Assembly (NCBI GenBank): GCA_003135635.1
Contig: PLCJ01000001.1
Span: 99,418 to 163,417 of the forward strand
Source: Candidatus Adlerbacteria bacterium
Lineage (GTDB): Bacteria > Patescibacteriota > Minisyncoccia > Phycocordibacterales > SBAW01
Direction of reading: 5' to 3'
Length of the DNA stretch: 64,000 bases
Under the pieces are notes generated by a model that did no database searches, was not told the origin of the DNA, and worked only from the letters and a program-made list of their open reading frames with translations. The position numbers and the translations under genes were made by a program. This document shows, piece after piece, positions 1 to 64,000 of the stretch (within the stretch, counting starts at the first letter, position 1; the number at the start of each line of letters is the position of its first letter).

Positions 1-204
1 ACTGTAAATGGGTCAAATACCACCGGCCCCGACGCGCAGCAAGGTATTTTAACCTTGCTGCAAAATGGAAGTGGAGTCGGCACTGCGGTGCTTAACGTCA
101 GCGCACAAAATACAAATTCTGACCAGTTAGTACAAGCAGCAAGTGCCTCTCTTCAAATTCTTTTTGGACAAAACACCTCCAATACTTCTCTTTTTGGCTT
201 ATGA
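1..204 (+). CDS. 3' end of a secreted/surface protein (partial, runs off window start); Thr/Ser/Asn/Gln-rich
   Basis: Open frame from position 1 to TGA at 202-204; stop overlaps ATG of next gene (ATGA coupling). Confidence 0.4.
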   Translation, partial: TVNGSNTTGPDAQQGILTLLQNGSGVGTAVLNVSAQNTNSDQLVQAASASLQILFGQNTSNTSLFGL

Positions 205-1082
205 AAAAACCCTTGAACAGTTTTATATTTCTCGGAGTCATAGTAACAGTGATGACATTACTGGGCTCTTTTGCGCCCCTTATTGGGTACGCTCAAGGCT
301 CTCGCGCACAACCTGGGACTATTGATTCTTCCACCCCATATAGTCCTGCCACAACACCAAGCGGCTCTGGCACAACTCAAATCATATATACCCCCCTGGA
401 GCCTCTTACGACTACATTGGGGGGATTTGAAACTGGTAAACCTGGAGATTTCTCAAATCTTGTAAATGGTGTGTACAAACTTCTCATCGGACTTGGCGCC
501 ATACTTGCGGTTGTCACAATTGTTATCTACGGAATCTTATACATGACTTCGGAAGTAGCCAATACAAAAGCCATGGCAAAAACTCGCTTGCTAGGAGTAG
601 TGTATGGCCTGCTTATCCTTCTTGGTGCATGGATTATTCTTAACACTATCAATCCGCAGCTGGTCAAGGTTGGTTTGTTTCTACCAACTGTGACCTCCAC
701 GGCTTCGACAGGCACTACTGCATCCACTGCGTCTGTCCCATCTATAGCAAATAGTACGTGTGGTAACAACTACGATTATTTTTATATCTGTCCAAACCAT
801 GATGGTACTGTCTCTCAACAGAGTCAAGGTTTGAGTGAAAAGATATGTAACGCAAAACCTTCACAAGGAGGGTTGGGTGGTTATACTTCTTCCGCACACA
901 TATCGTGTGCGGAAGATAATAAGGCAACGGTTCCTATAATTGGCGGTATCAAAATCTTCGGTACTCCAATTCTTACGGGTAAGAATTATACTATTAATGG
1001 GGCCCTATCCCCTGGTTATAATTCATGTATAAATATTTTCACCACCGATGGGGGTTCAGAGGAATGCTTATACAATCAATAA
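201..1082 (+). CDS. Signal peptide + two-TM hairpin membrane protein with Cys-rich C-terminal domain (VirB2/TrbC-pilin-like topology); hypothetical
   Basis: N-terminal signal-like segment MKKPLNSFIFLGVIVTVMTLLGSFAPLIGYAQG; paired hydrophobic helices KLLIGLGAILAVVTIVIYGILYM ... LLGVVYGLLILLGAWIIL; Cys-rich tail. Confidence 0.45.
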   Translation: MKKPLNSFIFLGVIVTVMTLLGSFAPLIGYAQGSRAQPGTIDSSTPYSPATTPSGSGTTQIIYTPLEPLTTTLGGFETGKPGDFSNLVNGVYKLLIGLGAILAVVTIVIYGILYMTSEVANTKAMAKTRLLGVVYGLLILLGAWIILNTINPQLVKVGLFLPTVTSTASTGTTASTASVPSIANSTCGNNYDYFYICPNHDGTVSQQSQGLSEKICNAKPSQGGLGGYTSSAHISCAEDNKATVPIIGGIKIFGTPILTGKNYTINGALSPGYNSCINIFTTDGGSEECLYNQ

Positions 1083-1085
1083 TAT

Positions 1086-2333
1086 ATGTGGAAACATAAA
1101 AATATACTTTTCGCTACAGGTATATTGGTACTCCTAGTACTTGTGGGGGGTATCTGGTTTTTCTTTTTCCACAACAGTACGCTGCCTTCTTCATTAAACA
1201 TTTCAGGACTGTTTGGACAACCTGCAAACAACACAAACTCCTCAAGTGGGTCGACAACGACAACGGTTCCTAATAATCAGACGTTGATAGAAAATGGAAC
1301 AAGTGCTGTTTCAAAGATTTTTGAAATATCTAACGGACCAGTAACCAGCGCAACATTTATACAAACTTCCAACCCAACTACAACACTTGCCCGCTTCATG
1401 ACACAACAAGATGGACATGTGTTTGATCTACCGATTAATGTGTCGGGAGCTGTACTCCGTCCTGTCTCAGATATCACCATTCCTGGAACACAGCGTGCGC
1501 TATGGGTGCAAGGAGGAAGTGCTGTCGTGCTTCAGTATCTTGATAATCAAACAATTAAAACAGTGTACGAGGGCTTCCCCAAGACGGTGAGTGCCACTTC
1601 TTCTGCAGGAACAAGTCGTGTTCAATTTCTTCCGGATAACATCCTTGATATTGCAGCGTCTCCAGACGGAACACAGGTGGCCTACATTCTTAAAAACAAC
1701 AGCGGGGGGGTCAACGGATACATTGCACTTGCAGATGGTTCCGTACCAAAAAATATCTTTTCTATTCCGTTAACACAATTACTCATTACATGGCCAGCAC
1801 CAACAACCTTGTTGCTGCAAACAAAATCAGCCGCAGATACTGAAGGAGTAATATTTGCAGTCGGCACAAAAAGTGGAATTGTTTTGCCCTTGGTAGATGG
1901 AGCGGGGATTACTGCAATCGCAAATAAAGATTTAAGTGAGATCATATATCAAACGAGGCTCAGTGGTGAAAGTTATACACATATACATCAATTAGCAACA
2001 GGAAATGATATTCGGCTTCCTACGGATCCAATTCCAGAAAAATGCATCTGGGGCTCTATTGCAACAACGATGTTGTATTGTGCCAATCCAATTTCATATG
2101 TTTCTGCAGGTTATCTTGATTTCTGGCACCAAGGAACCGCAAGCACGGCGGACAACATTTTCGCATTTAGCATTCCCGCAGGATCTTCCGTGGTAGTCGC
2201 GGCTCCTGGTTCAACGGAAGACGGTGGCTCGCCAGCAGACATTGCCGGACTTGCAATATCTCTTGATAATAATTACCTTCTATACGTGACAAAAGGTGGT
2301 AGAAGCCTGTGGGGTGTGCGACTTACACAGTAG
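1086..2333 (+). CDS. N-terminally membrane-anchored extracytoplasmic protein, hypothetical
   Basis: Single N-terminal TM (ILFATGILVLLVLVGGIWFFFF), long Ser/Thr-rich ectodomain; 3 bp downstream of previous gene. Confidence 0.4.
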   Translation: MWKHKNILFATGILVLLVLVGGIWFFFFHNSTLPSSLNISGLFGQPANNTNSSSGSTTTTVPNNQTLIENGTSAVSKIFEISNGPVTSATFIQTSNPTTTLARFMTQQDGHVFDLPINVSGAVLRPVSDITIPGTQRALWVQGGSAVVLQYLDNQTIKTVYEGFPKTVSATSSAGTSRVQFLPDNILDIAASPDGTQVAYILKNNSGGVNGYIALADGSVPKNIFSIPLTQLLITWPAPTTLLLQTKSAADTEGVIFAVGTKSGIVLPLVDGAGITAIANKDLSEIIYQTRLSGESYTHIHQLATGNDIRLPTDPIPEKCIWGSIATTMLYCANPISYVSAGYLDFWHQGTASTADNIFAFSIPAGSSVVVAAPGSTEDGGSPADIAGLAISLDNNYLLYVTKGGRSLWGVRLTQ

Positions 2334-2790
2334 TGTGACTTTCTTGGCGATACTTTAAAACAACATGCCGGAACTTGCCGGTGCCTTGCGACTCCGTTTG
2401 AATTTCTGGATCTTCTGCAAACAGCTCGTGGATCACGAGGCGTTCATAAGAGGACATAGGGCTCATCTCCACATCGTGCTTAAACAGGCGCGCCCGTTGG
2501 GCGAGCATTTGCGCATTTGCACGAACTTGCTCCATTTGTTTTTCACGATAACCATTGACATCAATAAGAAAGTTTATCGCCTCCTCCCCATACTTTGTTT
2601 CAATAAGACGCCGTACGACAACATTTAATGCGCGCAAATGTTCTCCATCGGGGCCAATAAGTCGTTTTGAATCGGAAGTCGAAACATTTACTACAGTTCG
2701 CTGGCCAGTTATTAGGTCAATCGTATCCACTTCAATTCCAAGCGTTTGCAGAAGTTGAGTTACCAGTTGTGTAAGCGTGTCGGCCTGCAT
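2323..2790 (-). CDS. khpB: Jag/KhpB RNA-binding protein (KH + R3H domains)
   Basis: R3H motif region RLVIHELFAEDPEIQ...; KH-like segment; position immediately downstream of yidC as in the conserved rnpA-yidC-jag cluster. Confidence 0.75.
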   Translation of the reverse strand: MQADTLTQLVTQLLQTLGIEVDTIDLITGQRTVVNVSTSDSKRLIGPDGEHLRALNVVVRRLIETKYGEEAINFLIDVNGYREKQMEQVRANAQMLAQRARLFKHDVEMSPMSSYERLVIHELFAEDPEIQTESQGTGKFRHVVLKYRQESHTTV

Positions 2791-2830
2791 GCGGCCTACG
2801 ATACCTCAAAGAAGCGGGCCTTTCAAGGCT

Positions 2831-3544
2831 TTACTTTTTGGTCATATGCTGACGAATGACTAATTCCTGACCCATAGACACGATATTGCCGGTTATAAAA
2901 TAGAGGCCGACCGCAGCAGGAAAAGAAAAAGCAAGAACACCGAGCACTGCGGGCATAGCGTAGAGCATGCTCGTGCGTTGCATGCGCTGTGTCGCTTCTT
3001 GTTCTTTGGAGAGTTTTTGGGGTACCGTTGCACTGCGGATGAGGGAAAGTTGAATGGCTCCGTATTGCGTTACTGCCACGAGAAACGCGAGCACTATATT
3101 ATGAATGCCGAGAAGATTTACGATTCCCAAAAAAACAACCGTTACTGTTATGGGGGCATGCACAAAGGAATACAGAAGCTGCGTGTCAATGTGTGGCAAC
3201 CCTTCTCTAAAGAGAGCAAAGTAGAGAGCAAAAAAGACCGGAATTTGTACTATAATCGCCAGAAGACCCCCAAATGGACTAATTTTTTTCTCTTTAAAGA
3301 GTGCCCCGGTACGTTTGGCACGTTCTTCGGGATTATCTTTGTAGACCTTATTTATTTCTGCTAATTCTCCCTGCACTGCCTGCATGCCCATCTGGGTCTT
3401 GATGGAAGCAGAAAAGGCCGGATAAAAAAGGATGCGAATGCCAAGCGTCAATATAATAATGGCCCAGCCGACATTGCCATTGGTAATGCCAATCAAGAAA
3501 ATAAAAACGTTATAGATTGGATTTATGAGAATTGTTTGGAACAT
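2831..3544 (-). CDS. yidC: Membrane protein insertase YidC/Oxa1 (short form)
   Basis: Multi-TM protein with YidC-like conserved segments (GWAIIILTLGIRILFYP, GGLLAIIVQIPVFFALYFAL); synteny with rnpA/rpmH. Confidence 0.8.
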   Translation of the reverse strand: MFQTILINPIYNVFIFLIGITNGNVGWAIIILTLGIRILFYPAFSASIKTQMGMQAVQGELAEINKVYKDNPEERAKRTGALFKEKKISPFGGLLAIIVQIPVFFALYFALFREGLPHIDTQLLYSFVHAPITVTVVFLGIVNLLGIHNIVLAFLVAVTQYGAIQLSLIRSATVPQKLSKEQEATQRMQRTSMLYAMPAVLGVLAFSFPAAVGLYFITGNIVSMGQELVIRQHMTKK

Positions 3545-3846
3545 ACAGTTTGCAAATCATTGATAAAGGCAGTTATGTGCGGCCGCGGAGGAATTTTCTT
3601 AATAAAGAACACTGCTTGAACTTCTGAGGTGAGCGAAAGGTTTTGCAGAGCAGTGTACAAAGAGCGTCGAAGTCGGTGGCGCATCACCGCAGTTTTGGCA
3701 AGTTTTTTAGACACGACGGCCGCACTACGAAACCCGCCCGACTTTGTAATATAGCGCAAAGAGAGATACTGCCCCTTAAGAGAACGACCGGTGGCAATAA
3801 CGTTAAGAACTTCATTTGATCGTAGTCGACGACTATGAGAGAGCAT
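3523..3846 (-). CDS. rnpA: Ribonuclease P protein component
   Basis: Basic small protein following rpmH; RnpA-like sequence MLSHSRRLRSNEV...; start taken at internal Met (ORF as given extends into rpmH). Confidence 0.7.
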   Translation of the reverse strand: MLSHSRRLRSNEVLNVIATGRSLKGQYLSLRYITKSGGFRSAAVVSKKLAKTAVMRHRLRRSLYTALQNLSLTSEVQAVFFIKKIPPRPHITAFINDLQTVCSKQFS

Positions 3847-3853
3847 ATCCAGC

Positions 3854-4006
3854 TCAAGAACGTTTTCTACTCCCCACAGCGAGACGAGTGCGGCCTTTAC
3901 GCGCACGACGTTTCAGTATTTGGCGTCCACCTGGAGTTCTGCTTCTCTTTAAAAATCCGTGAGTTCGAGCACGTTTGCGCTTTTTTGGTTGATACGTTTG
4001 AGACAT
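3854..4006 (-). CDS. rpmH: 50S ribosomal protein L34
   Basis: [44 protein letters not shown] - near-canonical L34 sequence; 50 aa. Confidence 0.9.
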
Positions 4007-4127
4007 AGAGGTGTAATAGTACCCGGTTGCACCAATATAGCCTATCAACAAGTTCTCCACAACTTCTGCACATGTTTGTACATTTTGACACCTGCTCGCC
4101 GCTGCAATATCCTGTGAGGTACCTTCT

Positions 4128-5468
4128 ATGACCACCACGAAAGACCTTTGGGAAAACACTCTCGTTGAACTTGAACTCACTATTTCTCCACCTAATTTCA
4201 ATACTTGGTTTCGAGACACCCATATCGTTCGCGTAGAGGACAATACCGTGTATCTTGGGGTGCCGAGTCAGTTTGCCCGCGATTGGCTTTCGCGCAAGTT
4301 TCATAAGGATATTTTACGCTCGCTGCGCGGACTCTCTGAGAACGTGCGCTCTATTGAATATATAATTTCCCGCGGCACTAAAAAGACTCCGGAGGAGATT
4401 GTTTCTACCCCCGCTGCTCCCTCAGAGCTCCCGCTTGAGGCGGTGCACACAAAAAGTAATCTAAATCCTCGCTTCACTCTTTCGAGTTTTGTCGTGGGAC
4501 CTTTTAACGAACTCGCCCACGCCGCAGCCCAAGCAGTGATACGAAAACCAGGTATTGCGTACAACCCTCTCCTCATATACGGTCCTACGGGGCTCGGCAA
4601 AACGCATCTCATTCAAGCAATAGGAAATCACTTTCGCGTACACGCGCCCGACAGAAAGGTGTTTTACATGACCTCTGAAAAATTTTCTATGGATTACGTC
4701 TCAGCGCTTCAGGCAGGAAAAGTCCATAGTTTTAAAGAGCGATACCGACAGTATGATCTCCTGGTCATGGATGATGTGCAATTTCTTGCAGGCCGCGACA
4801 AGATAAAAGAGGAGTTCTTCCATCTCTTTAATTATCTCTATGACGGTAATAAGCAATTAGTATTTACTTCGGATCAACATCCAAATTTTATTCAGCAACT
4901 GGAAGACCGCATCAAATCGCGCCTGAGTGCCGGTATGATCGTTTCTATAACCCCACCGGATCACCAATCGCGTTTGGCAATTGTTCGAGCAAAAGCGGCG
5001 GTACACAAAGTCGTGCTTTCTGATGAAATTCTCGATTATTTAGCAGCAACAGTTGAAGGAAATGTGCGTGAGTTGGAAGGGGCTCTTAATCTTCTTCTCA
5101 TTCAATTTGAAATGCGAGAAGGACCACTCACACTTGCCGACACAAAGAATATTTTGCGAACCGCCGCGGGGACAGCAAAAAAAGCAGTGTCAGTAGGAGA
5201 GGTAGTAAAAATAATTGCAAATTTTTATGGCATAGAAGAGACGAGTATTTATGAAAAAACGAGACGCAAAGAGGTTGTGCGGCCGCGACAAGTGATTATG
5301 TTTCTCCTGCGTGATGATTTTCACCTCTCATTTCCTGCGATAGGGGACAAGATGGGCGGTCGTGATCATACAACAGTTATTCACTCTTGTGACAAAATAA
5401 AAAATGAGCTTCTTTCAGATAGTATCCTTAACCAAGAGATTAGCCAGATTCGTCTGATGTTGAAATGA
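4128..5468 (+). CDS. dnaA: Chromosomal replication initiator DnaA
   Basis: Walker [11 protein letters not shown], Walker [12 protein letters not shown]-terminal DnaA-box binding domain ([11 protein letters not shown]); divergent from rpmH. Confidence 0.95.
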
Positions 5469-5675
5469 TGGGGAAAAGAGCACAACAGTCTGTGGAAAGT
5501 ATGCACCAATTATCTGTTAGTAATATAGTTTTTGACTCTTATACACACTGTACTATTGTTATCCCCGCAGCGCTTCGGATAAATACCTCAAGAGAGACCT
5601 ACATAAAAATGACATATCCACCAATCCACAGCACTAGTAATAGTAATAGAGTATAAATAGATACCTATACACACT
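5469..5675. promoter_or_regulatory. Putative oriC segment with DnaA-box-like 9-mers (dnaA-dnaN intergenic)
   Basis: TTATACACA (5539-5547), CTATACACA (5666-5674), TTATCCCCG (5559-5567), AATCCACA (5623-5630) resembling the DnaA-box consensus TTATCCACA; AT-rich stretch; additional box TTCTCCACA at 4053-4061 upstream of dnaA. Confidence 0.45.
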
Positions 5676-6773
5676 ATGCGATTTGAAACTCCCACCGAAC
5701 AATTTCATAACGCAGTATCTATAGCTGCTCGGTTTGCTGAGAGGCGAGCAAACCTCTCCGCGCTTGCAGGTATTCTTATTGCTGCAGAAAATGGAAGAAT
5801 TCTTCTACGAGCTACTAATCTGGAATGCGGTGTTGAAATCAGCCTACCGGCAAAAGTGACTGAAGGAGGAGTGGTGGCTATTCCAGCACATACGCTTCAG
5901 GGGTTTATCTCTAATGTTCGTGGTAAGTCGGTATCTGTGGCTCACGTTGGTGAAGTAGTTCGTGTAGAAACTGATCGAGCGGTTGCTTCAATAAAAACTC
6001 TACCCGCAGATGACTTTCCTATTTTGCCACGAGTATCTGCCTCAACAGTATTTACCATTAAATCAAACGATCTCACCCGTGTGATTCGCAGCGTTGCGTT
6101 TTGTGCTGCAACATCAACTATTAAGCCGGAGCTACAAAGCATATTACTCTTTGCCGATGCAGGGAAGCTCAGCGCTGTAGCGACAGACTCTTTTCGTCTT
6201 GCAGAAAAAACTGCTTCCTTGCGCTCTGGTGGTAGTGTGCCACACCTTCTCCTTCCCGCACGAAACGCGGTGGAGTTTATGCGCATTCTTGAAACATACC
6301 AGGGCGATATTGATGTGTATTACAACGAAAATCAAATTTCAGCACACATTAACACAATCTATTTCACAAGTCGTCTTGTTGATGGATCTTTTCCTAATTA
6401 CCGACAAATTATTCCTGCCTCCTTTAGCACGGAGGCCGTAGTATTACGGGAAGACTTTTCTCAGGCGCTCAAATCGCTTTCTATCTTTAGTGATAAATTT
6501 TTCCACATGTCCTTTGCAATAGAACCTAGCAAAAAAGCACTTATTCTTTCTTCGCACAATCCTGATGTTGGTGAGCAAACATCAACAATACATGCAGCTA
6601 TTTCCGGAGAGGCGGTCACGATGTCATTTAATAGTCGTTATCTTGCCGACAGCCTACAAGCAATTAGTGGCGAAAGTATCCGCATACTTTCAAACGGGAT
6701 GGGGAAAGCAATTCTTATTAAAGATGCGGCAGATGAATCATTTCTCTATCTCGCGATGCCCATGAACCGTTAA
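5676..6773 (+). CDS. dnaN: DNA polymerase III beta sliding clamp
   Basis: 365 aa, three-domain clamp-like sequence directly after dnaA. Confidence 0.9.
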   Translation: MRFETPTEQFHNAVSIAARFAERRANLSALAGILIAAENGRILLRATNLECGVEISLPAKVTEGGVVAIPAHTLQGFISNVRGKSVSVAHVGEVVRVETDRAVASIKTLPADDFPILPRVSASTVFTIKSNDLTRVIRSVAFCAATSTIKPELQSILLFADAGKLSAVATDSFRLAEKTASLRSGGSVPHLLLPARNAVEFMRILETYQGDIDVYYNENQISAHINTIYFTSRLVDGSFPNYRQIIPASFSTEAVVLREDFSQALKSLSIFSDKFFHMSFAIEPSKKALILSSHNPDVGEQTSTIHAAISGEAVTMSFNSRYLADSLQAISGESIRILSNGMGKAILIKDAADESFLYLAMPMNR

Positions 6774-8929
6774 ACGGGCGGGGCTCCGATAGGACTCGTT
6801 GTTGGGACTCCTTGAGGACCATTAAATCCGTTCTGTATTCCCCACTGCACAACCGGAGGGTCCCACAGGCGAAATTCCGGATCACTAGAAGGGTTTGTGA
6901 GAGGTGGTCCATTGGGATTATTTTTGTTCACCCAGTAGAGAATCTCATGGAGATAGCCATCAGCACCCGGTATTTGCCAATCTCCTTGTAATATAGGCTT
7001 GAGTCCTGTCGTAGTGGCCGTATCGTTTCTTACGAAAGAAACGTTTGGAAGTGTGTTTATCGCATAATCCATAAATTCGTGCCACATGGGACCCACAATA
7101 AAGCCAGACACTTTTTTTACCATGGGGCTATTATCGTTATTACCTGCCCAGACACCCACTACTAGGTTCGGGGTGTAGCCAATGGTCCAAGCATCACGAT
7201 AATTATTGGTGGTACCGGTTTTAACGGCAACGTCGTGGCCCGGGAAACTTAAAAATCCATTTTCACCAAGCGGTGCGCGCGCAACTGCATCGGAAAGTAT
7301 GTTATTGATACTTTCTGCAATCGAGTTTTGCAGTATAGGGGTTCCTTCTACTTGCGTATTGTCCTCGATGGCATTGCCATTTTGATCTTCGACCTTAAGC
7401 ACGGCGATAGGAGCGTAGTGCGTGCCATTAGTCGCAAACGTGTCATACGCACCCACCATATCAAGGAGTGTCACTTCGCCACCACCAAGCACCAAGGTGA
7501 GGCCATACTGGCCTGGGTCGCCCAAAGTCTCCACACCCATGCTTTTGGCAAGCGTTAGTGTGTCACTAATGCCAGCAAGGTAGAGCACTTTGACCGAGGG
7601 CACATTTATTGATTGGGCAAGAGCGTCGCGAAGGGTCATAGGTCCACGAAATTTATTATCATAATTAGTCGGAGAATAGCAGTTAGGTTGGCCGGGTGTA
7701 AAATCATTTGCTGCACAGTTAGTTGAGAACTGTGTGGGGACGTCAAATACTACCGTATCGGGTGTATAACCTTTTATAAACGCTTCGGCATAGGCAAACG
7801 GTTTGAACGACGAACCGGGCTGGCGCGATGCCAAGGTGACATTGTAATTGCCATCAATAGTAGTATCAAAATAGTTGCGCGAGCCGACCATCGCAAGTAT
7901 CTGTCCCGTATTGGGGTCAAGAGCCACAAGACCGGCGTTTGATGCATTGAATGTTTTTGCGTTTGAGAGGGCCCATTTTTGTACGATTGCTTGTGCTTGT
8001 GTCTGCATATCGGCATTAAGAGTGGTAATAACCTTCCACCCACCATGCTGAAGCACATCAATTCCATATTTATTTTCTAGATACTGTTGGACATAAAAAA
8101 CAAAATGCGGAGCGAGAATAGAAGTCGTTTGCAGCGGCTGAAAGACCACTTGTTCGCTCTGCGCTACTGTCAGCTGCTCTTGGGTGATATAGCCGTATGC
8201 AAACATTTTTTGCAGCACCAGATTCTTACGGGCATCCAGGTCACTCCTGTGATTCCCATAGGGAGAGTAGTATGTCGGAGCAGGGAGCACGGCCGCTAAA
8301 TATGCCGCCTGGGCGAGGTCGACATCGCTTGCATGAGTATTAAAAAAAGTTTCTGATGCCTGTTCCACTCCGTAAATATTTCCCCCATAGGGTGATTGGT
8401 TGAGATAAATCTCCAAAATCTGATCTTTAGAGAGCGAACGCGTGAGTTTAAGCGCCAATACCCATTCCTTCAATTTGCGCGTAATACTTTTGTCATTAGA
8501 GAGGATGGTTTCTTTGACGACTTGCTGGGTAAGGGTGGAACCGCCCTGTACCGACCCGCCATGAAGAACATCCGCCAGGAATGCGCGGATAATTGAGGTT
8601 GGTCGAATGCCGCTATTTTCATAAAACGTAGCATCTTCTATGGCAATAGTCGCATCCTGGATGTTTGGAGAAATTTGGGATAGCGGCACTACGGTGCGGC
8701 GCGTATCATTATTAAGATCATACAGAAGGACCGTGCCCGTGCGATCATATATATTTACTGATTGTTCTACTACTCGGTTTTCAAGCGAGGACAGGTCGGG
8801 GAGTTGTAGTGTCGAGGCCCACAACAAAAAAATTCCTGCTAGAGCGAAAAACCCTCCTCCTATCCAGAGCAGAGTTGTTTTCCAGTGTTTTTTTATGGAG
8901 CGTAGAAACTGCTTTTTTGAGAAGCGCAT
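6770..8929 (-). CDS. Class A penicillin-binding protein (PBP1a; glycosyltransferase + transpeptidase) with Pro/Asn/Gly-rich C-terminal tail
   Basis: GT51 motifs (IAIEDATFYEN, GGSTLTQQ), transpeptidase SxxK (SSFKPF) and KTG (KTGTT); start placed at internal MRFSKK preceding the TM helix. Confidence 0.85.
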   Translation of the reverse strand: MRFSKKQFLRSIKKHWKTTLLWIGGGFFALAGIFLLWASTLQLPDLSSLENRVVEQSVNIYDRTGTVLLYDLNNDTRRTVVPLSQISPNIQDATIAIEDATFYENSGIRPTSIIRAFLADVLHGGSVQGGSTLTQQVVKETILSNDKSITRKLKEWVLALKLTRSLSKDQILEIYLNQSPYGGNIYGVEQASETFFNTHASDVDLAQAAYLAAVLPAPTYYSPYGNHRSDLDARKNLVLQKMFAYGYITQEQLTVAQSEQVVFQPLQTTSILAPHFVFYVQQYLENKYGIDVLQHGGWKVITTLNADMQTQAQAIVQKWALSNAKTFNASNAGLVALDPNTGQILAMVGSRNYFDTTIDGNYNVTLASRQPGSSFKPFAYAEAFIKGYTPDTVVFDVPTQFSTNCAANDFTPGQPNCYSPTNYDNKFRGPMTLRDALAQSINVPSVKVLYLAGISDTLTLAKSMGVETLGDPGQYGLTLVLGGGEVTLLDMVGAYDTFATNGTHYAPIAVLKVEDQNGNAIEDNTQVEGTPILQNSIAESINNILSDAVARAPLGENGFLSFPGHDVAVKTGTTNNYRDAWTIGYTPNLVVGVWAGNNDNSPMVKKVSGFIVGPMWHEFMDYAINTLPNVSFVRNDTATTTGLKPILQGDWQIPGADGYLHEILYWVNKNNPNGPPLTNPSSDPEFRLWDPPVVQWGIQNGFNGPQGVPTTSPIGAPPV

Positions 8930-8954
8930 GCGGCGATTATAACACCGTGTTAGA

Positions 8955-10181
8955 GTGTCTGGTATGGGATTTTTGCCTACGTCAAAAGTATCAACTGACG
9001 AGGTGGTTATTGAGGAAATACTTACCAGAAGTATTGCAAGCGTTCTTCCTTCCAAAGAAGAACTGAGAATCCTCTTGCGCCAAGGGAAGCACCTGCGTAT
9101 CTATCTTGGTGTTGATGCGACTGGGGCGCAGCTCCACCTGGGGCACGCGACAAATTTTCTTCTTCTTGAAAAACTACGTATGCTCGGACATGAAATTATT
9201 ATTTTGTTTGGTGATTTTACCGCTCGTATCGGTGATCCTACGAACAAAGAGGCAGTACGACGTCAACTTTCTATGGAGGAGGTTGAGAGAAATATTTCAG
9301 ACTGGAAGACACAAGTTTCAAAAGTAATTCGTTTTTCGGGAACAAATCCTGCAAAAATCTTGCGCAATAGCGTGTGGCTTTCAAAACTTACCACCAACGA
9401 GCTCGTTGATATCGCCGCTATTTTTACGCTGCAGCAGATGGTGGAGCGGGATATGTTTGAAAATCGGATCAAAGAGGGGAAGCCCATATACCTGCACGAG
9501 TTTCTCTATCCGCTGCTGCAAGGATATGACAGTGTTGCCATGGATGTAGACGTGGAAGTGGGAGGAAGCGACCAGACCTTCAACATGCTTATGGGTCGAA
9601 CTCTGCAAAAAAAATATCACCACAAAAATAAATTTGTCATTGCAACAACTCTTCTTGAAGATCCACGCACTGGCAAAAAACTCATGAGCAAAAGTGAAGG
9701 ATCCTACATTGCCCTTAACGACGCTCCAAGCGAGATGTTTGGTAAAACCATGGCGCTTCCGGATGGGGTGGTCAGGCAAATGTTTATCGACACCACACTG
9801 TTGCCCATGACTGAAATAGAGGCAGTACTGCAGGGTCATCCAAAAGACGCCAAGATGCGTCTTGCCCGCGAAATTGTCACGCTCTATCACGACAAAGATG
9901 CTGCTAAGAAAGCTGAAGAAAACTTTTCCTCAACTTTTAGTGAGGGAGAAATACCTGAAGGTATACAAACAATTGAGGTAGAGAAAAACACCACTCTTTT
10001 CAGTGTGCTCATTGAGCAGAAATTGATTTCTTCTCGTTCTGATTTTTCTCGGCTACTTCAGCAAGGCGCGATTAAAGATCTAAGTACTGGAGAGAAACTC
10101 AAAGATCATAATTTTATTATAGAAAGAGAGATCACACTACGCATCGGCAAACATCGGTTTCTAAAGATTATGGTCAACTGA
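8955..10181 (+). CDS. tyrS: Tyrosyl-tRNA synthetase
   Basis: HIGH-type motif HLGH, GDFTARIGDPT, KMSKS (KLMSKS), C-terminal S4-like domain; GTG start at 8955 (ATG alternative at 8964). Confidence 0.85.
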   Translation: MSGMGFLPTSKVSTDEVVIEEILTRSIASVLPSKEELRILLRQGKHLRIYLGVDATGAQLHLGHATNFLLLEKLRMLGHEIIILFGDFTARIGDPTNKEAVRRQLSMEEVERNISDWKTQVSKVIRFSGTNPAKILRNSVWLSKLTTNELVDIAAIFTLQQMVERDMFENRIKEGKPIYLHEFLYPLLQGYDSVAMDVDVEVGGSDQTFNMLMGRTLQKKYHHKNKFVIATTLLEDPRTGKKLMSKSEGSYIALNDAPSEMFGKTMALPDGVVRQMFIDTTLLPMTEIEAVLQGHPKDAKMRLAREIVTLYHDKDAAKKAEENFSSTFSEGEIPEGIQTIEVEKNTTLFSVLIEQKLISSRSDFSRLLQQGAIKDLSTGEKLKDHNFIIEREITLRIGKHRFLKIMVN

Positions 10182-10207
10182 AAACTCGCCCGCGGGCGAG
10201 TTTTCTT
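10182..10207. terminator. Bidirectional rho-independent terminator between tyrS and the ruvC operon
   Basis: aaaaCTCGCCCGCGGGCGAGtttt palindromic GC hairpin flanked by A-run and T-run. Confidence 0.6.
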
Positions 10208-10335
10208 ATGCTTTCTTCTCTTCCTCTTCTAAGAGGCCATCATCGTCTTCCGCATCCTCGTCATCATCGGGGACCTCCGTATCCTCATCAACATCGCCCG
10301 CCTCTTGCGGATCTCGCACTTCAAACTCTTCGTAC
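10204..10335 (-). CDS. Possible 43-aa highly acidic small protein
   Basis: ATG..TAA frame translating MYEEFEVRDPQEAGDVDEDTEVPDDDEDAEDDDGLLEEEEKKA; located downstream of ruvC; no other support. Confidence 0.25.
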
Positions 10336-10413
10336 ATACTATAAGGGTCGTTAGATCAATAATTTGCTATGCACTGCTGGTGTTGTATCAAAAACAATAT
10401 TTTTTGCAACTTA

Positions 10414-10926
10414 CTAAACAGAAGTGTGTGGATATCTTGCTGAAGCAAGACAGGTCAGAGCGATTGCGATGGCATCTATTTCATCATCAAGCCTTGAACG
10501 TTTGGGAAGGGTGATAAGCCGCTCCACCATTGTGGCAACCGCTGCTTTGCCGCTTTTGCCATAGCCCGTAACTGCAAGTTTTATTTGCAGCGGCGTATAC
10601 GCGTAGAGTGTGAGCCTGTGTCGGGCTGCCGTATAGGCCAGGACTCCCCGCACTTGAGCTATTTGCATAGCGGTTTTGGCATTTTTTTCAAAATATATCT
10701 CTTCAAGAGCGATACTCGTGGGGTGCCACCGGGTGATCAAACGCTCAGCTTCCATCCCGATAATTTCTAGTCGCTGCGGAAAGGGGAGCGTTGAGAGAGT
10801 ACGCAGACAGGAGGAATATAGCAGGGTGTTTTTTTCTATCACTGCTACTCCCAGGCGCTCAAACCCGGGATCAAAGGCAAGTACTCGTGCTTCAGGCTGT
10901 GTTGGTGTAGACATCACTGACATCAT
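10414..10926 (-). CDS. ruvC: Crossover junction endodeoxyribonuclease RuvC
   Basis: RuvC catalytic N-terminus VLAFDPGFERLGVAVIE, C-terminal DDEIDAIAIALTC; start chosen at internal Met overlapping yebC end. Confidence 0.8.
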   Translation of the reverse strand: MMSVMSTPTQPEARVLAFDPGFERLGVAVIEKNTLLYSSCLRTLSTLPFPQRLEIIGMEAERLITRWHPTSIALEEIYFEKNAKTAMQIAQVRGVLAYTAARHRLTLYAYTPLQIKLAVTGYGKSGKAAVATMVERLITLPKRSRLDDEIDAIAIALTCLASARYPHTSV

Positions 10927-11419
10927 CGTGCTCCTCAAGCTCATCGACCAAGCGTGCCAGTTTTTCAAGATCCCCTTCGGGGAGGGATATCGGAGCAATC
11001 GGTTCAAGTCCTTCCTCTTTTTTATTAAACGCCCATAGCGCAGCACCAGGGGCAGCAAGAGCGCCGCCATTTTTGCTGAGCAAATGTTTTATTTCTTGCG
11101 CGGTGCGATTGCGATTATCCGTATACCCCTCAATGATAAGCGCCGCGCCACCCGGACCGTATGCCTCGTAGGTGACCGCTTCAAGTAAAGCGTCACTCCC
11201 AGATGCTTTAGTAATTGCGCGATCAATATTCTCTGTCGGCATATTTGCCACCCGGGCCTTTTCTATTGCAGTGCGAAGGCCCGGTGCACTACGGTCGCCC
11301 GCAGCTTTTTTTGCTTCAACAGCAATGAAGCGCACCAGTTTGGAGAACATTTTACCTTTGCGTACGTCGGTAACAGCTTTTTGATGCTTGAGCTTTGCCC
11401 ATTTGCTATGACCGGACAT
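10892..11419 (-). CDS. yebC: YebC/PmpR family transcriptional regulator (short, 175 aa)
   Basis: MSGHSKWAKLKHQKAVTDVRKGK canonical YebC N-terminus; upstream of ruvC as in yebC-ruvCAB operons. Confidence 0.8.
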   Translation of the reverse strand: MSGHSKWAKLKHQKAVTDVRKGKMFSKLVRFIAVEAKKAAGDRSAPGLRTAIEKARVANMPTENIDRAITKASGSDALLEAVTYEAYGPGGAALIIEGYTDNRNRTAQEIKHLLSKNGGALAAPGAALWAFNKKEEGLEPIAPISLPEGDLEKLARLVDELEEHDDVSDVYTNTA

Positions 11420-11449
11420 ATGCCGTTAGTTATACCCCAAAACGCTTTC

Positions 11450-12445
11450 CTACAACAACGGCTGTGTTGCGGGCGGCTTTTTCCCCACATGGCTGTACGC
11501 TTTGGGAGTCGCGACGCGACCTCTCGGCGTGCGCTCGATAAGTCCGAGCTGAAGCAAGAAGGGCTCGTGCACCTCAGAAAGGGTCTCCGGTTCCTCTGCA
11601 AGCGCTGCCGCAAGCGCATTTACGCCCGCAGGCCCCCCCGCGAAGCGATCCATGAGTGCGATAAGGAGTTTACGGTCAAGGGGCGTAAGACCGAGCTCAT
11701 CAATTTCAAGCATAGCGAGAGCCTCAGAGACCGTTTCTTTTGTAAGCGGTTGGCGTTTGAGTTGTGCGTAATCCCGTGCGCGTTTCAAAAGATAATTTGA
11801 TGTTCTTGGCGTCGCGCGGCTGCGTTTTGCAATTTCCTTCACCCCAGCCTCATCAATTTTTACATCTAAAATTTTTGCTGAACGTCGAACGATTTTGGCA
11901 ATATCATCTTCGGAGTAAAACTCAAGACGAAACGTTCCTCCAGAAAATCGCGAGCGCAAGGGAGCGGAGAGATCTGCAACGCGGGTCGTGGCTGCAACGA
12001 GGGTAAATGGGGGCAACGGAAGTTCAAGAGTGCGTGCGGAAGGACCTTTGCCGATAATGATATTAAGTGAGCTCGATTCCATTGCCGGGTAGAGTACCTC
12101 TTCAATAACTCGCGAGAGTCGGTGGATCTCGTCGATAAATAAAATGTCTCCAGGCACGAGATTGCTGAGGAGCGCCGCCAAGTCGCCCACGCGCTCAATT
12201 GCGGGTCCTGAGGTTGAACGCACACTGCCCCCAAGTTCTCGTGCAATAAGATGGGCGAGCGTTGTTTTTCCAAGGCCCGGTGGACCATAAAAAAGAACAT
12301 GCTCCGGCGCGGTACCGCGTTCTTTTGCAGCGGAAATTAAAATACGGAGGTTTTCCTTAACGGCTTCTTGTCCCACGTACTCCTCCCAGGAAGAAGGGCG
12401 CAGGGCTTGCTCCATGGAAACACTGCCAGTTTCGTCGCTTGACAT
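11450..12445 (-). CDS. ruvB: Holliday junction branch migration ATPase RuvB
   Basis: AAA+ Walker A LFYGPPGLGKTTLA, sensor motifs, winged-helix C-terminus. Confidence 0.9.
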   Translation of the reverse strand: MSSDETGSVSMEQALRPSSWEEYVGQEAVKENLRILISAAKERGTAPEHVLFYGPPGLGKTTLAHLIARELGGSVRSTSGPAIERVGDLAALLSNLVPGDILFIDEIHRLSRVIEEVLYPAMESSSLNIIIGKGPSARTLELPLPPFTLVAATTRVADLSAPLRSRFSGGTFRLEFYSEDDIAKIVRRSAKILDVKIDEAGVKEIAKRSRATPRTSNYLLKRARDYAQLKRQPLTKETVSEALAMLEIDELGLTPLDRKLLIALMDRFAGGPAGVNALAAALAEEPETLSEVHEPFLLQLGLIERTPRGRVATPKAYSHVGKKPPATQPLL

Positions 12446-12471
12446 ATAATACGTAATATGCTACAGTAGTT

Positions 12472-12500
12472 TCAGTCGCTCCTCTCGGGGAGCTTTTTTA
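12472..12500 (+). terminator. Orphan plus-strand hairpin+T-run (terminator-like) between two minus-strand genes
   Basis: GCTCCtctcggGGAGCtttttt. Confidence 0.35.
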
Positions 12501-12710
12501 GAAAGAGTGCACCTTCAAGCAGTACACCCGGGGAGGGTACTGGAACCTTACTAAGGACGTTTTGGCTCATTGTTTTATACAACTGTTGCGGGAACTATCC
12601 TCAGGTTTGGCGTCCGCTTCTTCGCTTGTCGAAGATGAGTATTGCTTGGCGGTGTATTCTTTCGAAACTATTCCCACTGTACCCGTTTTGTCTTCTCGCG
12701 CAACATTTGA

Positions 12711-14393
12711 CTAAACGATTGCGTCAATGTCTACCACACGCCTGAGCTCCTCAAGGGACGTGACGCCTAGAAGTATTTTTATAATGCCATCCTCCACCAT
12801 GGTGGGAATTCCTTGCGGCTTTGCGGCCTCTGCTACCTCCCGTTCACTTGGTTTGGTGCGGAGCACCTCTTCAATAGGGCGATCCATGTAAATCGCTTCA
12901 AATATACCGATACGTCCTTTGTATCCTCGACCCTTGCATACAGCGCATCCCTGAGGTGCAGGATCCCAAATAGTACTTATCGTTTGGGGCACGAGCGTGC
13001 GATCGACAATTCCTCCGAGGATGCGCTCAATAGTTATTTTTTCTTCTGCATTTATTGGCCGTTCCTTTTTACACTGCTGGCAAAGTTTGCGCACCAGGCG
13101 CTGAGCCATCGCGATATTAACTGAGGAGCTCAGTACTTTTTCAGGGACGCTGAGATCAATCAAGCGGGGGAAAGAACCTGCTGCATCGTTGGTGTGAAGC
13201 GTTGAAAAGACCAAGTGCCCGGTGAGCGCGGCATTGATTGCGGTCGCAGCTACTTCTTCATCTCTGATTTCCCCCACCATGATAATGTCGGGATCTTGGC
13301 GGAGAATTGAACGCAATCCTTCCGCAAAAGTATATTTTTTCTCATCTACTTGGGTTTGTACAATACCCGGCAAGTGATACTCAATCGGATCTTCGATAGT
13401 AATAATTTTTGTGCCGGGGCTATTAATCTTGCGCAAAAAAGCGTACAGAGTGGTCGTCTTACCGCTTCCGGTTGGCCCCGTGGTAAGCACCATGCCGTTT
13501 GGACGCGTTATTTCTCTTTCAATGCGCTGGCGTAACTTCTCTCCCATGCCAAGCTCTTCCAGAGTTACGCTGATGGCTTTTGGATTAAGAATTCGCAGCA
13601 CCAGTGTTTCGCCGTAATTTCCAGGAAGCACCGACGTGCGGAGTTCTATTTCATCCCCCTTGATCTTGATGCTGAAGCGCCCGTCTTGGGCTTCACTCGT
13701 GATATTGAGTTTGAGGCCTGAGAGGAGCTTCAAGCGCGAAAGAAGCAACCGATACGTTTCGTGATCAAAGGTAAGTATGTCAACGAGCACCCCATCAAGG
13801 CGGTAGCGCAAACGCACCGCTGCTTCTTCTGGTTCCATATGGACATCTGAGGCTTCTGTGGAGAGCCCGCCGGCAAGTATTACTTCAAGTATTCGGGTGA
13901 TGCGATACGTCTTTTTGATCACGATCGCCTCGTTGATGAGGGTGCCTATATCGGTAAGGTTTTGTACTTTACTGGCGAGCTCCTCGATCTCGGCGGGTGA
14001 GATTTCAAATACTCCTGCCTTGCTTTCCGTGGCATAGGAAAGATCGGCATAGCGCTCGTAGGCGCGCTTGAGACTTTCTTGAGAAGCCATAAATGTTACG
14101 GTGTCGTAGCCGAGCTCTTTGAGTTTCTCAATAACCATCTTTGCTTTTGAATTTTCAGGCGATCGCACCGCCACACTTAGGCGCTTTCCTACACGGCCAA
14201 AAACTACGGTCTCGGCATCGTGGGATTCGTCTTCTTTAATGAGCCGGAGCGCATCGGTGTTTATCGCCACCAAGGAGAGATCTACGTACTGCACGCCGTA
14301 CTTATGAGAAAGTATCTCTACTACCTCTTCTTCTTCGCGCTTGCGGAGAATGTCCAGGTGCTTTTCTTGTTCTTGATCGGCAAACACTACCAT
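12711..14393 (-). CDS. pilB: Type IV pilus / type II secretion assembly ATPase (PilB/GspE family)
   Basis: Walker A LTTGPTGSGKTTT, Asp/His boxes, C-terminal tetracysteine-like motif (CQQC ... CAVCKGRG); N-terminal GSPII-like domain. Confidence 0.85.
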   Translation of the reverse strand: MVVFADQEQEKHLDILRKREEEEVVEILSHKYGVQYVDLSLVAINTDALRLIKEDESHDAETVVFGRVGKRLSVAVRSPENSKAKMVIEKLKELGYDTVTFMASQESLKRAYERYADLSYATESKAGVFEISPAEIEELASKVQNLTDIGTLINEAIVIKKTYRITRILEVILAGGLSTEASDVHMEPEEAAVRLRYRLDGVLVDILTFDHETYRLLLSRLKLLSGLKLNITSEAQDGRFSIKIKGDEIELRTSVLPGNYGETLVLRILNPKAISVTLEELGMGEKLRQRIEREITRPNGMVLTTGPTGSGKTTTLYAFLRKINSPGTKIITIEDPIEYHLPGIVQTQVDEKKYTFAEGLRSILRQDPDIIMVGEIRDEEVAATAINAALTGHLVFSTLHTNDAAGSFPRLIDLSVPEKVLSSSVNIAMAQRLVRKLCQQCKKERPINAEEKITIERILGGIVDRTLVPQTISTIWDPAPQGCAVCKGRGYKGRIGIFEAIYMDRPIEEVLRTKPSEREVAEAAKPQGIPTMVEDGIIKILLGVTSLEELRRVVDIDAIV

Positions 14394-14407
14394 CCTCCTA
14401 TTCTACA

Positions 14408-14872
14408 ATGTGTTTTGCTACACTGTGCTCTATGAGTCGCGTATCTCTTCAAGAAATGCCTTCTTTGGCACGTTCAGTATTAGGGATCCTCTCGGGCGCT
14501 ACAAAAAATGATAGCGCATTTGTTATAGCGCTTGAGGGTAATTTAGGGGCAGGAAAGACTACCCTTGTGCAAACGCTTGCAAAAGAGCTTGGTGTATCTG
14601 TGGTAGTGCAGAGCCCGACCTATGTACTTATGAAATCCTATCCTATTCAGTTTGGTTCATTCACCACTCTCATACATATCGATGCATATCGCCTAGATGT
14701 GCCTGAGGAGTTTAGCGCGTTAAAACCGGAAAAGTTTTTGAATGATCCGCACGTGCTTGTATGTATTGAATGGCCGGAGCGTTTAAAAGGAGTGTTGCCA
14801 GAAACTGATATGAAATTAGTATTTTCTCATATTGAGGGAGAAGAAAATATGCGGGAGGTGGAGGGGATATAA
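14408..14872 (+). CDS. tsaE: tRNA threonylcarbamoyladenosine biosynthesis protein TsaE
   Basis: P-loop LEGNLGAGKTTLVQ typical of TsaE/YjeE; true start possibly internal Met. Confidence 0.7.
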   Translation: MCFATLCSMSRVSLQEMPSLARSVLGILSGATKNDSAFVIALEGNLGAGKTTLVQTLAKELGVSVVVQSPTYVLMKSYPIQFGSFTTLIHIDAYRLDVPEEFSALKPEKFLNDPHVLVCIEWPERLKGVLPETDMKLVFSHIEGEENMREVEGI

Positions 14873-15175
14873 AAGAAGAGGCCGCGAAGAATTACTTCGC
14901 GGCCTTGGGCGGATCATTTGTGGCAATCCAGCCTTCCACCCGTTCTGACTGTGCAGTGGGTGGGTAAGGGGTGCGGCGCCGTGTGATATGTGACGGGCAA
15001 CATAGCCCATGTTCCCACCTTTGGAATCACCATGACCACCACCGCCGAGATGAGTACAGCAATGAAGAGCAATACGAGGTTGTTGTTCACGTGAACCTCC
15101 TTAACTGAAGAAGAGTCTAGCATACTACATGCGAGATGTCAAGTAAGCCCTAAAATATGGTAAAATAAGACTTAT

Positions 15176-17536
15176 ATGGCTAAAAAGCGCCTCATAATCC
15201 TTGATATGCACGCGATTTTGCATCGCGCCTACCACGCGCTTCCTGACTTTTCTTCTTCTAAGGGAGAGCCTACTGGAGCGCTCTACGGCCTTGTATCCAT
15301 GCTCGTGCGCATTCTCACTGATCTGAAACCCGACTACATTGTTGCTACCTTTGATTTAGCAGAGCCGACACACCGACATATTGCTTATGAGCAATACAAA
15401 GCGCATCGACCGAAAACGGACGATGCGCTTATTTCGCAAATAATTCGCTCTCGCGACGTGCTTGATGCTCTCAGTATTCCGCATTACGAATGTGAAGGAT
15501 TTGAAGCAGATGATGTAATCGGCACCATTGTCGAGAATCTTAAAAAAAAGAATGACCTTGAAATTATTATTGCCTCCGGAGATATGGATACACTCCAGTT
15601 GGTGGAAGGGCAACGGGTACGAGTTTTTACTCTGAAAAAAGGCCTCTCCGATACTGTTCTTTACGATGAGGCCGGAGTAATAGCGCGCTATGGATTCCCG
15701 CCGAAGCAGCTGCCTGACTATAAGGGATTGTATGGGGATCCGTCTGATAACATACCTGGCGTGAAAGGGATAGGAGAAAAAACCGCAAGCATACTCATCG
15801 CTCATTTCGATACTCTGGAGAAACTGTACGCTACGCTCAAAAAGAATCCTAAAAAAGTTGCTGCAGCAGGAATAAAAGAGGGCATGATCAAAAAACTTCT
15901 TGAACAGGAGGAAGAAGCAAAGTTTTCAAAAGTACTCGCTGAAATTCGTCTTGATGCGCCAATCAATTTTATCCTTCCTAAAAAAACCTGGCGAGAACAA
16001 GTTGAGACTGAAAAAGTACTCAATATGTTATCTGAGTTTGACTTCCGTTCACTCATGCCGCGGGTGCGCGAACTTCTTGGAGTTCAGGCAGTGCATGCAG
16101 AGACAGAAGAAGATTTAAAGAATCAGCAGTTTTCACAAGAAGAGTTTCATAAAATGGCAATCGCGGTCTGGGTGCTTGATTCAACTATTACCAACCCCAC
16201 CATCGAAGACATATATCGTCTTGGTAAATCAAAAGATTTCGCTATTGCAGCTTCGCATATTGAAGAAGAGATCGCCCATAATGGACTTTCCTTTGTATAT
16301 AAGCAGATTGAACTACCACTTATGCCCGTGCTGCGGCAGATGGAGAAGCGGGGAATAAAGATTGATCGGACATTTCTCGCGAAACTGTCAAAGCAATATC
16401 ATTCTGAACTTGAGGCTATAGCTGCTCGAGTATACGCTATTGCAGGAGAAACGTTCAATATCAATTCACCAAAACAGCTCGGCGAGATACTCTTTGATAG
16501 ACTCGGCCTTGCGGTTAAAAACCAAAAAAAAACAACAACCGGTGCACGGTCAACTCGTGAATCTGAACTTGAGAAAATGCGTGAACTACATCCTATAATT
16601 TCTGACATTCTTTCCCATCGAGAACTTCAAAAACTCCTTTCAACGTATATCGACAATATCCCTACACTTCTTGATAAAAAAAACAGATTGCACACATCTT
16701 TTATACAGACGGGCACCACCACTGGCCGTCTTGCATCACAAAATCCAAATCTTCAAAATATTCCGATCAAAACAGAACTCGGACGTGCCATACGGCATGC
16801 CTTTGTAGCGGATACTGACATGCAGCTTGTTTCGCTGGATTATTCCCAGATTGAACTACGTATAGCGGCTTTTCTTTCGCGTGATGAAGAGCTGGCTAAA
16901 ATTTTCAGAGATGGTCGTGATGTGCATGCAGAAGTAGCAGCAAGAATATTTAATGTACCGGCGGATAAAGTAACATATGAACAACGACGCCGTGCGAAAG
17001 TTATTAACTTCGGTATCCTCTATGGGATGGGAGTTACCAGCTTGCGTGAAGCACTTGGAACTACACGCGGAGAAGCGCAGGAGTTTTATAATGAGTATTT
17101 TGAGGCCTTTCCGCGCTTGGCCGCGTATCTTGATGAAGTGAAAGCGCAAGCTGCACGGGATGGATATACCACTACGTACTTCGGACGGCGTCGGTATTTC
17201 GAAGGTATCCACTCGCCGATACCCTACATGCGTGCTGCCTCGGAGCGGATGGCTATCAATGCTCCTATGCAGGGAACCCAATCAGATATTGTAAAACTTG
17301 CTATGGTTCGCATTGATGCATGGCTGCGAGAAAAAGGTCTGCCGGATCGCGCACACTTACTCCTTCAAGTGCACGACGAATTACTGTTTGAAATAGAGAC
17401 AGATACTGTGAAAGAATATACACAGAAAATCAAAACAATCATGGAGGAAGTTATTCCTATAGATGAACGTCGCGGGATACCTCTTGTTGTAGAAGGCAAA
17501 GTAGGGAAAGATTGGGGAGAAATGAAAAAGATATGA
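15176..17536 (+). CDS. polA: DNA polymerase I (5'-3' exonuclease + polymerase domains; reduced middle domain)
   Basis: FEN-like N-terminus, polymerase motifs A/B/C (DYSQIELRIAA, RRRAKVINFGILYGMG, LLQVHDELLFE); 786 aa is shorter than typical Pol I. Confidence 0.9.
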   Translation: MAKKRLIILDMHAILHRAYHALPDFSSSKGEPTGALYGLVSMLVRILTDLKPDYIVATFDLAEPTHRHIAYEQYKAHRPKTDDALISQIIRSRDVLDALSIPHYECEGFEADDVIGTIVENLKKKNDLEIIIASGDMDTLQLVEGQRVRVFTLKKGLSDTVLYDEAGVIARYGFPPKQLPDYKGLYGDPSDNIPGVKGIGEKTASILIAHFDTLEKLYATLKKNPKKVAAAGIKEGMIKKLLEQEEEAKFSKVLAEIRLDAPINFILPKKTWREQVETEKVLNMLSEFDFRSLMPRVRELLGVQAVHAETEEDLKNQQFSQEEFHKMAIAVWVLDSTITNPTIEDIYRLGKSKDFAIAASHIEEEIAHNGLSFVYKQIELPLMPVLRQMEKRGIKIDRTFLAKLSKQYHSELEAIAARVYAIAGETFNINSPKQLGEILFDRLGLAVKNQKKTTTGARSTRESELEKMRELHPIISDILSHRELQKLLSTYIDNIPTLLDKKNRLHTSFIQTGTTTGRLASQNPNLQNIPIKTELGRAIRHAFVADTDMQLVSLDYSQIELRIAAFLSRDEELAKIFRDGRDVHAEVAARIFNVPADKVTYEQRRRAKVINFGILYGMGVTSLREALGTTRGEAQEFYNEYFEAFPRLAAYLDEVKAQAARDGYTTTYFGRRRYFEGIHSPIPYMRAASERMAINAPMQGTQSDIVKLAMVRIDAWLREKGLPDRAHLLLQVHDELLFEIETDTVKEYTQKIKTIMEEVIPIDERRGIPLVVEGKVGKDWGEMKKI

Positions 17537-18162
17537 TGTACGTTGTTGTCGGCATAAATCCAGCTGCTCGAGGAGAGAAACGTCGCGCTTTTCTCAACAA
17601 AACTCCTGCTGAAGAGCTGCAGTGGGAAAATATGAGTATCGAAGAGCTGGGATCTCTGGCCTCAACACCTTCCTTATGGGGAAATATGCAAGCATTTGTA
17701 CTTACAGGAGCGCTTAGTGATCCTGAGCGCGGAGAAGAATTTCTCTCGCTTGCTGAAGGATTGGTTTCTTCACCACACGTATTTGTATTTGAGGAGGAGA
17801 AATTGCTTAAGAAACAAACTGATGCGGTAACAAAAGCCGGTGCAACCGTCGCAGCACTAGCTGCACCCAAAAAGGAGGAATCATTTAATGTTTTTTCTCT
17901 TGCGAGTACTTTTGCTCTACGCGATCGCAAAAAATTCTGGATTTTGCTCGTGAAAGCGCTACGCGCTGGTGTAGTTCCCGAGAATATTACCGGGATATTG
18001 CACTGGAAAGTGCGCGATATGCTTGCAGCCACCCGCGTGGCACACTATACACGCACAGAGCTTATCGACCTCTCCCGACAACTTGTGGTGATGTATCATG
18101 ATGCGCACCGTGGCGCCGGGGATCTAGCACTCTTGCTTGAGAGATTCGCTCTAACGTTGTAG
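17512..18162 (+). CDS. Possible short DNA polymerase III delta subunit (HolA-like)
   Basis: N-terminal YVVVG..., pattern of HolA domains I-III at reduced length; overlaps polA stop by 25 nt; weak similarity only. Confidence 0.35.
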   Translation: MGRNEKDMMYVVVGINPAARGEKRRAFLNKTPAEELQWENMSIEELGSLASTPSLWGNMQAFVLTGALSDPERGEEFLSLAEGLVSSPHVFVFEEEKLLKKQTDAVTKAGATVAALAAPKKEESFNVFSLASTFALRDRKKFWILLVKALRAGVVPENITGILHWKVRDMLAATRVAHYTRTELIDLSRQLVVMYHDAHRGAGDLALLLERFALTL

Positions 18163-18174
18163 TTTAATGATATT

Positions 18175-18247
18175 CCGCCCATAGCTCAGTTGGTAGAGCA
18201 GCTCCCTTTTAAGGAGAGGGTCGCAGGTTCGAATCCTGCTGGGCGGA
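18175..18247 (+). tRNA. tRNA-Lys (anticodon TTT)
   Basis: Cloverleaf: acceptor CCGCCCA/TGGGCGG, D-arm AGCTCAGTTGGTAGAGC, anticodon loop CTTTTAA, T-arm GCAGGTTCGAATCCTGC. Confidence 0.8.
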
Positions 18248-18292
18248 CTGAAGTTAGTCTTCATAAATGCTACACTAATGTAGCAAGAAAAC

Positions 18293-18676
18293 ATGGTTCG
18301 ACTTCTCTATACACATGAATTGAAACCACATGAGAAAGTAGTTATTTCTCACGCTCTACTTCTACTCGCTGAAGTACTCTGGACTAGAACTGTTACGACA
18401 CCGATTCTTGTTGACACAAAAACAAAGACCATTCTTGATGGACATCATCGTTGGTGGGTCGGTAAGAGACTCGGTTTCCGTCGTATTCCTGCCTACTGTG
18501 TTGATTATCTCAACGATGACAGTATTGGTTGTGAGCCAAGGAGGAAAGAAATACCCATAAATAAAGAAATTATTATTGCTACAGCGCAGTCAGGCCAGAT
18601 CTATCCACCGAAAACGACACGGCATATCTATAAACTACCAGCCTCTGTCACATATCCTCTTGGAGATTTATTCTAA
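18293..18676 (+). CDS. ParB/sulfiredoxin-like nuclease-domain mini-protein (127 aa)
   Basis: ParB-N-like motif ILDGHHRW preceded by hydrophobic beta strand PILVD; no HTH or dimerisation domain. Confidence 0.55.
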   Translation: MVRLLYTHELKPHEKVVISHALLLLAEVLWTRTVTTPILVDTKTKTILDGHHRWWVGKRLGFRRIPAYCVDYLNDDSIGCEPRRKEIPINKEIIIATAQSGQIYPPKTTRHIYKLPASVTYPLGDLF

Positions 18677-18736
18677 GAGCCTAATTTGGCTTTTAGCGAA
18701 TCTCTTAAGCCGATCTTATGAAGTTTTTCTTACTAA

Positions 18737-18764
18737 TGAAGCCCCCTACGTTGGTGGGGGCTTC
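18737..18764. terminator. Hairpin terminator after the ParB-like gene
   Basis: GAAGCCCCCtacgttggtGGGGGCTTC perfect 9-bp stem followed by T-rich sequence. Confidence 0.5.
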
Positions 18765-18789
18765 GATTGTTACTTTGCACTAGCCCCGG

Positions 18790-19122
18790 TCAGACTTTTG
18801 TTGGCTTAGTGTCATAAAATACTTCGATCTCGTAGATGGCGAAAGCCACGAACATTAGTACGAAGAAGAAGAGACCTGTAACCCACAACCAGAGTGGCTC
18901 GGGCCTCAGAATTGCCAAGAACATACCTCCTACTGCCACAAAAAGAAGCGCACTTAGCACAGAGCACCCTGCCGCAATAACAAGTAGCCCTCGATGTACC
19001 TCCTTAAGCAAGATAACTGTGTTGAGGATACAAGTGATGGACCATAAGACGAGAGTGGAATATACGACCGCATCCATTGTTCTGTGTTCCTCCTTAGAAC
19101 AGAGTGGTGCAACTGCTGGCAA
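18790..19122 (-). CDS. Small multi-TM membrane protein, hypothetical
   Basis: Three predicted hydrophobic helices; no recognisable motif. Confidence 0.35.
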   Translation of the reverse strand: MPAVAPLCSKEEHRTMDAVVYSTLVLWSITCILNTVILLKEVHRGLLVIAAGCSVLSALLFVAVGGMFLAILRPEPLWLWVTGLFFFVLMFVAFAIYEIEVFYDTKPTKV

Positions 19123-19168
19123 ACATAGAGGACTTTCTTACATAAATCAAGTGCACAATATTAAGCCG

Positions 19169-19666
19169 CTATTTCATCCCCAAAAGTACAAACAATGCTA
19201 TCCCCGCAGTGACTGAAACGTTCAACGATTCTTTTTTACCGTGCATAGGAATTTCCAAAATTGCATCCGTCTCTTTCAACACTTTGGTAGAAAGCCCACG
19301 AACTTCATTACCAAGCACAAGCACGATTGGTTGTGCTGGGTCTTTCAGTTTCCAGTTAAATAATGAAATCGATCTTGAATCTTGTTCAACCGCAAGTACC
19401 GCATGCCCCTCTTTTTTAAGTCGCCGTAAAGTAGGCGTCAACTGTTGTACCTGAGACCACGGTACTGTTTTTTCTGCCCCCAGAGATACTTTAGTAAAAT
19501 CGCTGCGCTTCCTCCCAAAGCGATCTACAGGCGCGGGTGTATACCCAGAGAGGAGGATACGGAAAACTCCCGCCGCATCCGCGGTTCGAAATATCGAACC
19601 CACATTATGCACACTGCGAATATTGTGAAGCACGAGCGTGCATTTTACTTTGGAGCGCTTGATCAC
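19169..19666 (-). CDS. SpoU/TrmH-family RNA 2'-O-methyltransferase (TrmL/TrmH-like, 165 aa)
   Basis: SPOUT motifs HNVGSIFRTADAAG, LVLGNEVRGLS, LEIPM..SLNVSVTAGIALF. Confidence 0.7.
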   Translation of the reverse strand: MIKRSKVKCTLVLHNIRSVHNVGSIFRTADAAGVFRILLSGYTPAPVDRFGRKRSDFTKVSLGAEKTVPWSQVQQLTPTLRRLKKEGHAVLAVEQDSRSISLFNWKLKDPAQPIVLVLGNEVRGLSTKVLKETDAILEIPMHGKKESLNVSVTAGIALFVLLGMK

Positions 19667-19679
19667 GCCGTCATACTAC

Positions 19680-20081
19680 TTAGAGTGGCACATCAAACGC
19701 AAATGCGCCTGCACCAGTCATCAAAAGAGACAGGCATATAATCGCAAGAAGAATATAAGCGAGGTGTGAAAGGGGAGAGATATGACGCAGTCCTCGTTTG
19801 ATAAAGAAAATCTTAAGACAAATAATAGCGCCCACAAGAGCAGCTATTTGCGTTAAAAATCCCACCAAAAGAAACACGGCTACCGCACCCTCTACTAAGG
19901 TGAAAAGGCCGCTGAGCCATAGCGCAACGCTATAGTCGATCACCGAAATCTCGCGGGCCACCGTCTTGTGGTTTTTTAGATGAAAGATCGCGAGATAGAA
20001 AAATACGCCAGCTACAGCAAGTCGCAAAAGGGTAGGAGCGAAAAAACTAAACACGAGCAAGTGAGGAAATGGATTTAACAT
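19680..20081 (-). CDS. DoxX-family membrane protein
   Basis: 4-TM topology with DoxX-like N-terminal helix (LLRLAVAGVFFYLAIFHL). Confidence 0.45.
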   Translation of the reverse strand: MLNPFPHLLVFSFFAPTLLRLAVAGVFFYLAIFHLKNHKTVAREISVIDYSVALWLSGLFTLVEGAVAVFLLVGFLTQIAALVGAIICLKIFFIKRGLRHISPLSHLAYILLAIICLSLLMTGAGAFAFDVPL

Positions 20082-20086
20082 AGATA

Positions 20087-20314
20087 TTATGGTGAATTAT
20101 AAATAGATGTATTTGTTCCAGAAGTATTTTGTGTGCTGCTTGCGGTTTGTATTGGTGAAGAAAGAAAGAGACCCCCCACGCCTCCTTTTTGGAGTCCCCC
20201 ACGCACAATCCACAATACGATGAGTATTGCAAGCACTCCCACCACAAAGAACAAATCATTCATTGCTCCACTACCATTGCCTTTCTTATCATCTTTCTTT
20301 TCCTCATCTGCCAT
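20087..20314 (-). CDS. Possible small membrane protein (76 aa) downstream of murE
   Basis: ATG at 20314, acidic/lysine N-terminus then single TM (LFFVVGVLAILIVLWIV); the longer listed ORF overlaps murE and is rejected. Confidence 0.3.
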   Translation of the reverse strand: MADEEKKDDKKGNGSGAMNDLFFVVGVLAILIVLWIVRGGLQKGGVGGLFLSSPIQTASSTQNTSGTNTSIYNSP

Positions 20315-20321
20315 AGCTATC

Positions 20322-21554
20322 CTAAGTATATCCCAGCTTCTTAAGCTCTTCCTCAGCGACTCCCTTATCACTCCATATCTCTTTGCTACCACTGGGCCCC
20401 ATAATATAGGGATCAGTGCCTTTGCCGGTAATGAGTACTGCATCACCCTTCTTAGCCTCTTTGAGCCCGGAGGCAATGGCAGCGCGGCGATCAAGAACAA
20501 TGTGCGGATGTTTCGTCGTAAACCCCTTTGCGACCTCCTCGATAATGTGACGTGGATCCTCATCGTAGGGGTCTTCATTGGTGAGTATCGCGACATCACA
20601 AAATTCCTCCACAAGCTTTCCCATCTCACGTCGCTTCCAGGTATCGCGCCCTCCACCAGTTGCTCCAAGCACGCCGATTATTCTATGCATACGATAAGTC
20701 TCATATAATGCGCGAAGTGAATCGGGCGTGTGCGCATAATCAACAATGACGCTAAATGGCTGATTCTTTTCAACACGCTCGGCGCGACCCAAAATAGGAG
20801 GAATATGCTCCAGAGCCTTTTTCATATGTCCGCGCGGGATGCCGAGCGCCTCCCCCAGAGTGAGCGCAGCAAGCGCATTCTTAAGGTTAAAAACTCCAGG
20901 CAGTGGCATCGTAAATAGCTCCCCACGCCACATAAAACGCACTCCGCGATCATCAACTTGATAGGGTTCGGCATCTTGAAGTGAGAAAGGAGCTTTAACA
21001 TCTACATCAATATTAAGAAAGGCTTCACCATACGCGTCATCGACATTGGCAACCATAATCCGTGGACGCTTCGACGAGCGCACCAGACTCTGAGCTAAAG
21101 AAAGTTTCGCTGCAACGTAGTTCTCCATCCCGCCGTGGGACTCAAGATGCTCTGGTGCCAGATTGGTAAAAATAAGCGCATTCATCTCAATGCCTTTGTG
21201 GCGGAATTGTCGAGCGCCTTCTGATGTCATTTCGATAACTGCGTGTGTCACGCCTTCATCAATCGCAGCGCGCAAAAAACGTTGTAAAAAAAAGCGCCCC
21301 GGCATCGTCATCTTAAAAAGATTTCGCTCGCTTCTCTCTCCTATCGCAAAGCGGATCGTGCTTGCAAGCGCGACCCTATATCCAGCCTCAGTAAGCATGG
21401 CTCCAACAAGCTCAGCGGTTGTAGATTTGCCTTTGGTGCCGGTGATCCCGATAATCACGAGTTTTTTGGAAGGGAATCGGTACCAGAATGCTCCGAGGTA
21501 GGCAAGAAAAAAATGATAGGCGTTTATCCACTGCTTCGGAACCAGTCGTTTCAT
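20322..21554 (-). CDS. murE: UDP-N-acetylmuramoyl-L-alanyl-D-glutamate--2,6-diaminopimelate (or L-Lys) ligase MurE, short form
   Basis: Mur ligase P-loop IIGITGTKGKSTT; MurE-specific block TNLAPEHLESHGGMENYVAAK..NVDDAYG..GVFNLKNALAALTLGEALGI closely parallel to the E. coli MurE central domain. Confidence 0.8.
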   Translation of the reverse strand: MKRLVPKQWINAYHFFLAYLGAFWYRFPSKKLVIIGITGTKGKSTTAELVGAMLTEAGYRVALASTIRFAIGERSERNLFKMTMPGRFFLQRFLRAAIDEGVTHAVIEMTSEGARQFRHKGIEMNALIFTNLAPEHLESHGGMENYVAAKLSLAQSLVRSSKRPRIMVANVDDAYGEAFLNIDVDVKAPFSLQDAEPYQVDDRGVRFMWRGELFTMPLPGVFNLKNALAALTLGEALGIPRGHMKKALEHIPPILGRAERVEKNQPFSVIVDYAHTPDSLRALYETYRMHRIIGVLGATGGGRDTWKRREMGKLVEEFCDVAILTNEDPYDEDPRHIIEEVAKGFTTKHPHIVLDRRAAIASGLKEAKKGDAVLITGKGTDPYIMGPSGSKEIWSDKGVAEEELKKLGYT

Positions 21555-22150
21555 ACAGACGCGCGCGTGCCAAGTATTTTAAGTACCGCAGCAACACGCT
21601 CAGAAATAGTGGTGGGTTGAGTAGTTTCTCGAGTTAATGTTTTAAGTGCTTGACGGGCTTCTTCAGTGCGGTAGCCAAGCGCGAGAAGCGCTTCTATCAC
21701 TTCCGCGTCGTGAACGCTTGAGGTGTTGGCTTCTTCTTTGGAGTTTGCAAGCTTGTCGCGCAATTCAACGACCACGCGCTCCGCACTTTTCTTACCGATG
21801 CCAACAACTTTGATAAGCGCATTCGTGTCTCCGCGAATAATGGACTCTTTGATTGTTTTCACATCGGCGAGATTAAGAATCCCCAACGCAGTTTTTGGAC
21901 CGATGCCGGAAACACTCGTCAGCTGTTTAAAAAACGCAAGCTCTTCTTCCGTTGGAAATCCATAGAGATCTATAGCATCTTCACGCACTGCCGTATGAAT
22001 GAAAAGTGAAACAATGCCAACTCTTCCGATACGCATCGCTTCTAGTGAAAAAAGAGGAGTACGCACTGCATATCCAACCCCGGCGACTTCAAGAATGATC
22101 GCCCCGTCTGATGTGATGCCCTCAAATGTTCCGGTTAGCTTGCCTATCAT
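21551..22150 (-). CDS. ruvA: Holliday junction DNA helicase subunit RuvA
   Basis: MIGKLTG...GVGYAV OB-fold N-terminus, HhH region LTSVSGIGPKTALGIL, C-terminal RuvB-interaction domain; start at internal Met. Confidence 0.85.
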   Translation of the reverse strand: MIGKLTGTFEGITSDGAIILEVAGVGYAVRTPLFSLEAMRIGRVGIVSLFIHTAVREDAIDLYGFPTEEELAFFKQLTSVSGIGPKTALGILNLADVKTIKESIIRGDTNALIKVVGIGKKSAERVVVELRDKLANSKEEANTSSVHDAEVIEALLALGYRTEEARQALKTLTRETTQPTTISERVAAVLKILGTRASV

Positions 22151-22174
22151 ATATAGATAGAGTACTATCCCGAC

Positions 22175-22417
22175 ATGGCAATTACCACATCGGCAAAAAA
22201 AGCACATCGTCAGTCAAAACGCAAAAAAGCGATGAATGATAAGTACAAAATATCTATTCGCAAAGCATTTAAATATGTTCGACTTGCGAAAAAAGGAGAT
22301 ATGCAGGCACTTGCTCTTGCCTACAAAGCTATCGATAAGGCAGCAAAACATGGTCTTTTGAAAAAAAATACTGCTGCTCGCCGTAAGGCAAAAGTTGCAC
22401 GCATGCTCAAGAGTTAA
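22175..22417 (+). CDS. rpsT: 30S ribosomal protein S20
   Basis: MAITTSAKKAHRQSKRKKAMNDKYKI ... typical S20. Confidence 0.85.
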   Translation: MAITTSAKKAHRQSKRKKAMNDKYKISIRKAFKYVRLAKKGDMQALALAYKAIDKAAKHGLLKKNTAARRKAKVARMLKS

Positions 22418-22448
22418 TAACTCTTTTAGAGGATATTTTTAATACGTG

Positions 22449-22520
22449 TACCCCCACGGGGAATCGAACCTCGATCTCAGGCTTCGGAGGCCTGCGCTCT
22501 ATCCGTTGAGCTATGAGGGC
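22449..22520 (-). tRNA. tRNA-Arg (anticodon CCG)
   Basis: Cloverleaf on minus strand: GCCCTCA acceptor (two G.U pairs), D-arm AGCTCAACGGATAGAGC, anticodon loop CTCCGAA, T-loop TTCGATT (one A.C mismatch in T-stem). Confidence 0.65.
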
Positions 22521-22526
22521 ATCTTG

Positions 22527-22598
22527 TCCTCTCGGCAGGAATCGAACCTGCATTACAAGCTCCGCAAGCTTGCGTTCTATCCGTTGAACTACGAGAGG
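22527..22598 (-). tRNA. tRNA-Arg (anticodon GCG), C1-G72 acceptor
   Basis: Acceptor CCTCTCG/CGAGAGG, D-arm GTTCAACGGATAGAAC, anticodon stem-loop CAAGC-TTGCGGA-GCTTG, T-arm GCAGGTTCGATTCCTGC. Confidence 0.6.
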
Positions 22599-22614
22599 TA
22601 GTTTATAGGTTGTA

Positions 22615-23088
22615 TCACAGGCCGAAGATTTCTGCGAGACTATCGCTGAGTCGTGCTTCCGCTTCTGTTTCCTCGATGTATTGTTCTAGCCGTGAACGGA
22701 TGGTTTCCGGCGATGTCCCCTCAAGAGAGAGAAGTATTCGTGGGGTAAGGAAGCTCTTCACGGTAAGTATAAGTTCGGGTTTGTGCGGTTCCTCTGCGAT
22801 GCTAAAGGAATGGATAGATCCATAGGGATAGAGTGTGCCATCCACACTGATACCGCGCTCATCGATACGTACCATGTGCTCTCGTGGACCTCGCGCAGCC
22901 AAAAAACCGATGGACCCCGCACCAATAATCAAGATACAGGCAAGCAATATGTTGCTGAAAAAAACAGCAGCGATTGCGCCCGCAACCGCAAGTACACCAA
23001 GGGTCCAGTACCAATCAGCGCTGCGTTCAGTGTGCTCGTGAGTGAGCACACTCCATGAAATAGCGGGCTCCGGTTGAGTCATTTCCAT
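22615..23088 (-). CDS. Hypothetical membrane protein (2 TM, 157 aa)
   Basis: Hydrophobic helices WYWTLGVLAVAGAIAAVFF / ILLACILIIGAGSIGFL; no motif. Confidence 0.35.
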   Translation of the reverse strand: MEMTQPEPAISWSVLTHEHTERSADWYWTLGVLAVAGAIAAVFFSNILLACILIIGAGSIGFLAARGPREHMVRIDERGISVDGTLYPYGSIHSFSIAEEPHKPELILTVKSFLTPRILLSLEGTSPETIRSRLEQYIEETEAEARLSDSLAEIFGL

Positions 23089-23123
23089 AAGTATACCCTG
23101 GGAATCGGATTATCTTTGAAAGG

Positions 23124-23744
23124 GTGTACAAAAAAGTGGGGTTTTTAAAAGGGCGTATACTTATTCTTATGGCATCTATAGACCATTCCTTTTTCTTTGT
23201 GTTATACAGCTTTGCTGGTCGTTCTCATATTGGAGACTTTCTCATTATCTTTTTCGGAGAATACTTTTTGTATATTATTTTTGCTATATTGGCATATTTT
23301 CTCTACAGAGCATACCGAAATAAAAAGAGAAAGGAAGTATACGGATATTTTGTCGCATTATTTGCAGCTCTTTTTGCACGTTTTGGAGTCGAGAATGTTA
23401 TTCACTTTTTCTATCATCGACCGCGGCCGTTCATCGCACTTCACTTGCCGCATCTCTTAAGCGACATGTCATACTCTTTTCCTTCCGGCCACACTATCTT
23501 TATGTTTGCACTTGCAACAGGAATCTTTTTCGTTAACCGTAAATTCTCTTATTTTTTATATGCCTCCGGTTTGGTCATAGGGCTCGCACGTGTTATGGGC
23601 GGCGTGCATTATCCTTCAGACATTCTTGGCGGAGCGATACTGGGTATTTTGACGGGATACATTGTCTATAAATTACTAGAAAGATTTGGACCAAAAAGGA
23701 ATGGGATAAGCCCTATAAGATCCAGTAAAAAGATATTTTCTTAA
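23124..23744 (+). CDS. PAP2-superfamily phosphatase (undecaprenyl-diphosphate / lipid phosphate phosphatase-like)
   Basis: PAP2 signature motifs KX6RP (HRPRPF), PSGH (FPSGHTIF), SRX5HX3D (ARVMGGVHYPSD); 5-6 TM. Confidence 0.8.
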   Translation: MYKKVGFLKGRILILMASIDHSFFFVLYSFAGRSHIGDFLIIFFGEYFLYIIFAILAYFLYRAYRNKKRKEVYGYFVALFAALFARFGVENVIHFFYHRPRPFIALHLPHLLSDMSYSFPSGHTIFMFALATGIFFVNRKFSYFLYASGLVIGLARVMGGVHYPSDILGGAILGILTGYIVYKLLERFGPKRNGISPIRSSKKIFS

Positions 23745-23828
23745 ATATCTGTAATCTTTCCAAAAATATTTTAGCGCGGATGCTATGGAGAAATTCCAAA
23801 CATCCAAACAACGTCACGCTGAGTTCTT

Positions 23829-24083
23829 TTAGGAAAGATGTTTGGAGATAAGTTTTGTCATCTCAAACATATTGACCGTTGCCTTACCACCAAATACTTT
23901 CTTTAAATTTTCATCGGCATTGATATTACGCTTGTTTTTTTGATCTTGAAGATCATTTTTCTTAATATATACCCAAAGTTTTTTGACAACTTCTGATCTG
24001 GGCATAGGCCCCTTTCCTACAACCGCAGCTAAATCAGAGCTGATAGTCATTGGCTTCATAAACGCGGAATTGCTATTTGCCAT
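23829..24083 (-). CDS. SWIB/MDM2-domain protein (84 aa)
   Basis: SWIB core LAAVVGKGPMPRSEVVKKLWVYIKKNDLQD...MFEMTKLISKHL. Confidence 0.65.
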   Translation of the reverse strand: MANSNSAFMKPMTISSDLAAVVGKGPMPRSEVVKKLWVYIKKNDLQDQKNKRNINADENLKKVFGGKATVNMFEMTKLISKHLS

Positions 24084-24245
24084 ATTTTTTAATTACTTAT
24101 TAAAAGCCCTCATATCTATAGTAGCACCTTGTGCACTTTAATTCTCGAGTCGTAATTTGGCCATATACTTCAGGGTTGTCCGATAAAAAGTATTTTTTGT
24201 AGTGAGGGTCGGTCAGAAACCAATTTATATCAAGCAGTATAAGGG

Positions 24246-25622
24246 TTATTTAACTAGTGTTGGAACAACTAACAACTCCAGGTGGTACTGGTTGCTGTTA
24301 CTCGAGGTTAACCCATGATTAACAAATAGACCATTTACAAGATACAAATGGTTCGGTTGCATGAGATCAATACCGGTGCCAGTAATAGGCAAATCATAGC
24401 TGGAGATTAATCCAGTGGATTCATCGGAAAAAATAATATACCCCGCTTCTTTCTTTAGAAAATATCCCTGAATCAAAACCGTCTGACCAACAAAAGACTG
24501 TGCATGTTGTGTGACTTCACCAACCGTATGCGTCGGTAGAGTTTGATTGGAGGATTGGGAAGAGAAGTTGTGGTTAATAATGTCTAAACCGTCTGGGATA
24601 TTCAATTGACCTACTCCGATCCCTGGTTTTCCCGTAACACCATATTGCCAGATAATTTTCTTGGTCTGCTTGTCAATCACAATCACCCGATGATTAAAGT
24701 CGTCGTTGGAGAGAATATTTCCATTAGGCAGCTCAATGGCAAGAGATGGTTTATTAAGTGTGGTAGTGCCTTCACCATCAAACTCCCACACCACATTTCC
24801 TTGTCTAGAAATCTCAATTATTTTACCCGGATGTTGGTATTCGGCAATCAAGAAGTTCCCGGCTTGGGTCAATTGTGGATCAGAAGGGTACTTCAGAGGC
24901 AAAGACATAGAGAATATCTTTGTCCATTGGGCATCTAACTCTATGAGGCTATGATTGAGAATAGTACTGATAAGTATATGGCCATTGGGAAGGGGCGTGT
25001 CGCCATTCGGTGCATCCAAAAACCCTGGGTTATTACTGCATTGCCTAGTTTTTCCATATTGATGGATAATTTTCTTGCCGGGTGTAATTTCTATAACGCG
25101 GCAATTCTGAATATCTGCAATGATAACGTCACCGTTTGGTAACTTGTAGGCGTCGTCAGGGTGGTATAAAAAACCGGGTCCTGAACCGTGTGTCCCCGGT
25201 ATGCCGTACTGCCAGATTATTTTTTTGGTCTGGTAGTCAATCTCTTCTATGAGGTGATAATATTCAAGATTTACAATAACGGTTTTGCCACCGTCGGCAA
25301 AAAATGCGTCATCAGCTCCATACCCCGGGGGCAACCCTTTGAACTGATATTCCCATATGATTTGTTTGTCAGGGGTTACTTCTATAACACGATTATTGCC
25401 CCTGTCGGCAATAAGGACGTCATATCCACCAAGCGCAGAGGTGTCTTTGGGTTGCGCGTTGATGTCTTGAGGTGAAACAGGAATTGCGGGAGGTGGAATA
25501 ATATCTTGTTCATTCCCGAAGAGACTATCGACATCTGCGTGGGCGAAATAATTGTATGTCCAGAAACCACAAACAAACAGAACACAACTCAATAGAACAA
25601 TCCATACATACCACGATTGCAT
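24246..25622 (-). CDS. Secreted NHL-repeat beta-propeller protein
   Basis: N-terminal signal/anchor; at least four repeats of (V/I)IAD..N.RVIE(V/I)TP.K.IIW(E/Q)YG typical of NHL/YVTN propeller blades. Confidence 0.6.
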   Translation of the reverse strand: MQSWYVWIVLLSCVLFVCGFWTYNYFAHADVDSLFGNEQDIIPPPAIPVSPQDINAQPKDTSALGGYDVLIADRGNNRVIEVTPDKQIIWEYQFKGLPPGYGADDAFFADGGKTVIVNLEYYHLIEEIDYQTKKIIWQYGIPGTHGSGPGFLYHPDDAYKLPNGDVIIADIQNCRVIEITPGKKIIHQYGKTRQCSNNPGFLDAPNGDTPLPNGHILISTILNHSLIELDAQWTKIFSMSLPLKYPSDPQLTQAGNFLIAEYQHPGKIIEISRQGNVVWEFDGEGTTTLNKPSLAIELPNGNILSNDDFNHRVIVIDKQTKKIIWQYGVTGKPGIGVGQLNIPDGLDIINHNFSSQSSNQTLPTHTVGEVTQHAQSFVGQTVLIQGYFLKKEAGYIIFSDESTGLISSYDLPITGTGIDLMQPNHLYLVNGLFVNHGLTSSNSNQYHLELLVVPTLVK

Positions 25623-25721
25623 CTCTGGAGTATAGCAATAAAAGGTGGAAGCTATGCGCGAAGTTACCTCATGAAGAAGTGTTTGCGCATTCAGCAGAAC
25701 CTTCTACACTGATCGTACTCC

Positions 25722-26312
25722 ATGGTGAAAGCTTTTATTGGTAATGTTATCGTTGCGGCTTTTTTGCTCCTCTTCGTTTTCATCAACTTTAAAGCATTTT
25801 ATACAACGGGAGACATTAGCTATATTCTCGTGTCGATAAATGAAAGCGTGTACGTTGTGCTCTTCCTGGTGCGTGAACGAGCTATTGCCGTCTCGACATC
25901 AGGATTTGACTGGGCAATCGCATTTTCAGCGACATTTTTAGGAACGCTTTTAAGACCAGCGCTTCCTTTAAACATTTTACTGGGCAGTATACTGATCAGC
26001 ATCGGAATCATGGTGAATATTGTCAGTGTATTATTCCTGAATAGAAGCATCAGTATAGTTCCGGCAAGGAGGAGTATAAAAACCGGAGGGTTATACCGGT
26101 TTGTTCGACATCCTATGTATTCAAGCGAGATATTGTCTCTCTTCGGGTACCTGCTCGTAAATGTTTCTTTGATGAATACATACATTGTAATCGGCACCAT
26201 GGTACTCATGCTTGCTCGGATTAATCGTGAGGAACTATTTCTTTCAAAAAATAAACTCTACCGGGAGTATCTCGCAAGAACTCCTTGGAAGCTTGTACCT
26301 TTTGTGTACTAA
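25722..26312 (+). CDS. Isoprenylcysteine carboxyl methyltransferase (ICMT/PEMT) family membrane methyltransferase
   Basis: Multi-TM with C-terminal GGLYRFVRHPMYSSEIL (RHPxY motif) and E..L...F..Y..Y. Confidence 0.7.
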   Translation: MVKAFIGNVIVAAFLLLFVFINFKAFYTTGDISYILVSINESVYVVLFLVRERAIAVSTSGFDWAIAFSATFLGTLLRPALPLNILLGSILISIGIMVNIVSVLFLNRSISIVPARRSIKTGGLYRFVRHPMYSSEILSLFGYLLVNVSLMNTYIVIGTMVLMLARINREELFLSKNKLYREYLARTPWKLVPFVY

Positions 26313-26320
26313 AATCAGTG

Positions 26321-26405
26321 CGGAGGAGGTGAGATTCGAACTCACGGTACCTTGCGGCACTCCGGTTTTCAAGGCCGGTGCAATAGACCACTCTGCCACT
26401 CCTCC
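26321..26405 (-). tRNA. tRNA-Ser (anticodon TGA), class II long variable arm
   Basis: GGAGGAG acceptor, D-arm GGCAGAGTGGTCTAT, anticodon loop CTTGAAA, long variable arm, T-arm GTGAGTTCGAATCTCAC. Confidence 0.8.
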
Positions 26406-26453
26406 ATGAAAGAAACGATACACTTTTCCTGTCATATTCGCTATGCTAGCTAG

Positions 26454-26852
26454 ATGAAATATCTCGGTATAGATTATGGCACCAAGCGCATCGGCATCTC
26501 GATTTCCGATAATACTGCTTCACTGGCTTTTCCTCTTACCACTCTTGCGACAAACAAACACTCCGTGGAAGATATTGTAGCTCTTGCAGAAAAACATGAT
26601 GCTAAAAATATCGTGCTCGGCGAGTCACGTAACTTCAAAGGAGCACCTAACGTTATAATGCAAGAGATTCATATACTCAAAGTAGCACTAGAGAAAGCAG
26701 GATATACGATTGACTACGAACCAGAATTCATGACAAGCGCCATGGCAACACGAGAAGGAGAAACAGCGCCAGAGCAGATTGATGCATCTGCCGCTGCACT
26801 TATTTTACAAAGCTATCTTGATCGAAATAAATTCCGTAGTAATGTAGAATGA
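26454..26852 (+). CDS. ruvX: Putative pre-16S rRNA nuclease / Holliday junction resolvase-like YqgF (RuvX)
   Basis: YLGIDYGTKRIGISISD RNase H-like N-terminus typical of YqgF. Confidence 0.75.
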   Translation: MKYLGIDYGTKRIGISISDNTASLAFPLTTLATNKHSVEDIVALAEKHDAKNIVLGESRNFKGAPNVIMQEIHILKVALEKAGYTIDYEPEFMTSAMATREGETAPEQIDASAAALILQSYLDRNKFRSNVE

Positions 26853-26856
26853 AGTA

Positions 26857-27186
26857 GTGTCTGATATTATCTCGATTGATGATTTTAAAAAAGCTGATAT
26901 CCGCATTGGTGAAATCAAACATGCAGAAAAGGTGGCCGACACGGATAAATTACTGCGTTTACTGGTGAATTTTGGCTCTGAAGAGCGGCAAATTATTTCC
27001 GGTATCTCCAGCTACTTTCCAGACCCCGAAGTTCTTATTAGCAGAAAAGTTGCCTTTGCATATAACCTTGAACCGCGCATTATTCGCGGGCTTGAGAGCC
27101 AAGGTATGATACTTGCCGCAATGGGAGAAGATGGCGTGATGTCTCTGCTTGAAGCTACTGCGGCACCTGGTGCAAAAGTACAATGA
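26857..27186 (+). CDS. Standalone tRNA-binding (Trbp111/CsaA/EMAP-like OB-fold) protein
   Basis: FKKADIRIGEIKHAEKVADTDKLLRLLVNFGSEERQIISGI matches the OB-fold tRNA-binding domain found at MetRS C-termini. Confidence 0.7.
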   Translation: MSDIISIDDFKKADIRIGEIKHAEKVADTDKLLRLLVNFGSEERQIISGISSYFPDPEVLISRKVAFAYNLEPRIIRGLESQGMILAAMGEDGVMSLLEATAAPGAKVQ

Positions 27187-27796
27187 TATGGAAGAACACC
27201 TTCGTCTAAGTGATCGATTATCGCAGTGGGTTACAAGACACGCTGAAGGACCCTATATACTCCCGTGGCTTGCGCTCCTGGCATTTCTTGACGGATGCAT
27301 TTCTCCTTTTCCGGCAGAGATTTTTCTTGCGGCACTCATGGTTGCGCATCCAAAACGGTGGCGCGAGTATCTTTTGGTCACTGCTCTTGCCGCTGCCGCT
27401 GGTGCATCGGTCGGATACCTTATCGGGGGACTCTTGTTTCAGTTTTTGGGACAGCCTCTTATTGATACCTATCACTTCCAGAAAGCATTCCTCACCGCTC
27501 AGCACCTGCTTCACGGTCATATATTTCTTACTATGGCGATTGCGCCCTTTATTCTCCCGCTACCAGAAAAAGTCTTTATTTATGCAGCAGGATTTTTGGG
27601 CGCACACTTCATACCTTTTATCACTGGTTATTTTCTTGGACACACTATACGGCTTGCGGTATTTATGTATTTGGCCGGCCGATATGGGCAGCAAGTTATT
27701 CGTCTCTTAGAGGAATATATACTCATCATAGCTGGGGTAGTCCTTATGATGGCGCTATTGTATGGTATTGTGCACTGGCACCTTTTGCCCCTGTAG
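27149..27796 (+). CDS. DedA/YqaA-family membrane protein
   Basis: Multi-TM; DedA-like segment ILPWLALLAFLDGCISPFPAEIFLAALM; stop overlaps 5' end of following tRNA. Confidence 0.5.
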   Translation: MKLLRHLVQKYNDMEEHLRLSDRLSQWVTRHAEGPYILPWLALLAFLDGCISPFPAEIFLAALMVAHPKRWREYLLVTALAAAAGASVGYLIGGLLFQFLGQPLIDTYHFQKAFLTAQHLLHGHIFLTMAIAPFILPLPEKVFIYAAGFLGAHFIPFITGYFLGHTIRLAVFMYLAGRYGQQVIRLLEEYILIIAGVVLMMALLYGIVHWHLLPL

Positions 27797-27858
27797 TTCA
27801 ACGGATAGAACCGGAGACTTCTAAGCTCTTAATGGGGGTTCGATTCCCTCCAGGGGCA
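27787..27858 (+). tRNA. tRNA, probable Arg (anticodon TCT); anticodon stem has one mismatch
   Basis: Acceptor GCCCCTG/CAGGGGC, D-arm GTTCAACGGATAGAAC, loop CTTCTAA, T-arm GGGGGTTCGATTCCCTC. Confidence 0.55.
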
Positions 27859-27891
27859 CAGCTTAAAGAAAATTCTGGCATACTTTACCCT

Positions 27892-28338
27892 ATGAGATCT
27901 AGATACACAGGCTTTACGCTTATTGAGCTTTTGGTAGTTATTGCAATCATAGGTATCTTGGCGTCCATCATTTTGGTTTCTCTGAACTCAGCGCGCAGCA
28001 AAAGCAGAGATGCCGCAAGAATGGAAACCGTACATCAGATTCAAAATGCGCTTGAACTCTACTACTCGGATTACGGTGCGTATCCTACCGTAGCCGTACC
28101 TTCTGACTTATCAAGTAGCCTAACTCCTTTTCTGTCGCCGAAATACATATCGAGCGTTACGTATGATATGACTAATATCTCGGGACCTACTTACTACAGC
28201 CCAGCAAATCCTCCCGATAGCTATCTTATATATGTGTCCACTGAGAGATCTTGGGGAGTTAATATCTACGGATGCCGCACGGGAGTCGGACCCGATGTAG
28301 ATTCTGGTTTGTACTCTGGCGCACCTGTCTGTCATTAA
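27892..28338 (+). CDS. Type IV pilin (prepilin with class III signal peptide)
   Basis: MRSRYTG|FTLIELLVVIAIIGILASI - canonical prepilin peptidase site (G/F, E at +5) and N-terminal hydrophobic helix; C-terminal Cys pair. Confidence 0.85.
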   Translation: MRSRYTGFTLIELLVVIAIIGILASIILVSLNSARSKSRDAARMETVHQIQNALELYYSDYGAYPTVAVPSDLSSSLTPFLSPKYISSVTYDMTNISGPTYYSPANPPDSYLIYVSTERSWGVNIYGCRTGVGPDVDSGLYSGAPVCH

Positions 28339-28399
28339 TAATCTCGCTTTAGAAAAATGTTGTTTTGATTCCTCAGCTGCGCTACTGTGAAGTAGAGAT

Positions 28400-28472
28400 G
28401 CACGCTTAGCTCAGTTGGTAGAGCGACTCGTTTACACCGAGTGGGTCGGGGGTTCGAGTCCCTCAGCGTGCA
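28400..28472 (+). tRNA. tRNA-Val (anticodon TAC)
   Basis: Acceptor GCACGCT/AGCGTGC, D-arm GCTCAGTTGGTAGAGC, anticodon stem-loop ACTCG-TTTACAC-CGAGT, T-arm GGGGGTTCGAGTCCCTC. Confidence 0.8.
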
Positions 28473-28473
28473 C

Positions 28474-29193
28474 ATGGAACCAACGCTTCTCTACGAGGAT
28501 GAAGCACTTATTGTCATTGATAAGCCAAGCGGACTGGCAGTTCATACTGACGGTACACATGCGTATCCGCTCCTCACCGACTGGCTTCTCAAAAAGTATC
28601 CAGAAATCGCTCAGGTCGGTGAACCTCAAACACTTGCAAGTGGAGAGGTAATTGAGCGACCGGGTATCGTGCACCGTCTTGATAGGGAGACATCGGGTAT
28701 TATGGTTATTGCTCGTACACCGAGGGCCTTTGAAAATCTCAAACAGCAATTCAAAAACCATACCGTGCATAAGATATATCGGGCATTTGTACACGGCTCG
28801 CTTAAAGATGAACGCGGTATTATCGACAAACCAATAGGAAGCGGACGCAACGGACGCGCTCCACGCTCGGCGCGTACACCCCATGGAGCAATGCGCGAGG
28901 CGGTTACTATGTACCGTGTTATTGCTCGCTCTGCTAAGGGTAGTTACGTTGAGGCATTTCCAAAGACGGGAAGAACCCACCAAATACGCGTTCACTTCTC
29001 TCTTATCCAACACCCGGTAGTGCACGATTCCTTATATGCACCAGGAAGGGAAGCACTTTTCGGTTTTACTCGCTTAGCGCTTCATGCACTCTCTCTTTCT
29101 TTTGTGCACCCAACAACTGAAGTAAAAATATTTTTTGAAGCTCCCTTACCACCTGATTTTCTTAAAGCGGAAAAACTTTTGCGTCTGACATAA
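28474..29193 (+). CDS. RluA-family pseudouridine synthase (no S4 domain)
   Basis: Catalytic motif HRLDRETSGIMVIAR, IVIDKPSGLAVH; start taken at ATG 28474 just after the tRNA (listed ORF begins inside tRNA). Confidence 0.8.
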   Translation: MEPTLLYEDEALIVIDKPSGLAVHTDGTHAYPLLTDWLLKKYPEIAQVGEPQTLASGEVIERPGIVHRLDRETSGIMVIARTPRAFENLKQQFKNHTVHKIYRAFVHGSLKDERGIIDKPIGSGRNGRAPRSARTPHGAMREAVTMYRVIARSAKGSYVEAFPKTGRTHQIRVHFSLIQHPVVHDSLYAPGREALFGFTRLALHALSLSFVHPTTEVKIFFEAPLPPDFLKAEKLLRLT

Positions 29194-29210
29194 AAACATG
29201 ATACGGTAGC

Positions 29211-29651
29211 GTGGCCATGAAATCCTTAGTCCTCCATACGACTATTAACGCAAAAGAGCGTGCTGACCTTGGTATACGGGCAGGCGATACGGTCAGAGTG
29301 TGGCAAAAGATTATTGAAAAAGGGAAAGCTCGTCGCCAGGCGTTTGAGGGGTTAGTGCTTTCGATAAAACATGGCAGTGAGCCTGGAGCAATGTTTACCG
29401 TTCGTAAAGTCTCAAACGGTATTGGGGTTGAGAAAATTTTCCCCCTGTATTCTCCCTCTCTAGATTCTATTGAGATATTGCGCCGCGCCCACACTCGTCG
29501 CAGCAAACTGTACTTTATTCGTCGCAAAGCTGCCCGCGACATAAAACATGCAATGCGCAAATCACAACACTATACCGGAGCGGAATCAGAAGAGCTCACA
29601 AGTAAGGAAGAAGAGACTCCCACTCCTCAGGAGTCTGAAATTATCGCATAA
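29211..29651 (+). CDS. rplS: 50S ribosomal protein L19 with acidic C-terminal extension
   Basis: GDTVRVWQKIIEKGKARRQAFEGLVLSIKHGSEPGAMFTVRKVSNGIGVEKIFPLYSP = L19 core. Confidence 0.85.
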   Translation: MAMKSLVLHTTINAKERADLGIRAGDTVRVWQKIIEKGKARRQAFEGLVLSIKHGSEPGAMFTVRKVSNGIGVEKIFPLYSPSLDSIEILRRAHTRRSKLYFIRRKAARDIKHAMRKSQHYTGAESEELTSKEEETPTPQESEIIA

Positions 29652-29664
29652 TACGGAGGTCCCT

Positions 29665-29746
29665 GCCCAGGTGGCGGAATTGGTATACGCGTATGCTTGA
29701 GGTGCATATGCCGCAAGGCTTGGAGGTTCGAGTCCTCTCCTGGGCA
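29665..29746 (+). tRNA. tRNA-Leu (anticodon GAG), class II
   Basis: Acceptor GCCCAGG/CCTGGGC, anticodon loop TTGAGGT, long variable arm, T-arm TGGAGGTTCGAGTCCTCT. Confidence 0.75.
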
Positions 29747-29797
29747 CAAATAGGATTTTAGGAAGTATGATGAGAAGTGCTATACATGGCGGCTATG

Positions 29798-29870
29798 GTG
29801 TAACGGTTAACACTGGAGCTTGTGGAGCTCTCGATCAGGGTTCGATTCCCTGTAGCCGCCCAAGATAGGT
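29798..29870 (+). tRNA. tRNA-His (anticodon GTG) with encoded G-1
   Basis: G-1 + acceptor GCGGCTA/TAGCCGC + discriminator C73, anticodon loop TTGTGGA, T-arm CAGGGTTCGATTCCCTG. Confidence 0.8.
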
Positions 29871-29975
29871 CTTAATATAACTTCGAGTGCTTGTGCCGCG
29901 TCAGTTAGGTTATGTGTATCTCTTCGACCCCGATTTTTTCAGTTAAGTATTCTCAGTGCAATTTCCGTGTAGTCT

Positions 29976-30437
29976 TTAAGATAAGAACTTTCCGAGCTTA
30001 TCCAACTGCTGATTCCAGCCCGGCTCCATGCCTTGAAGCATCATGTCGGTTCCGGGCGCGTCGCCCGCGGCGCTTGTGATCACAGTCAGTTTTGTTTTGC
30101 CGCTCTCTTCTTCGAAAGTGATGGTAGTCACACCTGAAAGCAGTACGTTACCTGCTTCATCGAGCGCGTCATTGGAGAATACGAGCTTTTCGGACTCGAC
30201 GATTTCTGTAAAGACTCCTTTCATCGGCCACTTTTGCCCCGCGAGTGGTCCTAGTTCTTTGCCCGCAAGCATGACGATGTACAAAGTGCCACCTACACGC
30301 AGATCAACTTCGCTCGTTGGGATGGTGACGCCATTTGGGCCCCACCACTGCGCCAGTTCTTTAGGATCGGTCCATGCCTTCCATACACGCTCCCGCGAAG
30401 CGTCGAGTGTGCGCACAATAGTTATTTCCTTTTTCAT
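29976..30437 (-). CDS. SRPBCC-superfamily protein (AHSA1/START-like)
   Basis: Typical AHSA1-like N-terminus RTLDASRERVWKAWTDPKELAQWWGP; paired with ArsR regulator upstream. Confidence 0.7.
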   Translation of the reverse strand: MKKEITIVRTLDASRERVWKAWTDPKELAQWWGPNGVTIPTSEVDLRVGGTLYIVMLAGKELGPLAGQKWPMKGVFTEIVESEKLVFSNDALDEAGNVLLSGVTTITFEEESGKTKLTVITSAAGDAPGTDMMLQGMEPGWNQQLDKLGKFLS

Positions 30438-30441
30438 ACGA

Positions 30442-30768
30442 TTATTTTTTCTTAATTAAATAAACTTCTAATCGATCCAAACGTTCTTCCCAAATCTTTC
30501 TATAACGCCTTAGATACTCCGAGGCGTCTTTGAGAGCTGTGGGGGAGAGACGGACAACCTGTTGCTTGCCGCGCCGGTGCTTATTGATCAGCTTGGCCTT
30601 TTCCAAAATTATGAGATGTTTAGAAATTGCCGCCAAGGTCACATTATATGGCTTTGCAATCTTGCTGACGGATAGCTCTTTGCGGCCCACCCGCTTGAGG
30701 ATATCGCGGCGAGTGGGATCGGCGAGGGAACCAAAGACTGCATCGAGTGTTTGGGTATGTTCAACCAT
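30442..30768 (-). CDS. ArsR/SmtB-family HTH transcriptional regulator
   Basis: LADPTRRDILKRVGRKELSVSKIAKPYNVTLAAISKHLIILEKAKLI winged-HTH of ArsR family. Confidence 0.8.
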   Translation of the reverse strand: MVEHTQTLDAVFGSLADPTRRDILKRVGRKELSVSKIAKPYNVTLAAISKHLIILEKAKLINKHRRGKQQVVRLSPTALKDASEYLRRYRKIWEERLDRLEVYLIKKK

Positions 30769-30853
30769 ATGGTTGAATGATAATCTCTCTCTACAGTTGA
30801 GTCAAGCCCAATTTCCCCTTGTGGGGAAGGAAGTTTTGCGCTACCGTTGAGTC

Positions 30854-31543
30854 ATGGCAAAACTCCAGCACCTTGAACTTTCCCAACCCGTTGCGATTGT
30901 CATTGCCGGTATTATTATCGCCGCATCAATTATTTTTACTAACTATTATCGACCTCCACAAAATACTGCACAGGCTGCTGCCCAACAGTTACCCCTGAGC
31001 GTACATGTACGTCCTCCCTCTGCCAGTGACCACATTATAGGTTCCCCGAATGCCCCCATTGTGCTTATTGAGTACAGCGATTTCCAGTGCCCGTACTGTC
31101 AAATGATATATCCGACGCTTAAAAAAATTGTAAGTGACTCAAACGGTCAGATCGCATGGGTGATGCGCGATTTTCCTCTCTATCAAATCCATCCGCAGGC
31201 GGAAAGTGCTGCAAATGCCGCCGAGTGTATTGCTGCCCAGACCGGTAACGCCGGTTTTTGGAAGTTTGCCGATACGGTGTTTGCCGATCAAAGCAATCTT
31301 GGGTCTAGTCTCTACGCGCAGATAGCGCAAAGCGCAGGCGTCAATATGCAGCAATATAACGCATGTGTTACTGCAAAGACCTATCAAAGCCGCATTGATA
31401 CTGATGAAGCAGAAGCACAAGCAAATGGGGGCCAAGGAACACCCTATACTATTGTGTATGGTCATGGCCTTGAGGTTCCTATTTCTGGCGCATTACCGTA
31501 TACTGAAATTGTGTCGGTTATACAGACAGTAGAAGCGCATTAA
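30854..31543 (+). CDS. DsbA-like thiol:disulfide oxidoreductase (membrane-anchored thioredoxin fold)
   Basis: N-terminal TM; CxxC active site FQCPYCQ; DsbA/BdbD-like length. Confidence 0.75.
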   Translation: MAKLQHLELSQPVAIVIAGIIIAASIIFTNYYRPPQNTAQAAAQQLPLSVHVRPPSASDHIIGSPNAPIVLIEYSDFQCPYCQMIYPTLKKIVSDSNGQIAWVMRDFPLYQIHPQAESAANAAECIAAQTGNAGFWKFADTVFADQSNLGSSLYAQIAQSAGVNMQQYNACVTAKTYQSRIDTDEAEAQANGGQGTPYTIVYGHGLEVPISGALPYTEIVSVIQTVEAH

Positions 31544-31547
31544 TCCT

Positions 31548-32387
31548 ATGGAAAATCTTTTTGAAGGTTCAATTGGAAAAAAGTTGCGCATAGCGCTTTT
31601 GGCTGCGGTTGTACTTCTTGGTATATTTCTGGCGCTCCAAGCGCTCGCTGCTCTTGTTGGCTTGCGTTATATCGGGGCTGGAATTATCGCGACCAACACC
31701 ATTGTGGTTTCGGGCCACGGTGAAGCGTTCGGTGTGCCCGATATTGCCACGTTTGATTTCTCTGTTGTCTCTGATAAACCAACCGTTGCGGCAGCTCAAG
31801 CAGATGCTACCAAAAAAATAAATGCAATAATTAATTATTTGACCGGTGCGGGTGTTGCCAAGGCAGACATTCAAACGAGCAATTATTCAGTTCAGCCACA
31901 ATACCAATATCAGCAACAAGCGTGCCCGAACATACGCACGGTGCTCTCAAATTCAAATGTGCAGCTATATCCAAATCCTTGTCCGCCGGGCAAACAAATA
32001 CTTACCGGGTATGAAGTGAACCAAAGTACTACAGTGAAAGTGCGCGATATCACCAAAGCAGGTGATCTTCTTACGGGGGTAGGAAGCGCGGGAGCAACTC
32101 AAGTAAGTGGGCTCACGCTTACTTTTGATAATCCTCACACGGTGCAAGATGCCGCTCGCAATAACGCAATTACGGATGCCAAATCAAAGGCAGACACGCT
32201 CGCCAAATCGCTCGGCATTTCCCTCGTGCGCGTCGTAGCGTTTAGCGAAAATACCGGAGGCGGCCCCATCCCCATGGCATACAGCGCGGGATTAGGAGCG
32301 GTGTCAGCAAGCGTTCCCGCTCCAGTAATTTCACCTGGTCAAACCAAAGTAACTGATGATGTCTCGATAACCTACGAAATTCGCTAG
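31548..32387 (+). CDS. SIMPL-domain (DUF541) protein
   Basis: N-terminal TM then VSGHGEAFGVPDIATFDFSV ... characteristic SIMPL fold start; ~280 aa. Confidence 0.6.
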   Translation: MENLFEGSIGKKLRIALLAAVVLLGIFLALQALAALVGLRYIGAGIIATNTIVVSGHGEAFGVPDIATFDFSVVSDKPTVAAAQADATKKINAIINYLTGAGVAKADIQTSNYSVQPQYQYQQQACPNIRTVLSNSNVQLYPNPCPPGKQILTGYEVNQSTTVKVRDITKAGDLLTGVGSAGATQVSGLTLTFDNPHTVQDAARNNAITDAKSKADTLAKSLGISLVRVVAFSENTGGGPIPMAYSAGLGAVSASVPAPVISPGQTKVTDDVSITYEIR

Positions 32388-32429
32388 GTTTCTTGACTAT
32401 ATTTCTTTCTGCAGTAGTATAGAAAAACA

Positions 32430-32453
32430 AGGCCGCAGGAAGGCCTTTTTTCT
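32430..32453 (+). terminator. Rho-independent terminator after SIMPL gene
   Basis: aaGGCCgcaggaaGGCCtttttt. Confidence 0.6.
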
Positions 32454-32474
32454 TAGGAAGAATATATCAATCAT

Positions 32475-32645
32475 ATGCTGAACTATCTACGAGAAGTACG
32501 TGCCGAGCTTCGCCATGTCAGCTGGCCCAGTCGCCGCCAGACCATAACCTACACAATAGTAGTAATTATCGTTACACTTATTACCGCTACGTATTTGGGT
32601 CTGTGGGATTATCTCTTTGCTGCGCTTATCCAGCGCATTGCCTAA
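32475..32645 (+). CDS. secE: Preprotein translocase subunit SecE (56 aa)
   Basis: MLNYLREVRAELRHVSWPSRRQTITYTIVVIIVTLITATYLGLWDYLFAALIQRIA; immediately upstream of nusG (conserved secE-nusG-rplK order); below the 60-aa cut-off of the ORF track. Confidence 0.8.
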   Translation: MLNYLREVRAELRHVSWPSRRQTITYTIVVIIVTLITATYLGLWDYLFAALIQRIA

Positions 32646-32652
32646 TTTTTTT

Positions 32653-33204
32653 ATGGCAAAACAAGATGCAAGTGTTGGTCGAGCGTGGTACGCGATACAT
32701 ACCTATGCAGGGTATGAAAATGCGGTTGCCCGCAATCTGCGGCAGCGTATCGAATCCCTTGGGCTGCAAAACAAAATCTTCAATGTCGTAGTGCCCACCG
32801 AACGCACGGTGAAGATCAAGGGCGGTCGTCGCGTTGAAGAGGAAGAAAAGATCTATCCAGGATATGTGCTAGTTGATATGTATGTCGATGATCAGTCATG
32901 GCATGTCGTGCGCAATACACCCCGGGTCACTGGTTTTGTGGGCAGCGGTGTTAATGCAGTGCCGCTTAAACAATCGGAAGTGGAAGAACTTCTTGGCCGT
33001 ATGCATGAAGCAGAAGGCTCGGTGAGGCACGCTATTGATCTCACTGCGGGCGATTCGGTCGTGATTGTTGACGGACCATTTAAAGAACTTGACGGTAAGG
33101 TGGGGGAAGTGGATCAAAGCCGCGGCAAGGTCAAAGTGCTCGTGGCGATGTTTGGCCGCGAAACTCCAGTGGAGCTCGATTTTTTGCAAGTGAAGCGCAT
33201 ATAA
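32653..33204 (+). CDS. nusG: Transcription termination/antitermination factor NusG
   Basis: NGN domain WYAIHTYAGYEN and KOW domain GDSVVIVDGPFKELDGKV. Confidence 0.9.
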   Translation: MAKQDASVGRAWYAIHTYAGYENAVARNLRQRIESLGLQNKIFNVVVPTERTVKIKGGRRVEEEEKIYPGYVLVDMYVDDQSWHVVRNTPRVTGFVGSGVNAVPLKQSEVEELLGRMHEAEGSVRHAIDLTAGDSVVIVDGPFKELDGKVGEVDQSRGKVKVLVAMFGRETPVELDFLQVKRI

Positions 33205-33221
33205 GGTAGTATTTTCCATCC

Positions 33222-33644
33222 ATGGCAAAGAAAATAACTAAAAAGATAAAGATTATTGCTCCCGGTGGAGCAGCTATCCTCACTCCTGCAATGGGACAGG
33301 TGTTGGGACCTGCAGGCATCAATATCGGCGAGTTTGTGAAGCGTTTTAATGAAGCTTCTAAAGACATGAAGGGTGATCTTGTCCCAGCGGAGATTACGGT
33401 GTACCAAGATCGAACCTATGATTTCGTGCTCAAAACTCCGCCCGCGTCCTCACTTATTCTTAAAGCAATTGACAAAGAAAAAGGTTCAGGAAAACCAAGT
33501 ATTTCAAAAATTGGGACCATTTCTAAAGAAAATGTGCGTGAAATCGCTCAAAAGAAAATGCGCGATCTCAATGCTAATGATCTTGATGCAGCAATGAAGA
33601 TCATCGCAGGCTCGGCTCGCTCCATGGGAGTGGACATTAAGTAG
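33222..33644 (+). CDS. rplK: 50S ribosomal protein L11
   Basis: MAKKITKKIKIIAPGGAAILTPAMGQVLGPAGINIGEF ... canonical L11. Confidence 0.9.
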   Translation: MAKKITKKIKIIAPGGAAILTPAMGQVLGPAGINIGEFVKRFNEASKDMKGDLVPAEITVYQDRTYDFVLKTPPASSLILKAIDKEKGSGKPSISKIGTISKENVREIAQKKMRDLNANDLDAAMKIIAGSARSMGVDIK

Positions 33645-34287
33645 CCTTTTTCTTTTTAGGTGGTGCCCATCTGGTAAATTTAAGAATCTGAAGCTCAAAA
33701 GGCGTCACCTTGCGCAGGCGGGGGATCATTTTTTTGGGGAGCACGGGGAAATGCGGAGATGCATCCAGATCCTCTGCAAGCCAATTTAGATTCTTCTCCG
33801 CAATGAGCCACTTCTCTACGGGATAGCGCCTGAGGTCAAAGGGTTTTGAAAATGTACGGAATGATTTTTTCCCGTCGTGTAAAAAATATTCGTGAAAGTA
33901 CGACATCGCGAGTTCGCGGATGTTTTTATATATAGGATCGCGCCACTGGAGTATCATATGATTTGTCATGCTTATGGCGCCCCACAAACTCTCTTCTTTA
34001 AAGACCGTAATCACATGGTCTTCATCCGAGGGAAGAGTTTGGAAATCGAGCAAAAGGGGAGGATATCCATGATATCCGAGTACCGCAGCGGCAAATAGTG
34101 CGCCTTCTATACAATGCGCTTTTCTCTCCCTCAGTACTCTGCGGGGGGAGTAAAAGGTCTCTCCTTTTTCTTCAAAATTTATGGCAGTAGCATCTAAAAA
34201 ATCCTGTATTTTTTTTGGAGAGGTGAGTTTTGCAAACACTTTTCGTTCCTTTGGATTAAGAAATTCCTTGATTTTCTGCGCATACAT
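33637..34287 (-). CDS. Hypothetical protein, possible transglutaminase-like Cys-peptidase fold
   Basis: Candidate Cys-His-Asp arrangement (KAHCIEGALFAAAVLGYHGYP ... DHVITVF ... D); weak. Confidence 0.3.
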   Translation of the reverse strand: MYAQKIKEFLNPKERKVFAKLTSPKKIQDFLDATAINFEEKGETFYSPRRVLRERKAHCIEGALFAAAVLGYHGYPPLLLDFQTLPSDEDHVITVFKEESLWGAISMTNHMILQWRDPIYKNIRELAMSYFHEYFLHDGKKSFRTFSKPFDLRRYPVEKWLIAEKNLNWLAEDLDASPHFPVLPKKMIPRLRKVTPFELQILKFTRWAPPKKKKAT

Positions 34288-34322
34288 GTACCCTTATTAT
34301 AATCTACAATTAATTTCTGTAG

Positions 34323-35684
34323 CTATTTTTCTACAATATCGTGCTCACCACGCTTGATATCAAAGCGGTCTTCGCTTCTATCGATATAAAGTGTAAGACC
34401 AAATGTTTCAAGAAGGAGTACGCCGATCTCCTGTGCGACGCGCCGCAAGGTTGGATGGACTGAAATACCTGAGCGCAGCTCCACAAGCCACGTGAGCCCG
34501 GGCAAATCGCCGGTCAGACGGCATGGCACGGAGTATCCCATAGGGATGTAGTATTGCCGATACACTGGCGCAATAGAGAGCTTGTTGAGGGCCGCGCGCT
34601 GTTTTTGTAGAACGCTCAAGGCTTTTTTCCGGAGCTCTTGGGGCATTTGATCGAGATACCATGGAGCAAATTCCCAAGAGTTAGTAAGAAGCGGCATACG
34701 CTGGGTCACAGCTCGATGTCGTTGAAGGTCGCGGAAGGAGCCAAAATCTAAAAAAAACAAGAAACGTATGCTCCCACACTCTGCGAGAAATCTCGGCAAC
34801 TCTGCTTTGATTGGACGATTGGATAGTATCGGTGCATATCTGGCAAGAAGATTTCTGTCTATACCATCACGCTCCACCCGAACGCCAGAGAAAAAGGAGA
34901 TAGGCTCGGAAGTGTTTTGAGTGTTGAGATCAAAGTAGTATGATTCCTTCATCCACTCAGAGACATACTGCTCCGTTGCTTCATAGCGTTTCTGTTTGAA
35001 GGAATTTGGATACATGGTGTTGAGCGCTTCTTCGATAGTGAGGGCTATGGCACGCACTTCATCAAGCGGATGATTTCGCAGGCGAAGCAAGTGATCAGCT
35101 GCATGTCGCAGAGTAGTGTGCCACGCGAGGTTTGTTGCCATACCTGCGGGTAAAAAGCTACGCATAATATCAAAAGCGCGCGCGTTAATTGCTTTTTTCC
35201 ACTTCTTTTCGTCTTCTTCCCCACGAGGATGACGGTCCATAAGCTCTTCTTTCATTGTCGCAAGTCCTTCGGTGTGAAAGGTACGCAATGATTCTGATAA
35301 TTCACTTGCAGATTCATCAGGACTTATAAACGGTTGCGTAGAAAAGTCGACATAACGTGTCGAAGATTCTTGCCCGTTATACAGTTGAGAATCTTGGATA
35401 GCTTTAGCGGCCAGCATGGAAACACCTTCGATAAAAACGGTTGCTGTGCCGCAATCGCCGATCGATTTATCGCCATAGCCTATATAGTAAGTATCCATGA
35501 ACTGCGCAGCGCCTTTTTGCGCAAGTTTCATAAGATGGGCATCTATTCCATGTACAGAGCGAGAATGTAATGCTTGAAGCATTGCTGCTGCCTCCGCAGT
35601 GATGAGTGCACCAGTATCAAGCACGACCACCTGACCACCTCCTTGTAGAGGTTGTCGTACGTGGCGAAGATCCTCTAAGTGCAT
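34323..35684 (-). CDS. thyX: ThyX-like FAD-dependent thymidylate synthase, double-length (453 aa) with motifs split across two halves
   Basis: C-terminal half carries ThyX RHR motif (FRDLQRHRAVTQR); N-terminal half carries S-x-RY motif (QESSTRY) in ThyX-like context but has DSQ where RHR is expected. Confidence 0.55.
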   Translation of the reverse strand: MHLEDLRHVRQPLQGGGQVVVLDTGALITAEAAAMLQALHSRSVHGIDAHLMKLAQKGAAQFMDTYYIGYGDKSIGDCGTATVFIEGVSMLAAKAIQDSQLYNGQESSTRYVDFSTQPFISPDESASELSESLRTFHTEGLATMKEELMDRHPRGEEDEKKWKKAINARAFDIMRSFLPAGMATNLAWHTTLRHAADHLLRLRNHPLDEVRAIALTIEEALNTMYPNSFKQKRYEATEQYVSEWMKESYYFDLNTQNTSEPISFFSGVRVERDGIDRNLLARYAPILSNRPIKAELPRFLAECGSIRFLFFLDFGSFRDLQRHRAVTQRMPLLTNSWEFAPWYLDQMPQELRKKALSVLQKQRAALNKLSIAPVYRQYYIPMGYSVPCRLTGDLPGLTWLVELRSGISVHPTLRRVAQEIGVLLLETFGLTLYIDRSEDRFDIKRGEHDIVEK

Positions 35685-35696
35685 GGTGTATCGCTG

Positions 35697-36371
35697 CTAC
35701 CTTTTTTTAATATCCTTATCAAGATAGAGACGAGGGAGCATCATCGTGGGTTTCCAACTTTTTTTGATAGAAGAAAGTATGTCGGTGCTTTGATATTTAC
35801 CTCTGTGGGTGTAATCTCTCGCAAGAATAGGCCCCGTTTCAAAAAAGATTATTTGCGCGATGCGTCGTCCCACGACAAGGGGAATGTGATAGCGAGTAGA
35901 GTTGTTAGTAATTTCCATAGTCCAGCGATTAATATACCCGACATCCCCCCATCCAGCGCATTTGCACACTTCTATAAAACTTCGTCCCAAGCTTGAGCGT
36001 GCTTTCATCATGGTAGTAATATGTTCTCTGCCACCAATAAACTCTTCGGTATGTGCCAGTACTGTTTCTCCCGGCGCAAGAAGAATAATTCTATCTTCAG
36101 GAGTGATGCCAGTGAAATCGAATCGATAATTTTTAAGTGTTTCGCGCGCTGTTTTTGCTCGGCATGGTTTTGTACCCCAAACTCGCGTGACGTGTTTTTT
36201 GTCGTAAATGTTATAAAGATTTTCAAAGTTAGACGGATGTTGTTCGATAAAGAAGTATTCCCCAAGCGTTACATCATAACTTGAGGTCGAGAGATTTCTT
36301 CGCTTAAACGGCTCAATGACAATCGAACCCTCTCGCATGTTCTTTAAAATATTTTTATCCGAAAGTGCCAT
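35697..36371 (-). CDS. dcd: dCTP deaminase (dUTPase superfamily)
   Basis: MALSDKNILKNMREGSIVIEP ... KARSSLGRSF ... AGWGDVGY parallels E. coli Dcd blocks. Confidence 0.8.
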   Translation of the reverse strand: MALSDKNILKNMREGSIVIEPFKRRNLSTSSYDVTLGEYFFIEQHPSNFENLYNIYDKKHVTRVWGTKPCRAKTARETLKNYRFDFTGITPEDRIILLAPGETVLAHTEEFIGGREHITTMMKARSSLGRSFIEVCKCAGWGDVGYINRWTMEITNNSTRYHIPLVVGRRIAQIIFFETGPILARDYTHRGKYQSTDILSSIKKSWKPTMMLPRLYLDKDIKKR

Positions 36372-36445
36372 GATTGAGCGGAGTATAACATACGGCTCTT
36401 CGTGGAATATGGTTGCCCCTTAGGAGAGCCTATAGTATAGATACA

Positions 36446-37090
36446 ATGATGAAAGGCAGGCTTCTTATATTTGAGGGCGGAGAAGGTTCCGGTAAATCGT
36501 ATATGGCAAAAATGGCCGTTGAGAAGCTCAATGTTCAAGGTATAAAAACACTGTGGACCCGTGAACCAGGGGGCTCTGTTTTTGCTGAGAAAATCCGCAA
36601 GTTGATTTTATCCGACCATGCAATGCATGCGGACGCAGAAACCATGTTTGGGCTTTTCTGGGCAGCCCGACGTGACCACATTGTGCATAAGATTAAACCA
36701 GCGCTCGAAGAAGGCACGCACGTGCTGTGCGAGCGCTTTGATTCCTCCACCTGGGCATACCAAATTAGGGGACAGCAACAGGGGCAGCTGCGACATTTGT
36801 TTCTTAAAATGCGCAAGCATTATCTTGCTCAAATTCACCCTTCTGCCTACATTCTTTTGAATGTTGATCCAAAAATTGGGCTGCAACGCGTGAAAAAGAG
36901 AACAGAAAGAAAACAAACCCATTTTGATAAACGTAATCTAGAGTTCCATCAACGGGTAAACGATGGACTTATCGAGTTTGTCACTCATATTTCGGATCAT
37001 ATCTATATAATCATTGATGCGAATCGACCTCGGCGTGTAGTTGCAACAGCAGTAATGGATACGCTACATCGCTTGCTCTCACTAGACTAA
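36446..37090 (+). CDS. tmk: Thymidylate kinase
   Basis: P-loop LIFEGGEGSGKS, DRY-like and LID regions; start at internal MMKGR. Confidence 0.85.
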   Translation: MMKGRLLIFEGGEGSGKSYMAKMAVEKLNVQGIKTLWTREPGGSVFAEKIRKLILSDHAMHADAETMFGLFWAARRDHIVHKIKPALEEGTHVLCERFDSSTWAYQIRGQQQGQLRHLFLKMRKHYLAQIHPSAYILLNVDPKIGLQRVKKRTERKQTHFDKRNLEFHQRVNDGLIEFVTHISDHIYIIIDANRPRRVVATAVMDTLHRLLSLD

Positions 37091-37494
37091 GCTCTTTCCA
37101 CCGCACTCGGCGTTTGACCTATGGTGCAAAGAAAAAAGTGGATAACTATTAAAATCTATTTTTAATATGTTCTTATAGTAGAGGAGTTCTGCAATGTTGA
37201 ACTACCTTTCGCTAAATCTCAAAGTGAGGTCTACGGTGGCTGGTCTCCTTGTGTTCGAGTCTCTGGCCGACGCTCTGCGTGCCGGCTTTCAGATTTATGA
37301 TCGCATCCAAGACGGATACTTGGTACGAACCCGAACTCCAACTGGCTGGGCAATGGCCATTGTCAACTGCAAGTAACGATTCCATCGACGTGTCGGGGGA
37401 GTCGATACAAGATGTTCCTGCCACAGCTGGTAGCAGCAAACCGAGGCCGTCCCGAGTATTTTCTTACCGGGCGGCCTCACTTATAATAGCCTCT

Positions 37495-37815
37495 ATGGTC
37501 ACGCATCCTTATCACACAGCTAATTGTCCAGAAGCAAAAGGGAAGGTCGGACCTACTCTGGGAATACTAGCTACCCTTGCTGGCATAATCGGACCGTTCA
37601 ACATTATTCCGCAGATAGTGGAGATATTTCAAACAAAGAGTATAGCCAATGTATCGCTTTTAACGTATTCAATTGTAATTGCTATCCAGGTTGTATGGCT
37701 TGTATATGCTCTTAAGCTTTCTCTTCGTCCGCTGATCATTTCCAGTCTTGTTGTTCTAGTCTTAAGTGGTGTAATTATATTTCAATTCTTTTTATATGGT
37801 GGTTTGAGAGTATAA
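37495..37815 (+). CDS. PQ-loop / SemiSWEET-like 3-TM membrane protein (~106 aa)
   Basis: GIIGPFNIIPQIVEIFQTKS PQ-loop motif followed by two further TM helices; listed ORF extends 5' with non-membrane sequence, start uncertain. Confidence 0.45.
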   Translation: MVTHPYHTANCPEAKGKVGPTLGILATLAGIIGPFNIIPQIVEIFQTKSIANVSLLTYSIVIAIQVVWLVYALKLSLRPLIISSLVVLVLSGVIIFQFFLYGGLRV

Positions 37816-37885
37816 ATTAATTTACCTCGTCGCTTCTTCCCATATGAAAAAAGGTTTAGATTATACAGGTATCTGCTAAAGAAAG

Positions 37886-37912
37886 GGCCCAGGATATAAA
37901 TGGTCCTGGGCC
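37886..37912. terminator. Bidirectional hairpin terminator between SemiSWEET-like gene and dut
   Basis: GGGCCCAGGAtataaatgGTCCTGGGCC followed by T-rich tract. Confidence 0.55.
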
Positions 37913-37917
37913 TCCCG

Positions 37918-38487
37918 TTATTTTGTACCAGTAGATCCAAAGCCACCAGCACCTCGTTGAGTTCCATCCAAATCTTGATAGGCGGTGACTTCTGTGATCT
38001 CCGGAATGAGGGCTGTCTGAAAAACAATCTGAGCAATACGTATGTTGTGGTGAAGATCGAACTTGCTCTTATTGCGATTGTATACCAGTACGCCAGCTTC
38101 TCCTCGATAATCAGGGTCGACCGTCCCAGGTGCATTAGTGACCGTAATACCATACTTGGAAGCGAGGCCACTTCTTGGTGCTACCCAATAGAACATTGGG
38201 TATGGCATCTCTGTAACGAAGCCGATGCCAACCAGAACCGATTCTCCAGGGTCCATTCGGTATACTAGTTCACCGCCTTCGGTTTTCACGATATGGCGGC
38301 TAATTTCTGGATCGGTGGGAATTGTTTCGAAGTCGAAAAGTGTTTTCCGGAGACTCGAGTTATGGGGATCCATTTCTCGAGGGCAAATAATTGCTCGAAG
38401 CGAGACATCATAACCGATGGCTCCGTCTGTTTGCCGCTTGGGAAGTTTTCCACCGGGTAAGACATAAATCTTCAGACGAGACTGCAT
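37918..38487 (-). CDS. dut: dUTP diphosphatase with internal insertion
   Basis: dUTPase motifs I-V: GAIGYDV, RSGLASKYGI, GTVDPDYRGE, RIAQIV, RGAGGFGSTG; ~40 aa insert between motifs I and II. Confidence 0.85.
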   Translation of the reverse strand: MQSRLKIYVLPGGKLPKRQTDGAIGYDVSLRAIICPREMDPHNSSLRKTLFDFETIPTDPEISRHIVKTEGGELVYRMDPGESVLVGIGFVTEMPYPMFYWVAPRSGLASKYGITVTNAPGTVDPDYRGEAGVLVYNRNKSKFDLHHNIRIAQIVFQTALIPEITEVTAYQDLDGTQRGAGGFGSTGTK

Positions 38488-38604
38488 CTCCTGCTCCTTT
38501 GATTGTTATTTTCTCTATAGCTCCTGTTGTGCACTCTATCCACCGGTATATATAAGTCAAGCATCTCTGCTCCGCCCGATGTACGACGTTAAACCTATTA
38601 AATA

Positions 38605-38662
38605 AAAAAGAAACCGCCCGACCCGAGAAAGCCAGATGGTTCCTACGGTAGGCGGCTTATTT
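38605..38662 (-). terminator. Hairpin + T-tract downstream of minus-strand gene 38657-38950
   Basis: CCGCC...GGCGG stem with oligo-T on the minus strand (A-run on plus). Confidence 0.4.
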
Positions 38663-38950
38663 TTTTTGAACTTCTATATAAAAGCGATCCCCATTACGAT
38701 GCAAAACCGCAAACTCTCCTTCTATGGAACCATAAAAGGTGTGGCGTTCCGAACGCCAGTGCGGATTAAATATTGCCAGTATTTTTGGCAATAGAGAACT
38801 TTTCTCCGCATCCTTAGTCTTGCTGTCCGGTTCAGTTGTGAGCTCGATCGCTTCATCTCGTATTAGTTTTTCTATGTCTCCTGTCCGGATCAAGATTTTT
38901 TCGTCACGGTACCCAGGTTCTAATTCCAAGGGGTTTCTCCTTCTTGTCAT
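38657..38950 (-). CDS. Hypothetical protein (97 aa)
   Basis: ORF only; no motif recognised. Confidence 0.3.
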   Translation of the reverse strand: MTRRRNPLELEPGYRDEKILIRTGDIEKLIRDEAIELTTEPDSKTKDAEKSSLLPKILAIFNPHWRSERHTFYGSIEGEFAVLHRNGDRFYIEVQKK

Positions 38951-39128
38951 GTTTTATATTGTGGGTGTAACTATGTCAAATAATAATCTCCACTTCCACC
39001 TGATAAAGAATGTTCGAACCTATTCAAGAAGGGAAGTCGTCTATAATTTGACAGTCAAACTAAATTATTGTATACAATAGAGAGAGCGGACAAATTGTTG
39101 TCTGCAATATAACGGGAGGAAACACCTT

Positions 39129-39449
39129 GTGATAGAGAATACGCATAACGATACCGGATACAACAAATACCTTCGTGAATATATGGACGACAGCACCGAG
39201 AAACTCAAGGAAATCCTTCAGGACTGGGAAAAGAAACACTGGTGCATAAGGGGATTCCTTGCGGTCTACACGCCCTTTTTCATCGATTGGGCACTGAGGA
39301 ACGACGTAATAAAAGACCTGATCAATGCACGCGAAAATCCCGACGGCGTCGTCGCGAAAAGGATCTTCCCGATTCTGGAGGGCTGGCGTGCTGAGCGACT
39401 TCGTTCATCAGGAGGCTATATGTACATAGTGAAGAACGGCAATCGGTGA
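39129..39449 (+). CDS. Hypothetical protein (106 aa), GTG start with strong SD
   Basis: GGGAGGA 8 nt upstream of GTG; followed by terminator. Confidence 0.4.
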   Translation: MIENTHNDTGYNKYLREYMDDSTEKLKEILQDWEKKHWCIRGFLAVYTPFFIDWALRNDVIKDLINARENPDGVVAKRIFPILEGWRAERLRSSGGYMYIVKNGNR

Positions 39450-39478
39450 AATCCTCGTGCAGAAAGTCTTTCCTAAGA

Positions 39479-39512
39479 ACCCCGCCCCTTAAGGTGGCGG
39501 GGTTTTCTTTGC
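39479..39512 (+). terminator. Rho-independent terminator
   Basis: aaCCCCGCCccttaaggtGGCGGGGttttctttg. Confidence 0.7.
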
Positions 39513-39557
39513 TCTTCTGACTGGGTGATGTTCGAACCTATTTTAAGTGAGTTTGAC

Positions 39558-39977
39558 TTAACTTTTATCCTTCAGCATCTTTTTTATCGGCTGCCAATAA
39601 TGGGTCTTCCAACCGCTGTCAATGTGTTTTGCCTCTTTCGCAGGAATATCGATATGAGTAAAACTGAGCGCGGTTCCTTTCTTTGTAGGTTTAAATTTGT
39701 AGGAAACAATTGAAAAATGTCCCCGGGGCCACCCTGCTCCTCTCCACGCCTGAACTATTCTTTTATCTTTTACAAGGTCGAGGTTGATGCTGTAAATGTA
39801 GCTTCCGTATGCGCGAGATATACCTCCTATCTTCTTGCTAATCCTTGCAAGTTCGCCACTGAACTTTGCGTGCTTCTTAGAATCCATAATAGCTTCATAC
39901 AAAACATGTGGGCTCACGCTGAAAGTAACAGTTTGTCGCACATCTTTGGTTTTTATCATGCTGTTATTATACGTCAT
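39558..39977 (-). CDS. SRPBCC-superfamily (AHSA1-like) protein, second copy
   Basis: Length and pattern similar to gene at 29976-30437 (AHSA1-like beta-grip). Confidence 0.5.
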   Translation of the reverse strand: MTYNNSMIKTKDVRQTVTFSVSPHVLYEAIMDSKKHAKFSGELARISKKIGGISRAYGSYIYSINLDLVKDKRIVQAWRGAGWPRGHFSIVSYKFKPTKKGTALSFTHIDIPAKEAKHIDSGWKTHYWQPIKKMLKDKS

Positions 39978-40109
39978 TGAATAATGAAGAAAGTCCTAGC
40001 CTCGTCTCGTAGATGACGGTCGAATCTATTTAACTGTGTAGACTCTATAAAAAAACCAAACACAGTGCCTATTGGCACTGTGTTTGGTGTACCGGACGTA
40101 ATGTAGAGA

Positions 40110-40853
40110 TTATTTATTACCCTGACCGATAACATCAAGATGAATTCCGTCAGAAGTATTAGTGGAGCCAACAAGACCTGCCTTGTTCCCAGTATCATCG
40201 CTGTCTTTATCGTTGTTAGCGGTACTTCCAACTACGACACTGGTCGCAGTGATGATGGAGCCATCAGCGTTAGGGGTGCCGGCTACCTTCACCTTGTCAC
40301 CGCTTTGCAGCGATGCGATGGTTGAGGTCGCGCCGTTAATTGTCACGGTCGTAGAGGCATTCCCCTGGACGGTGAGTGTGTGTTTACCGGCATTTGCAGT
40401 GAATGAATCATTCGCAGCATTTACCGAACTCACTATAAATGACTTAAAGTGCAAGGCGACTACTCCGGCAAGGTCACGTACTTTCGTCGCTGCCACTGTC
40501 ATCGTTGAACCGATGTTGCTGAGCGTTCCGGTGAAGTTTATCTTATCGCCGACATTGATAGCGGCAGTTGTAGAGGCGGTAGTTTGGTCGTCCGCGGAAA
40601 CCTTGGTCGTAGACGAAATATTTACAACCCAATTTATGACGATGTTACTCAGCGTGGTAGCGGCGTTAATGACTGCGCCTGAAACCGAAGTAACTTCCGC
40701 ACCAATAACATTGACTATACCGTTTTCGTTTATACTGACATGGGTCTGTGCATTTGCATTTCCACCAATCCCCCGTGCTGAAGCCGCGGCTGGCACGACC
40801 GTGAGGACTGCTGTGAGCACTAGAGAGCCAAAGAACATAGTAAAGCGATTCAT
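40110..40853 (-). CDS. Secreted Thr/Ser/Ala-rich repeat protein (DUF5666-like beta-rich repeats)
   Basis: Signal peptide MNRFTMFFGSLVLTAVLTVVPAAASA; two internal repeats containing GDK(I/V)x(F/V)xGT. Confidence 0.55.
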   Translation of the reverse strand: MNRFTMFFGSLVLTAVLTVVPAAASARGIGGNANAQTHVSINENGIVNVIGAEVTSVSGAVINAATTLSNIVINWVVNISSTTKVSADDQTTASTTAAINVGDKINFTGTLSNIGSTMTVAATKVRDLAGVVALHFKSFIVSSVNAANDSFTANAGKHTLTVQGNASTTVTINGATSTIASLQSGDKVKVAGTPNADGSIITATSVVVGSTANNDKDSDDTGNKAGLVGSTNTSDGIHLDVIGQGNK

Positions 40854-41180
40854 AATGTGATTATTTATTATGTGGCTAATAGTTGAGGAATATCTTCATC
40901 CCTCGTTCTAGTGATGACGTTTTTATCTAATTCCCCTTACCGTGGTGCTAGTAAGCCTCGGCAGGCCACTTCATCCTCAACGTTGTTGCTTCTCGAACTG
41001 GTTTTCTATTAACTCCCCCTCGTGAGGGATGCTAGAATCTATTTTGCTATACTCAAATAATGAAAAATTACTCAAAAATAGGAGGCGGCAAGGGGCGGCC
41101 GGCATATCGAACGCAAGCAACGTTTAGGTATCGAAAATATGTAACAATTATAAAGGGGAAAATAAAAAGAAAATAAAGCC

Positions 41181-41561
41181 ATGACTTTAAAAAAAGCTCC
41201 ATCCAAAAGCATCACTGGATACATCAATACCGCCCCTAAGGGGGCTCAGAAGAAATTGCGTGAAATGCGTGCGTGTATTCGCACATCGGCACCCGGGGCA
41301 AAGGAAAGTCTTAAGTGGGGAATGCCCGCTTTCTCCTACCGGAGAATACTGGTCACTTTTGCCGCATTCAAAAATCACATTGGCTTCTATCCCACGCCGT
41401 CTGCAGTCAGAGCCTTTGCGAATGATCTTTCGAAGTTTGCCACGGCTAAAGGATCAATTCAGTTTCCGCTGGAAAAGCCGCTACCTCTAACTCTGATCCG
41501 CAAGATCACCGCATTCCGCGTTCGAGAGAGTATAAAGGAAGATAAGAAATGGAAAACATGA
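41181..41561 (+). CDS. DUF1801 (YdhG/YdeI-like) domain protein
   Basis: Pattern W.MPAF......V.F...K.HI.FY typical of DUF1801. Confidence 0.5.
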   Translation: MTLKKAPSKSITGYINTAPKGAQKKLREMRACIRTSAPGAKESLKWGMPAFSYRRILVTFAAFKNHIGFYPTPSAVRAFANDLSKFATAKGSIQFPLEKPLPLTLIRKITAFRVRESIKEDKKWKT

Positions 41562-41831
41562 GACTATTCGAAACACACAATAATGTCTTAATCTTTACTC
41601 TCCTTGTGGAGGATGTTAAAACCAGTTTGATTACATAAAAATGGAAAGCTCGCCCAAAAATGAGCGAGCCTGGATATCCTAGGTTATAGGAGCAACTACA
41701 ATGATGTAGACTACTCAATGCGTAATTCCCATATTTGACGGGCAGCGCGAACCCACGCAGAAACCATACATAACTTCAAATGTTTTGTCAATCGTTTGGT
41801 CTGCTCCCCGCCTTGGAGGATGTTCGAACCT

Positions 41832-42458
41832 TTATCGAATTAAAAGTAGCAATACAGCAAGTAGAGCCATACCGAAATCTTCAATGAGCGTGATTTTGGT
41901 TAGAGGAACTTTCAGGAACGTGCCCAAACATGCACACTGAAACTTCTCACCTTTCGCAAGTTTGATCGAAACACCAATACCACTAAAGAGCATGATGATA
42001 ATTTCTGCCCATAAAAGAACTGGACTTTGCAGACCCGCAAGCATAGCCAGACCAAAGGATAGTTCTATAAAAGGATAGATATAGCCGTATGCAGGTACTT
42101 TTTGAGCCAATAGGTCGTATGTTGAATATCCTTCTGCAAATCCCTTTAAGTCCATGAGTTTGAACCCGGCAAAGGTGAGGAAGAACCCTGCCATGAAGTA
42201 GGAGATGGTATTAGCAATACTGAATGTTCCTACAGAGTAATCCTTCAAAGAAACAACAAGTGTTCCCAGTAATAGTAAAACGAAGATAACAATAAGTGGA
42301 ACATAGCTACGCAGGGTGAGTTTGCCTAACCCTGTGTCGTTAACTTGAATAGCAGGTTTAGATTTGAGCGTGCTCTCCTCAACAAGAGCCATGCCGCATT
42401 TTGGACAGCGACCAGGGCTTTCTTGGCGAATCTCTGGATGCATTGGGCAGGTGTACAT
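41832..42458 (-). CDS. Fusion of N-terminal YTCPMHP heavy-metal-binding motif (Cys-rich) to a 4-TM MauE/DoxX-like membrane domain
   Basis: YTCPMHPEIRQESPGRCPKCGMAL (metal-binding motif as found at N-termini of Cu/Ag efflux proteins) followed by four hydrophobic helices with CxC (QCAC) near the last helix. Confidence 0.6.
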   Translation of the reverse strand: MYTCPMHPEIRQESPGRCPKCGMALVEESTLKSKPAIQVNDTGLGKLTLRSYVPLIVIFVLLLLGTLVVSLKDYSVGTFSIANTISYFMAGFFLTFAGFKLMDLKGFAEGYSTYDLLAQKVPAYGYIYPFIELSFGLAMLAGLQSPVLLWAEIIIMLFSGIGVSIKLAKGEKFQCACLGTFLKVPLTKITLIEDFGMALLAVLLLLIR

Positions 42459-42503
42459 ACGGCTGCTTGAGTGAAAATCTAATCAGCGCACTTTATTACA
42501 AAT

Positions 42504-43022
42504 CTAGTTTCTAATCTGTCTCCAAAGCCAGATTCCTGCTAAAACCAAGTCAACTAGCACAACGAGAGAAACAAGGAAGAAGAGTACTCCTCCTATGCCA
42601 TATCCTCCCATATGTCCACCTGGTCCATAGCCTCCCATCATGCCAAAGCCGTAATTACTATTTACCGGACAACCAAGAAATCTCTCACCCATAGCGATAT
42701 GTACTTGGCTCAATGTTGCAGAACCTTCCCCGCCCATTCCTTGCTCCATCGCTTGATGTTGCTGTTCTGTAATACCAGAGCCCATTACTGCATCGCCTAA
42801 GTTTTCAAATTGCGTTTGTGTGACTTTACTGCAATCTACTTGATTTTGACTAGCTACGTTCTGACTTTGATAAATAGCCTGGAGTGCTGCTGTGGTACTG
42901 GCACTTGATGAGGTCGCTTGAACACTATTTTGACCGTAGTTCATCATGCCCATTTGAGCAGATGCAGTGTGAGCGACAATAAACAAACTTACTACAAACA
43001 AAAGGCTTATGATTTTTTTCAT
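42504..43022 (-). CDS. Secreted Met/Gly/His-rich protein with C-terminal TM anchor (candidate Cu-binding)
   Basis: Signal peptide MKKIISLLFVVSLFIVAHTASA; Met-rich motifs MGMMNYG, MGGYGPGGHMGGYG; C-terminal TM. Confidence 0.5.
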   Translation of the reverse strand: MKKIISLLFVVSLFIVAHTASAQMGMMNYGQNSVQATSSSASTTAALQAIYQSQNVASQNQVDCSKVTQTQFENLGDAVMGSGITEQQHQAMEQGMGGEGSATLSQVHIAMGERFLGCPVNSNYGFGMMGGYGPGGHMGGYGIGGVLFFLVSLVVLVDLVLAGIWLWRQIRN

Positions 43023-43140
43023 ATCAAAATAGTGAGAATAGATAATATCCTCATAGTAGACCTGTTGAGGGATTGCAACAACTTAAGTGCTGAACTGGTT
43101 CATTGGACAGGGATGGGTCACATCCACAAGATTAGTCTGC

Positions 43141-43166
43141 TCCGGCGGTAGGACTCGAACCTAGGC
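43141..43166 (-). pseudogene. tRNA 3'-half-like fragment (T-arm + acceptor strand) lacking a 5' half
   Basis: Minus-strand CTAGGTTCGAGTCCTACCGCCGGA = T-stem/loop (GGTTCGAGTCC) plus 7-nt acceptor strand; no complementary 5' acceptor strand within the 90 nt available before glyA. Confidence 0.4.
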
Positions 43167-43233
43167 AATCATATATAAATTGAGCATGTTTAAAATCTAC
43201 CTCAAGACCTTTCGTGTGTGCTAGGCTGAACAC

Positions 43234-44496
43234 ATGTACAATTTTGTAGAAATGCAAGACAAAGAAGTACTTCAGATTCTCACAGGGGAGGAAAAACGCG
43301 AAGCAGAAGGACTTGAACTTATTCCATCTGAGAACTACGTCTCGCAGGCTGTACGAGAGGCAAACGGTTCTATTTTCACTAACAAATATTCAGAAGGATA
43401 TCCTGGGAAACGATATTACGGCGGTCAAACATATACTGACCAGATTGAGATATTAGCGATAGAGCGTGCAAAAACATTATTTAGCTGTGGCTATGCGAAT
43501 GTGCAGCCATTGTCGGGAGCGAATGCAAATATCGCAACATACTTCGCTCTTCTTTTACCGGGCGACACGGTGCTTGGCATGGATCTCTCTCATGGGGGAC
43601 ATCTTACTCACGGTGCGCCAGTCACCTATATCACCAAATTTTTTAATTTTGTGCGCTATAAGATGAAAAATCCGGATACTGGTGAGATTGACTATGAGGA
43701 AATGCGCAAAGTCGCTCTTGAAGTGAAGCCAAAAATACTTCTTGCAGGGTTTTCGGCATACTCGCGTGAACTTGAGTATGACAAATTTGTCTCCATCGCG
43801 CGAGAGGTGGGAGCCTATGCGGTCATTGATATTGCCCATATTGCAGGCCTTATTGCGGGAGGGGTGGCAAAAAATCCATTTGATTACGGATTTGACATCA
43901 TGACTTCTACCACCCACAAGACGCTACGTGGTCCGCGTGGAGGTCTTATTCTCGTGCGTGAAAGCGAAGAGTTGGCAAAAAAAATAGACCGGGCTGTTTT
44001 TCCTGGACTTCAAGGAGGTCCTCATATGCATACTATTGCTGCAAAAGCGATCGCATTCGGCGAAGCAATGCAACCTTCTTTTAAAGTGTATACTGCACAG
44101 ATTTTAAAAAATGCCAAAGCAATGGAAACGGTTCTCCACGATCGCAAAGTACGTATGCTCGGTGGAGGTACCTCAAATCATCTTATTCTCGCAGACGTGC
44201 ACGGATCCCTCGGTGTTGGAGGCAGAGAAGCTGAAGAGATTCTCGATAGCGTTGGCATTACGCTCAATAAAAATATGATTGCAAATGACACGCGACCACC
44301 TCTGGACCCTTCTGGTATTCGCTTTGGTACTCCTGCAATCACCACTCGGGGCTTTACCGAGAAAGAAAGCGCACAAGTAGCGAATCTGCTACTTGATGGA
44401 ATTGCGCATCGCGGCGACAAAATAAAGCTTGACTCCATACGGCAAGAAATACGAAAGATGTGCATACAATTTCCCATACCCGACTCATTTGTATAA
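43234..44496 (+). CDS. glyA: Serine hydroxymethyltransferase
   Basis: SHMT N-terminus ELIPSENYVS, PLP-lysine motif TTHKTLRGPRGG. Confidence 0.9.
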   Translation: MYNFVEMQDKEVLQILTGEEKREAEGLELIPSENYVSQAVREANGSIFTNKYSEGYPGKRYYGGQTYTDQIEILAIERAKTLFSCGYANVQPLSGANANIATYFALLLPGDTVLGMDLSHGGHLTHGAPVTYITKFFNFVRYKMKNPDTGEIDYEEMRKVALEVKPKILLAGFSAYSRELEYDKFVSIAREVGAYAVIDIAHIAGLIAGGVAKNPFDYGFDIMTSTTHKTLRGPRGGLILVRESEELAKKIDRAVFPGLQGGPHMHTIAAKAIAFGEAMQPSFKVYTAQILKNAKAMETVLHDRKVRMLGGGTSNHLILADVHGSLGVGGREAEEILDSVGITLNKNMIANDTRPPLDPSGIRFGTPAITTRGFTEKESAQVANLLLDGIAHRGDKIKLDSIRQEIRKMCIQFPIPDSFV

Positions 44497-44560
44497 GACA
44501 AAAAATAGTACCTACAAGCAGCTCTTTCCTCAGCAGCACGTTAGCTGCTAGTGTAGATAT

Positions 44561-46243
44561 ATGATTCAGGAAAAGATTAAAGAAACAATCACACTCCTAT
44601 TGAGGGAAAAAGGTCTAGAAAACGTACCATTCACGGTTGAACGCCCGGCGAGCCTTGAGCATGGCGATTACGCGACAAATGTTGCACTTGCGGTGGCAAA
44701 AAGACTCAAAAAAAATTCTCACGAGATTGCTGAAATGCTGGCCACGCAACTTCACATAACGAAAGAATTTCAAAAAGTTGTGGTTGTGGCCCCGGGATTT
44801 ATAAACTTCTTCCTCTCCCGAGAGACGCTCCTGCAGAATATGATGCGGGCTGCAACAGATGAGTCATGGGGCAGAAACGATATATACCGAGAGAAAACTA
44901 TAGTGGTTGAATACACCGACCCCAATCCATTTAAAGAATTCCACATAGGCCATCTCATGAGCAACGCCATGGGAGAAAGTATCTCGCGGCTTTTGGAGTT
45001 ATCCAGTGCTCGGGTGGTGCGTGCAAACTACCAAGGAGACGTGGGACTGCATGTTGCAAAGTCGCTGTGGGCAATGCTCCACCATCCCATGAGAGAGGAT
45101 GATACAAAATCTCTTTCAGGAAGGGCTTCCTACTATGGCCGCATGTATGTTCTTGGAGAGCAAAAATATGCTGAGGATACAATCGCGCACAAAGAAATAG
45201 ATGTACTGAATGAAAAAATATATGAGAAATCTGACAAGGCGATACACACCTTGTATGCAGAAGGAAGGAAATGGAGCCTCGAGCATTTTGAAGAGCTCTA
45301 TCGAATTCTTGGCACGACATTTGATGTATATTTTTTCGAAAGTGAATCGGGCCCAAAAGGGATTGAAATTGTACGTGCCCACCCAGAGATGTTTGAAAAA
45401 AGTGATGGCGCGACTATTTTCCGGGCGGAGAAATATGGGCTCCATACGCGTGTTTTTATTAATTCCCTCGGGTTGCCTACCTATGAAGCGAAGGATCTTG
45501 GACTAGTGGAATTAAAGAGATCCGCTTATCCATTTGATACGTCTCTCACTATTACTGCAAATGAGCAAAACGAATACTTCAAAGTTGTGTTACAGGCAGC
45601 CGAGCTTATATTTCCTGAACTGAAGGGTAAACTGCTACATCGCTCCCACGGTATGCTGCGTTTTAGAGATGAAAAAATGTCCTCTCGCACGGGCAATGTC
45701 ATTACCGGCGAATCATTGCTCCGAACCCTACAAGAAAAGGCAAAAGAAAAAATGCAGGAGCGAAAGCTTATCAATGTCGAGGAAATTGCTCAACAAGTCG
45801 CGGTGGGTGCCATAAAGTATGCAGTGCTTAAGCAGCGAAGTGGACTTGATATCGTGTTTGATCCCCAAGCATCTCTCTCTTTTATCGGTGATTCTGGACC
45901 CTATCTCCAATATGCACACACTCGTACACTCTCGCTTATAGATCAGGCAAAAAAAGTAGGCATTACGGCACAAACGCAGCCAGCACCCACAACCCCATCT
46001 ACGCTGGAGCACCTTCTCATTCACTTTCCTGAAATAATTATTCGCTCAGCGCTTGAATATGAGCCTCACTATCTTACTACCTATCTCACTGAACTGGCTT
46101 CGGTATTTAGTTCCTGGTACGCCAGTGAGCGGGTTATCGGCGGATCCTACCCGTCCTATGGATTACTGCTGACGCAAGCAGTAGAGAGGACTCTGCGCTA
46201 CGGGCTTTTTGCACTCGGCATCCCTCAACCCAAAGAGATGTAG
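44561..46243 (+). CDS. argS: Arginyl-tRNA synthetase
   Basis: N-terminal Add-1 domain, class I HIGH (HIGH at FHIGHLMS), DALR anticodon-binding C-terminus. Confidence 0.85.
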   Translation: MIQEKIKETITLLLREKGLENVPFTVERPASLEHGDYATNVALAVAKRLKKNSHEIAEMLATQLHITKEFQKVVVVAPGFINFFLSRETLLQNMMRAATDESWGRNDIYREKTIVVEYTDPNPFKEFHIGHLMSNAMGESISRLLELSSARVVRANYQGDVGLHVAKSLWAMLHHPMREDDTKSLSGRASYYGRMYVLGEQKYAEDTIAHKEIDVLNEKIYEKSDKAIHTLYAEGRKWSLEHFEELYRILGTTFDVYFFESESGPKGIEIVRAHPEMFEKSDGATIFRAEKYGLHTRVFINSLGLPTYEAKDLGLVELKRSAYPFDTSLTITANEQNEYFKVVLQAAELIFPELKGKLLHRSHGMLRFRDEKMSSRTGNVITGESLLRTLQEKAKEKMQERKLINVEEIAQQVAVGAIKYAVLKQRSGLDIVFDPQASLSFIGDSGPYLQYAHTRTLSLIDQAKKVGITAQTQPAPTTPSTLEHLLIHFPEIIIRSALEYEPHYLTTYLTELASVFSSWYASERVIGGSYPSYGLLLTQAVERTLRYGLFALGIPQPKEM

Positions 46244-46277
46244 GGAAAAGTGTTGCTAATAGTGGTATATTTCGATT

Positions 46278-49200
46278 ATGGCGGATCAGGAAAAATCTCC
46301 GCTCGCTGAGCGGGAAGAGAAAATACTTAGATTTTGGAAAGAAAAAAAGATTTTTGAAAAAACACTCACTCAACCCGCTCCACGGGGTGAGTTTATTTTC
46401 TATGATGGGCCACCATTTGCCACAGGACTTCCCCATACCGGATCTCTTCTTTCTTCTATCATCAAAGACGTGATTCCTCGCTATAAGAGCATGCGGGGAT
46501 ACCGGGTACCCCGTCGCTGGGGCTGGGATTGCCACGGACTGCCGATTGAGGTGATGATCGAGAAAAAGCTTAATCTTAAAACAAAAAAAGATATCGAACG
46601 CATTGGCATTGATGTTTTCAATGAAGCGGCGCGTGCATCAGTTTTGGAATTTGCAGACGAATGGGAGCAGTATGTTGACCGCGTTGGCAGGTGGGTTGAT
46701 TTCAAAAACTCCTACAAAACGATGGACACTTCGTACATTGAAAGTGTGTGGTGGGCTCTCAAGCGGCTCAATGAAAAAGGATATCTATACGAAGGCAGGA
46801 AAGTATTGTTGTACTGTCCTCATTGCGAGACGCCACTTGCCAAGGCAGAGATCGCCATGGATAACACCTATAAAGATATTTCCGAGGAAGCGGTGACCGT
46901 GAAATTCAAAATAAAAAATCCTCGCGCTCATGATTTGCCGGAAAATACGTATCTTCTTGCATGGACCACTACTCCCTGGACGCTGGTCGGAAATGTCGCA
47001 CTTGCTGTCGGAAAAAATATCGCGTACGGACTCGTGGCAAAAGGTGATGAGCATTTCATACTTGCTCAAGATCGATTGCACACATACTTTAGCGATGCCA
47101 CTGCAACGATGCTCTCTGCAGAAAAACTCATCGGCATTTCATATGAACCACTCTACGTTCTTTCTGCGGTTGAAGCCCATGCCGGAAAGAAGCACGTGGT
47201 ACTGAGTGCAGACTTTGTGAATACTGAGGAAGGCACCGGCATCGTGCACACGGCAGTTATGTACGGTGAGGACGATTTTTTGCTTGGGCAGCAAGAAAAA
47301 TTACCCCTCGTACAACTCCTCAATTCAAACGGCTCTTATAACGAAAATGCACCCGTATTTTTGCAGGGACGCTATATAAAAGCAGCGGAAAAAGATATAA
47401 AGGATGATTTAGAAAAACGGGGACTTCTGTTTGAGCGCGCTCAACACACGCATTCATATCCTCATTGTTGGCGTTGTGACACCCCACTTATCTATAACGC
47501 CGTTGTGTCATGGTTTATTAATATACAAAAAGTGAAACAGCGAATGCTTTCCCAGAATGAGAAAATAACTTGGGTTCCCGGGCATCTCAAACACGGCCGA
47601 TTTAAAAAAATTGTTGAAAGTGCACCGGACTGGACCATTTCTCGCAACCGATTCTGGGCCTCGCCACTTCCTATCTGGAAGGAGAGAGGAGGCAGCAAGT
47701 TCATGGTCATAGGATCGCTTGAGGAACTACTAGCTAAAACAAAGAAATCAGGAAACCACTATTTTCTTATACGCCACGGTGAGGCTAAGAGTAATGTGGA
47801 AGATTTTTTAAACTCTGACAATAGTATTGAAAATCACCTTACACAAAAAGGGAGAGAAGCAGTGCACGAAAGCATAACTCGTTTGCAGCAGAAAGTCTCC
47901 ATTGATCTGGTCATCACTTCCCCGCTGACGCGTGCACAGGAAACTGCCGTAATTGCAAAAGAAATGTTTGGACTTGCGGACTCTGCGGTGATAACAGATG
48001 AGAGACTTCAAGAGCGCGTATTTTCTATTTATAATGGCAACCCACGAGCACAGTGGCAGGCGCGCGATCCGTATACTGAGGAAGGAGTGGAGGACCTCAT
48101 GCAGATGCGAAGAAGGATGGGCGGATTTCTTTTTGATATAGAAGACCAATATACCAATAGCAATATTCTTATCGTGACACACGGTGATCCTGCCTGGGTT
48201 ATGAACCAAGTGGCAGGGAGAACTCCGTATAGTAGAGATTCCACTTTCGAAAGAAAAGAAGGGTATTTAGATACTGCACAGTGGTGTGTACTTTATTTCA
48301 CTCCCTATCCGCATACGAAAGACTTTGTACTTGATCTTCATCGCCCTTATGTTGATAGAGTGACGCTTGTAGATAGTGCGGGAGGGGAATATATACGTAT
48401 TCCTGAAGTCGTTGACGTGTGGGTTGAGTCTGGGGCAATGCCGTTTGCCTCAGCGCAGTATCCACGCAACAAATCCGCGGTGAATCCCAGACGCTTTTTT
48501 GGACTTATGCCCAGGGGGTATCCGGCTGATTTCATTGCCGAATATATTGCGCAGACGCGCACATGGTTTTACTACATGCACGCAATGGGCATACTCCTTT
48601 TTAATCACCCGTCATTTCGCACCGTAGTTTCAACGGGTACGGTACTTGCCGCAGATGGGACAAAAATATCCAAATCCAAAGGCAACTATACTGATCCCTT
48701 GCGTCTTATGGAGCACTTTGGGGCGGATGCGCTACGTTTTCATCTCATGGGAAGTGTCGTGATGCAGGGAGAAGATCTCCAGTTTCGCGATGAAGATGTA
48801 CGTGAAGCGCATAACCGTGTGCTTGGGATACTCTGGAACAGCTACAATTTCTTTGAACTGTATAAAGATAAATACAAAGGAGAAGCACAGGCTAGACCCA
48901 GCACACATATTCTTGATCGGTGGATTGAGGCTCGTCTGCAACAACTTGTGGGGGAGATGACTGCAGCACTAGATTCCTATGATACGCCCCGTGCATGTCG
49001 TTTGCTGCGGGAATATATTGAGGATTATTCGACGTGGTATCTCAGGCGTTCTCGTGGCCGAGTGAAAAGTAGTGATGCTATAGATGTGCAATGTGCACTT
49101 CACACGCAGCGCAAGGTGCTGCTCATATTTTCAAAACTTATTGCACCACTAATGCCGTTTATGGCTGAAAGCATTTATCAAGAAATAGGAGGCCAGGAAG

Positions 49201-49730
49201 AAAGTGTACACCTTACCTCGTGGCCCTCAGTTGAGGGAGTCGTGTCTGATCTTCATTTGATACAAGAGATGAAAGAAGTACGCCGTGTTGTTTCTTTGGC
49301 ACTGCAAGCGCGTGAGCGGGCTGGCATTAAAATCCGTCAGCCGCTTGCAACGCTCAAAGTAAAACAACTTTCTGGCGATATAGGGCTCCGTGGTCTCATT
49401 GCCGATGAGCTCAATGTTAAGGAAGTTATTGAAGATCCATCACTCAAAGAGGAGCTTGCACTTGATGTGGTCCTCACCCCTGCACTTCGTGAAGAAGGAT
49501 TACTTCGCGATTGCGTGCGCCAGGTGCAAGATTTGCGTAAGAAAGAAGGATTCACTATATATGATCGACCCACCCTTTTGGTGACCACCAATGAAGAAGG
49601 TAAAGAATTTTTTAAGCGCATACGCTCCACACTTATCGCAGAGACGGGAGTAACAGACCTTGTTATTACTACCAGTGGTGAACTTGAGGAGAATCTACCA
49701 TTTCCCCACAGCTTCAGCCTTATGCATTAA
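46278..49730 (+). CDS. ileS: Isoleucyl-tRNA synthetase carrying an inserted histidine-phosphatase (PGAM-like) domain
   Basis: Class I motifs P..TG.PH.GS and KISKSKGN, WCISR-like (WTISRNRFWASP); residues ~490-680 contain RHGE (LIRHGEAKSN), SPLTRAQETA and IVTHGD motifs of the histidine phosphatase superfamily. Confidence 0.85.
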   Translation: MADQEKSPLAEREEKILRFWKEKKIFEKTLTQPAPRGEFIFYDGPPFATGLPHTGSLLSSIIKDVIPRYKSMRGYRVPRRWGWDCHGLPIEVMIEKKLNLKTKKDIERIGIDVFNEAARASVLEFADEWEQYVDRVGRWVDFKNSYKTMDTSYIESVWWALKRLNEKGYLYEGRKVLLYCPHCETPLAKAEIAMDNTYKDISEEAVTVKFKIKNPRAHDLPENTYLLAWTTTPWTLVGNVALAVGKNIAYGLVAKGDEHFILAQDRLHTYFSDATATMLSAEKLIGISYEPLYVLSAVEAHAGKKHVVLSADFVNTEEGTGIVHTAVMYGEDDFLLGQQEKLPLVQLLNSNGSYNENAPVFLQGRYIKAAEKDIKDDLEKRGLLFERAQHTHSYPHCWRCDTPLIYNAVVSWFINIQKVKQRMLSQNEKITWVPGHLKHGRFKKIVESAPDWTISRNRFWASPLPIWKERGGSKFMVIGSLEELLAKTKKSGNHYFLIRHGEAKSNVEDFLNSDNSIENHLTQKGREAVHESITRLQQKVSIDLVITSPLTRAQETAVIAKEMFGLADSAVITDERLQERVFSIYNGNPRAQWQARDPYTEEGVEDLMQMRRRMGGFLFDIEDQYTNSNILIVTHGDPAWVMNQVAGRTPYSRDSTFERKEGYLDTAQWCVLYFTPYPHTKDFVLDLHRPYVDRVTLVDSAGGEYIRIPEVVDVWVESGAMPFASAQYPRNKSAVNPRRFFGLMPRGYPADFIAEYIAQTRTWFYYMHAMGILLFNHPSFRTVVSTGTVLAADGTKISKSKGNYTDPLRLMEHFGADALRFHLMGSVVMQGEDLQFRDEDVREAHNRVLGILWNSYNFFELYKDKYKGEAQARPSTHILDRWIEARLQQLVGEMTAALDSYDTPRACRLLREYIEDYSTWYLRRSRGRVKSSDAIDVQCALHTQRKVLLIFSKLIAPLMPFMAESIYQEIGGQEESVHLTSWPSVEGVVSDLHLIQEMKEVRRVVSLALQARERAGIKIRQPLATLKVKQLSGDIGLRGLIADELNVKEVIEDPSLKEELALDVVLTPALREEGLLRDCVRQVQDLRKKEGFTIYDRPTLLVTTNEEGKEFFKRIRSTLIAETGVTDLVITTSGELEENLPFPHSFSLMH
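47750..48300 (+). other. Histidine phosphatase (phosphoglycerate-mutase-like) domain embedded in ileS reading frame
   Basis: RHG catalytic motif (47772-47780), SPLxRAxET, second His in VTHGD (~48183); in-frame with IleRS on both sides. Confidence 0.7.
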
Positions 49731-49732
49731 AT

Positions 49733-50311
49733 ATGTATAAGATTAGTGTTACCGACGGTATTGTGCTCAAAAAAAGCTTCCGGGGAGAAGCCAATGTGGC
49801 AGTAAGTATTCTCACCCGCGAACTGGGGCTCCTGAGGGCAGTGGTGCGAAGTGCGCGCAGGGAAAAATCAAAACTACGCTACGGAATCGAACCGCTAACC
49901 CAAGGACGCTTCTCCTTTGTGCGCGGGCAGCGGGAGTGGCGCCTGGTTGGAATGGAAGGGGTATCGCGACTCTTTCCCACGCTCTCTTTCCCACACACTA
50001 GTGCTGCTGGTCGGATAGTAAAATTGTTACTGCGGCTCATACAGGGGCAAGAACCCACCCCTCTCCTGTACAAGACGCTCCAGGAAGGCCTCATCTCGAT
50101 TTCCTGTGTACAGGAGAAGGATCTGCAAAATACAGAGTGTGTGCTTGTGCTGCGCATCCTCGCGCACCTGGGATACGTCGCGCACGTCCCAGAACTTGCC
50201 CCTTTTATGGAAAATGATTTCTTCTCCGAGGAGCTTGCCGCTGCGGCCGTTCATTCTCGTTCGCTCCTTATTCGTACTATTAATCAGTCGCTCAAAGCCA
50301 GTGAGCTCTAA
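49733..50311 (+). CDS. recO: DNA repair protein RecO (short form)
   Basis: N-terminal OB-fold pattern GIVLKKSFRGEANVAVSILTRELGLLRAVVRSARREKSKL...L.P typical of RecO. Confidence 0.65.
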   Translation: MYKISVTDGIVLKKSFRGEANVAVSILTRELGLLRAVVRSARREKSKLRYGIEPLTQGRFSFVRGQREWRLVGMEGVSRLFPTLSFPHTSAAGRIVKLLLRLIQGQEPTPLLYKTLQEGLISISCVQEKDLQNTECVLVLRILAHLGYVAHVPELAPFMENDFFSEELAAAAVHSRSLLIRTINQSLKASEL

Positions 50312-50329
50312 ATACGATATACTTTCTCA

Positions 50330-52282
50330 ATGGCCGTAGAAGAAAAAGATGCAGTTGAGAAACTTAAAAAAGAGCTTTACTCTCGCAAGGAGAGACCCAC
50401 GATTGGAAAAGACATACGCACTCCTCTTTCCTCCTCAAATGTAGATACGCCACGTGCCTGGGAACAAGAAGAGACCTCACCAGAGAAAATAAAGCCAGCA
50501 CGTCCTCCGCTGGCTGAGTTTATGAATACACCCAAGCGAGGTATGCCCTTTGCGGCAAAGTTCCTCCTTATTTCAACTCTTTTTTTTATTGCGGCTGCGG
50601 GAGTAGCGGCATACTTTTTTTTCGGTGGAGCGAATTTCATTTCACCACAAAATATTGATCTTCAAGTAATAGCGCCTTCTCTCATAGATGGCGGAAAAGA
50701 AGCAACGCTCCAAGTTATCATCGATAATCGAAATAAAGCTGCGCTCACGATGGTGAACATGCTCGTTAATTATCCTGATGGTACTCGGAGTGTCGCCACT
50801 TCTTCAGGACCGCTTCAGCATGATAGTCAAACCATCGGCACTATCGCCTCGGGAGGGCAGGTGAAGCGTACCATTAATGCGATTTTCTACGGACAGGAAG
50901 GTACTCAAGAGACCGTCAACGTTACCCTTCAATACAGTATCCCCGGGTCAAGTGCAATATTTACTAAAGAAGGGCAAGCAAATTTTCTTATCGGTTCATC
51001 ACCAGTTTCAGTCTCCGTGAACGCTCCAAACCAAACTATTTCCGGCCAACCATTTGCTATGGATGTAACCGTGCAAGCAAATGGAATAGTGCCAGTACAA
51101 GATGTACTCCTTCAGGCGCAGTACCCATTCGGGTTTTCTCTCTCCTCATCAACACCGGCCGCACAGGCAGGAGGTACCCTGTGGCGACTGGGAACATTGC
51201 AGCCGGGGAGTGCCCAGATCATTCATATTGAAGGATCTCTTCAGGGCCAAAATGGGGATGAAGGTGTATTTCACTTCTTATCTGGCTCTGACTCAAACCC
51301 TACTGATACACAAATTGCCGTACCGTTTTTATCCATTCCCACTACCATTACGATAACGCAGCCTTTTATCACTGCCTCTTTTGCGCTCAATGGACAATCG
51401 GGCCAGACCATTTCCATCGCCCCCGGGTCAGCAGTGCAAGGAGTTATAACATGGCAAAATAATCTCCCCACCGCGATATCAAATGCATCTTTTCAGCTAT
51501 CAATAAATGGCACGCCCCTTGATCCCACTTCGGTAGAAGCTCCCAACGGGTTTTATCAGTCCTCAGACTCAAGCATTATTTGGGACTCACAAAACGATCC
51601 CGCACTTGCATCTATTCCTGCGGGCGCCAGTGGCACACTCCAGTTTTCCTTCGCAACCATACGGCCCAGTGCTACTGCTCCCTATCTCAATCCAACGATG
51701 ATGCTTAGTTTGACGCTGAGCGGTTCACGCAATGATGAGGCCGGTGGTCCTCAAGTTGTCTCTTCCGTTGCGATGGCTCAAGTGAATATTGCTTCATTGG
51801 TAGCCCTCGGCGTACAAGCACTTCATTTTACCGGCCCATTTTCAGATGGGGGTCCTATGCCGCCAGTTCCTGGACAGAACACCACTTACACTATTGAATG
51901 GACCATAACAAATTCTTCTAATTCTCTCGCAAACACTCAAGTATCAACCACACTCCCGCCATATGTACAATTTGTTGCTGCGCAGCCAGGCAGCGGCATC
52001 ACGTATACTGCCCCTAGTCGAACAGTCACCTGGAATCTCGGCGATGTGGCGGCAGCGGCGGGGTATGGAAATACGCCACCACAGGCAGCTTTCCAAGTAG
52101 CACTGCTTCCCAGTGTTTCGCAAGTGGGCCAATCGCCGGCGCTCACTGGAGAGACGACTTTGTCAGGGAGTGATCGTTTTGCACAAGTGGGAGTGCAAGC
52201 CTCAGCCAATTCTCCCACGATCCAACTTACGGGCGACACCGGATATAGTGCTGCTATGGGTGCTGTTGCTGCGGGGCAGTGA
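50330..52282 (+). CDS. Large membrane-anchored surface protein with repeated beta-rich (Ig/CARDB-like) domains
   Basis: Cytoplasmic N-terminus, single TM (FLLISTLFFIAAAGVAAYFFF), ~550-aa ectodomain of low-complexity S/T/Q/G-rich repeats. Confidence 0.45.
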   Translation: MAVEEKDAVEKLKKELYSRKERPTIGKDIRTPLSSSNVDTPRAWEQEETSPEKIKPARPPLAEFMNTPKRGMPFAAKFLLISTLFFIAAAGVAAYFFFGGANFISPQNIDLQVIAPSLIDGGKEATLQVIIDNRNKAALTMVNMLVNYPDGTRSVATSSGPLQHDSQTIGTIASGGQVKRTINAIFYGQEGTQETVNVTLQYSIPGSSAIFTKEGQANFLIGSSPVSVSVNAPNQTISGQPFAMDVTVQANGIVPVQDVLLQAQYPFGFSLSSSTPAAQAGGTLWRLGTLQPGSAQIIHIEGSLQGQNGDEGVFHFLSGSDSNPTDTQIAVPFLSIPTTITITQPFITASFALNGQSGQTISIAPGSAVQGVITWQNNLPTAISNASFQLSINGTPLDPTSVEAPNGFYQSSDSSIIWDSQNDPALASIPAGASGTLQFSFATIRPSATAPYLNPTMMLSLTLSGSRNDEAGGPQVVSSVAMAQVNIASLVALGVQALHFTGPFSDGGPMPPVPGQNTTYTIEWTITNSSNSLANTQVSTTLPPYVQFVAAQPGSGITYTAPSRTVTWNLGDVAAAAGYGNTPPQAAFQVALLPSVSQVGQSPALTGETTLSGSDRFAQVGVQASANSPTIQLTGDTGYSAAMGAVAAGQ

Positions 52283-52298
52283 TTTTTCCAAAAGTAAA

Positions 52299-53690
52299 AT
52301 GCAGAGTATGATTGCCGCTATGGATAGTACGGTGATGGAGAAACTCGTGGCGCTGTGTAAACGGCGCGGATTTATCTACCAGGGATCAGAAATTTACGGT
52401 GGCCTCGCTGGCACATGGGATTACGGACCCTTGGGTCTTGCGCTCAAGAAAAATATTGAAAACTTGTGGTGGCGCCAATTCGTCGATTCGCGCGACGACA
52501 TGTATGGCATCGACTCGGCGATCTTGATGAACCCGCGCGTGTGGGAGGCGAGCGGTCACGTCGGCGGTTTTAATGACCCGCTTGTTGAGGATAAAAAAAC
52601 AAAAAAGCGCTATCGCGCGGACCACGTGCTTGAAGAGGCGGATATTGATTCTTCCGGTATGACACTTGCTCAAATGGGAGACATCATAGCGGAGAAAAAA
52701 ATAAAAAGTCCTGACGGCAACGAACTCTCCGCACCTCAACAATTTAATATGATGTTCAAGACATCGATTGGGTCAGCGGGCGGGAGTGATACGGTGGTGT
52801 ATTTAAGACCTGAAACGGCGCAAGGCATGTTTATCAATTTCAAAAATATCATTGACACCTATCATCCTAAACTTCCCTTCGGTATAGCGCAGATCGGTCG
52901 CTCCTTCCGCAACGAGATAGCGCCGCGCGATTTTATCTTCCGCGTGCGAGAACTTGAGATTATGGAATTTGAGTATTTCATTAAGGAAGAAACGTGGAAT
53001 GAGCAGTTTGAGTATTGGCGCACTCAGATGCAGGCATGGTTTCGCTTGATTGGATTTGCGCCGGAGGATATACGGGAGGTGGAGATTCCAGAGGGGCAAC
53101 GAGCACATTACTCGAAGCGGACGATGGATTTCCATTTTCGTTATCTGCACAAATTCGATGAAATAGGAGGTCTCGCATATCGCACCGACTTTGATCTCAA
53201 AAGTCATATGCAGCACACCGGGATTGATTTGCAATACCTCGACCCAAATACTAGCGAAAAATTTATACCCCATGTTCTTGAACCCACTTTCGGGTTAGGT
53301 CGGCATGTACTTGCTATACTCACTAAAGCATACAGCGAAGATGAACTTGGAGGAGAAAGCAGGGCGGTATTGAGGCTTCCACCAAATCTCGCACCCGTGA
53401 AGGCAGCTGTATTTCCTCTCCTTAAAAATAAACCTGAGTTGGTTGCGAAGGCACGAGAGATCTATGTGACGCTGAAAAAAGAAATCCCGCAAATCATGTG
53501 GGATGACAACGGTAATATCGGCAAGCGCTATCGTCGGCAAGACGAGATAGGCACTCCATGGTGCATTACTATCGACTTTGACACACTAAAAAACGCTACC
53601 GTGACACTACGAGAGCGTGATACCGGAGAGCAGAAGCGCATTTCTACTGCAGAGCTCTCAGCACTTCTAGCCGAGAGAATTCAGGTGTAA
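52299..53690 (+). CDS. glyQS: Glycyl-tRNA synthetase (alpha2 dimeric type)
   Basis: Class II motifs; GFIYQGSEIYGGLAGTWDYGPLG characteristic of glyS-type GlyRS; start set at first ATG after upstream stop (listed ORF overlaps upstream gene). Confidence 0.85.
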   Translation: MQSMIAAMDSTVMEKLVALCKRRGFIYQGSEIYGGLAGTWDYGPLGLALKKNIENLWWRQFVDSRDDMYGIDSAILMNPRVWEASGHVGGFNDPLVEDKKTKKRYRADHVLEEADIDSSGMTLAQMGDIIAEKKIKSPDGNELSAPQQFNMMFKTSIGSAGGSDTVVYLRPETAQGMFINFKNIIDTYHPKLPFGIAQIGRSFRNEIAPRDFIFRVRELEIMEFEYFIKEETWNEQFEYWRTQMQAWFRLIGFAPEDIREVEIPEGQRAHYSKRTMDFHFRYLHKFDEIGGLAYRTDFDLKSHMQHTGIDLQYLDPNTSEKFIPHVLEPTFGLGRHVLAILTKAYSEDELGGESRAVLRLPPNLAPVKAAVFPLLKNKPELVAKAREIYVTLKKEIPQIMWDDNGNIGKRYRRQDEIGTPWCITIDFDTLKNATVTLRERDTGEQKRISTAELSALLAERIQV

Positions 53691-53691
53691 C

Positions 53692-54777
53692 ATGCAAAAG
53701 ATGACTTCCCACGATATCCATGTACGTATTAGTTCTGGGAGTATTATTACTACCCTACTTTTTGTGCTGCTCGCTGCACTTTTATGGTTTTTACGTGACC
53801 TGGTCCTCACGCTGCTTTCTGCGGTAGTGATAGCCTCAGCAATGGAACCGGCGGTGCGGTATTTTTCCAAAAAGGGTATATCACGCATTATTAGCGTTAT
53901 ATTCATTTACCTTGTCTTAGCAGTGGCTCTTTTGAGCATTTTATTCTTTTTTGCCCCACCCCTTCTTAATGACACGGCAACCTTACTGCGTGAGCTGCCA
54001 CAGACATTTGGCTCCTTTAATGTAGCTGACATAACACATGGGTTGTTGCCACTGCAAAGTGCGAGTACCGCTCTTTCCTCAGCAGATTTTCTCAGTAGCA
54101 TCTCTCAGAGTATTGCTCAGTCAACGGGTGGAGCATTTACGACCCTCTCGGTATTTTTTGGTGGCCTCACATCCTTTGCACTTATCATTCTTTTCTCTTT
54201 CTATTTTTCTGTGCAAGAGACAGGTGTTGATGATTTCTTGCGCATCGTGACACCTATAAAAGAGCAAGCATACGTACTCCATTTGTGGAAACGCTCGCAA
54301 GACAAGATTGGCAGATGGATGCAAGGACAACTGGTGCTCGCTACTCTTGTAGGGGTTCTGTTGTATCTTGGACTCCTTATTTTGAATGTGAATTATGCGC
54401 TGCTTCTGGCAGTTGTTGCAGGCATATTTGAACTTCTTCCGATTTTTGGGCAGTTCCTTGCAGCTATTCCCGCAATTATTGTGGGGTTTGCTACTGGCGG
54501 TGTTACTACCGGTTTGTTAGTGACGGGGCTCTATCTTATTGTGCAGCAGTTTGAAGCGAATCTTATTTATCCCGTGGTAGTCAAGAAAGTTGTCGGAGTG
54601 CCGCCCCTGTTGGTTATTCTTGCCATGCTTGTTGGTTTTAAACTCTTCGGATTTTTGGGAGCCTTACTAGCTGTTCCCATCGCCGCCGCCATACAAGAAT
54701 TTGTGAGCGACATTGATCGGGAAAAAAAGCTTGCGCTTGCGCGTGCGGGTCTTGCGTCAGATGGTGAAGCGAAGTAG
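53692..54777 (+). CDS. AI-2E family transporter (UPF0118/PerM-like)
   Basis: 8-TM topology with AI-2E conserved segments (LLLAVVAGIFELLPIFGQFLAAIPAI). Confidence 0.7.
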   Translation: MQKMTSHDIHVRISSGSIITTLLFVLLAALLWFLRDLVLTLLSAVVIASAMEPAVRYFSKKGISRIISVIFIYLVLAVALLSILFFFAPPLLNDTATLLRELPQTFGSFNVADITHGLLPLQSASTALSSADFLSSISQSIAQSTGGAFTTLSVFFGGLTSFALIILFSFYFSVQETGVDDFLRIVTPIKEQAYVLHLWKRSQDKIGRWMQGQLVLATLVGVLLYLGLLILNVNYALLLAVVAGIFELLPIFGQFLAAIPAIIVGFATGGVTTGLLVTGLYLIVQQFEANLIYPVVVKKVVGVPPLLVILAMLVGFKLFGFLGALLAVPIAAAIQEFVSDIDREKKLALARAGLASDGEAK

Positions 54778-54787
54778 CCTCAAGGGA

Positions 54788-56236
54788 ATGTCCACTAAAA
54801 AAAGTTTCTACCTTACCACTACGCTGCCCTACGTCAACGACGATCCGCATATTGGATTTGTTCTTGAGATCATACAAGCTGATATTCAAGCTCGCTACCA
54901 TGCTCTTCAAGGAGAAGAAGTGTTTTTCAATACTGGTACAGATGAACATGGTCTAAAGATATATCGCAAAGCACTGGAGGCAAAAAAAGACCCGCAAACA
55001 TATGCCGATATATATGCTGAGAAATTCAAAGATCTGAAATCCATTCTCAATTTATATCCCGCATTGCATTTTATTCGCACAACCGATGCAAGACATATAG
55101 CCGCAGCACAAGAATTTTGGCGCCGATGTCTTGCCAGCGGCGATATTTATAAAAAGAACTACCGTATCAAATATTGTGTGAGCTGTGAGCTTGAAAAAAG
55201 TGAGTCCGAGCTCATCCATGGGCATTGTTCTATACATCCCAATATTGAACTTGAACTGATTGATGAAGAAAATTATTTTTTTCGCTTCTCACGCTACCAA
55301 TCTGCACTTACCCAGCTCTATACAGAACACGCAGATTTTGTTATACCCGCCTCTCGTTTTAATGAGATCAAAAAATTTGTTCAGCAAGGACTTGAGGATT
55401 TCAGTATTTCACGTGTAAAAGAAAAAATGCCCTGGGGTATAGCAATTCCTGATGATGATGAGCAGATTATGTATGTTTGGTTTGACGCTCTTATCAATTA
55501 TGTCTCTACGCTTGGGTGGCCCGTGGAGGAAAAAAAATTCCAGCAATTCTGGGGAAATAAGGAAGGACCACAGGGTATTCAGATGGCGGGTAAAGATCAA
55601 ATACGCCAACAAGCTGCAATCTGGCAGGCGATGCTTCTCTCCGCTGGATTGCCGACATCCAAACAAATAGTCATCCATGGATTCATTACTCTAGAAGGAC
55701 AGAAGATGAGCAAATCAGTCGGGAATGTGGTGAGTCCTTACCCACTAGTGAAAGAATATGGCACCGATGCTTTGCGCTATTATCTTTCGCGGCACGTCTC
55801 TCCATTTGAAGATAGCGATTTTGGGATGGAGAAATTTAAGGAGGCATATAATGCCAATCTTGCCAACGGGCTTGGTAATCTTGTCGCGCGCATCATGCAA
55901 CTCGCTCAGACACATTTACCAAAAGGGACACATCCAGAGGTGAGCGGATTTCCGCAGGAATATACTGAGGCACTTAAGAAGTTCGAGATCAACCGCGCTG
56001 CAGATTATATATGGTCGCGTATTCAATTGCTCGACCAAAAGATAACCGACACAAAGCCTTTTAAGGTCATAGAAGTAAATTCTGAGGCAGGAAAAAAAAT
56101 AATCTTTGATCTCACCCAAGAGCTCTATTTTATTGGCCGTATGCTCAACCCTTTTATGCCAGGTACGAGCGAGAAAATAAAAAAGGCAGTTATTGAAAAC
56201 AAAAAACCGGAGACTCTTTTTCCTCGTAAGATATAG
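54788..56236 (+). CDS. metG: Methionyl-tRNA synthetase, catalytic core only (no C-terminal tRNA-binding domain)
   Basis: PYVNDDPHIGF (HIGH-class), zinc knuckle CVSCE...HGHCSIHP, KMSKS; 482 aa. Confidence 0.8.
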   Translation: MSTKKSFYLTTTLPYVNDDPHIGFVLEIIQADIQARYHALQGEEVFFNTGTDEHGLKIYRKALEAKKDPQTYADIYAEKFKDLKSILNLYPALHFIRTTDARHIAAAQEFWRRCLASGDIYKKNYRIKYCVSCELEKSESELIHGHCSIHPNIELELIDEENYFFRFSRYQSALTQLYTEHADFVIPASRFNEIKKFVQQGLEDFSISRVKEKMPWGIAIPDDDEQIMYVWFDALINYVSTLGWPVEEKKFQQFWGNKEGPQGIQMAGKDQIRQQAAIWQAMLLSAGLPTSKQIVIHGFITLEGQKMSKSVGNVVSPYPLVKEYGTDALRYYLSRHVSPFEDSDFGMEKFKEAYNANLANGLGNLVARIMQLAQTHLPKGTHPEVSGFPQEYTEALKKFEINRAADYIWSRIQLLDQKITDTKPFKVIEVNSEAGKKIIFDLTQELYFIGRMLNPFMPGTSEKIKKAVIENKKPETLFPRKI

Positions 56237-56242
56237 CACACA

Positions 56243-57016
56243 ATGAGACTCTTTGACTCCCATTGTCATATCCAGCTGCCCCAATTTGATGCGGATAGGA
56301 CAGAAGTACTTCAGCGTATGCAAGAAAAAAAGGTGGGAGCAGTTGTGGTGGGTACCGATCTTAGGGTAAGTCAGCAAGCATTTCTACTCGCTGAGCAACA
56401 TGATTTTCTGTGGGCCTCAGTGGGACTCCATCCAAACGATTCCAAGGAGCAATTCAATGTAAAAAACTTTGAAGTACTTGCGTCGCATCCAAAAACGGTT
56501 GCAATAGGGGAGTGTGGGCTTGATTATTTTAGATCAGGCAAAACTGAGAGCGAACGTAGCAGACAAAAAAATTTATTTATATCCCACATTGAGCTTGCAC
56601 TGAGCGTCCATAAACCCCTTATTATCCACTGCCGCGAGGCTCACGATGACATGCTTGTAATACTGAGGCAGTATAAAAAAGAATATGCCGACGCGTTGCA
56701 AGCGGTGATACACTTTTTTACTGGCTCTAGTGAACTTGCACAAAGCTACCTCGCGCTTGACTGCTATCTTTCATTCCCTGGACCTATTACCTATACACAG
56801 ATGTATGATGCGTCTATACGGGTCACTCCACTAGAAAAGATACTTACCGAGACCGATGCTCCTTTTGCCGCACCCGTTCCGTATCGTGGCAAGCGCAATG
56901 AACCGATATATGTTGAAAAAACACTTGAGAAGATTGCTGCGATAAAAGAACTTTCTGTTGAAGAAGTACAAAAAACAATAATAGAAAATTCTCGTCGGGT
57001 ATTTATCTTGCACTAG
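56243..57016 (+). CDS. tatD: TatD-family metal-dependent DNase/hydrolase
   Basis: FDSHCH, GECGLDY, conserved His/Asp set; downstream of metG as commonly seen. Confidence 0.85.
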   Translation: MRLFDSHCHIQLPQFDADRTEVLQRMQEKKVGAVVVGTDLRVSQQAFLLAEQHDFLWASVGLHPNDSKEQFNVKNFEVLASHPKTVAIGECGLDYFRSGKTESERSRQKNLFISHIELALSVHKPLIIHCREAHDDMLVILRQYKKEYADALQAVIHFFTGSSELAQSYLALDCYLSFPGPITYTQMYDASIRVTPLEKILTETDAPFAAPVPYRGKRNEPIYVEKTLEKIAAIKELSVEEVQKTIIENSRRVFILH

Positions 57017-57042
57017 TTCTTTTACCATGCTAATGTTTCTGG

Positions 57043-57585
57043 ATGGCAAAAATGTCGCAGGTCTCTGAGGAGACCTTTACCCAAGCGAATAGTCCGGCTT
57101 CTTTTGATACAACGCCGGAGCAAAAAGACCAAACTATTTATGAAGTTGGTTTTCACCTCATACCGTCGCTTGGTGAAGATGAAGTCAAAATCGCTGTAGA
57201 TGGAGTGCACAGCATGCTAAAGCGTTATAGCGCAGAAATTATGGGTGAGAGCTTCCCGCAGCGGATGACACTTGCATACCGCATTGAACGTTCAGTTTCT
57301 AGTAAACGAGAAAAGTATTCGGAAGCTTACTTCGGTTGGATTAAATTTAAGGCGATACCGACTACGGTGCCTGAAATTAGCCACGTACTCCAAAGTACAC
57401 CAGAAGTGCTTCGCTTTATTATGGTTGAAAGTTTTCCCGAAGGAGTGCCGATGCCTCGTCGTGCTGTATTTATATCTGATCGACTGGAGGGCGCCACCAT
57501 TCAAAAACCAATGGTTGCTCCTGAAAAGAGCGGAGAGATTTCTGAAGAGGATCTTGATAAATCTATAGAAGCCCTTGTTTCTTAA
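57043..57585 (+). CDS. rpsF: 30S ribosomal protein S6 with N- and C-terminal extensions
   Basis: YEVGFHLIPSLGEDEV...LAYRI S6 core; rpsF-ssb-rpsR order. Confidence 0.7.
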   Translation: MAKMSQVSEETFTQANSPASFDTTPEQKDQTIYEVGFHLIPSLGEDEVKIAVDGVHSMLKRYSAEIMGESFPQRMTLAYRIERSVSSKREKYSEAYFGWIKFKAIPTTVPEISHVLQSTPEVLRFIMVESFPEGVPMPRRAVFISDRLEGATIQKPMVAPEKSGEISEEDLDKSIEALVS

Positions 57586-57586
57586 T

Positions 57587-58042
57587 ATGTATATCAATAA
57601 AGCATTTATTTACGGCAATCTTACCCGAGATCCAGAAACGCGGGCACTTCCTTCCGGTGGACAGGTATCTTCCTTTAGCGTTGCGACGAATCGTGTGTTC
57701 CGTAAAGCAGACGGTACCAAGCAAGAGCAAGTTGAATATCACAATGTGGTCGTATTTGGCCGCCAAGCAGAAACATGCGCACAGTATCTCCGCAAAGGAA
57801 GCGGTGTCTTTGTAGAAGGTAGGTTACAAACTCGTAGTTGGGACGGAGAAAAAGGCAAGCAGTATCGCACGGAAATTATTGCCGAGCGGGTACAGTTTGG
57901 ACCACGCAGTACTGCTCCTTCCAGTACCGGGGGAGATCGTACTCCTCCTCAAAGTGAAGCAGAAATGCCACAAAAGGCGCCGAAGGAAGACACGATTGAG
58001 TATCCAGAAGAAGATATTAATCCAGACGATATCCCATTTTAG
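57587..58042 (+). CDS. ssb: Single-stranded DNA-binding protein
   Basis: OB-fold SSB core, acidic C-terminal tail ending DDIPF. Confidence 0.9.
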
Positions 58043-58050
58043 GAAAATAT

Positions 58051-58245
58051 ATGCAAAACGATACGTACACCCAATTTCAGAGAATCGACTACAAAGATAT
58101 CGAAACGCTTAAGCGCTTTCTCAATCCGCACGGTAAAATATTACCTCGACGTCGCACAGAACTTTCAGCCGCAAATCAACGGGCACTTGCTCAATCTATA
58201 AAGCGAGCCCGTTTCATGGCACTTTTGCCCTATATCATGCGCTAG
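58051..58245 (+). CDS. rpsR: 30S ribosomal protein S18
   Basis: [40 protein letters not shown] canonical S18. Confidence 0.9.
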
Positions 58246-58253
58246 GAGATATA

Positions 58254-58823
58254 CTACTTTTTCTCCACACGTTCTACATAGGTGCCAGTTTCTGTGTTAA
58301 CGCGTAGCACGTCTCCTTCATTGACAAAAAGAGGAGCATTGATTGTGACGCCTGTTTCAAGTACTACCTGTTTGGTACCTCCTTGAGCGGTATTGCCGCG
58401 CACTGCCGGAGGTGCGTCGGTAACCACGAGGTCCACCTTAACAGGTACCCGGAGCGCAATGATCGTGTCATTAAAAGTAACTGCTTCCACTGGAGTATTT
58501 CCTTTCAAAAACTTTCCTGCTAACCCGACAGTTTCTTCGCGAAGCGGAAAACGCTGACTTGCATTTTGTGCATCACAAAACCACCATTCTCCTCCCCTGG
58601 TGTATAGATATTTCACTACCTTGACCCCTAAATCCGCCTCTGCCACTTTTTCAGCTACATGAAAGGCTTGCTCGGTTACTTTGCCGGTAATGAGGTTGCG
58701 TAACTTGGTTTGATTCACCGGTTTGCGCTGCTGTTTGCGAAAAATATGGGCATCCAAAACCTCGTAGGGATTACCATCAAGCAAAATAGCTTTCTTGGGT
58801 AATATCTCGTTATATTCAAGCAT
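58254..58823 (-). CDS. efp: Elongation factor P
   Basis: 189 aa, three-domain EF-P with conserved loop region KPVNQTKLRNLITGK. Confidence 0.85.
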   Translation of the reverse strand: MLEYNEILPKKAILLDGNPYEVLDAHIFRKQQRKPVNQTKLRNLITGKVTEQAFHVAEKVAEADLGVKVVKYLYTRGGEWWFCDAQNASQRFPLREETVGLAGKFLKGNTPVEAVTFNDTIIALRVPVKVDLVVTDAPPAVRGNTAQGGTKQVVLETGVTINAPLFVNEGDVLRVNTETGTYVERVEKK

Positions 58824-58952
58824 ATAATAAAAATGTGCCGCGCGGGCAGTACGGACAGTATAAGTGATTTTTTAGCGGATTTCAACCAGAAAAAATGACC
58901 TGAAACCTTCTCACAAAATTCTAGTTGTAAAAAGTAGCCCATAGTATATTGT

Positions 58953-59549
58953 GTGGTTATGGAATCCCATCTGTCTTTAAGTGAAATGACGCAAGAGCAA
59001 CGGGATGAGGATATTCTTATCAAGTCCGTTGCACATCCAGCGCTTTTCGCTGTTCTCGTACGCAAGTATGAAAAACCGTTTTTGCGCAAGGCGGTAAGTA
59101 TTGTGCACGACGAACAAGAAGCAGAAGACATAGTCCAGGAAGCGTTCACAAAAATATATCTCAATGCCGCACGCTTCAGAAAGCAGGAGGGGGCACAGTT
59201 TTCATCCTGGGGATATCGCATACTCATTAATGTGGCATGCTCACACTATCAAAAATCCAAACGACGCAATCATGCAACTGCTCAACTTGATGAAGAAATA
59301 TGGGCACTCATTCCAGACAAAGACCTGCGTCAATTTCAAAAAACGGAAATAACAGATGAGGTTGCATCTATTCTTTCCCGTATGTCGCCGATATTTGTCC
59401 GTGCACTTACGCTCTTTTATATTGAAGGAAGATCACAAGAAGAGGTTGCGAGCCTTGAAGGTGTGTCGCTCGGTGCGGTGAAAACACGTGTCCACCGTGC
59501 AAAACATGAGTTTAGAAAGATATACAAGATGGTAACAAACAATATATGA
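58953..59549 (+). CDS. ECF-type sigma-70 family RNA polymerase sigma factor
   Basis: Region 2 (DIVQEAFTKIY) and region 4 HTH (SQEEVASLEGVSLGAVKTRVHRA). Confidence 0.8.
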   Translation: MVMESHLSLSEMTQEQRDEDILIKSVAHPALFAVLVRKYEKPFLRKAVSIVHDEQEAEDIVQEAFTKIYLNAARFRKQEGAQFSSWGYRILINVACSHYQKSKRRNHATAQLDEEIWALIPDKDLRQFQKTEITDEVASILSRMSPIFVRALTLFYIEGRSQEEVASLEGVSLGAVKTRVHRAKHEFRKIYKMVTNNI

Positions 59550-59872
59550 GTACAATAGAGAAAAATGTCATGGCGAGTGTGTACGTTATTCATATGGTGC
59601 GTACACTCACCAGCCGATTAGCGCTTGCGTGTGGAGTACTGTGCCTCTCACTTATTGCTATCGCAATGCTCGTTTCCGTGCCTCACGTCATGGTCAATCT
59701 ACTGAGCGTTGCCCACCATGGAGTAGTAGGGATAGGAACTTTTGTGTTCTCTGCGGTTATGGGAACTCGATTTATAGTTCAGTGTGCTCTTTTTATAGGA
59801 ACGATTGCATTTCTCCTGGTTCTCATCGATCTTATTCGATCAATTTCTCCGATACGCGTAATGGGGAGTTAA
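59546..59872 (+). CDS. Putative membrane anti-sigma factor (108 aa, 2-3 TM)
   Basis: Translationally coupled (ATGA) to the ECF sigma gene; small TM protein. Confidence 0.4.
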   Translation: MSTIEKNVMASVYVIHMVRTLTSRLALACGVLCLSLIAIAMLVSVPHVMVNLLSVAHHGVVGIGTFVFSAVMGTRFIVQCALFIGTIAFLLVLIDLIRSISPIRVMGS

Positions 59873-59880
59873 AATTAAGA

Positions 59881-60966
59881 TTATTCCTCCTGCGGCCCTT
59901 CTTCGTTTTTGGTTTCTGTCTTTTTAGAGGTTATATTTTGACTGAGATATTTGCGGATTTCTTTTAGAACTTCATTGGCTAGTTTTTTATTTTCTCGTAA
60001 GTACGTGCGAGTGGCATCATAGCCCCGTCCGAGTTTCTCAGCACCATAGCTGTACGACATACCACTTTTTTGGATAATTCCTAATTTCTCACCGAGGGCG
60101 ATAAGCTCACCTTCCTGTGAAATACCTTCGTTGTATAAAAGGTCAAACTCCACAGCGCGAAACGGTGCAGCTACTTTATTTTTAACAACCTTAACTCGAT
60201 GGCGTCCCCCTACCACCTCTTCACCCTTTTTAATCTGTGCAATACGGCGAATATCCAGTCTCACCGAGGTATAAAATTTAAGCGCCTTGCCTCCTGTGGT
60301 TGTTTCTGGATTACCAAACATGACGCCAATTTGCATCCGGATCTGGTTAATGAAAATAACGATCGTATTGCTTTTGGAGATGATACTCGTAAGCTTGCGC
60401 AGCGCTTGTGACATAAGTCGGGCCTGTTTACCCATATGGCTTTGCCCCATATCTCCCTCTATTTCATCTTTGGGGGTGAGCGCGGCGACTGAATCAATGA
60501 CCACCATGTCTACTTTTCCCGAGCGTACCAAACTCTCCACAATTTCAAGTGCCTGCTCTCCGGTATCTGGTTGTGAGACAAGAAGATTATCAATATTAAC
60601 GCCTATTTTTTTTGCATATTCCGGGTCAAGTGCATGCTCTGCATCTATAAAGGCACACACGCCTCCTTTTTTCTGTGCCTGAGCAATAGCGTGCAGAGCA
60701 AGCGTTGTCTTGCCTGATGACTCAGGTCCAAAAACCTCAATGATGCGTCCCCGTGGGTACCCGCCGATGCCGAGAGCCCAATCGAGCCCAATCGAGCCCG
60801 AAGGGATAACATCTATATCAACCCTCGGTGTATCGCCAAGCTTCATAATAGCCTCGTCACCGAACTTTGTTCTGATTTCTCGGATCGCAGCATCAATTGC
60901 GCTTGTATCTCGAACTTTATTATCTAATTTTTTGTGTGGTTTTTCTTTCGCCATAGATCTATCCAT
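59881..60966 (-). CDS. recA: Recombinase RecA
   Basis: Walker [11 protein letters not shown]1/L2 loops, strongly canonical RecA core; charged C-terminal tail. Confidence 0.95.
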
Positions 60967-61318
60967 TAATTGGACAATAATTCAAAACAACAATATGAAC
61001 CAATTGCGAAACCTGACGACCAAAACGGTCTTTTGCGGCGACCTTTACTACACTATACCCCGGTGGAGGAGAAAAAACCTCACTGAAATGGCCAGCTGTA
61101 TCTATGTAGGCAGGAGCATCATTAATACTTAGAAATGCAATATTTGTAGCTTCACCGGAGATAACAACAACAGGCGAAGATGTTGCACTGCCATCCTTCG
61201 GGGTAGCAATGTAGATCTCTGGACCAGTCAGTATCTTACGCGCTTCAAACAAGCCATATCCCAAAAGGGTAAGGATAATAACCCCAATTAATACCAGCGA
61301 TAATTGATGACGATACAT
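60959..61318 (-). CDS. Hypothetical N-terminally anchored protein (119 aa)
   Basis: Single [21 protein letters not shown]; upstream of recA with overlapping stop/start. Confidence 0.35.
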
Positions 61319-61364
61319 ATCTAAGTCTCAGAAAGGATTCAAAGAGGATTTTTTTTTGAAAAAT

Positions 61365-63557
61365 TTACTCCCTATCGATTACTACCTCTGCTGACTTACT
61401 ATTCAATACCTCCCGGGGCCTCGCTCCGTCTTGTGGACCAATGACACCCCGCTCCTCAAGCACATCCATAAGACGGGCAGCACGCGCATATCCCAAACGT
61501 AGTTTACGTTGAAGATAAGAAGTCGAAGCCTTGCCAGCTTCTATAACCGCCAAGCGGGCAGCTTCATACATCTCATCATCTATATCGTCATCTTCGCTAT
61601 CTGAAAAAGTAGATCCATTGCGGGAAGAAAAAGTGTCGTTGTTACTTGCGGGGGCAATGATATCGATGGGCAATTCAGCATCATTATGCTTCGCAATAAA
61701 ATCAGTAACCTTCTTTACTTCAGATTCACTGATAAATGCACTTTGCAGTCGCACCGGCTTACTCATGTCGCCGGAGAGGTACAGCATATCGCCTGCGCCG
61801 AGGAGCTTCTCGGCACCCGCTTGATCAAGAATGGTACGAGAGTCTATTTGTGAAGCTACTTGAAGTGCGACACGACACGAAATGTTTGCTTTGATAAGAC
61901 CGGTGATGACATTTACACTGGGTCGTTGGGTTGAAAGAAGAAGATGTATTCCTACTGCTCGGCTCATTTGAGCCAGACGTACTACAGCTGCTTCAAGCTC
62001 ACGGGGATAGGTCTGCATGATATCGGCAATCTCATCAATGACAATGACAATATACGGCATTGCCTCGGGCAGTTTGTCATCGTGAGATGGCTCGCCTTTC
62101 TTACGCAATTTTTCAAGTGCAGGAGCGAGTACATTTTGATGATAAGATGCAATGTCACGCACATGTTCTGCCTCAAGAATGTTATAGCGGTGTTCCATTT
62201 CCCTGCCTGCCCACCGGAGTGCTTGGATGGCTTTTTTTGCGTCAGTGATAACGGGGGAGAGTAGGTGAGGGATACGATTATACAGGGTAAGCTCAACGCG
62301 CTTTGGGTCGATCATTAAAAAGCGCAACTGTTGCGGTCCACAACGATAAAGAAGCGAGGTAATGATGGCATGGATAGTTACTGACTTTCCTGCACCAGTT
62401 GCGCCAGCGATAAGCACATGGGGCATTTTGGTGATATTGGCAAAATGTGAGCCCCCAGCAATATCGCGCCCAAGGGCAATAAGTAGGGATGCTGGGGAAT
62501 TAGCAAATTCAGGTGACTCCAGAAGTGTGCCAAGCCCAACGATTACTTTTGTGTGGTTGGGCACTTCAATGCCAACGAGTGATTTTCCTGGAATAGGCGC
62601 TTCGATGCGTACGGGATGGGCTGCCAGTGCAAGCTCAAGATTAGTTTGCAACGAAACTATTTTCTGTAGCCGCACGCCCTCAGCAGGTTTAATGGCATAG
62701 CGTGTAACAGAGGGGCCTATGGAGATTTCATCAAGTTCAACGACAATACCAAAGTTCTGAAGAGTTCTTTTTATAATGTTAGCACTCGCCTTGACATCTC
62801 CGACTCCCGGGCGTCCTCGATCGCGTTCAAGAAGAGAGAGTGGTGGGGGAGTATACGTCTCCAACAGCGATTTCAAAATATTTGCGGTATTTTGAGTGCT
62901 CCGAGGTAGGACGGCCGGCATAGGATAGGGTGCTGGTTCTTCCTCATCACTTACTTCACTGTAAGGTATATTCTCCGGCTCTTCTTCTGCCGTGGGGCTA
63001 TCTATTTTCTGAGATCGGACGCCATGCACGTATTGCCCGATAACTCTACCAAATCTCATCAAGCCGCCACTGATCATAGCAAAAGGTCCAAGTGATAAGC
63101 TTCCTTCAAGAAGAATAAGCAGCGATACGAGACATATACCTCCAAGGAAAATAAGAGAGGCGTAGAGGTCAAAATAATGCAAAGCGTTTTTCCCAATCAC
63201 ATCACCAATAAGGCCAGCATTGCCAGCGACAATATCAATGAATCCCAGTCCTGAAAGTATAAAAAATAAACTCCCTAGAGTTTTTAATAAATCAAACCCC
63301 GGTCTCTCCTCTTTAAGGAGAGTTCCTGCTAATACAAAAAAAAGTATAGGTAAAAGAAAATACCCAATTCCTACAAGGTACACGATTGAGTCGTATGCAT
63401 CTGCGCCTGCAATCCCGGCGGCCTTAAACGGCGCGAGCGCAAGGAAACATCCTACAACGATAAAAAGAACCACCAATGCTGCTCGCTTGGTTTTTTCGGG
63501 GATGTCAGCAAATGGGCCTATATGCGCTGAGCGCCCATCATTTTTTTTCCGTGCCAT
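61365..63557 (-). CDS. ftsK: DNA translocase FtsK/SpoIIIE
   Basis: 4 N-terminal TM, motor Walker A GATGAGKSV, gamma domain (YLQRKLRLGYARAARLMDVLEERGVI). Confidence 0.9.
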   Translation of the reverse strand: MARKKNDGRSAHIGPFADIPEKTKRAALVVLFIVVGCFLALAPFKAAGIAGADAYDSIVYLVGIGYFLLPILFFVLAGTLLKEERPGFDLLKTLGSLFFILSGLGFIDIVAGNAGLIGDVIGKNALHYFDLYASLIFLGGICLVSLLILLEGSLSLGPFAMISGGLMRFGRVIGQYVHGVRSQKIDSPTAEEEPENIPYSEVSDEEEPAPYPMPAVLPRSTQNTANILKSLLETYTPPPLSLLERDRGRPGVGDVKASANIIKRTLQNFGIVVELDEISIGPSVTRYAIKPAEGVRLQKIVSLQTNLELALAAHPVRIEAPIPGKSLVGIEVPNHTKVIVGLGTLLESPEFANSPASLLIALGRDIAGGSHFANITKMPHVLIAGATGAGKSVTIHAIITSLLYRCGPQQLRFLMIDPKRVELTLYNRIPHLLSPVITDAKKAIQALRWAGREMEHRYNILEAEHVRDIASYHQNVLAPALEKLRKKGEPSHDDKLPEAMPYIVIVIDEIADIMQTYPRELEAAVVRLAQMSRAVGIHLLLSTQRPSVNVITGLIKANISCRVALQVASQIDSRTILDQAGAEKLLGAGDMLYLSGDMSKPVRLQSAFISESEVKKVTDFIAKHNDAELPIDIIAPASNNDTFSSRNGSTFSDSEDDDIDDEMYEAARLAVIEAGKASTSYLQRKLRLGYARAARLMDVLEERGVIGPQDGARPREVLNSKSAEVVIDRE

Positions 63558-63710
63558 AAAGACATATTAGCATGCAGGTTTTGAAGAAGATAAATTGAAA
63601 CTACCATTTTACTTTCTGTCCCCGCTGCTCTATACTCAAGGACATGATTATGTCTTTAAGGGAGGCACACCTCATTAAGGTCTTTAAAAGACAATTAAAG
63701 GACTGAATGT

Positions 63711-64000
63711 ATGTCTGATAGCACAAAAAAATTTCATGAATTTGCCTTGAAATCAAGTCTTTTTAAAGGACGCACCGCTTGGTATTTTTGTTATTTAAAA
63801 TCGGAACGCATCGTACAAGTGCTCGCTACCCTGGCTCTGAGTGCCAAAAATTCTCACCTTAACATGGTCATCATTAAGGCGCGCAAAATCCCTGAATCAA
63901 TTCTTTATTTTGCCGCTGGTACTCTTGATCGTTCATTACTGCTTGCTGATATTTTTTCTCTTATATCAACCCTGCGCATATGTGAAACTGAAGGAATTAT
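63711..64000 (+). CDS. Hypothetical protein, 5' part (runs off window end)
   Basis: ATG at 63711, open to window end. Confidence 0.3.
   Translation, partial: MSDSTKKFHEFALKSSLFKGRTAWYFCYLKSERIVQVLATLALSAKNSHLNMVIIKARKIPESILYFAAGTLDRSLLLADIFSLISTLRICETEGI

Follow-up and report, generated by a model that had tools for sequence, protein, structure and literature searches.

The window, a 64,000-nucleotide stretch of DNA, carries a double-length gene for flavin-dependent thymidylate synthase (ThyX), whose product is, judged by its predicted structure, a single chain of two ThyX-fold halves. The protein is likely to be an internally duplicated flavin-dependent thymidylate synthase in which the two halves divide the canonical active-site residues between them and two fused chains pair as (N-C)2, two of the sites being live and two dead. 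Double-length ThyX with this division is a very large and already annotated family and not an oddity of the window genome. The gene, its parts and its neighbours are listed in Table 1.

Table 1. Positions in the window of the double-length ThyX gene, its elements and neighbouring genes of thymidylate metabolism (aa, residues of the 453-aa product; Tm, Thermotoga maritima ThyX; Mtb, Mycobacterium tuberculosis ThyX)
Feature	Coordinates	Strand	Remarks
Double-length ThyX gene	34323..35684	(-)	453 aa + stop; from the ORF listing
N-terminal ThyX-fold half, aa 19-232	34989..35630	(-)	without RHR; keeps S-x-RY, R175, R193, S74
Y70-G-D72-K-S74-I-G-D77 loop	35454..35477	(-)	Tm G52-H53-E54-T55 region by hhalign
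D98-S99-Q100	35385..35393	(-)	in place of canonical R-H-R; aligned to Tm R78-H79-R80
Q105-E-S-S108-T-R110-Y111 (QESSTRY)	35352..35372	(-)	S-x-RY part of the ThyX motif, kept in this half
Stretch R175 to R193	35106..35162	(-)	R175 codon 35160-35162; R193 codon 35106-35108
Inter-half linker, aa 235-261	34902..34982	(-)	helix (AF2 H235-248), then variable loop
C-terminal ThyX-fold half, aa 262-445	34350..34901	(-)	keeps RHR and R404; without S-x-RY and the R147 and R165 equivalents
R318-D-L-Q-R322-H323-R324 (RDLQRHR)	34713..34733	(-)	retained RHR half of the ThyX motif
Q377	34554..34556	(-)	at the Tm R147 position (phosphate-binding Arg lost); Gln in 134/139 distant relatives
R404	34473..34475	(-)	Tm R174 / Mtb R199; 139/139 distant relatives
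dcd (dCTP deaminase)	35697..36371	(-)	Pfam DCD 110 bits; TIGR02274 92.6 bits
tmk (dTMP kinase)	36413..37090	(+)	divergent transcription; TIGR00041 142 bits
dut (dUTP diphosphatase)	37918..38487	(-)	TIGR00576 119 bits; NF001862 119 bits
glyA (serine hydroxymethyltransferase)	43234..44496	(+)	regenerates CH2-THF; PF00464 498 bits; NF000586 547 bits

The two halves and the divided motif

The full-length protein matches Pfam Thy1 (PF02511) in two stretches with 67 bits against a cut-off of 24.8. This cut-off is passed through the N-terminal half, which scores 55.5 bits (E 8e-15; aa 45-226 on profile positions 25-190); the C-terminal half alone reaches 15.1 bits (E 0.02; profile positions 55-185) and falls under the gathering score, so that only the first half answers to the Pfam profile by itself. 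The NCBIfam equivalog for thyX, TIGR02170, is not reached (30.2 bits versus a cut-off of 87.9). A PDB sequence search with the single window protein returned no match, and with the family profile the sole match was a marginal one, to ThyX of C. glutamicum (E 0.35). Alignments by hhalign of the halves with T. maritima ThyX, either as a single sequence or as a 40-sequence profile, are collinear and weak (E 0.002-0.06), with aa 19-236 of the N-terminal half lying against positions 3-212 of the profile, and the alignment of the two halves with each other is likewise collinear but statistically weak (about 19% identity, E 0.06). These alignments serve for residue mapping only, and the fold argument is carried by the structure search.

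The AF2 model of the full-length protein (pLDDT 87.7, pTM 0.87) has the ThyX alpha/beta fold, with secondary-structure elements in the same order in both halves, and a Foldseek search of the PDB with this model retrieved ThyX chains only (probability 1.00, TM 0.5-0.62). The same fold is predicted for the C-terminal half when modelled separately (aa 236-453, pLDDT 83.7); this model gave 147 PDB matches at E<=1e-3, and all 50 of those listed are ThyX chains (probability 1.00, TM 0.5-0.6), which argues against its being an unrelated domain. By sequence the C-terminal half scores poorly (Pfam 15 bits; E 0.03-0.06 by hhalign), and its identification as ThyX rests on the predicted fold. Two ThyX domains are thus found in one polypeptide, the arrangement of a domain-duplicated ThyX, and the linker between them is the least conserved stretch of the protein (mean top-residue frequency 0.54 in 81 close relatives).

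The residues of the canonical active site are distributed unequally between the halves. In the N-terminal half, D98 of the DSQ sequence is kept in 79 of 81 close and 109 of 139 distant relatives, and Arg never occurs at this position. The retained S-x-RY element, in which E106, S108, R110 and Y111 align to Tm E86, S88, R90 and Y91, is invariant across the 81 close relatives; among the 139 distant ones S108 and R110 are present in all, E106 in 136 and Y111 in 134. S74 is invariant too (139/139 distant relatives). It lies in the Y70-D77 loop, which has low pLDDT in the AF2 model and corresponds to the H53 loop of ThyX, mobile in crystal structures (PMC11940539). Position 72 of this loop, where the folate-stacking His sits, is His in 135 of the 139 distant relatives and Asp in the window protein. 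R175 (Tm R147) and R193 (Tm R165, Mtb R190) are found in 131 and 110 of the 139, respectively, and the equivalent of Tm R174 is unconserved in this half (R203 in 38/139).

The C-terminal half shows the opposite pattern. Its R322-H323-R324 and R318 align to Tm R78-H79-R80 and R74; R318, D319, R322 and R324 are present in all 139 distant relatives and H323 in 124, with Gln in its place in 14. Relative to T. maritima ThyX, five residues are deleted directly after RHR, where S-x-RY would sit, and because R329 occurs in only 40 of the 139 no conserved S-x-R can be recognised in this half. Its R404 corresponds to the uracil-binding and uracil-activating Arg of ThyX (PMC6514825, PMC8316439), and the Tm R165 position is occupied by Pro or Leu.

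A contiguous RHRx7SxR(Y) is therefore absent from either domain, the motif being complete only with both halves combined. The ligands of FAD and dUMP (Tm R78/H79/R80, S88, R90, Y91, R147, R165, R174), with roles transferred from solved ThyX (PMC6514825), are nevertheless all present, each residue once per chain. The division is invariant or nearly so in the 81 species-level relatives and in the 139 distant cluster representatives (30-46% identity to the window protein), which argues against chance, and the same division is seen in four phage homologues. The original prediction, of a 453-aa ThyX of two ThyX-like halves, the first keeping QESSTRY with DSQ in the place of RHR and the second keeping RHR without an adjacent S-x-RY, agrees with the ORF listing, the Pfam match of the N-terminal half, the fold search with the C-terminal half and the alignments to T. 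maritima ThyX.

Family spread, genomic neighbourhood and function

Full-length homologues number at least 2739, with lengths of about 430-480 aa, and the family comprises 791 clusters at E<=1e-30. It was found in at least 472 species genomes, every listed one of which belongs to Patescibacteria, and the best 80 loci from a contig scan all come from Patescibacteria MAGs. Further members come from jumbo phages and cyanophages, and Chloroflexi are not named among the top 120 homologues listed. The usual database annotation is FAD-dependent thymidylate synthase, with some records labelled hypothetical protein. Two apparent exceptions to the double length were set aside: the separate N- and C-terminal genes of one locus (L086) go back to a frameshift of 1 nt in a run of C, which is probably an error of assembly, and short "half-length" homologues are at least partly fragments at contig ends (e.g. 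P0354). A literature search found no assayed or structurally solved member of the double-length subfamily, and on pseudo-dimeric, tandem, fused or duplicated ThyX it found only the study of Valas & Bourne (2009).

The genes dcd, dut, tmk and glyA, named as neighbours in the original prediction, are real by their Pfam, TIGR and NCBIfam matches. As dcd lies upstream and ends only 12 nt before the start of thyX, these two genes probably form one operon; a scan for promoters and terminators around it gave no more candidates than shuffled sequence. Within 6 kb on either side of the homologue in 80 genomes, glyA was found in 49, tmk in 44, dcd in 33 and dut in 24. Homologues are also fused with dCTP deaminase (P0033, 704 aa) and with dCMP deaminase (P0399, 625 aa), and gp50 of phage Tunturi_5 adjoins genes for dCMP deaminase and dUTPase. 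The neighbours, the shared synteny and the deaminase fusions together support the window gene as a putative thymidylate synthase. The dUMP supplied through the adjacent dcd and dut would be converted by the fused ThyX to dTMP, with the methylene group drawn from CH2-THF (glyA), and the dTMP would pass to tmk. With ThyA and FolA of E. coli and ThyX of T. maritima as queries, tblastn detected no thyA, folA or canonical thyX in the 64-kb window. The window gene may thus be the organism's sole thymidylate synthase, as the original prediction has it. A Mur-ligase gene at 20322-21554, suspected to be FolC, proved to be MurE.

DHFR is encoded directly downstream of the homologue in several relatives, which is unexpected for ThyX chemistry, as this yields THF.

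Some of these observations could also be read as those of a flavoenzyme of ThyX type that acts on another substrate or makes another product (for example in pyrimidine C5 modification), or of a non-catalytic nucleotide-binding protein. The great divergence from characterised ThyX (no PDB sequence match, a profile E of 0.35, TIGR02170 under cut-off), the occurrence in jumbo phages, which often modify bases, the adjacent DHFR in some genomes and the change of His72 to Asp in the window protein would all fit such a role. We consider it quite improbable, as every canonical dUMP- and FAD-binding residue is present once per chain and highly conserved, the linkage to dcd, dut, tmk and glyA is tight and recurrent and is joined by the dCTP and dCMP deaminase fusions, and a remnant of thyA lies directly 3' of one homologue (L068).

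Proposed assembly and active sites

In solved ThyX tetramers, by M. tuberculosis numbering, one site takes RHR and R199 from subunit A, S71 and R190 from subunit B, and S105, R107 and Y108 from subunit C; RHR and S-x-RY of one site thus belong to different subunits, and the S71/R190-type residues are two FAD-phosphate ligands from the third (PMC6514825). Since RHR and S-x-RY come from different subunits, their complementary loss from the two halves is structurally sensible. The idea of a fused pseudo-dimer with complementary degeneration, part of the original prediction, gains support in that the C-terminal half conserves the residues of role A and the N-terminal half those of roles B and C.

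Since three subunits share out roles A, B and C at each canonical site, two fused chains could rebuild a ThyX-like pseudo-tetramer, (N-C)2, that would retain one exact two-fold axis out of three. The C-terminal half would play role A, its RHR contacting the FAD phosphates, the ribityl chain, flavin N1/O2 and dUMP, and its R404 activating uracil. The N-terminal half would play role C with E106, S108, R110 and Y111, binding the dUMP phosphate and placing a lid on flavin N5 and uracil C5, and also role B with S74 and R193 on the FAD phosphates, along with R175 as the R147 equivalent; in most relatives it would contribute the folate-stacking His as well. Each fused dimer would then possess two complete sites, each formed by the RHR of a C-terminal half, the S-x-RY of one N-terminal half and the FAD ligands of the other, and the two reciprocal sites would be dead. 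Only half of the usual active sites would thus probably work. We infer the dimeric assembly of fused chains, the count of two live and two dead sites, FAD binding and catalysis; the composite active site of the original prediction stands as to its composition from both halves, and its number, given as one, should on this inference read two live sites per fused dimer.

The fused chain might instead act as a monomer or in a loose assembly, with one intrachain site made of RHR and R404 of the C-terminal half and S-x-RY of the same chain's N-terminal half, the S74 and R193 contacts being dispensable or supplied otherwise. RHR and S-x-RY are indeed the two elements that must meet, and the single-chain pTM of 0.87 means that the halves are predicted to pack confidently together. 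Such a site nonetheless seems unlikely: S74 (139/139) and R193 (110/139) are strongly conserved even though the N-terminal half on which they lie has role C to play already; the canonical geometry draws roles B and C from separate subunits, so that a second N-terminal half would be needed; and tetramers are the only form in which the ThyX fold is known (PMC6514825).

At the other extreme, all four sites could be live if the degenerate positions were replaced by family-specific invariants such as K94, Q97, D98 or the C-terminal K444-R445-G446 tail. Many invariant residues without a canonical ThyX counterpart do exist, for example in that tail (R445 in 137/139). The second site would, however, be without RHR and S-x-RY and without counterparts of R147, R165 and R174, all at once, and an Asp at the RHR position would repel the phosphates of FAD and dUMP, which makes four live sites barely credible.

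The substrates of canonical ThyX all compete for the same pocket. There is a slender chance that the degenerate pseudo-sites of (N-C)2 have been repurposed as a site for NADPH or a regulatory nucleotide, separating flavin reduction or allosteric control from methylene transfer; such a site could be lined by K94, Q97, D98, D313, S316, D319, Q377, H410 and the C-terminal D-R-F..K-R-G tail.

Significance and comparison with known systems

If the model of two live and two dead sites is true, Patescibacteria, which account for a very large share of bacterial diversity, make thymidylate mainly through a ThyX that is obligately asymmetric and has half as many sites as usual, as do several jumbo phages and cyanophages in culture. 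A homo-oligomeric enzyme would then clearly have undergone subfunctionalisation following its internal duplication. The double ThyX would be nature's equivalent of the experiments in which the mixing of mutants located the ThyX active site, and each subunit role would be open to separate mutation in one gene. Annotation pipelines recognise it poorly, as the NCBIfam equivalog fails and Pfam passes its cut-off for one half only. A sister relationship of Chloroflexota and Patescibacteria has been proposed in the phylogenomic literature; should the domain-duplicated ThyX of Chloroflexi belong to the family of the window protein, the duplication would count as a rare genomic character with a bearing on this relationship.

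Canonical ThyX/FDTS (EC 2.1.1.148; T. maritima TM0449, PDB 1O26; M. tuberculosis Rv2754c, PDB 2AF6/3GWC) has the fold of both window halves, shares its FAD and dUMP ligands with the window protein and is likewise linked in genomes to dTMP kinase, SHMT and the supply of dUMP. It is a protein of 216-270 aa with a contiguous RHRx7SxRY and forms a homotetramer with four identical sites, whereas the window protein is of double length, has the motif divided over two diverged repeats and two predicted sites, and shows marginal sequence similarity to it. Valas & Bourne (2009, Biol Direct 4:30, PMC3224940) mention an uncharacterised "domain-duplicated ThyX" for Chloroflexi other than Dehalococcoides. 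By this description it may be of the same kind as the window protein; a partition of the motif and a number of sites do not figure in that paper.

The phage homologues belong to the same family and have the same division: gp020 of Microcystis phage Ma-LMM01 (491 aa, a double-length thymidylate synthase), ORF269 of Vibrio phage BONAISHI (480 aa), the double-length homologue of Vibrio phages vB_VmeM-Yong, and gp50 of Tunturiibacter phage Tunturi_5 (518 aa). Their N-terminal halves lack RHR but carry GQExSTRY, and their C-terminal halves carry RDxxRHR. The BFVD model A0A6B7EUB9 of a phage homologue superposes along the full length (TMq 0.84). They differ from the window protein in sequence (22-34% identity) and, in Tunturi_5 and Ma-LMM01, in extra insertions, and their records name them no more closely than thymidylate synthase(-like) or hypothetical protein.

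ThyX heterotetramers were reportedly engineered from complementary inactive mutants by Leduc et al. (2004, PNAS 101:7252; cited in PMC5954106), the activity arising where three subunits meet and each supplies a different part of one site. The window protein would follow the same logic, but those were laboratory mixes of point mutants, whereas the asymmetry of the window protein is natural, ancient and fixed by gene duplication and fusion. The archaeal alpha'2 tRNA-splicing endonuclease offers an analogy and not a homologue, an alpha4 homotetramer having given way to a dimer of tandem-repeat chains. Its repeats have specialised. Four architectural types of this endonuclease are distinguished (PMC5829648), and its fold and chemistry are unrelated to those of ThyX.

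Sequence and fold of the two halves

The double-length thyX gene of the window was originally predicted to encode a fused ThyX pseudo-dimer, with the RHR and S-x-RY motifs split between two halves. The N-terminal half covers residues 19-232 and the C-terminal half residues 262-445. All solved ThyX chains are 216-270 amino acids long. Against the Pfam Thy1 profile the whole protein scores 67 bits in two stretches. The N-half alone (residues 45-226) reaches 55.5 bits (E 8e-15, profile positions 25-190), whereas the C-half alone obtains 15.1 bits (E 0.02, profile positions 55-185) and lies under the gathering score by itself. The NCBIfam thyX equivalog has a cut-off of 87.9 bits, of which the protein reaches just 30, and no solved structure was detectable by sequence with the single window protein. 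The protein is a very divergent relative of ThyX.

The full-length AlphaFold2 model, built from 33 homologues, is of high confidence (pLDDT 87.7, pTM 0.87) and shows an order of strands and helices that repeats twice along the chain, and Foldseek matched it to ThyX chains only among PDB structures. As this search is silent on which half was matched, residues 236-453 were modelled alone (pLDDT 83.7). This model gave 147 PDB matches at E<=1e-3, and all 50 of those listed are ThyX (TM 0.5-0.6), including proteins from PBCV-1, Thermus, Thermotoga and M. tuberculosis. The second half is therefore not an unrelated domain, and the prediction of two fused ThyX repeats is supported.

Partition of the active-site residues

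The strings DSQ, QESSTRY and RDLQRHR were found where predicted, at residues 98-100, 105-111 and 318-324, respectively. Ligands were mapped to T. maritima ThyX, whose reference sequence is identical to PDB 1KQ4/1O26, by profile alignments that are collinear and statistically weak.

Correspondence of T. maritima ThyX residues with the two halves of the window protein
T. maritima	N-half	C-half
G52-H53-E54-T55	G71-D72-K73-S74	no counterpart
R74	K94	R318
R78/H79/R80	D98/S99/Q100	R322/H323/R324
E86/S88/R90/Y91	E106/S108/R110/Y111	5-residue deletion at the S-x-RY place
R147	R175	Q377
R165	R193	P395 (or L394)
R174	R201/R203 region	R404
H178	H205	H410 (nearby)

The motif split is kept in 81 sequences from species-level genomes and also in 139 distant cluster representatives, each just 30-46% identical to the window protein. 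Among these 139, the N-half conserves S74, S108 and R110 throughout, Y111 in 134, R175 in 131 and R193 in 110; at position 98, 109 sequences carry Asp and none carries Arg, and the R174-equivalent position is unconserved (R203 in 38). The C-half retains R318, D319, R322, R324 and R404 in every sequence and H323 in 124 (Gln instead in 14), and 134 sequences have Gln in place of R147. R329 of the C-half was ruled out as an R90 equivalent: it is Arg in only 40 of the 139, indicating that this half truly has no S-x-R. The split is ancient and family-wide rather than a quirk of the window gene, in keeping with the predicted complementary degeneration of two ThyX repeats.

Residue 72, the equivalent of T. 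maritima H53, a His stacking on folate, is Asp in this protein and in the subclade nearest to it, and His in 135 of 139 distant relatives; the loop around it has low model confidence. A family-specific C-terminal tail (D-R-F..K-R-G..D-I, with R445 in 137/139) lies outside the ThyX core at low pLDDT and may act as a lid or substitute ligand.

According to a review of structures from M. tuberculosis and H. pylori (PMC6514825), three subunits contribute to every ThyX site: RHR of subunit A contacts the phosphates, ribityl and isoalloxazine of FAD and, with R199, dUMP; S71 and R190 of subunit B bind the FAD phosphates; and S105, R107 and the lid Tyr108 of subunit C act on dUMP. A single site thus draws the two parts of the classical motif from different subunits. 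What the C-half conserves is exactly the role of subunit A, and the N-half keeps those of B and C together with the counterpart of R147. For a tetramer of D2 symmetry with subunits A-D, the sites are (A,B,C), (B,A,D), (C,D,A) and (D,C,B); with A and D of the C-type and B and C of the N-type, sites 1 and 4 would be complete and sites 2 and 3 would be without every ligand, leaving one exact two-fold axis (A to D, B to C). A homodimer of fused N-C chains would supply this arrangement, and we infer such an assembly. Only the two halves together make up the whole motif, and the count of composite active sites should probably be two per dimer rather than the one predicted.

Distribution and gene neighbourhood

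At least 2739 clusters (90% identity) match the window protein at E<=1e-3. Searching 1.84 billion representatives with a profile yielded 791 clusters at E<=1e-30, a number that rises to 2750 at E<=1e-3, and the best 150 are almost all full length. When each species was represented by one genome, a pattern scan detected relatives in 472 genomes, of which the best 80 are Patescibacteria MAGs, a few evidently mislabelled (Paceibacterota, Kaiser-, Adler-, Nomura-, Uhr-, Harrison-, Colwell-, Buchanan-, Magasanik-, Dojka- and Zambryskiibacteria). Moran-, Falkow- and Wolfebacteria, one cable-bacterium record and one viral-metagenome protein came from another profile search. Deposited phages with the double protein are the Vibrio jumbo phages vB_VmeM-Yong and BONAISHI, Tunturiibacter phage Tunturi_5, and Microcystis phages Ma-LMM01 and MaMV; the same motif split occurs in all four phage proteins aligned, and a BFVD model superposes full length on the double ThyX (TMq 0.84). 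A distant member was also observed on a 165-kb contig crowded with small ORFs (L081/L082), which carries T4_Y16D, DUF6197 and Rv2179c-like exonuclease domains and is probably a large phage; its NCBI copy is binned in MAG assembly GCA_043771345.1. In one related locus (L086) the gene appears as two ORFs; this split is caused by a 1-nt frameshift at a C-run near 3685, most likely an assembly error rather than natural fission.

Coordinates of the features in the window and in related loci (L-handles)
Feature	Sequence	Position (strand)	Length
double thyX	window	34323-35684 (-)	453 aa
codon of D72	window	35469-35471	
C-terminal tail, residues 439-453	window	34326-34370	
dcd	window	35697-36371	
tmk	window	36413-37090	
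dut	window	37918-38487	
glyA	window	43234-44496	
ORF immediately downstream of thyX	window	33637-34287 (-)	216 aa
ORF between tmk and dut	window	37249-37815 (+)	188 aa
Mur ligase	window	20322-21554 (-)	410 aa
DHFR	L063	1707-2168	
DHFR	L052	7353-7754	
DHFR	L008	7471-7944	
DHFR (cut)	L034	7350-7445	
DHFR	L087	917-1426	
dCTP deaminase-double ThyX (P0033)	L005	about 5278-7371	704 aa
ORF directly after double thyX	L068	7351-7629	92 aa
N ORF and C ORF of double thyX	L086	3001-4370	248 and 208 aa
stretch holding the distant family member	L081 and L082	1-13296	431 aa (protein)

The predicted neighbours dcd, dut, tmk and glyA are all present in the window: thyX lies 12 nt downstream of dcd, tmk runs opposite to it with dut near, and glyA is 7.5 kb away. 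Together they cover the full route from dCTP through dUTP, dUMP and dTMP to dTDP, with regeneration of CH2-THF. No thyA, folA or canonical thyX was found within the 64-kb window, a result that bears little on the rest of the genome. In 80 related loci, glyA (49), tmk (44), dcd (33) and dut (24) occur within 6 kb on either side of the homologue. Double ThyX is joined in a single polypeptide to dCTP deaminase in P0033 and to dCMP deaminase in P0399 (625 aa), and in phage Tunturi_5 it follows dCMP deaminase and dUTPase. In a Dojkabacteria MAG (L068), the last 60 residues of the ORF following double thyX resemble the E. coli ThyA C-terminus, and that part only (43% identity, E 7e-10), which suggests a thyA remnant and displacement of thyA in situ.

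DHFR (folA, PF00186) lies directly downstream of double thyX in several Patescibacteria. ThyX chemistry gives THF, not DHF, and folA is often absent from ThyX organisms, so this adjacency is unexpected; it could reflect folate salvage or another folate product. Of the other ORFs, the one after thyX on the same strand has only a faint transglutaminase-like (DUF553) match and no counterpart beside thyX was found in the 80 related loci, and the one between tmk and dut is weakly like SemiSWEET transporters in its C-terminal part (40 bits, under cut-off). The Mur ligase was rejected as FolC; it scores as MurE (TIGR01085, 305 bits), without about the first 60 profile positions.

Comparison with classical ThyX

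In Chlamydia, ThyX is likewise about twice the usual length and is reported to have been assayed. Open-access full text yielded one relevant statement on pseudo-dimeric, tandem, fused or duplicated ThyX (Valas & Bourne 2009, PMC3224940), which concerns an uncharacterised 'domain-duplicated ThyX' of Chloroflexi other than Dehalococcoides, and no description of motif partition or reduced site count in ThyX was found there. Double ThyX is widespread and already annotated, mostly as 'FAD-dependent thymidylate synthase' and sometimes as 'hypothetical protein', which tempers surprise. The protein probably works like ThyX, and its modelled fold and ligands place it in the ThyX superfamily. Classical ThyX, however, possesses a contiguous RHRx7SxRY motif and four equivalent sites; double ThyX lacks the former and probably the latter, and is thus an uncharacterised variant of ThyX.

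What the first reader, a model, noticed from the sequence alone, without database searches (positions are those of the whole stretch)
46278..49730. Isoleucyl-tRNA synthetase with a histidine-phosphatase (PGAM-like) domain inserted into its catalytic core
The ileS reading frame is 1150 aa, about 200 aa longer than usual. Between the conserved WxISR-like block (WTISRNRFWASPLPIW) and the downstream DVW(V/F)ESG block it contains an uninterrupted segment carrying the three hallmark motifs of the histidine phosphatase superfamily. These are RHGE (LIRHGEAKSN), SPLTRAQETA and (I/V)THGD. No intein signatures are present (no Cys/Ser-1, no C-terminal HN), and the frame is continuous, so this is a genuine domain insertion rather than a mobile intein or an assembly join. 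A phosphatase inside an aaRS editing/CP region has no function I can assign from established knowledge. Candidates are hydrolysis of a phosphorylated nucleotide, a regulatory phosphatase, or a repurposed editing activity.
Basis: partly seen in the sequence, partly recalled or inferred. Interest (0 to 1): 0.85.

Follow-up and report, generated by a model that had tools for sequence, protein, structure and literature searches.

The report
Phosphatase module inside isoleucyl-tRNA synthetase
An essential translation enzyme (isoleucyl-tRNA synthetase) of a Patescibacteria/CPR bacterium really does carry an intact histidine-phosphatase domain spliced into a surface loop of its catalytic body; the same module recurs in hundreds of IleRS and ValRS of this radiation (at several sites, in up to four copies, or as the gene next to ileS), and I found no published description or known function.

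Summary
ORF 46278-49730 encodes a 1150-aa type-2 IleRS (TIGR00392 814 bits). A 197-aa histidine-phosphatase module (Pfam His_Phos_1, E=1.8e-23) replaces a 5-residue loop of the CP3 subdomain. It is not an intein or an assembly join: all 120 closest homologues have it, and an exhaustive profile search gives 342 cluster representatives at E<=1e-30. The catalytic pentad R499-H500-R552-E579-H635 is intact in 257 of 269 modules. The fold is PhoE/CobC-like (TM 0.76 to 1H2E), not a true mutase. New here: the module occupies three IleRS sites and occurs in up to three IleRS copies. Close free-standing homologues lie directly beside an insert-free ileS in 5 of 6 informative cases. ValRS of Gracilibacteria/Peregrinibacteria carries related modules at the homologous CP3 site (71 of 120 relatives, up to four copies). 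The substrate is unknown. My best reading (about 0.4) is an active small-molecule phosphomonoesterase selected for physical coupling to the two branched-chain class-Ia synthetases. The main rival (about 0.3) is a housekeeping phosphatase or PGM merely riding in a permissive loop. No literature was found. It is a new variant of a known kind; interest about 0.7.

The parts
46278..49730 (+). ileS: complete 1150-aa type-2 isoleucyl-tRNA synthetase ORF with the embedded phosphatase module
   Evidence: AF2 model pLDDT 87.8, pTM 0.79
46278..47744 (+). N-terminal IleRS part (aa 1-489): first half of the Rossmann fold, CP core, CP1 editing domain, CP2, CP2-3 linker and first half of CP3
   Evidence: tRNA-synt_1 aa 16-491; aligns to 1ILE residues 12-482
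46434..46445 (+). HIGH signature in the variant form H-T-G-S (aa 53-56)
   Evidence: the clade consensus is HxGS; it does not correlate with the phosphatase
46962..46982 (+). CP1 editing-site Thr-rich peptide WTTTPWT (aa 229-235), invariant in the clade; the GTGIVH motif lies at 47232-47249
47628..47657 (+). CP2-3 linker DWTISRNRFW (aa 451-460); in yeast IleRS this segment lines the tRNA CCA-end / reveromycin pocket
   Evidence: PMC7955072
47745..48335 (+). Histidine-phosphatase module (aa 490-686) nested in the CP3 loop; the Pfam His_Phos_1 hit covers aa 496-658 (47763-48251)
   Evidence: module-only model pLDDT 93.9, TM 0.76 to PhoE 1H2E
47772..47780 (+). RHG motif: R499, nucleophile H500, G501
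   Evidence: H500 is present in all 269 modules scored
47931..47933 (+). R552 (SPLTRAQETA), phosphate-pocket arginine
48012..48014 (+). E579 (DERLQE), general acid
48180..48182 (+). H635 (VTHGD), distal catalytic histidine
48297..48335 (+). Conserved C-terminal linker FTPYPHTKDFVLD (F674 and P678 are >=90% conserved) that leads back into CP3 at DLHRP; absent from the free-standing forms
48336..49727 (+). C-terminal IleRS part (aa 687-1150): rest of CP3, second half of the Rossmann fold (DVWVESG at 48414-48434), KISKS (48663-48677), Anticodon_1 (48915-49346), DUF5915 C-terminal domain
48456..48524 (+). Loop aa 727-749, empty here; in relatives P0175 and P0188 the equivalent loop holds a phosphatase module (site 2)
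   Evidence: low-pLDDT loop in the model
48867..48908 (+). Loop aa 864-877 before the anticodon-binding domain, empty here; in P0175, P0228, P0233 and P0188 it holds a module (site 3)
44561..46243 (+). argS, 34 nt upstream of ileS; in split-form relatives the free-standing phosphatase gene lies between argS and ileS
49733..50311 (+). recO-like gene immediately downstream; part of the synteny shared with the split-form loci

Best explanation
The window encodes a functional type-2 IleRS with a complete, catalytically competent PhoE/CobC-type histidine phosphomonoesterase nested in the CP3 loop. SHOWN: the insertion is real, old and widespread in Patescibacteria. The catalytic residues are under purifying selection while the rest of the module drifts. 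The same family is tied to IleRS in four arrangements: CP3 insert, two further insertion sites, 2-3 copies, and a separate gene abutting ileS. A related set occupies the homologous CP3 loop of ValRS. INFERRED: selection favours physical coupling of this phosphatase activity to the two branched-chain, editing class-Ia synthetases. The module probably hydrolyses a small phosphomonoester connected with their activation/editing cycle. It sits beside the nucleotide-binding half of the Rossmann fold and just after the linker that lines the CCA pocket. My leading, unproven candidate is a nucleotide-type 5'-phosphate such as AMP. AMP is the product of activation and of the futile editing cycles for which IleRS and ValRS are known (established knowledge). 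CobC, among the nearest families, acts on a nucleotide-like 5'-phosphate. The phosphatase chemistry would be the standard one: phospho-His500 intermediate, E579 as general acid, and R499/R552/H635 forming the phosphate pocket.
For: Real and conserved: all 120 best homologues carry PF00300, and 342 representatives score E<=1e-30 with the module profile. Catalytic integrity: the pentad is intact in 257/269 modules, including 14/14 tandem and 5/5 alternative-site copies, although module identity is only about 40% against about 69% for the N-terminal core. Fold and family: PhoE, iPSP1, HFP, GpgP and CobC are the best sequence and structure matches, all small-molecule enzymes. Some relatives' modules reach the CobC equivalog range. 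Coupling to the synthetase: three verified IleRS sites, and P0188 has all three occupied. Free-standing close homologues are adjacent to ileS in 5 of 6 informative contigs. None of 70 insert-free ileS loci of other lineages has such a gene within about 6 kb. 71 of 120 ValRS relatives carry 1-4 modules, mostly at the homologous CP3 site. Defined geometry: junction pLDDT is >=90 and the linkers are conserved. The host looks functional: KMSKS, the editing motifs and the anticodon domain are conserved.
Against: No substrate is identified, so AMP is a guess. Turning AMP into adenosine looks wasteful for a purine auxotroph. Nothing explains why other synthetases would not need the same activity. Multiple sites and up to four copies argue against a precisely positioned active site. 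Copies within one protein are only 26-37% identical, which suggests different specificities and fits a metabolic role. One close free-standing relative (P0218) sits with a ROK sugar kinase, a HAD hydrolase and GlmS, not with ileS. 26 of the 83 ValRS modules lack the full pentad; nearly all of these have lost the general-acid Glu and some also the distal His. Gene order argS-ileS-recO is conserved anyway, so adjacency alone is weak evidence.
Confidence: 0.4

Rival explanations
1. Hitch-hiking housekeeping enzyme. The module is an ordinary metabolic phosphatase, possibly the 'missing' phosphoglycerate mutase or a phosphoserine/sugar-phosphate phosphatase of these reduced genomes. Its gene lay next to ileS and became nested in permissive loops. 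It gains constitutive, stoichiometric expression but has no mechanistic role in aminoacylation.
For: The nearest homologues are all metabolic small-molecule phosphatases. P0218 lies in a sugar-kinase/GlmS context. Multiple sites, copy-number variation and old divergent copies fit consolidation of several activities. Degenerate copies in ValRS look like decaying passengers. The modules are acidic and so not nucleic-acid-like. P0222 shows IleRS also tolerating an unrelated transposase-like insert. PGM is reported as apparently absent in several shallow Parcubacteria clades (PMC7304191). Synteny around ileS is conserved for unrelated genes too.
Against: Among the 150 best module hits, every multidomain host is IleRS or ValRS. 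The homologous CP3 loop is used in two paralogous synthetases. A simple end-to-end fusion to the equally adjacent argS is never seen. The dPGM equivalog models are far below cutoff (72.5 vs 225; 28-31 vs 316-366), and mutases align only over the N-terminal ~100 positions.
Confidence: 0.3
2. Macromolecule-directed phosphatase. The module dephosphorylates the synthetase itself, as protection against HipA-type kinases that (from established knowledge) target class-I synthetases near the KMSKS loop. Alternatively it removes a 3'-(pyro)phosphate from the tRNA CCA end so the tRNA can be charged.
For: CP3 follows the linker that lines the CCA pocket (PMC7955072). The three insertion sites surround the nucleotide-binding half of the Rossmann fold and the KMSKS region. 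The superfamily includes protein phosphatases (PGAM5, Sts, SixA; established knowledge). A phosphoserine phosphatase (iPSP1) is the second-best structural match.
Against: No protein phosphatase appears among the top 50 fold matches. The modules are on average acidic, and the window's own has net charge -8, which is unfavourable for tRNA. One copy would suffice for a cis substrate. No partner kinase or toxin is seen in the neighbourhoods. Nothing explains restriction to Ile/Val.
Confidence: 0.12
3. Regulatory switch. Domain insertion couples the conformational cycle of IleRS (Ile, ATP or tRNA binding) to the activity of the phosphatase, or the reverse. Branched-chain amino-acid or charging status would then control a metabolic phosphatase in an organism with few regulators.
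For: The catalytic RHG lies only about 9 residues from the N-terminal junction. The linkers are short, conserved and confidently modelled. Nested-domain architectures commonly transmit allostery (general knowledge).
Against: Free-standing forms exist and keep all catalytic residues. Several different sites and tandem arrays are hard to reconcile with one tuned allosteric path.
Confidence: 0.1
4. Non-catalytic passenger. The module is a structural decoration or remnant of a selfish insertion whose enzymatic function no longer matters.
For: Some ValRS copies have lost the Glu and/or the distal His. CP3 varies in topology between IleRS from different organisms (PMC7191050).
Against: In the IleRS family 95% of modules keep the whole pentad at about 40% overall identity. 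The window's own module is fully intact. There are no mobility signatures.
Confidence: 0.05
5. Artefact: a chimeric assembly, a frameshifted pair of genes, or an intein.
For: None found.
Against: The frame is continuous and composition is flat. The architecture is identical in hundreds of independent assemblies, including contigs of 0.4-0.7 Mb. There are no Hint/intein hits or splice-junction residues.
Confidence: 0.01

Closest known systems
Type-2 ('eukaryote-like', IleRS2) isoleucyl-tRNA synthetase, e.g. T. thermophilus 1ILE and P. megaterium IleRS2 8C8U/8C8V
   Same: Full-length homology on both sides of the module (676 bits to 1ILE). The best fold matches have TM 0.78-0.88 normalised to the target. 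KMSKS, CP1 editing motifs, Anticodon_1 and DUF5915 are present.
   Different: About 195 extra residues replace the 5-residue CP3 loop (1ILE 482-488). HIGH reads HTGS. The CP3 zinc-binding cysteines of 1ILE are absent.
PhoE/YhfR broad-specificity phosphatase (B. stearothermophilus, 1EBB/1H2E)
   Same: Best sequence match (E=1e-24, aligned over profile positions 7-171) and best structural match (TM 0.76, rmsd 2.6 A). The catalytic residues are the same.
   Different: PhoE is a free-standing enzyme, whereas this one is nested in a synthetase. Identity is only 25%. The window's cap region is 8 residues shorter than the clade consensus.
CobC alpha-ribazole-5'-phosphate phosphatase (TIGR03162; 6NRU, 6E4B)
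   Same: Same branch of the superfamily. Modules of some relatives score around the equivalog cutoff (P0201 164.7 vs 162.9). The substrate is a nucleotide-like 5'-phosphate.
   Different: The window's module scores only 39 bits. From general knowledge, these organisms are not expected to synthesise cobalamin.
Cofactor-dependent phosphoglycerate mutase (dPGM, GpmA; archaeal NF038349)
   Same: Same superfamily and catalytic core; NF038349 is the best NCBIfam phosphatase-type hit (72.5 bits).
   Different: It is far below every mutase cutoff. Bacterial and eukaryotic dPGMs align only over the N-terminal ~100 positions.
IleRS with embedded GNAT domain (NCBIfam NF040702 'ileS_w_GNAT')
   Same: A curated precedent for an IleRS that carries a foreign enzymatic domain.
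   Different: The guest domain and, apparently, its position are different. The window scores 312 bits against a cutoff of 1999, so it is not a member.
Bifunctional RNase H / CobC-type acid phosphatase (Rv2228c type, NF005567)
   Same: A precedent for a branch-1 histidine phosphatase fused to a nucleic-acid enzyme; weak hit to the phosphatase half (51 bits).
   Different: That is an end-to-end fusion, not a nested insertion, and the partner enzyme differs. The score is far below the cutoff of 326.

Membership tests
Isoleucyl-tRNA synthetase (TIGR00392, type 2) | Equivalog model above the curated cutoff | tested here: met
   813.7 bits vs 621.4
Isoleucyl-tRNA synthetase (TIGR00392, type 2) | Class-I signature HIGH | tested here: inconclusive
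   Reads HTGS; the first His and the Gly are kept, the fourth His is replaced by Ser. The clade consensus is HxGS. The effect on catalysis is unknown.
Isoleucyl-tRNA synthetase (TIGR00392, type 2) | Class-I signature KMSKS | tested here: met
   KISKS at aa 796-800; K796, S798, K799 and S800 are invariant in A1
Isoleucyl-tRNA synthetase (TIGR00392, type 2) | CP1 editing-site motifs (Thr-rich peptide, GTGxVH) | tested here: met
   WTTTPWT and GTGIVH are invariant in the clade
Isoleucyl-tRNA synthetase (TIGR00392, type 2) | Overall fold of solved IleRS, including anticodon-binding and C-terminal domains | tested here: met
   Foldseek E=5.5e-82 to 8C8V; TMt 0.78-0.88 to IleRS structures
Isoleucyl-tRNA synthetase (TIGR00392, type 2) | Ile-specific aminoacylation of tRNA-Ile | not testable with these tools
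   Requires biochemistry
Histidine phosphatase superfamily, branch 1 (PF00300) | Pfam model above the gathering score | tested here: met
   83.7 bits vs 21.7, E=1.8e-23
Histidine phosphatase superfamily, branch 1 (PF00300) | RHG nucleophile motif, second Arg, general-acid Glu, distal His | tested here: met
   R499-H500-G501, R552, E579 and H635 are present; the pentad is intact in 257/269 family modules
Histidine phosphatase superfamily, branch 1 (PF00300) | Alpha/beta fold of the superfamily | tested here: met
   Module model pLDDT 93.9; TM 0.76 / rmsd 2.6 A to PhoE 1H2E
Histidine phosphatase superfamily, branch 1 (PF00300) | Phosphomonoesterase activity via a phospho-histidine intermediate | not testable with these tools
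   Requires an enzyme assay
Cofactor-dependent phosphoglycerate mutase (dPGM) | Equivalog models above cutoff | tested here: not met
   NF038349 72.5 vs 225; PRK14120 31.2 vs 366; PRK01295 28.8 vs 316; GpmB 28.9 vs 261
Cofactor-dependent phosphoglycerate mutase (dPGM) | Full-length similarity including the mutase-specific second half | tested here: not met
   Solved dPGMs align only to profile positions ~7-109, whereas PhoE, PSP and CobC align over 7-171
CobC alpha-ribazole phosphatase (TIGR03162) | Equivalog model above cutoff | tested here: not met
   39 bits vs 162.9 for the window protein; some distant relatives' modules come near the cutoff
SixA phosphohistidine phosphatase (TIGR00249) | Equivalog model above cutoff | tested here: not met
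   37.9 bits vs 74.5, N-terminal 70 residues only
Intein | Hint-domain homology; N-terminal Cys/Ser and C-terminal His-Asn followed by Cys/Ser/Thr | tested here: not met
   No Hint/intein Pfam hit. The junctions read KTK|KSGNHYF and DFVLD|LHRP.
IleRS with GNAT domain (NF040702) | Exception model above cutoff | tested here: not met
   312 bits vs 1999

The most novel reading that the evidence does not exclude
IleRS and ValRS of Patescibacteria have acquired a second (or, counting editing, third) catalytic centre. A histidine phosphatase works in cis with the synthetase on a nucleotide, on the tRNA 3' end or on the enzyme itself. This would be a previously unknown accessory activity of aminoacyl-tRNA synthetases, selected repeatedly at several loops and in several copies, and specific to the two branched-chain editing enzymes.
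Probability: 0.35. Interest if true: 0.88.

Novelty: new variant of a known kind. Interest (0 to 1): 0.72.

Why it matters
Aminoacyl-tRNA synthetases are among the best-studied enzymes, and their accessory domains are usually RNA-binding, editing or (in eukaryotes) signalling modules. As far as I could find, a conserved and apparently active phosphomonoesterase nested inside the catalytic body of IleRS has not been described. The same applies to ValRS, with modules at several sites and in up to four copies, across a large part of the Candidate Phyla Radiation. If the phosphatase is mechanistically coupled to aminoacylation or editing, it reveals a new auxiliary reaction in translation and a lineage-specific vulnerability. 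If it is a hidden housekeeping enzyme, it may explain apparent metabolic gaps in CPR reconstructions, such as the reported absence of PGM in Parcubacteria clades. It would also show that pathway annotation in these genomes misses enzymes buried inside other genes. Either outcome is directly testable with one recombinant protein.

Tried and rejected
(1) Correlation between the degenerate HIGH motif and the phosphatase: rejected. Fused and split forms show HYGH, GxHH, HxGS, HIGL and HYAT, and insert-free IleRS vary similarly.
(2) Recent intragenic duplication as the origin of alternative-site and tandem copies: the first NJ tree suggested it, but bootstraps gave 0-4% support and copies in one protein are only 26-37% identical. 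Retracted.
(3) Direction of evolution (split to fused, or the reverse): unresolved. An all-free-standing clade was never recovered, but the backbone is unsupported.
(4) Word-indexed search with the insert alone: nearly blind (9 hits), so I used an exhaustive profile search instead.
(5) Geometry of the phosphatase pocket relative to the synthetic site: not possible, because model coordinates are not exposed.
(6) The afdb50 fold library was unavailable.
(7) A per-lineage PGM presence/absence table to test the hidden-PGM idea is not in the supplements of PMC7304191.
(8) Mobility signatures (flanking repeats) and local promoters/terminators: nothing above chance.
(9) Basic charge as a hint of tRNA binding: the modules are acidic on average.
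(10) Literature: eight searches found no description of a synthetase with a histidine-phosphatase domain.
(11) ARAGORN's 'tRNA-Stop' is most likely tRNA-Lys(UUU) drawn in the wrong register.

Full report
OBSERVATION. Pfam finds tRNA-synt_1 in two stretches, Anticodon_1, the IleRS C-terminal DUF5915, and His_Phos_1 (PF00300) at aa 496-658 between the two synthetase stretches. The His_Phos_1 match has E=1.8e-23 and 83.7 bits against a gathering score of 21.7. NCBIfam's ileS equivalog scores 813.7 bits (cutoff 621.4), also split in two. The quoted motifs are present and translate as stated: RHG 499-501, SPLTRAQETA with R552, DERLQE with E579, and VTHGD with H635. GC content is flat across the junctions. 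No repeats flank the segment, and promoter/terminator matches are at chance level.

WHERE IT SITS. The host is a type-2 IleRS. The best solved relatives are T. thermophilus 1ILE (676 bits) and P. megaterium IleRS2. The full-length AlphaFold model (pLDDT 87.8, pTM 0.79) matches these and the yeast enzyme. In the alignment to 1ILE, window residues up to 490 match residues up to 482 and window 685 onward matches 488 onward. About 195 residues therefore replace a 5-residue loop. By the nomenclature of the C. albicans and yeast structures this loop lies in the CP3 subdomain. CP3 immediately follows the 'CP2-3 linker' DWxxSRNRxW, which lines the tRNA CCA-end/reveromycin pocket (PMC7191050, PMC7955072). 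The spacing from that linker to DxWxESG is 252 aa here. It is 57-66 aa in most of about 50 insert-free type-2 IleRS, with a range of 57-85. The junctions are modelled with pLDDT >=90, and the linkers (SGN...; F-x-P-x-P-H-N...LDLHRP) are conserved.

NOT AN ARTEFACT, NOT AN INTEIN. All 120 closest homologues carry the same Pfam architecture. They are 56-63% identical and come from Paceibacterota, Kaiserbacteria, Adlerbacteria and 'Parcubacteria' MAGs, on contigs up to 0.7 Mb. An exhaustive HMM search with a 26-sequence profile of the module alone, against 1.84 billion cluster representatives, gave 342 proteins at E<=1e-30. There is no Hint/intein homology and there are no splice-junction residues.

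WHAT THE MODULE IS. The profile's best solved relatives are the broad-specificity phosphatase PhoE (1EBB/1H2E, E=1e-24, aligned over nearly the full length), the dPGM-like phosphoserine phosphatase iPSP1, a riboflavin-pathway phosphatase, CobC and TIGAR. Genuine mutases align only over the first ~100 positions. The module-only model (pLDDT 93.9, pTM 0.91) superposes best on PhoE (TM 0.76, rmsd 2.6 A). The matches that follow are all small-molecule phosphatases, with no protein phosphatase in the top 50. All mutase, CobC and SixA equivalog models are far below cutoff for the window protein. Across 269 modules the catalytic pentad R499-H500-R552-E579-H635 is intact in 257, and most exceptions are E->D. 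Overall module identity to the window averages about 40%, against about 69% for the N-terminal core. The enzymatic machinery is therefore what selection preserves. The host also looks functional: KMSKS, the CP1 editing motifs and the anticodon domain are conserved. HIGH reads HTGS, and the clade consensus is HxGS.

THE WIDER PATTERN.
(i) Distribution. Magasanikiibacteriota, Saccharibacteria and all non-CPR lineages sampled lack it.
(ii) Sites and copies. Motif order shows three IleRS sites: the CP3 loop (W[P]DQK, the majority), the loop between DxWxESG and DQTRGWF, and the loop after KMSKS before the anticodon domain. P0175 has the CP3 site empty and the other two filled. P0188 has all three filled. 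Several proteins have two modules in tandem in CP3. The window's equivalents of sites 2 and 3 (aa 727-749 and 864-877) are low-confidence surface loops.
(iii) Split forms. Complete free-standing proteins of 187-205 aa score almost as well as diverged inserts. In 5 of 6 informative contigs they lie directly beside an insert-free ileS, usually argS-phosphatase-ileS with abutting or overlapping ORFs. The synteny is the same as in the window (argS, ileS, recO, DUF11 protein, class-II aaRS). A further contig shows argS upstream. One member (P0218) instead sits with a ROK kinase, a HAD hydrolase and GlmS. None of 70 insert-free ileS loci of other lineages has such a gene within about 6 kb.
(iv) ValRS. 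The four-module protein P0131 is a ValRS (valS 411/381 bits vs ileS 199). Among its 120 best relatives, 71 carry 1-4 modules. These are Gracilibacteria and Peregrinibacteria on contigs up to 1.37 Mb. Most modules lie at the homologous CP3 position and some lie upstream of the DWCISRQ motif. ValRS modules are about 40% identical to the tandem-type IleRS modules. Only 57 of 83 keep the full pentad.

EVOLUTION. Crude NJ trees intersperse fused, split and insert-free forms for both module and host. Bootstraps do not support same-protein copies as sisters, and such copies are only 26-37% identical. They are therefore old paralogues or separate acquisitions. Whether the operon form is ancestral remains open.

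MECHANISM. Shown: this is an intact PhoE/CobC-like phosphomonoesterase, rigidly nested in CP3 of a functional-looking IleRS. The family is linked to IleRS and ValRS in several independent arrangements. Inferred: selection favours physical coupling of the activity to these two synthetases. The homologous loop is used in two paralogous enzymes. Among the best 150 hits no multidomain host other than IleRS or ValRS appears. A trivial end-to-end fusion with the equally adjacent argS is never seen. I commit, at about 0.4, to a small-molecule phosphomonoesterase acting on a compound tied to the activation/editing cycle. A nucleotide 5'-phosphate such as AMP is the leading but unproven candidate. The main rival (about 0.3) is a housekeeping phosphatase, or the PGM reported as apparently missing from several Parcubacteria clades (PMC7304191), hitch-hiking in permissive loops. 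That rival is supported by the metabolic nature of all close homologues, the sugar-kinase context of P0218, the divergent multi-copy arrays, the decaying ValRS copies and the acidic charge of the modules. Lesser rivals are a protein- or tRNA-directed phosphatase, an allosteric switch, and a non-catalytic passenger.

COMPARISON AND NOVELTY. The host passes the membership tests for IleRS, with the HIGH variant left open. The guest passes those for branch-1 histidine phosphatases and fails those for dPGM, CobC, SixA and inteins. Two precedents exist for foreign enzymatic domains joined to related enzymes: NCBIfam's IleRS-with-GNAT family and the RNase H/CobC bifunctional protein. Neither matches this protein. 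The sequences are public and annotated only as 'isoleucyl-tRNA synthetase' or 'class I tRNA ligase family protein'. Eight full-text searches found no description of the architecture. I rate it a new variant of a known kind: a synthetase with an accessory domain, here a nested catalytic phosphatase. Its function is open, and interest is about 0.7.

LIMITS. Genome-wide co-occurrence could not be computed. The phylogenies are distance-based.

Noticed in passing
window 18175-18248 (+): ARAGORN calls a 'tRNA-Stop' with anticodon TTA, and Rfam gives it the best tRNA score in the window (71.2 bits). The anticodon loop reads CUUUUAA, the canonical tRNA-Lys(UUU) loop, if the anticodon stem starts one base earlier with a G27.A43 mismatch. 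It is most likely tRNA-Lys, not a suppressor.
   Followed up: partly
window 46434-46445 (IleRS aa 53-56): The class-I HIGH signature reads HTGS. In the 120 closest homologues it is mostly HxGS (HHGS 45, HTGS 24, HSGS 20), and only 4 have HYGH. Loss of the fourth histidine in an apparently essential IleRS is unusual. It does not track with the phosphatase.
   Followed up: partly
L002, L005, L006, L087-L089 (IleRS N-termini): Several Patescibacteria IleRS, both fused and split forms, have the swapped signature G-x-H-H instead of H-x-G-H. PDB entry titles link HIGH-motif changes in IleRS2 to mupirocin hyper-resistance.
   Followed up: no
window 47658-47744 and 48336-48413 (CP3 halves): The four CP3 zinc-binding cysteines seen in T. 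thermophilus IleRS, and retained in fused IleRS of L003 and L004 (CxxC...CxxC), are absent from the window's CP3 (KERGGSK... / VDSAGGEY).
   Followed up: no
window 48060-48110 (module aa ~595-611): The window's own module has an 8-residue deletion in the cap region relative to the clade consensus (RDPY--------TEEGVED). Two relatives (P0076, P0084) lack about 30 residues there. The cap normally shapes the substrate pocket.
   Followed up: no
L010 5866-10281 (Peribacteria IleRS, 1472-aa open frame; same type as P0201): Two phosphatase modules lie in tandem inside CP3, separated by a remnant copy of the downstream 'DLHK...' segment. The two positions form separate, old clades across species (bootstrap 98 and 55).
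   Followed up: partly
P0131, P0287-P0404 (ValRS of Gracilibacteria/Peregrinibacteria): Valyl-tRNA synthetases carry 1-4 related phosphatase modules, mostly at the homologous CP3 site. About 30% of these modules have lost the general-acid Glu and/or the distal His.
   Followed up: partly
P0222 aa 326-472: A fused IleRS also contains a segment matching REP-associated tyrosine transposase (NF047646, 81.3 bits vs cutoff 80), inserted within the region aligned to the N-terminal IleRS part. This is another foreign insertion in the same host family.
   Followed up: no
L091 1547-2164 (P0218): This is the one close free-standing relative not next to ileS. Its ORF overlaps the end of a ROK-family sugar kinase gene and lies near a HAD hydrolase and GlmS, which hints at a sugar-phosphate role for at least some family members.
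   Followed up: no
L081, L084, L087 (between ileS and recO): Split-form loci have a small ORF of 100-154 aa with no Pfam hit between ileS and recO. It is absent from the window, where recO starts 3 nt after the ileS stop.
   Followed up: no
window 4128-6773 and 43234-56236: The window spans the dnaA-dnaN region. It also holds a housekeeping cluster rich in synthetases: glyA, argS, ileS, recO, a DUF11 protein, a class-II aaRS at 52113-53690 and metG at 54713-56236. The listed starts of the class-II aaRS and metG ORFs overlap the upstream genes by about 170 and 65 nt, so their true starts are probably further downstream.
   Followed up: no
window 34326-35684 (-): A 453-aa protein whose only Pfam hit is a ThyX (Thy1) domain at aa 45-226, roughly twice the usual ThyX length. 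It lies in a dcd-tmk-dut nucleotide-metabolism cluster.
   Followed up: no
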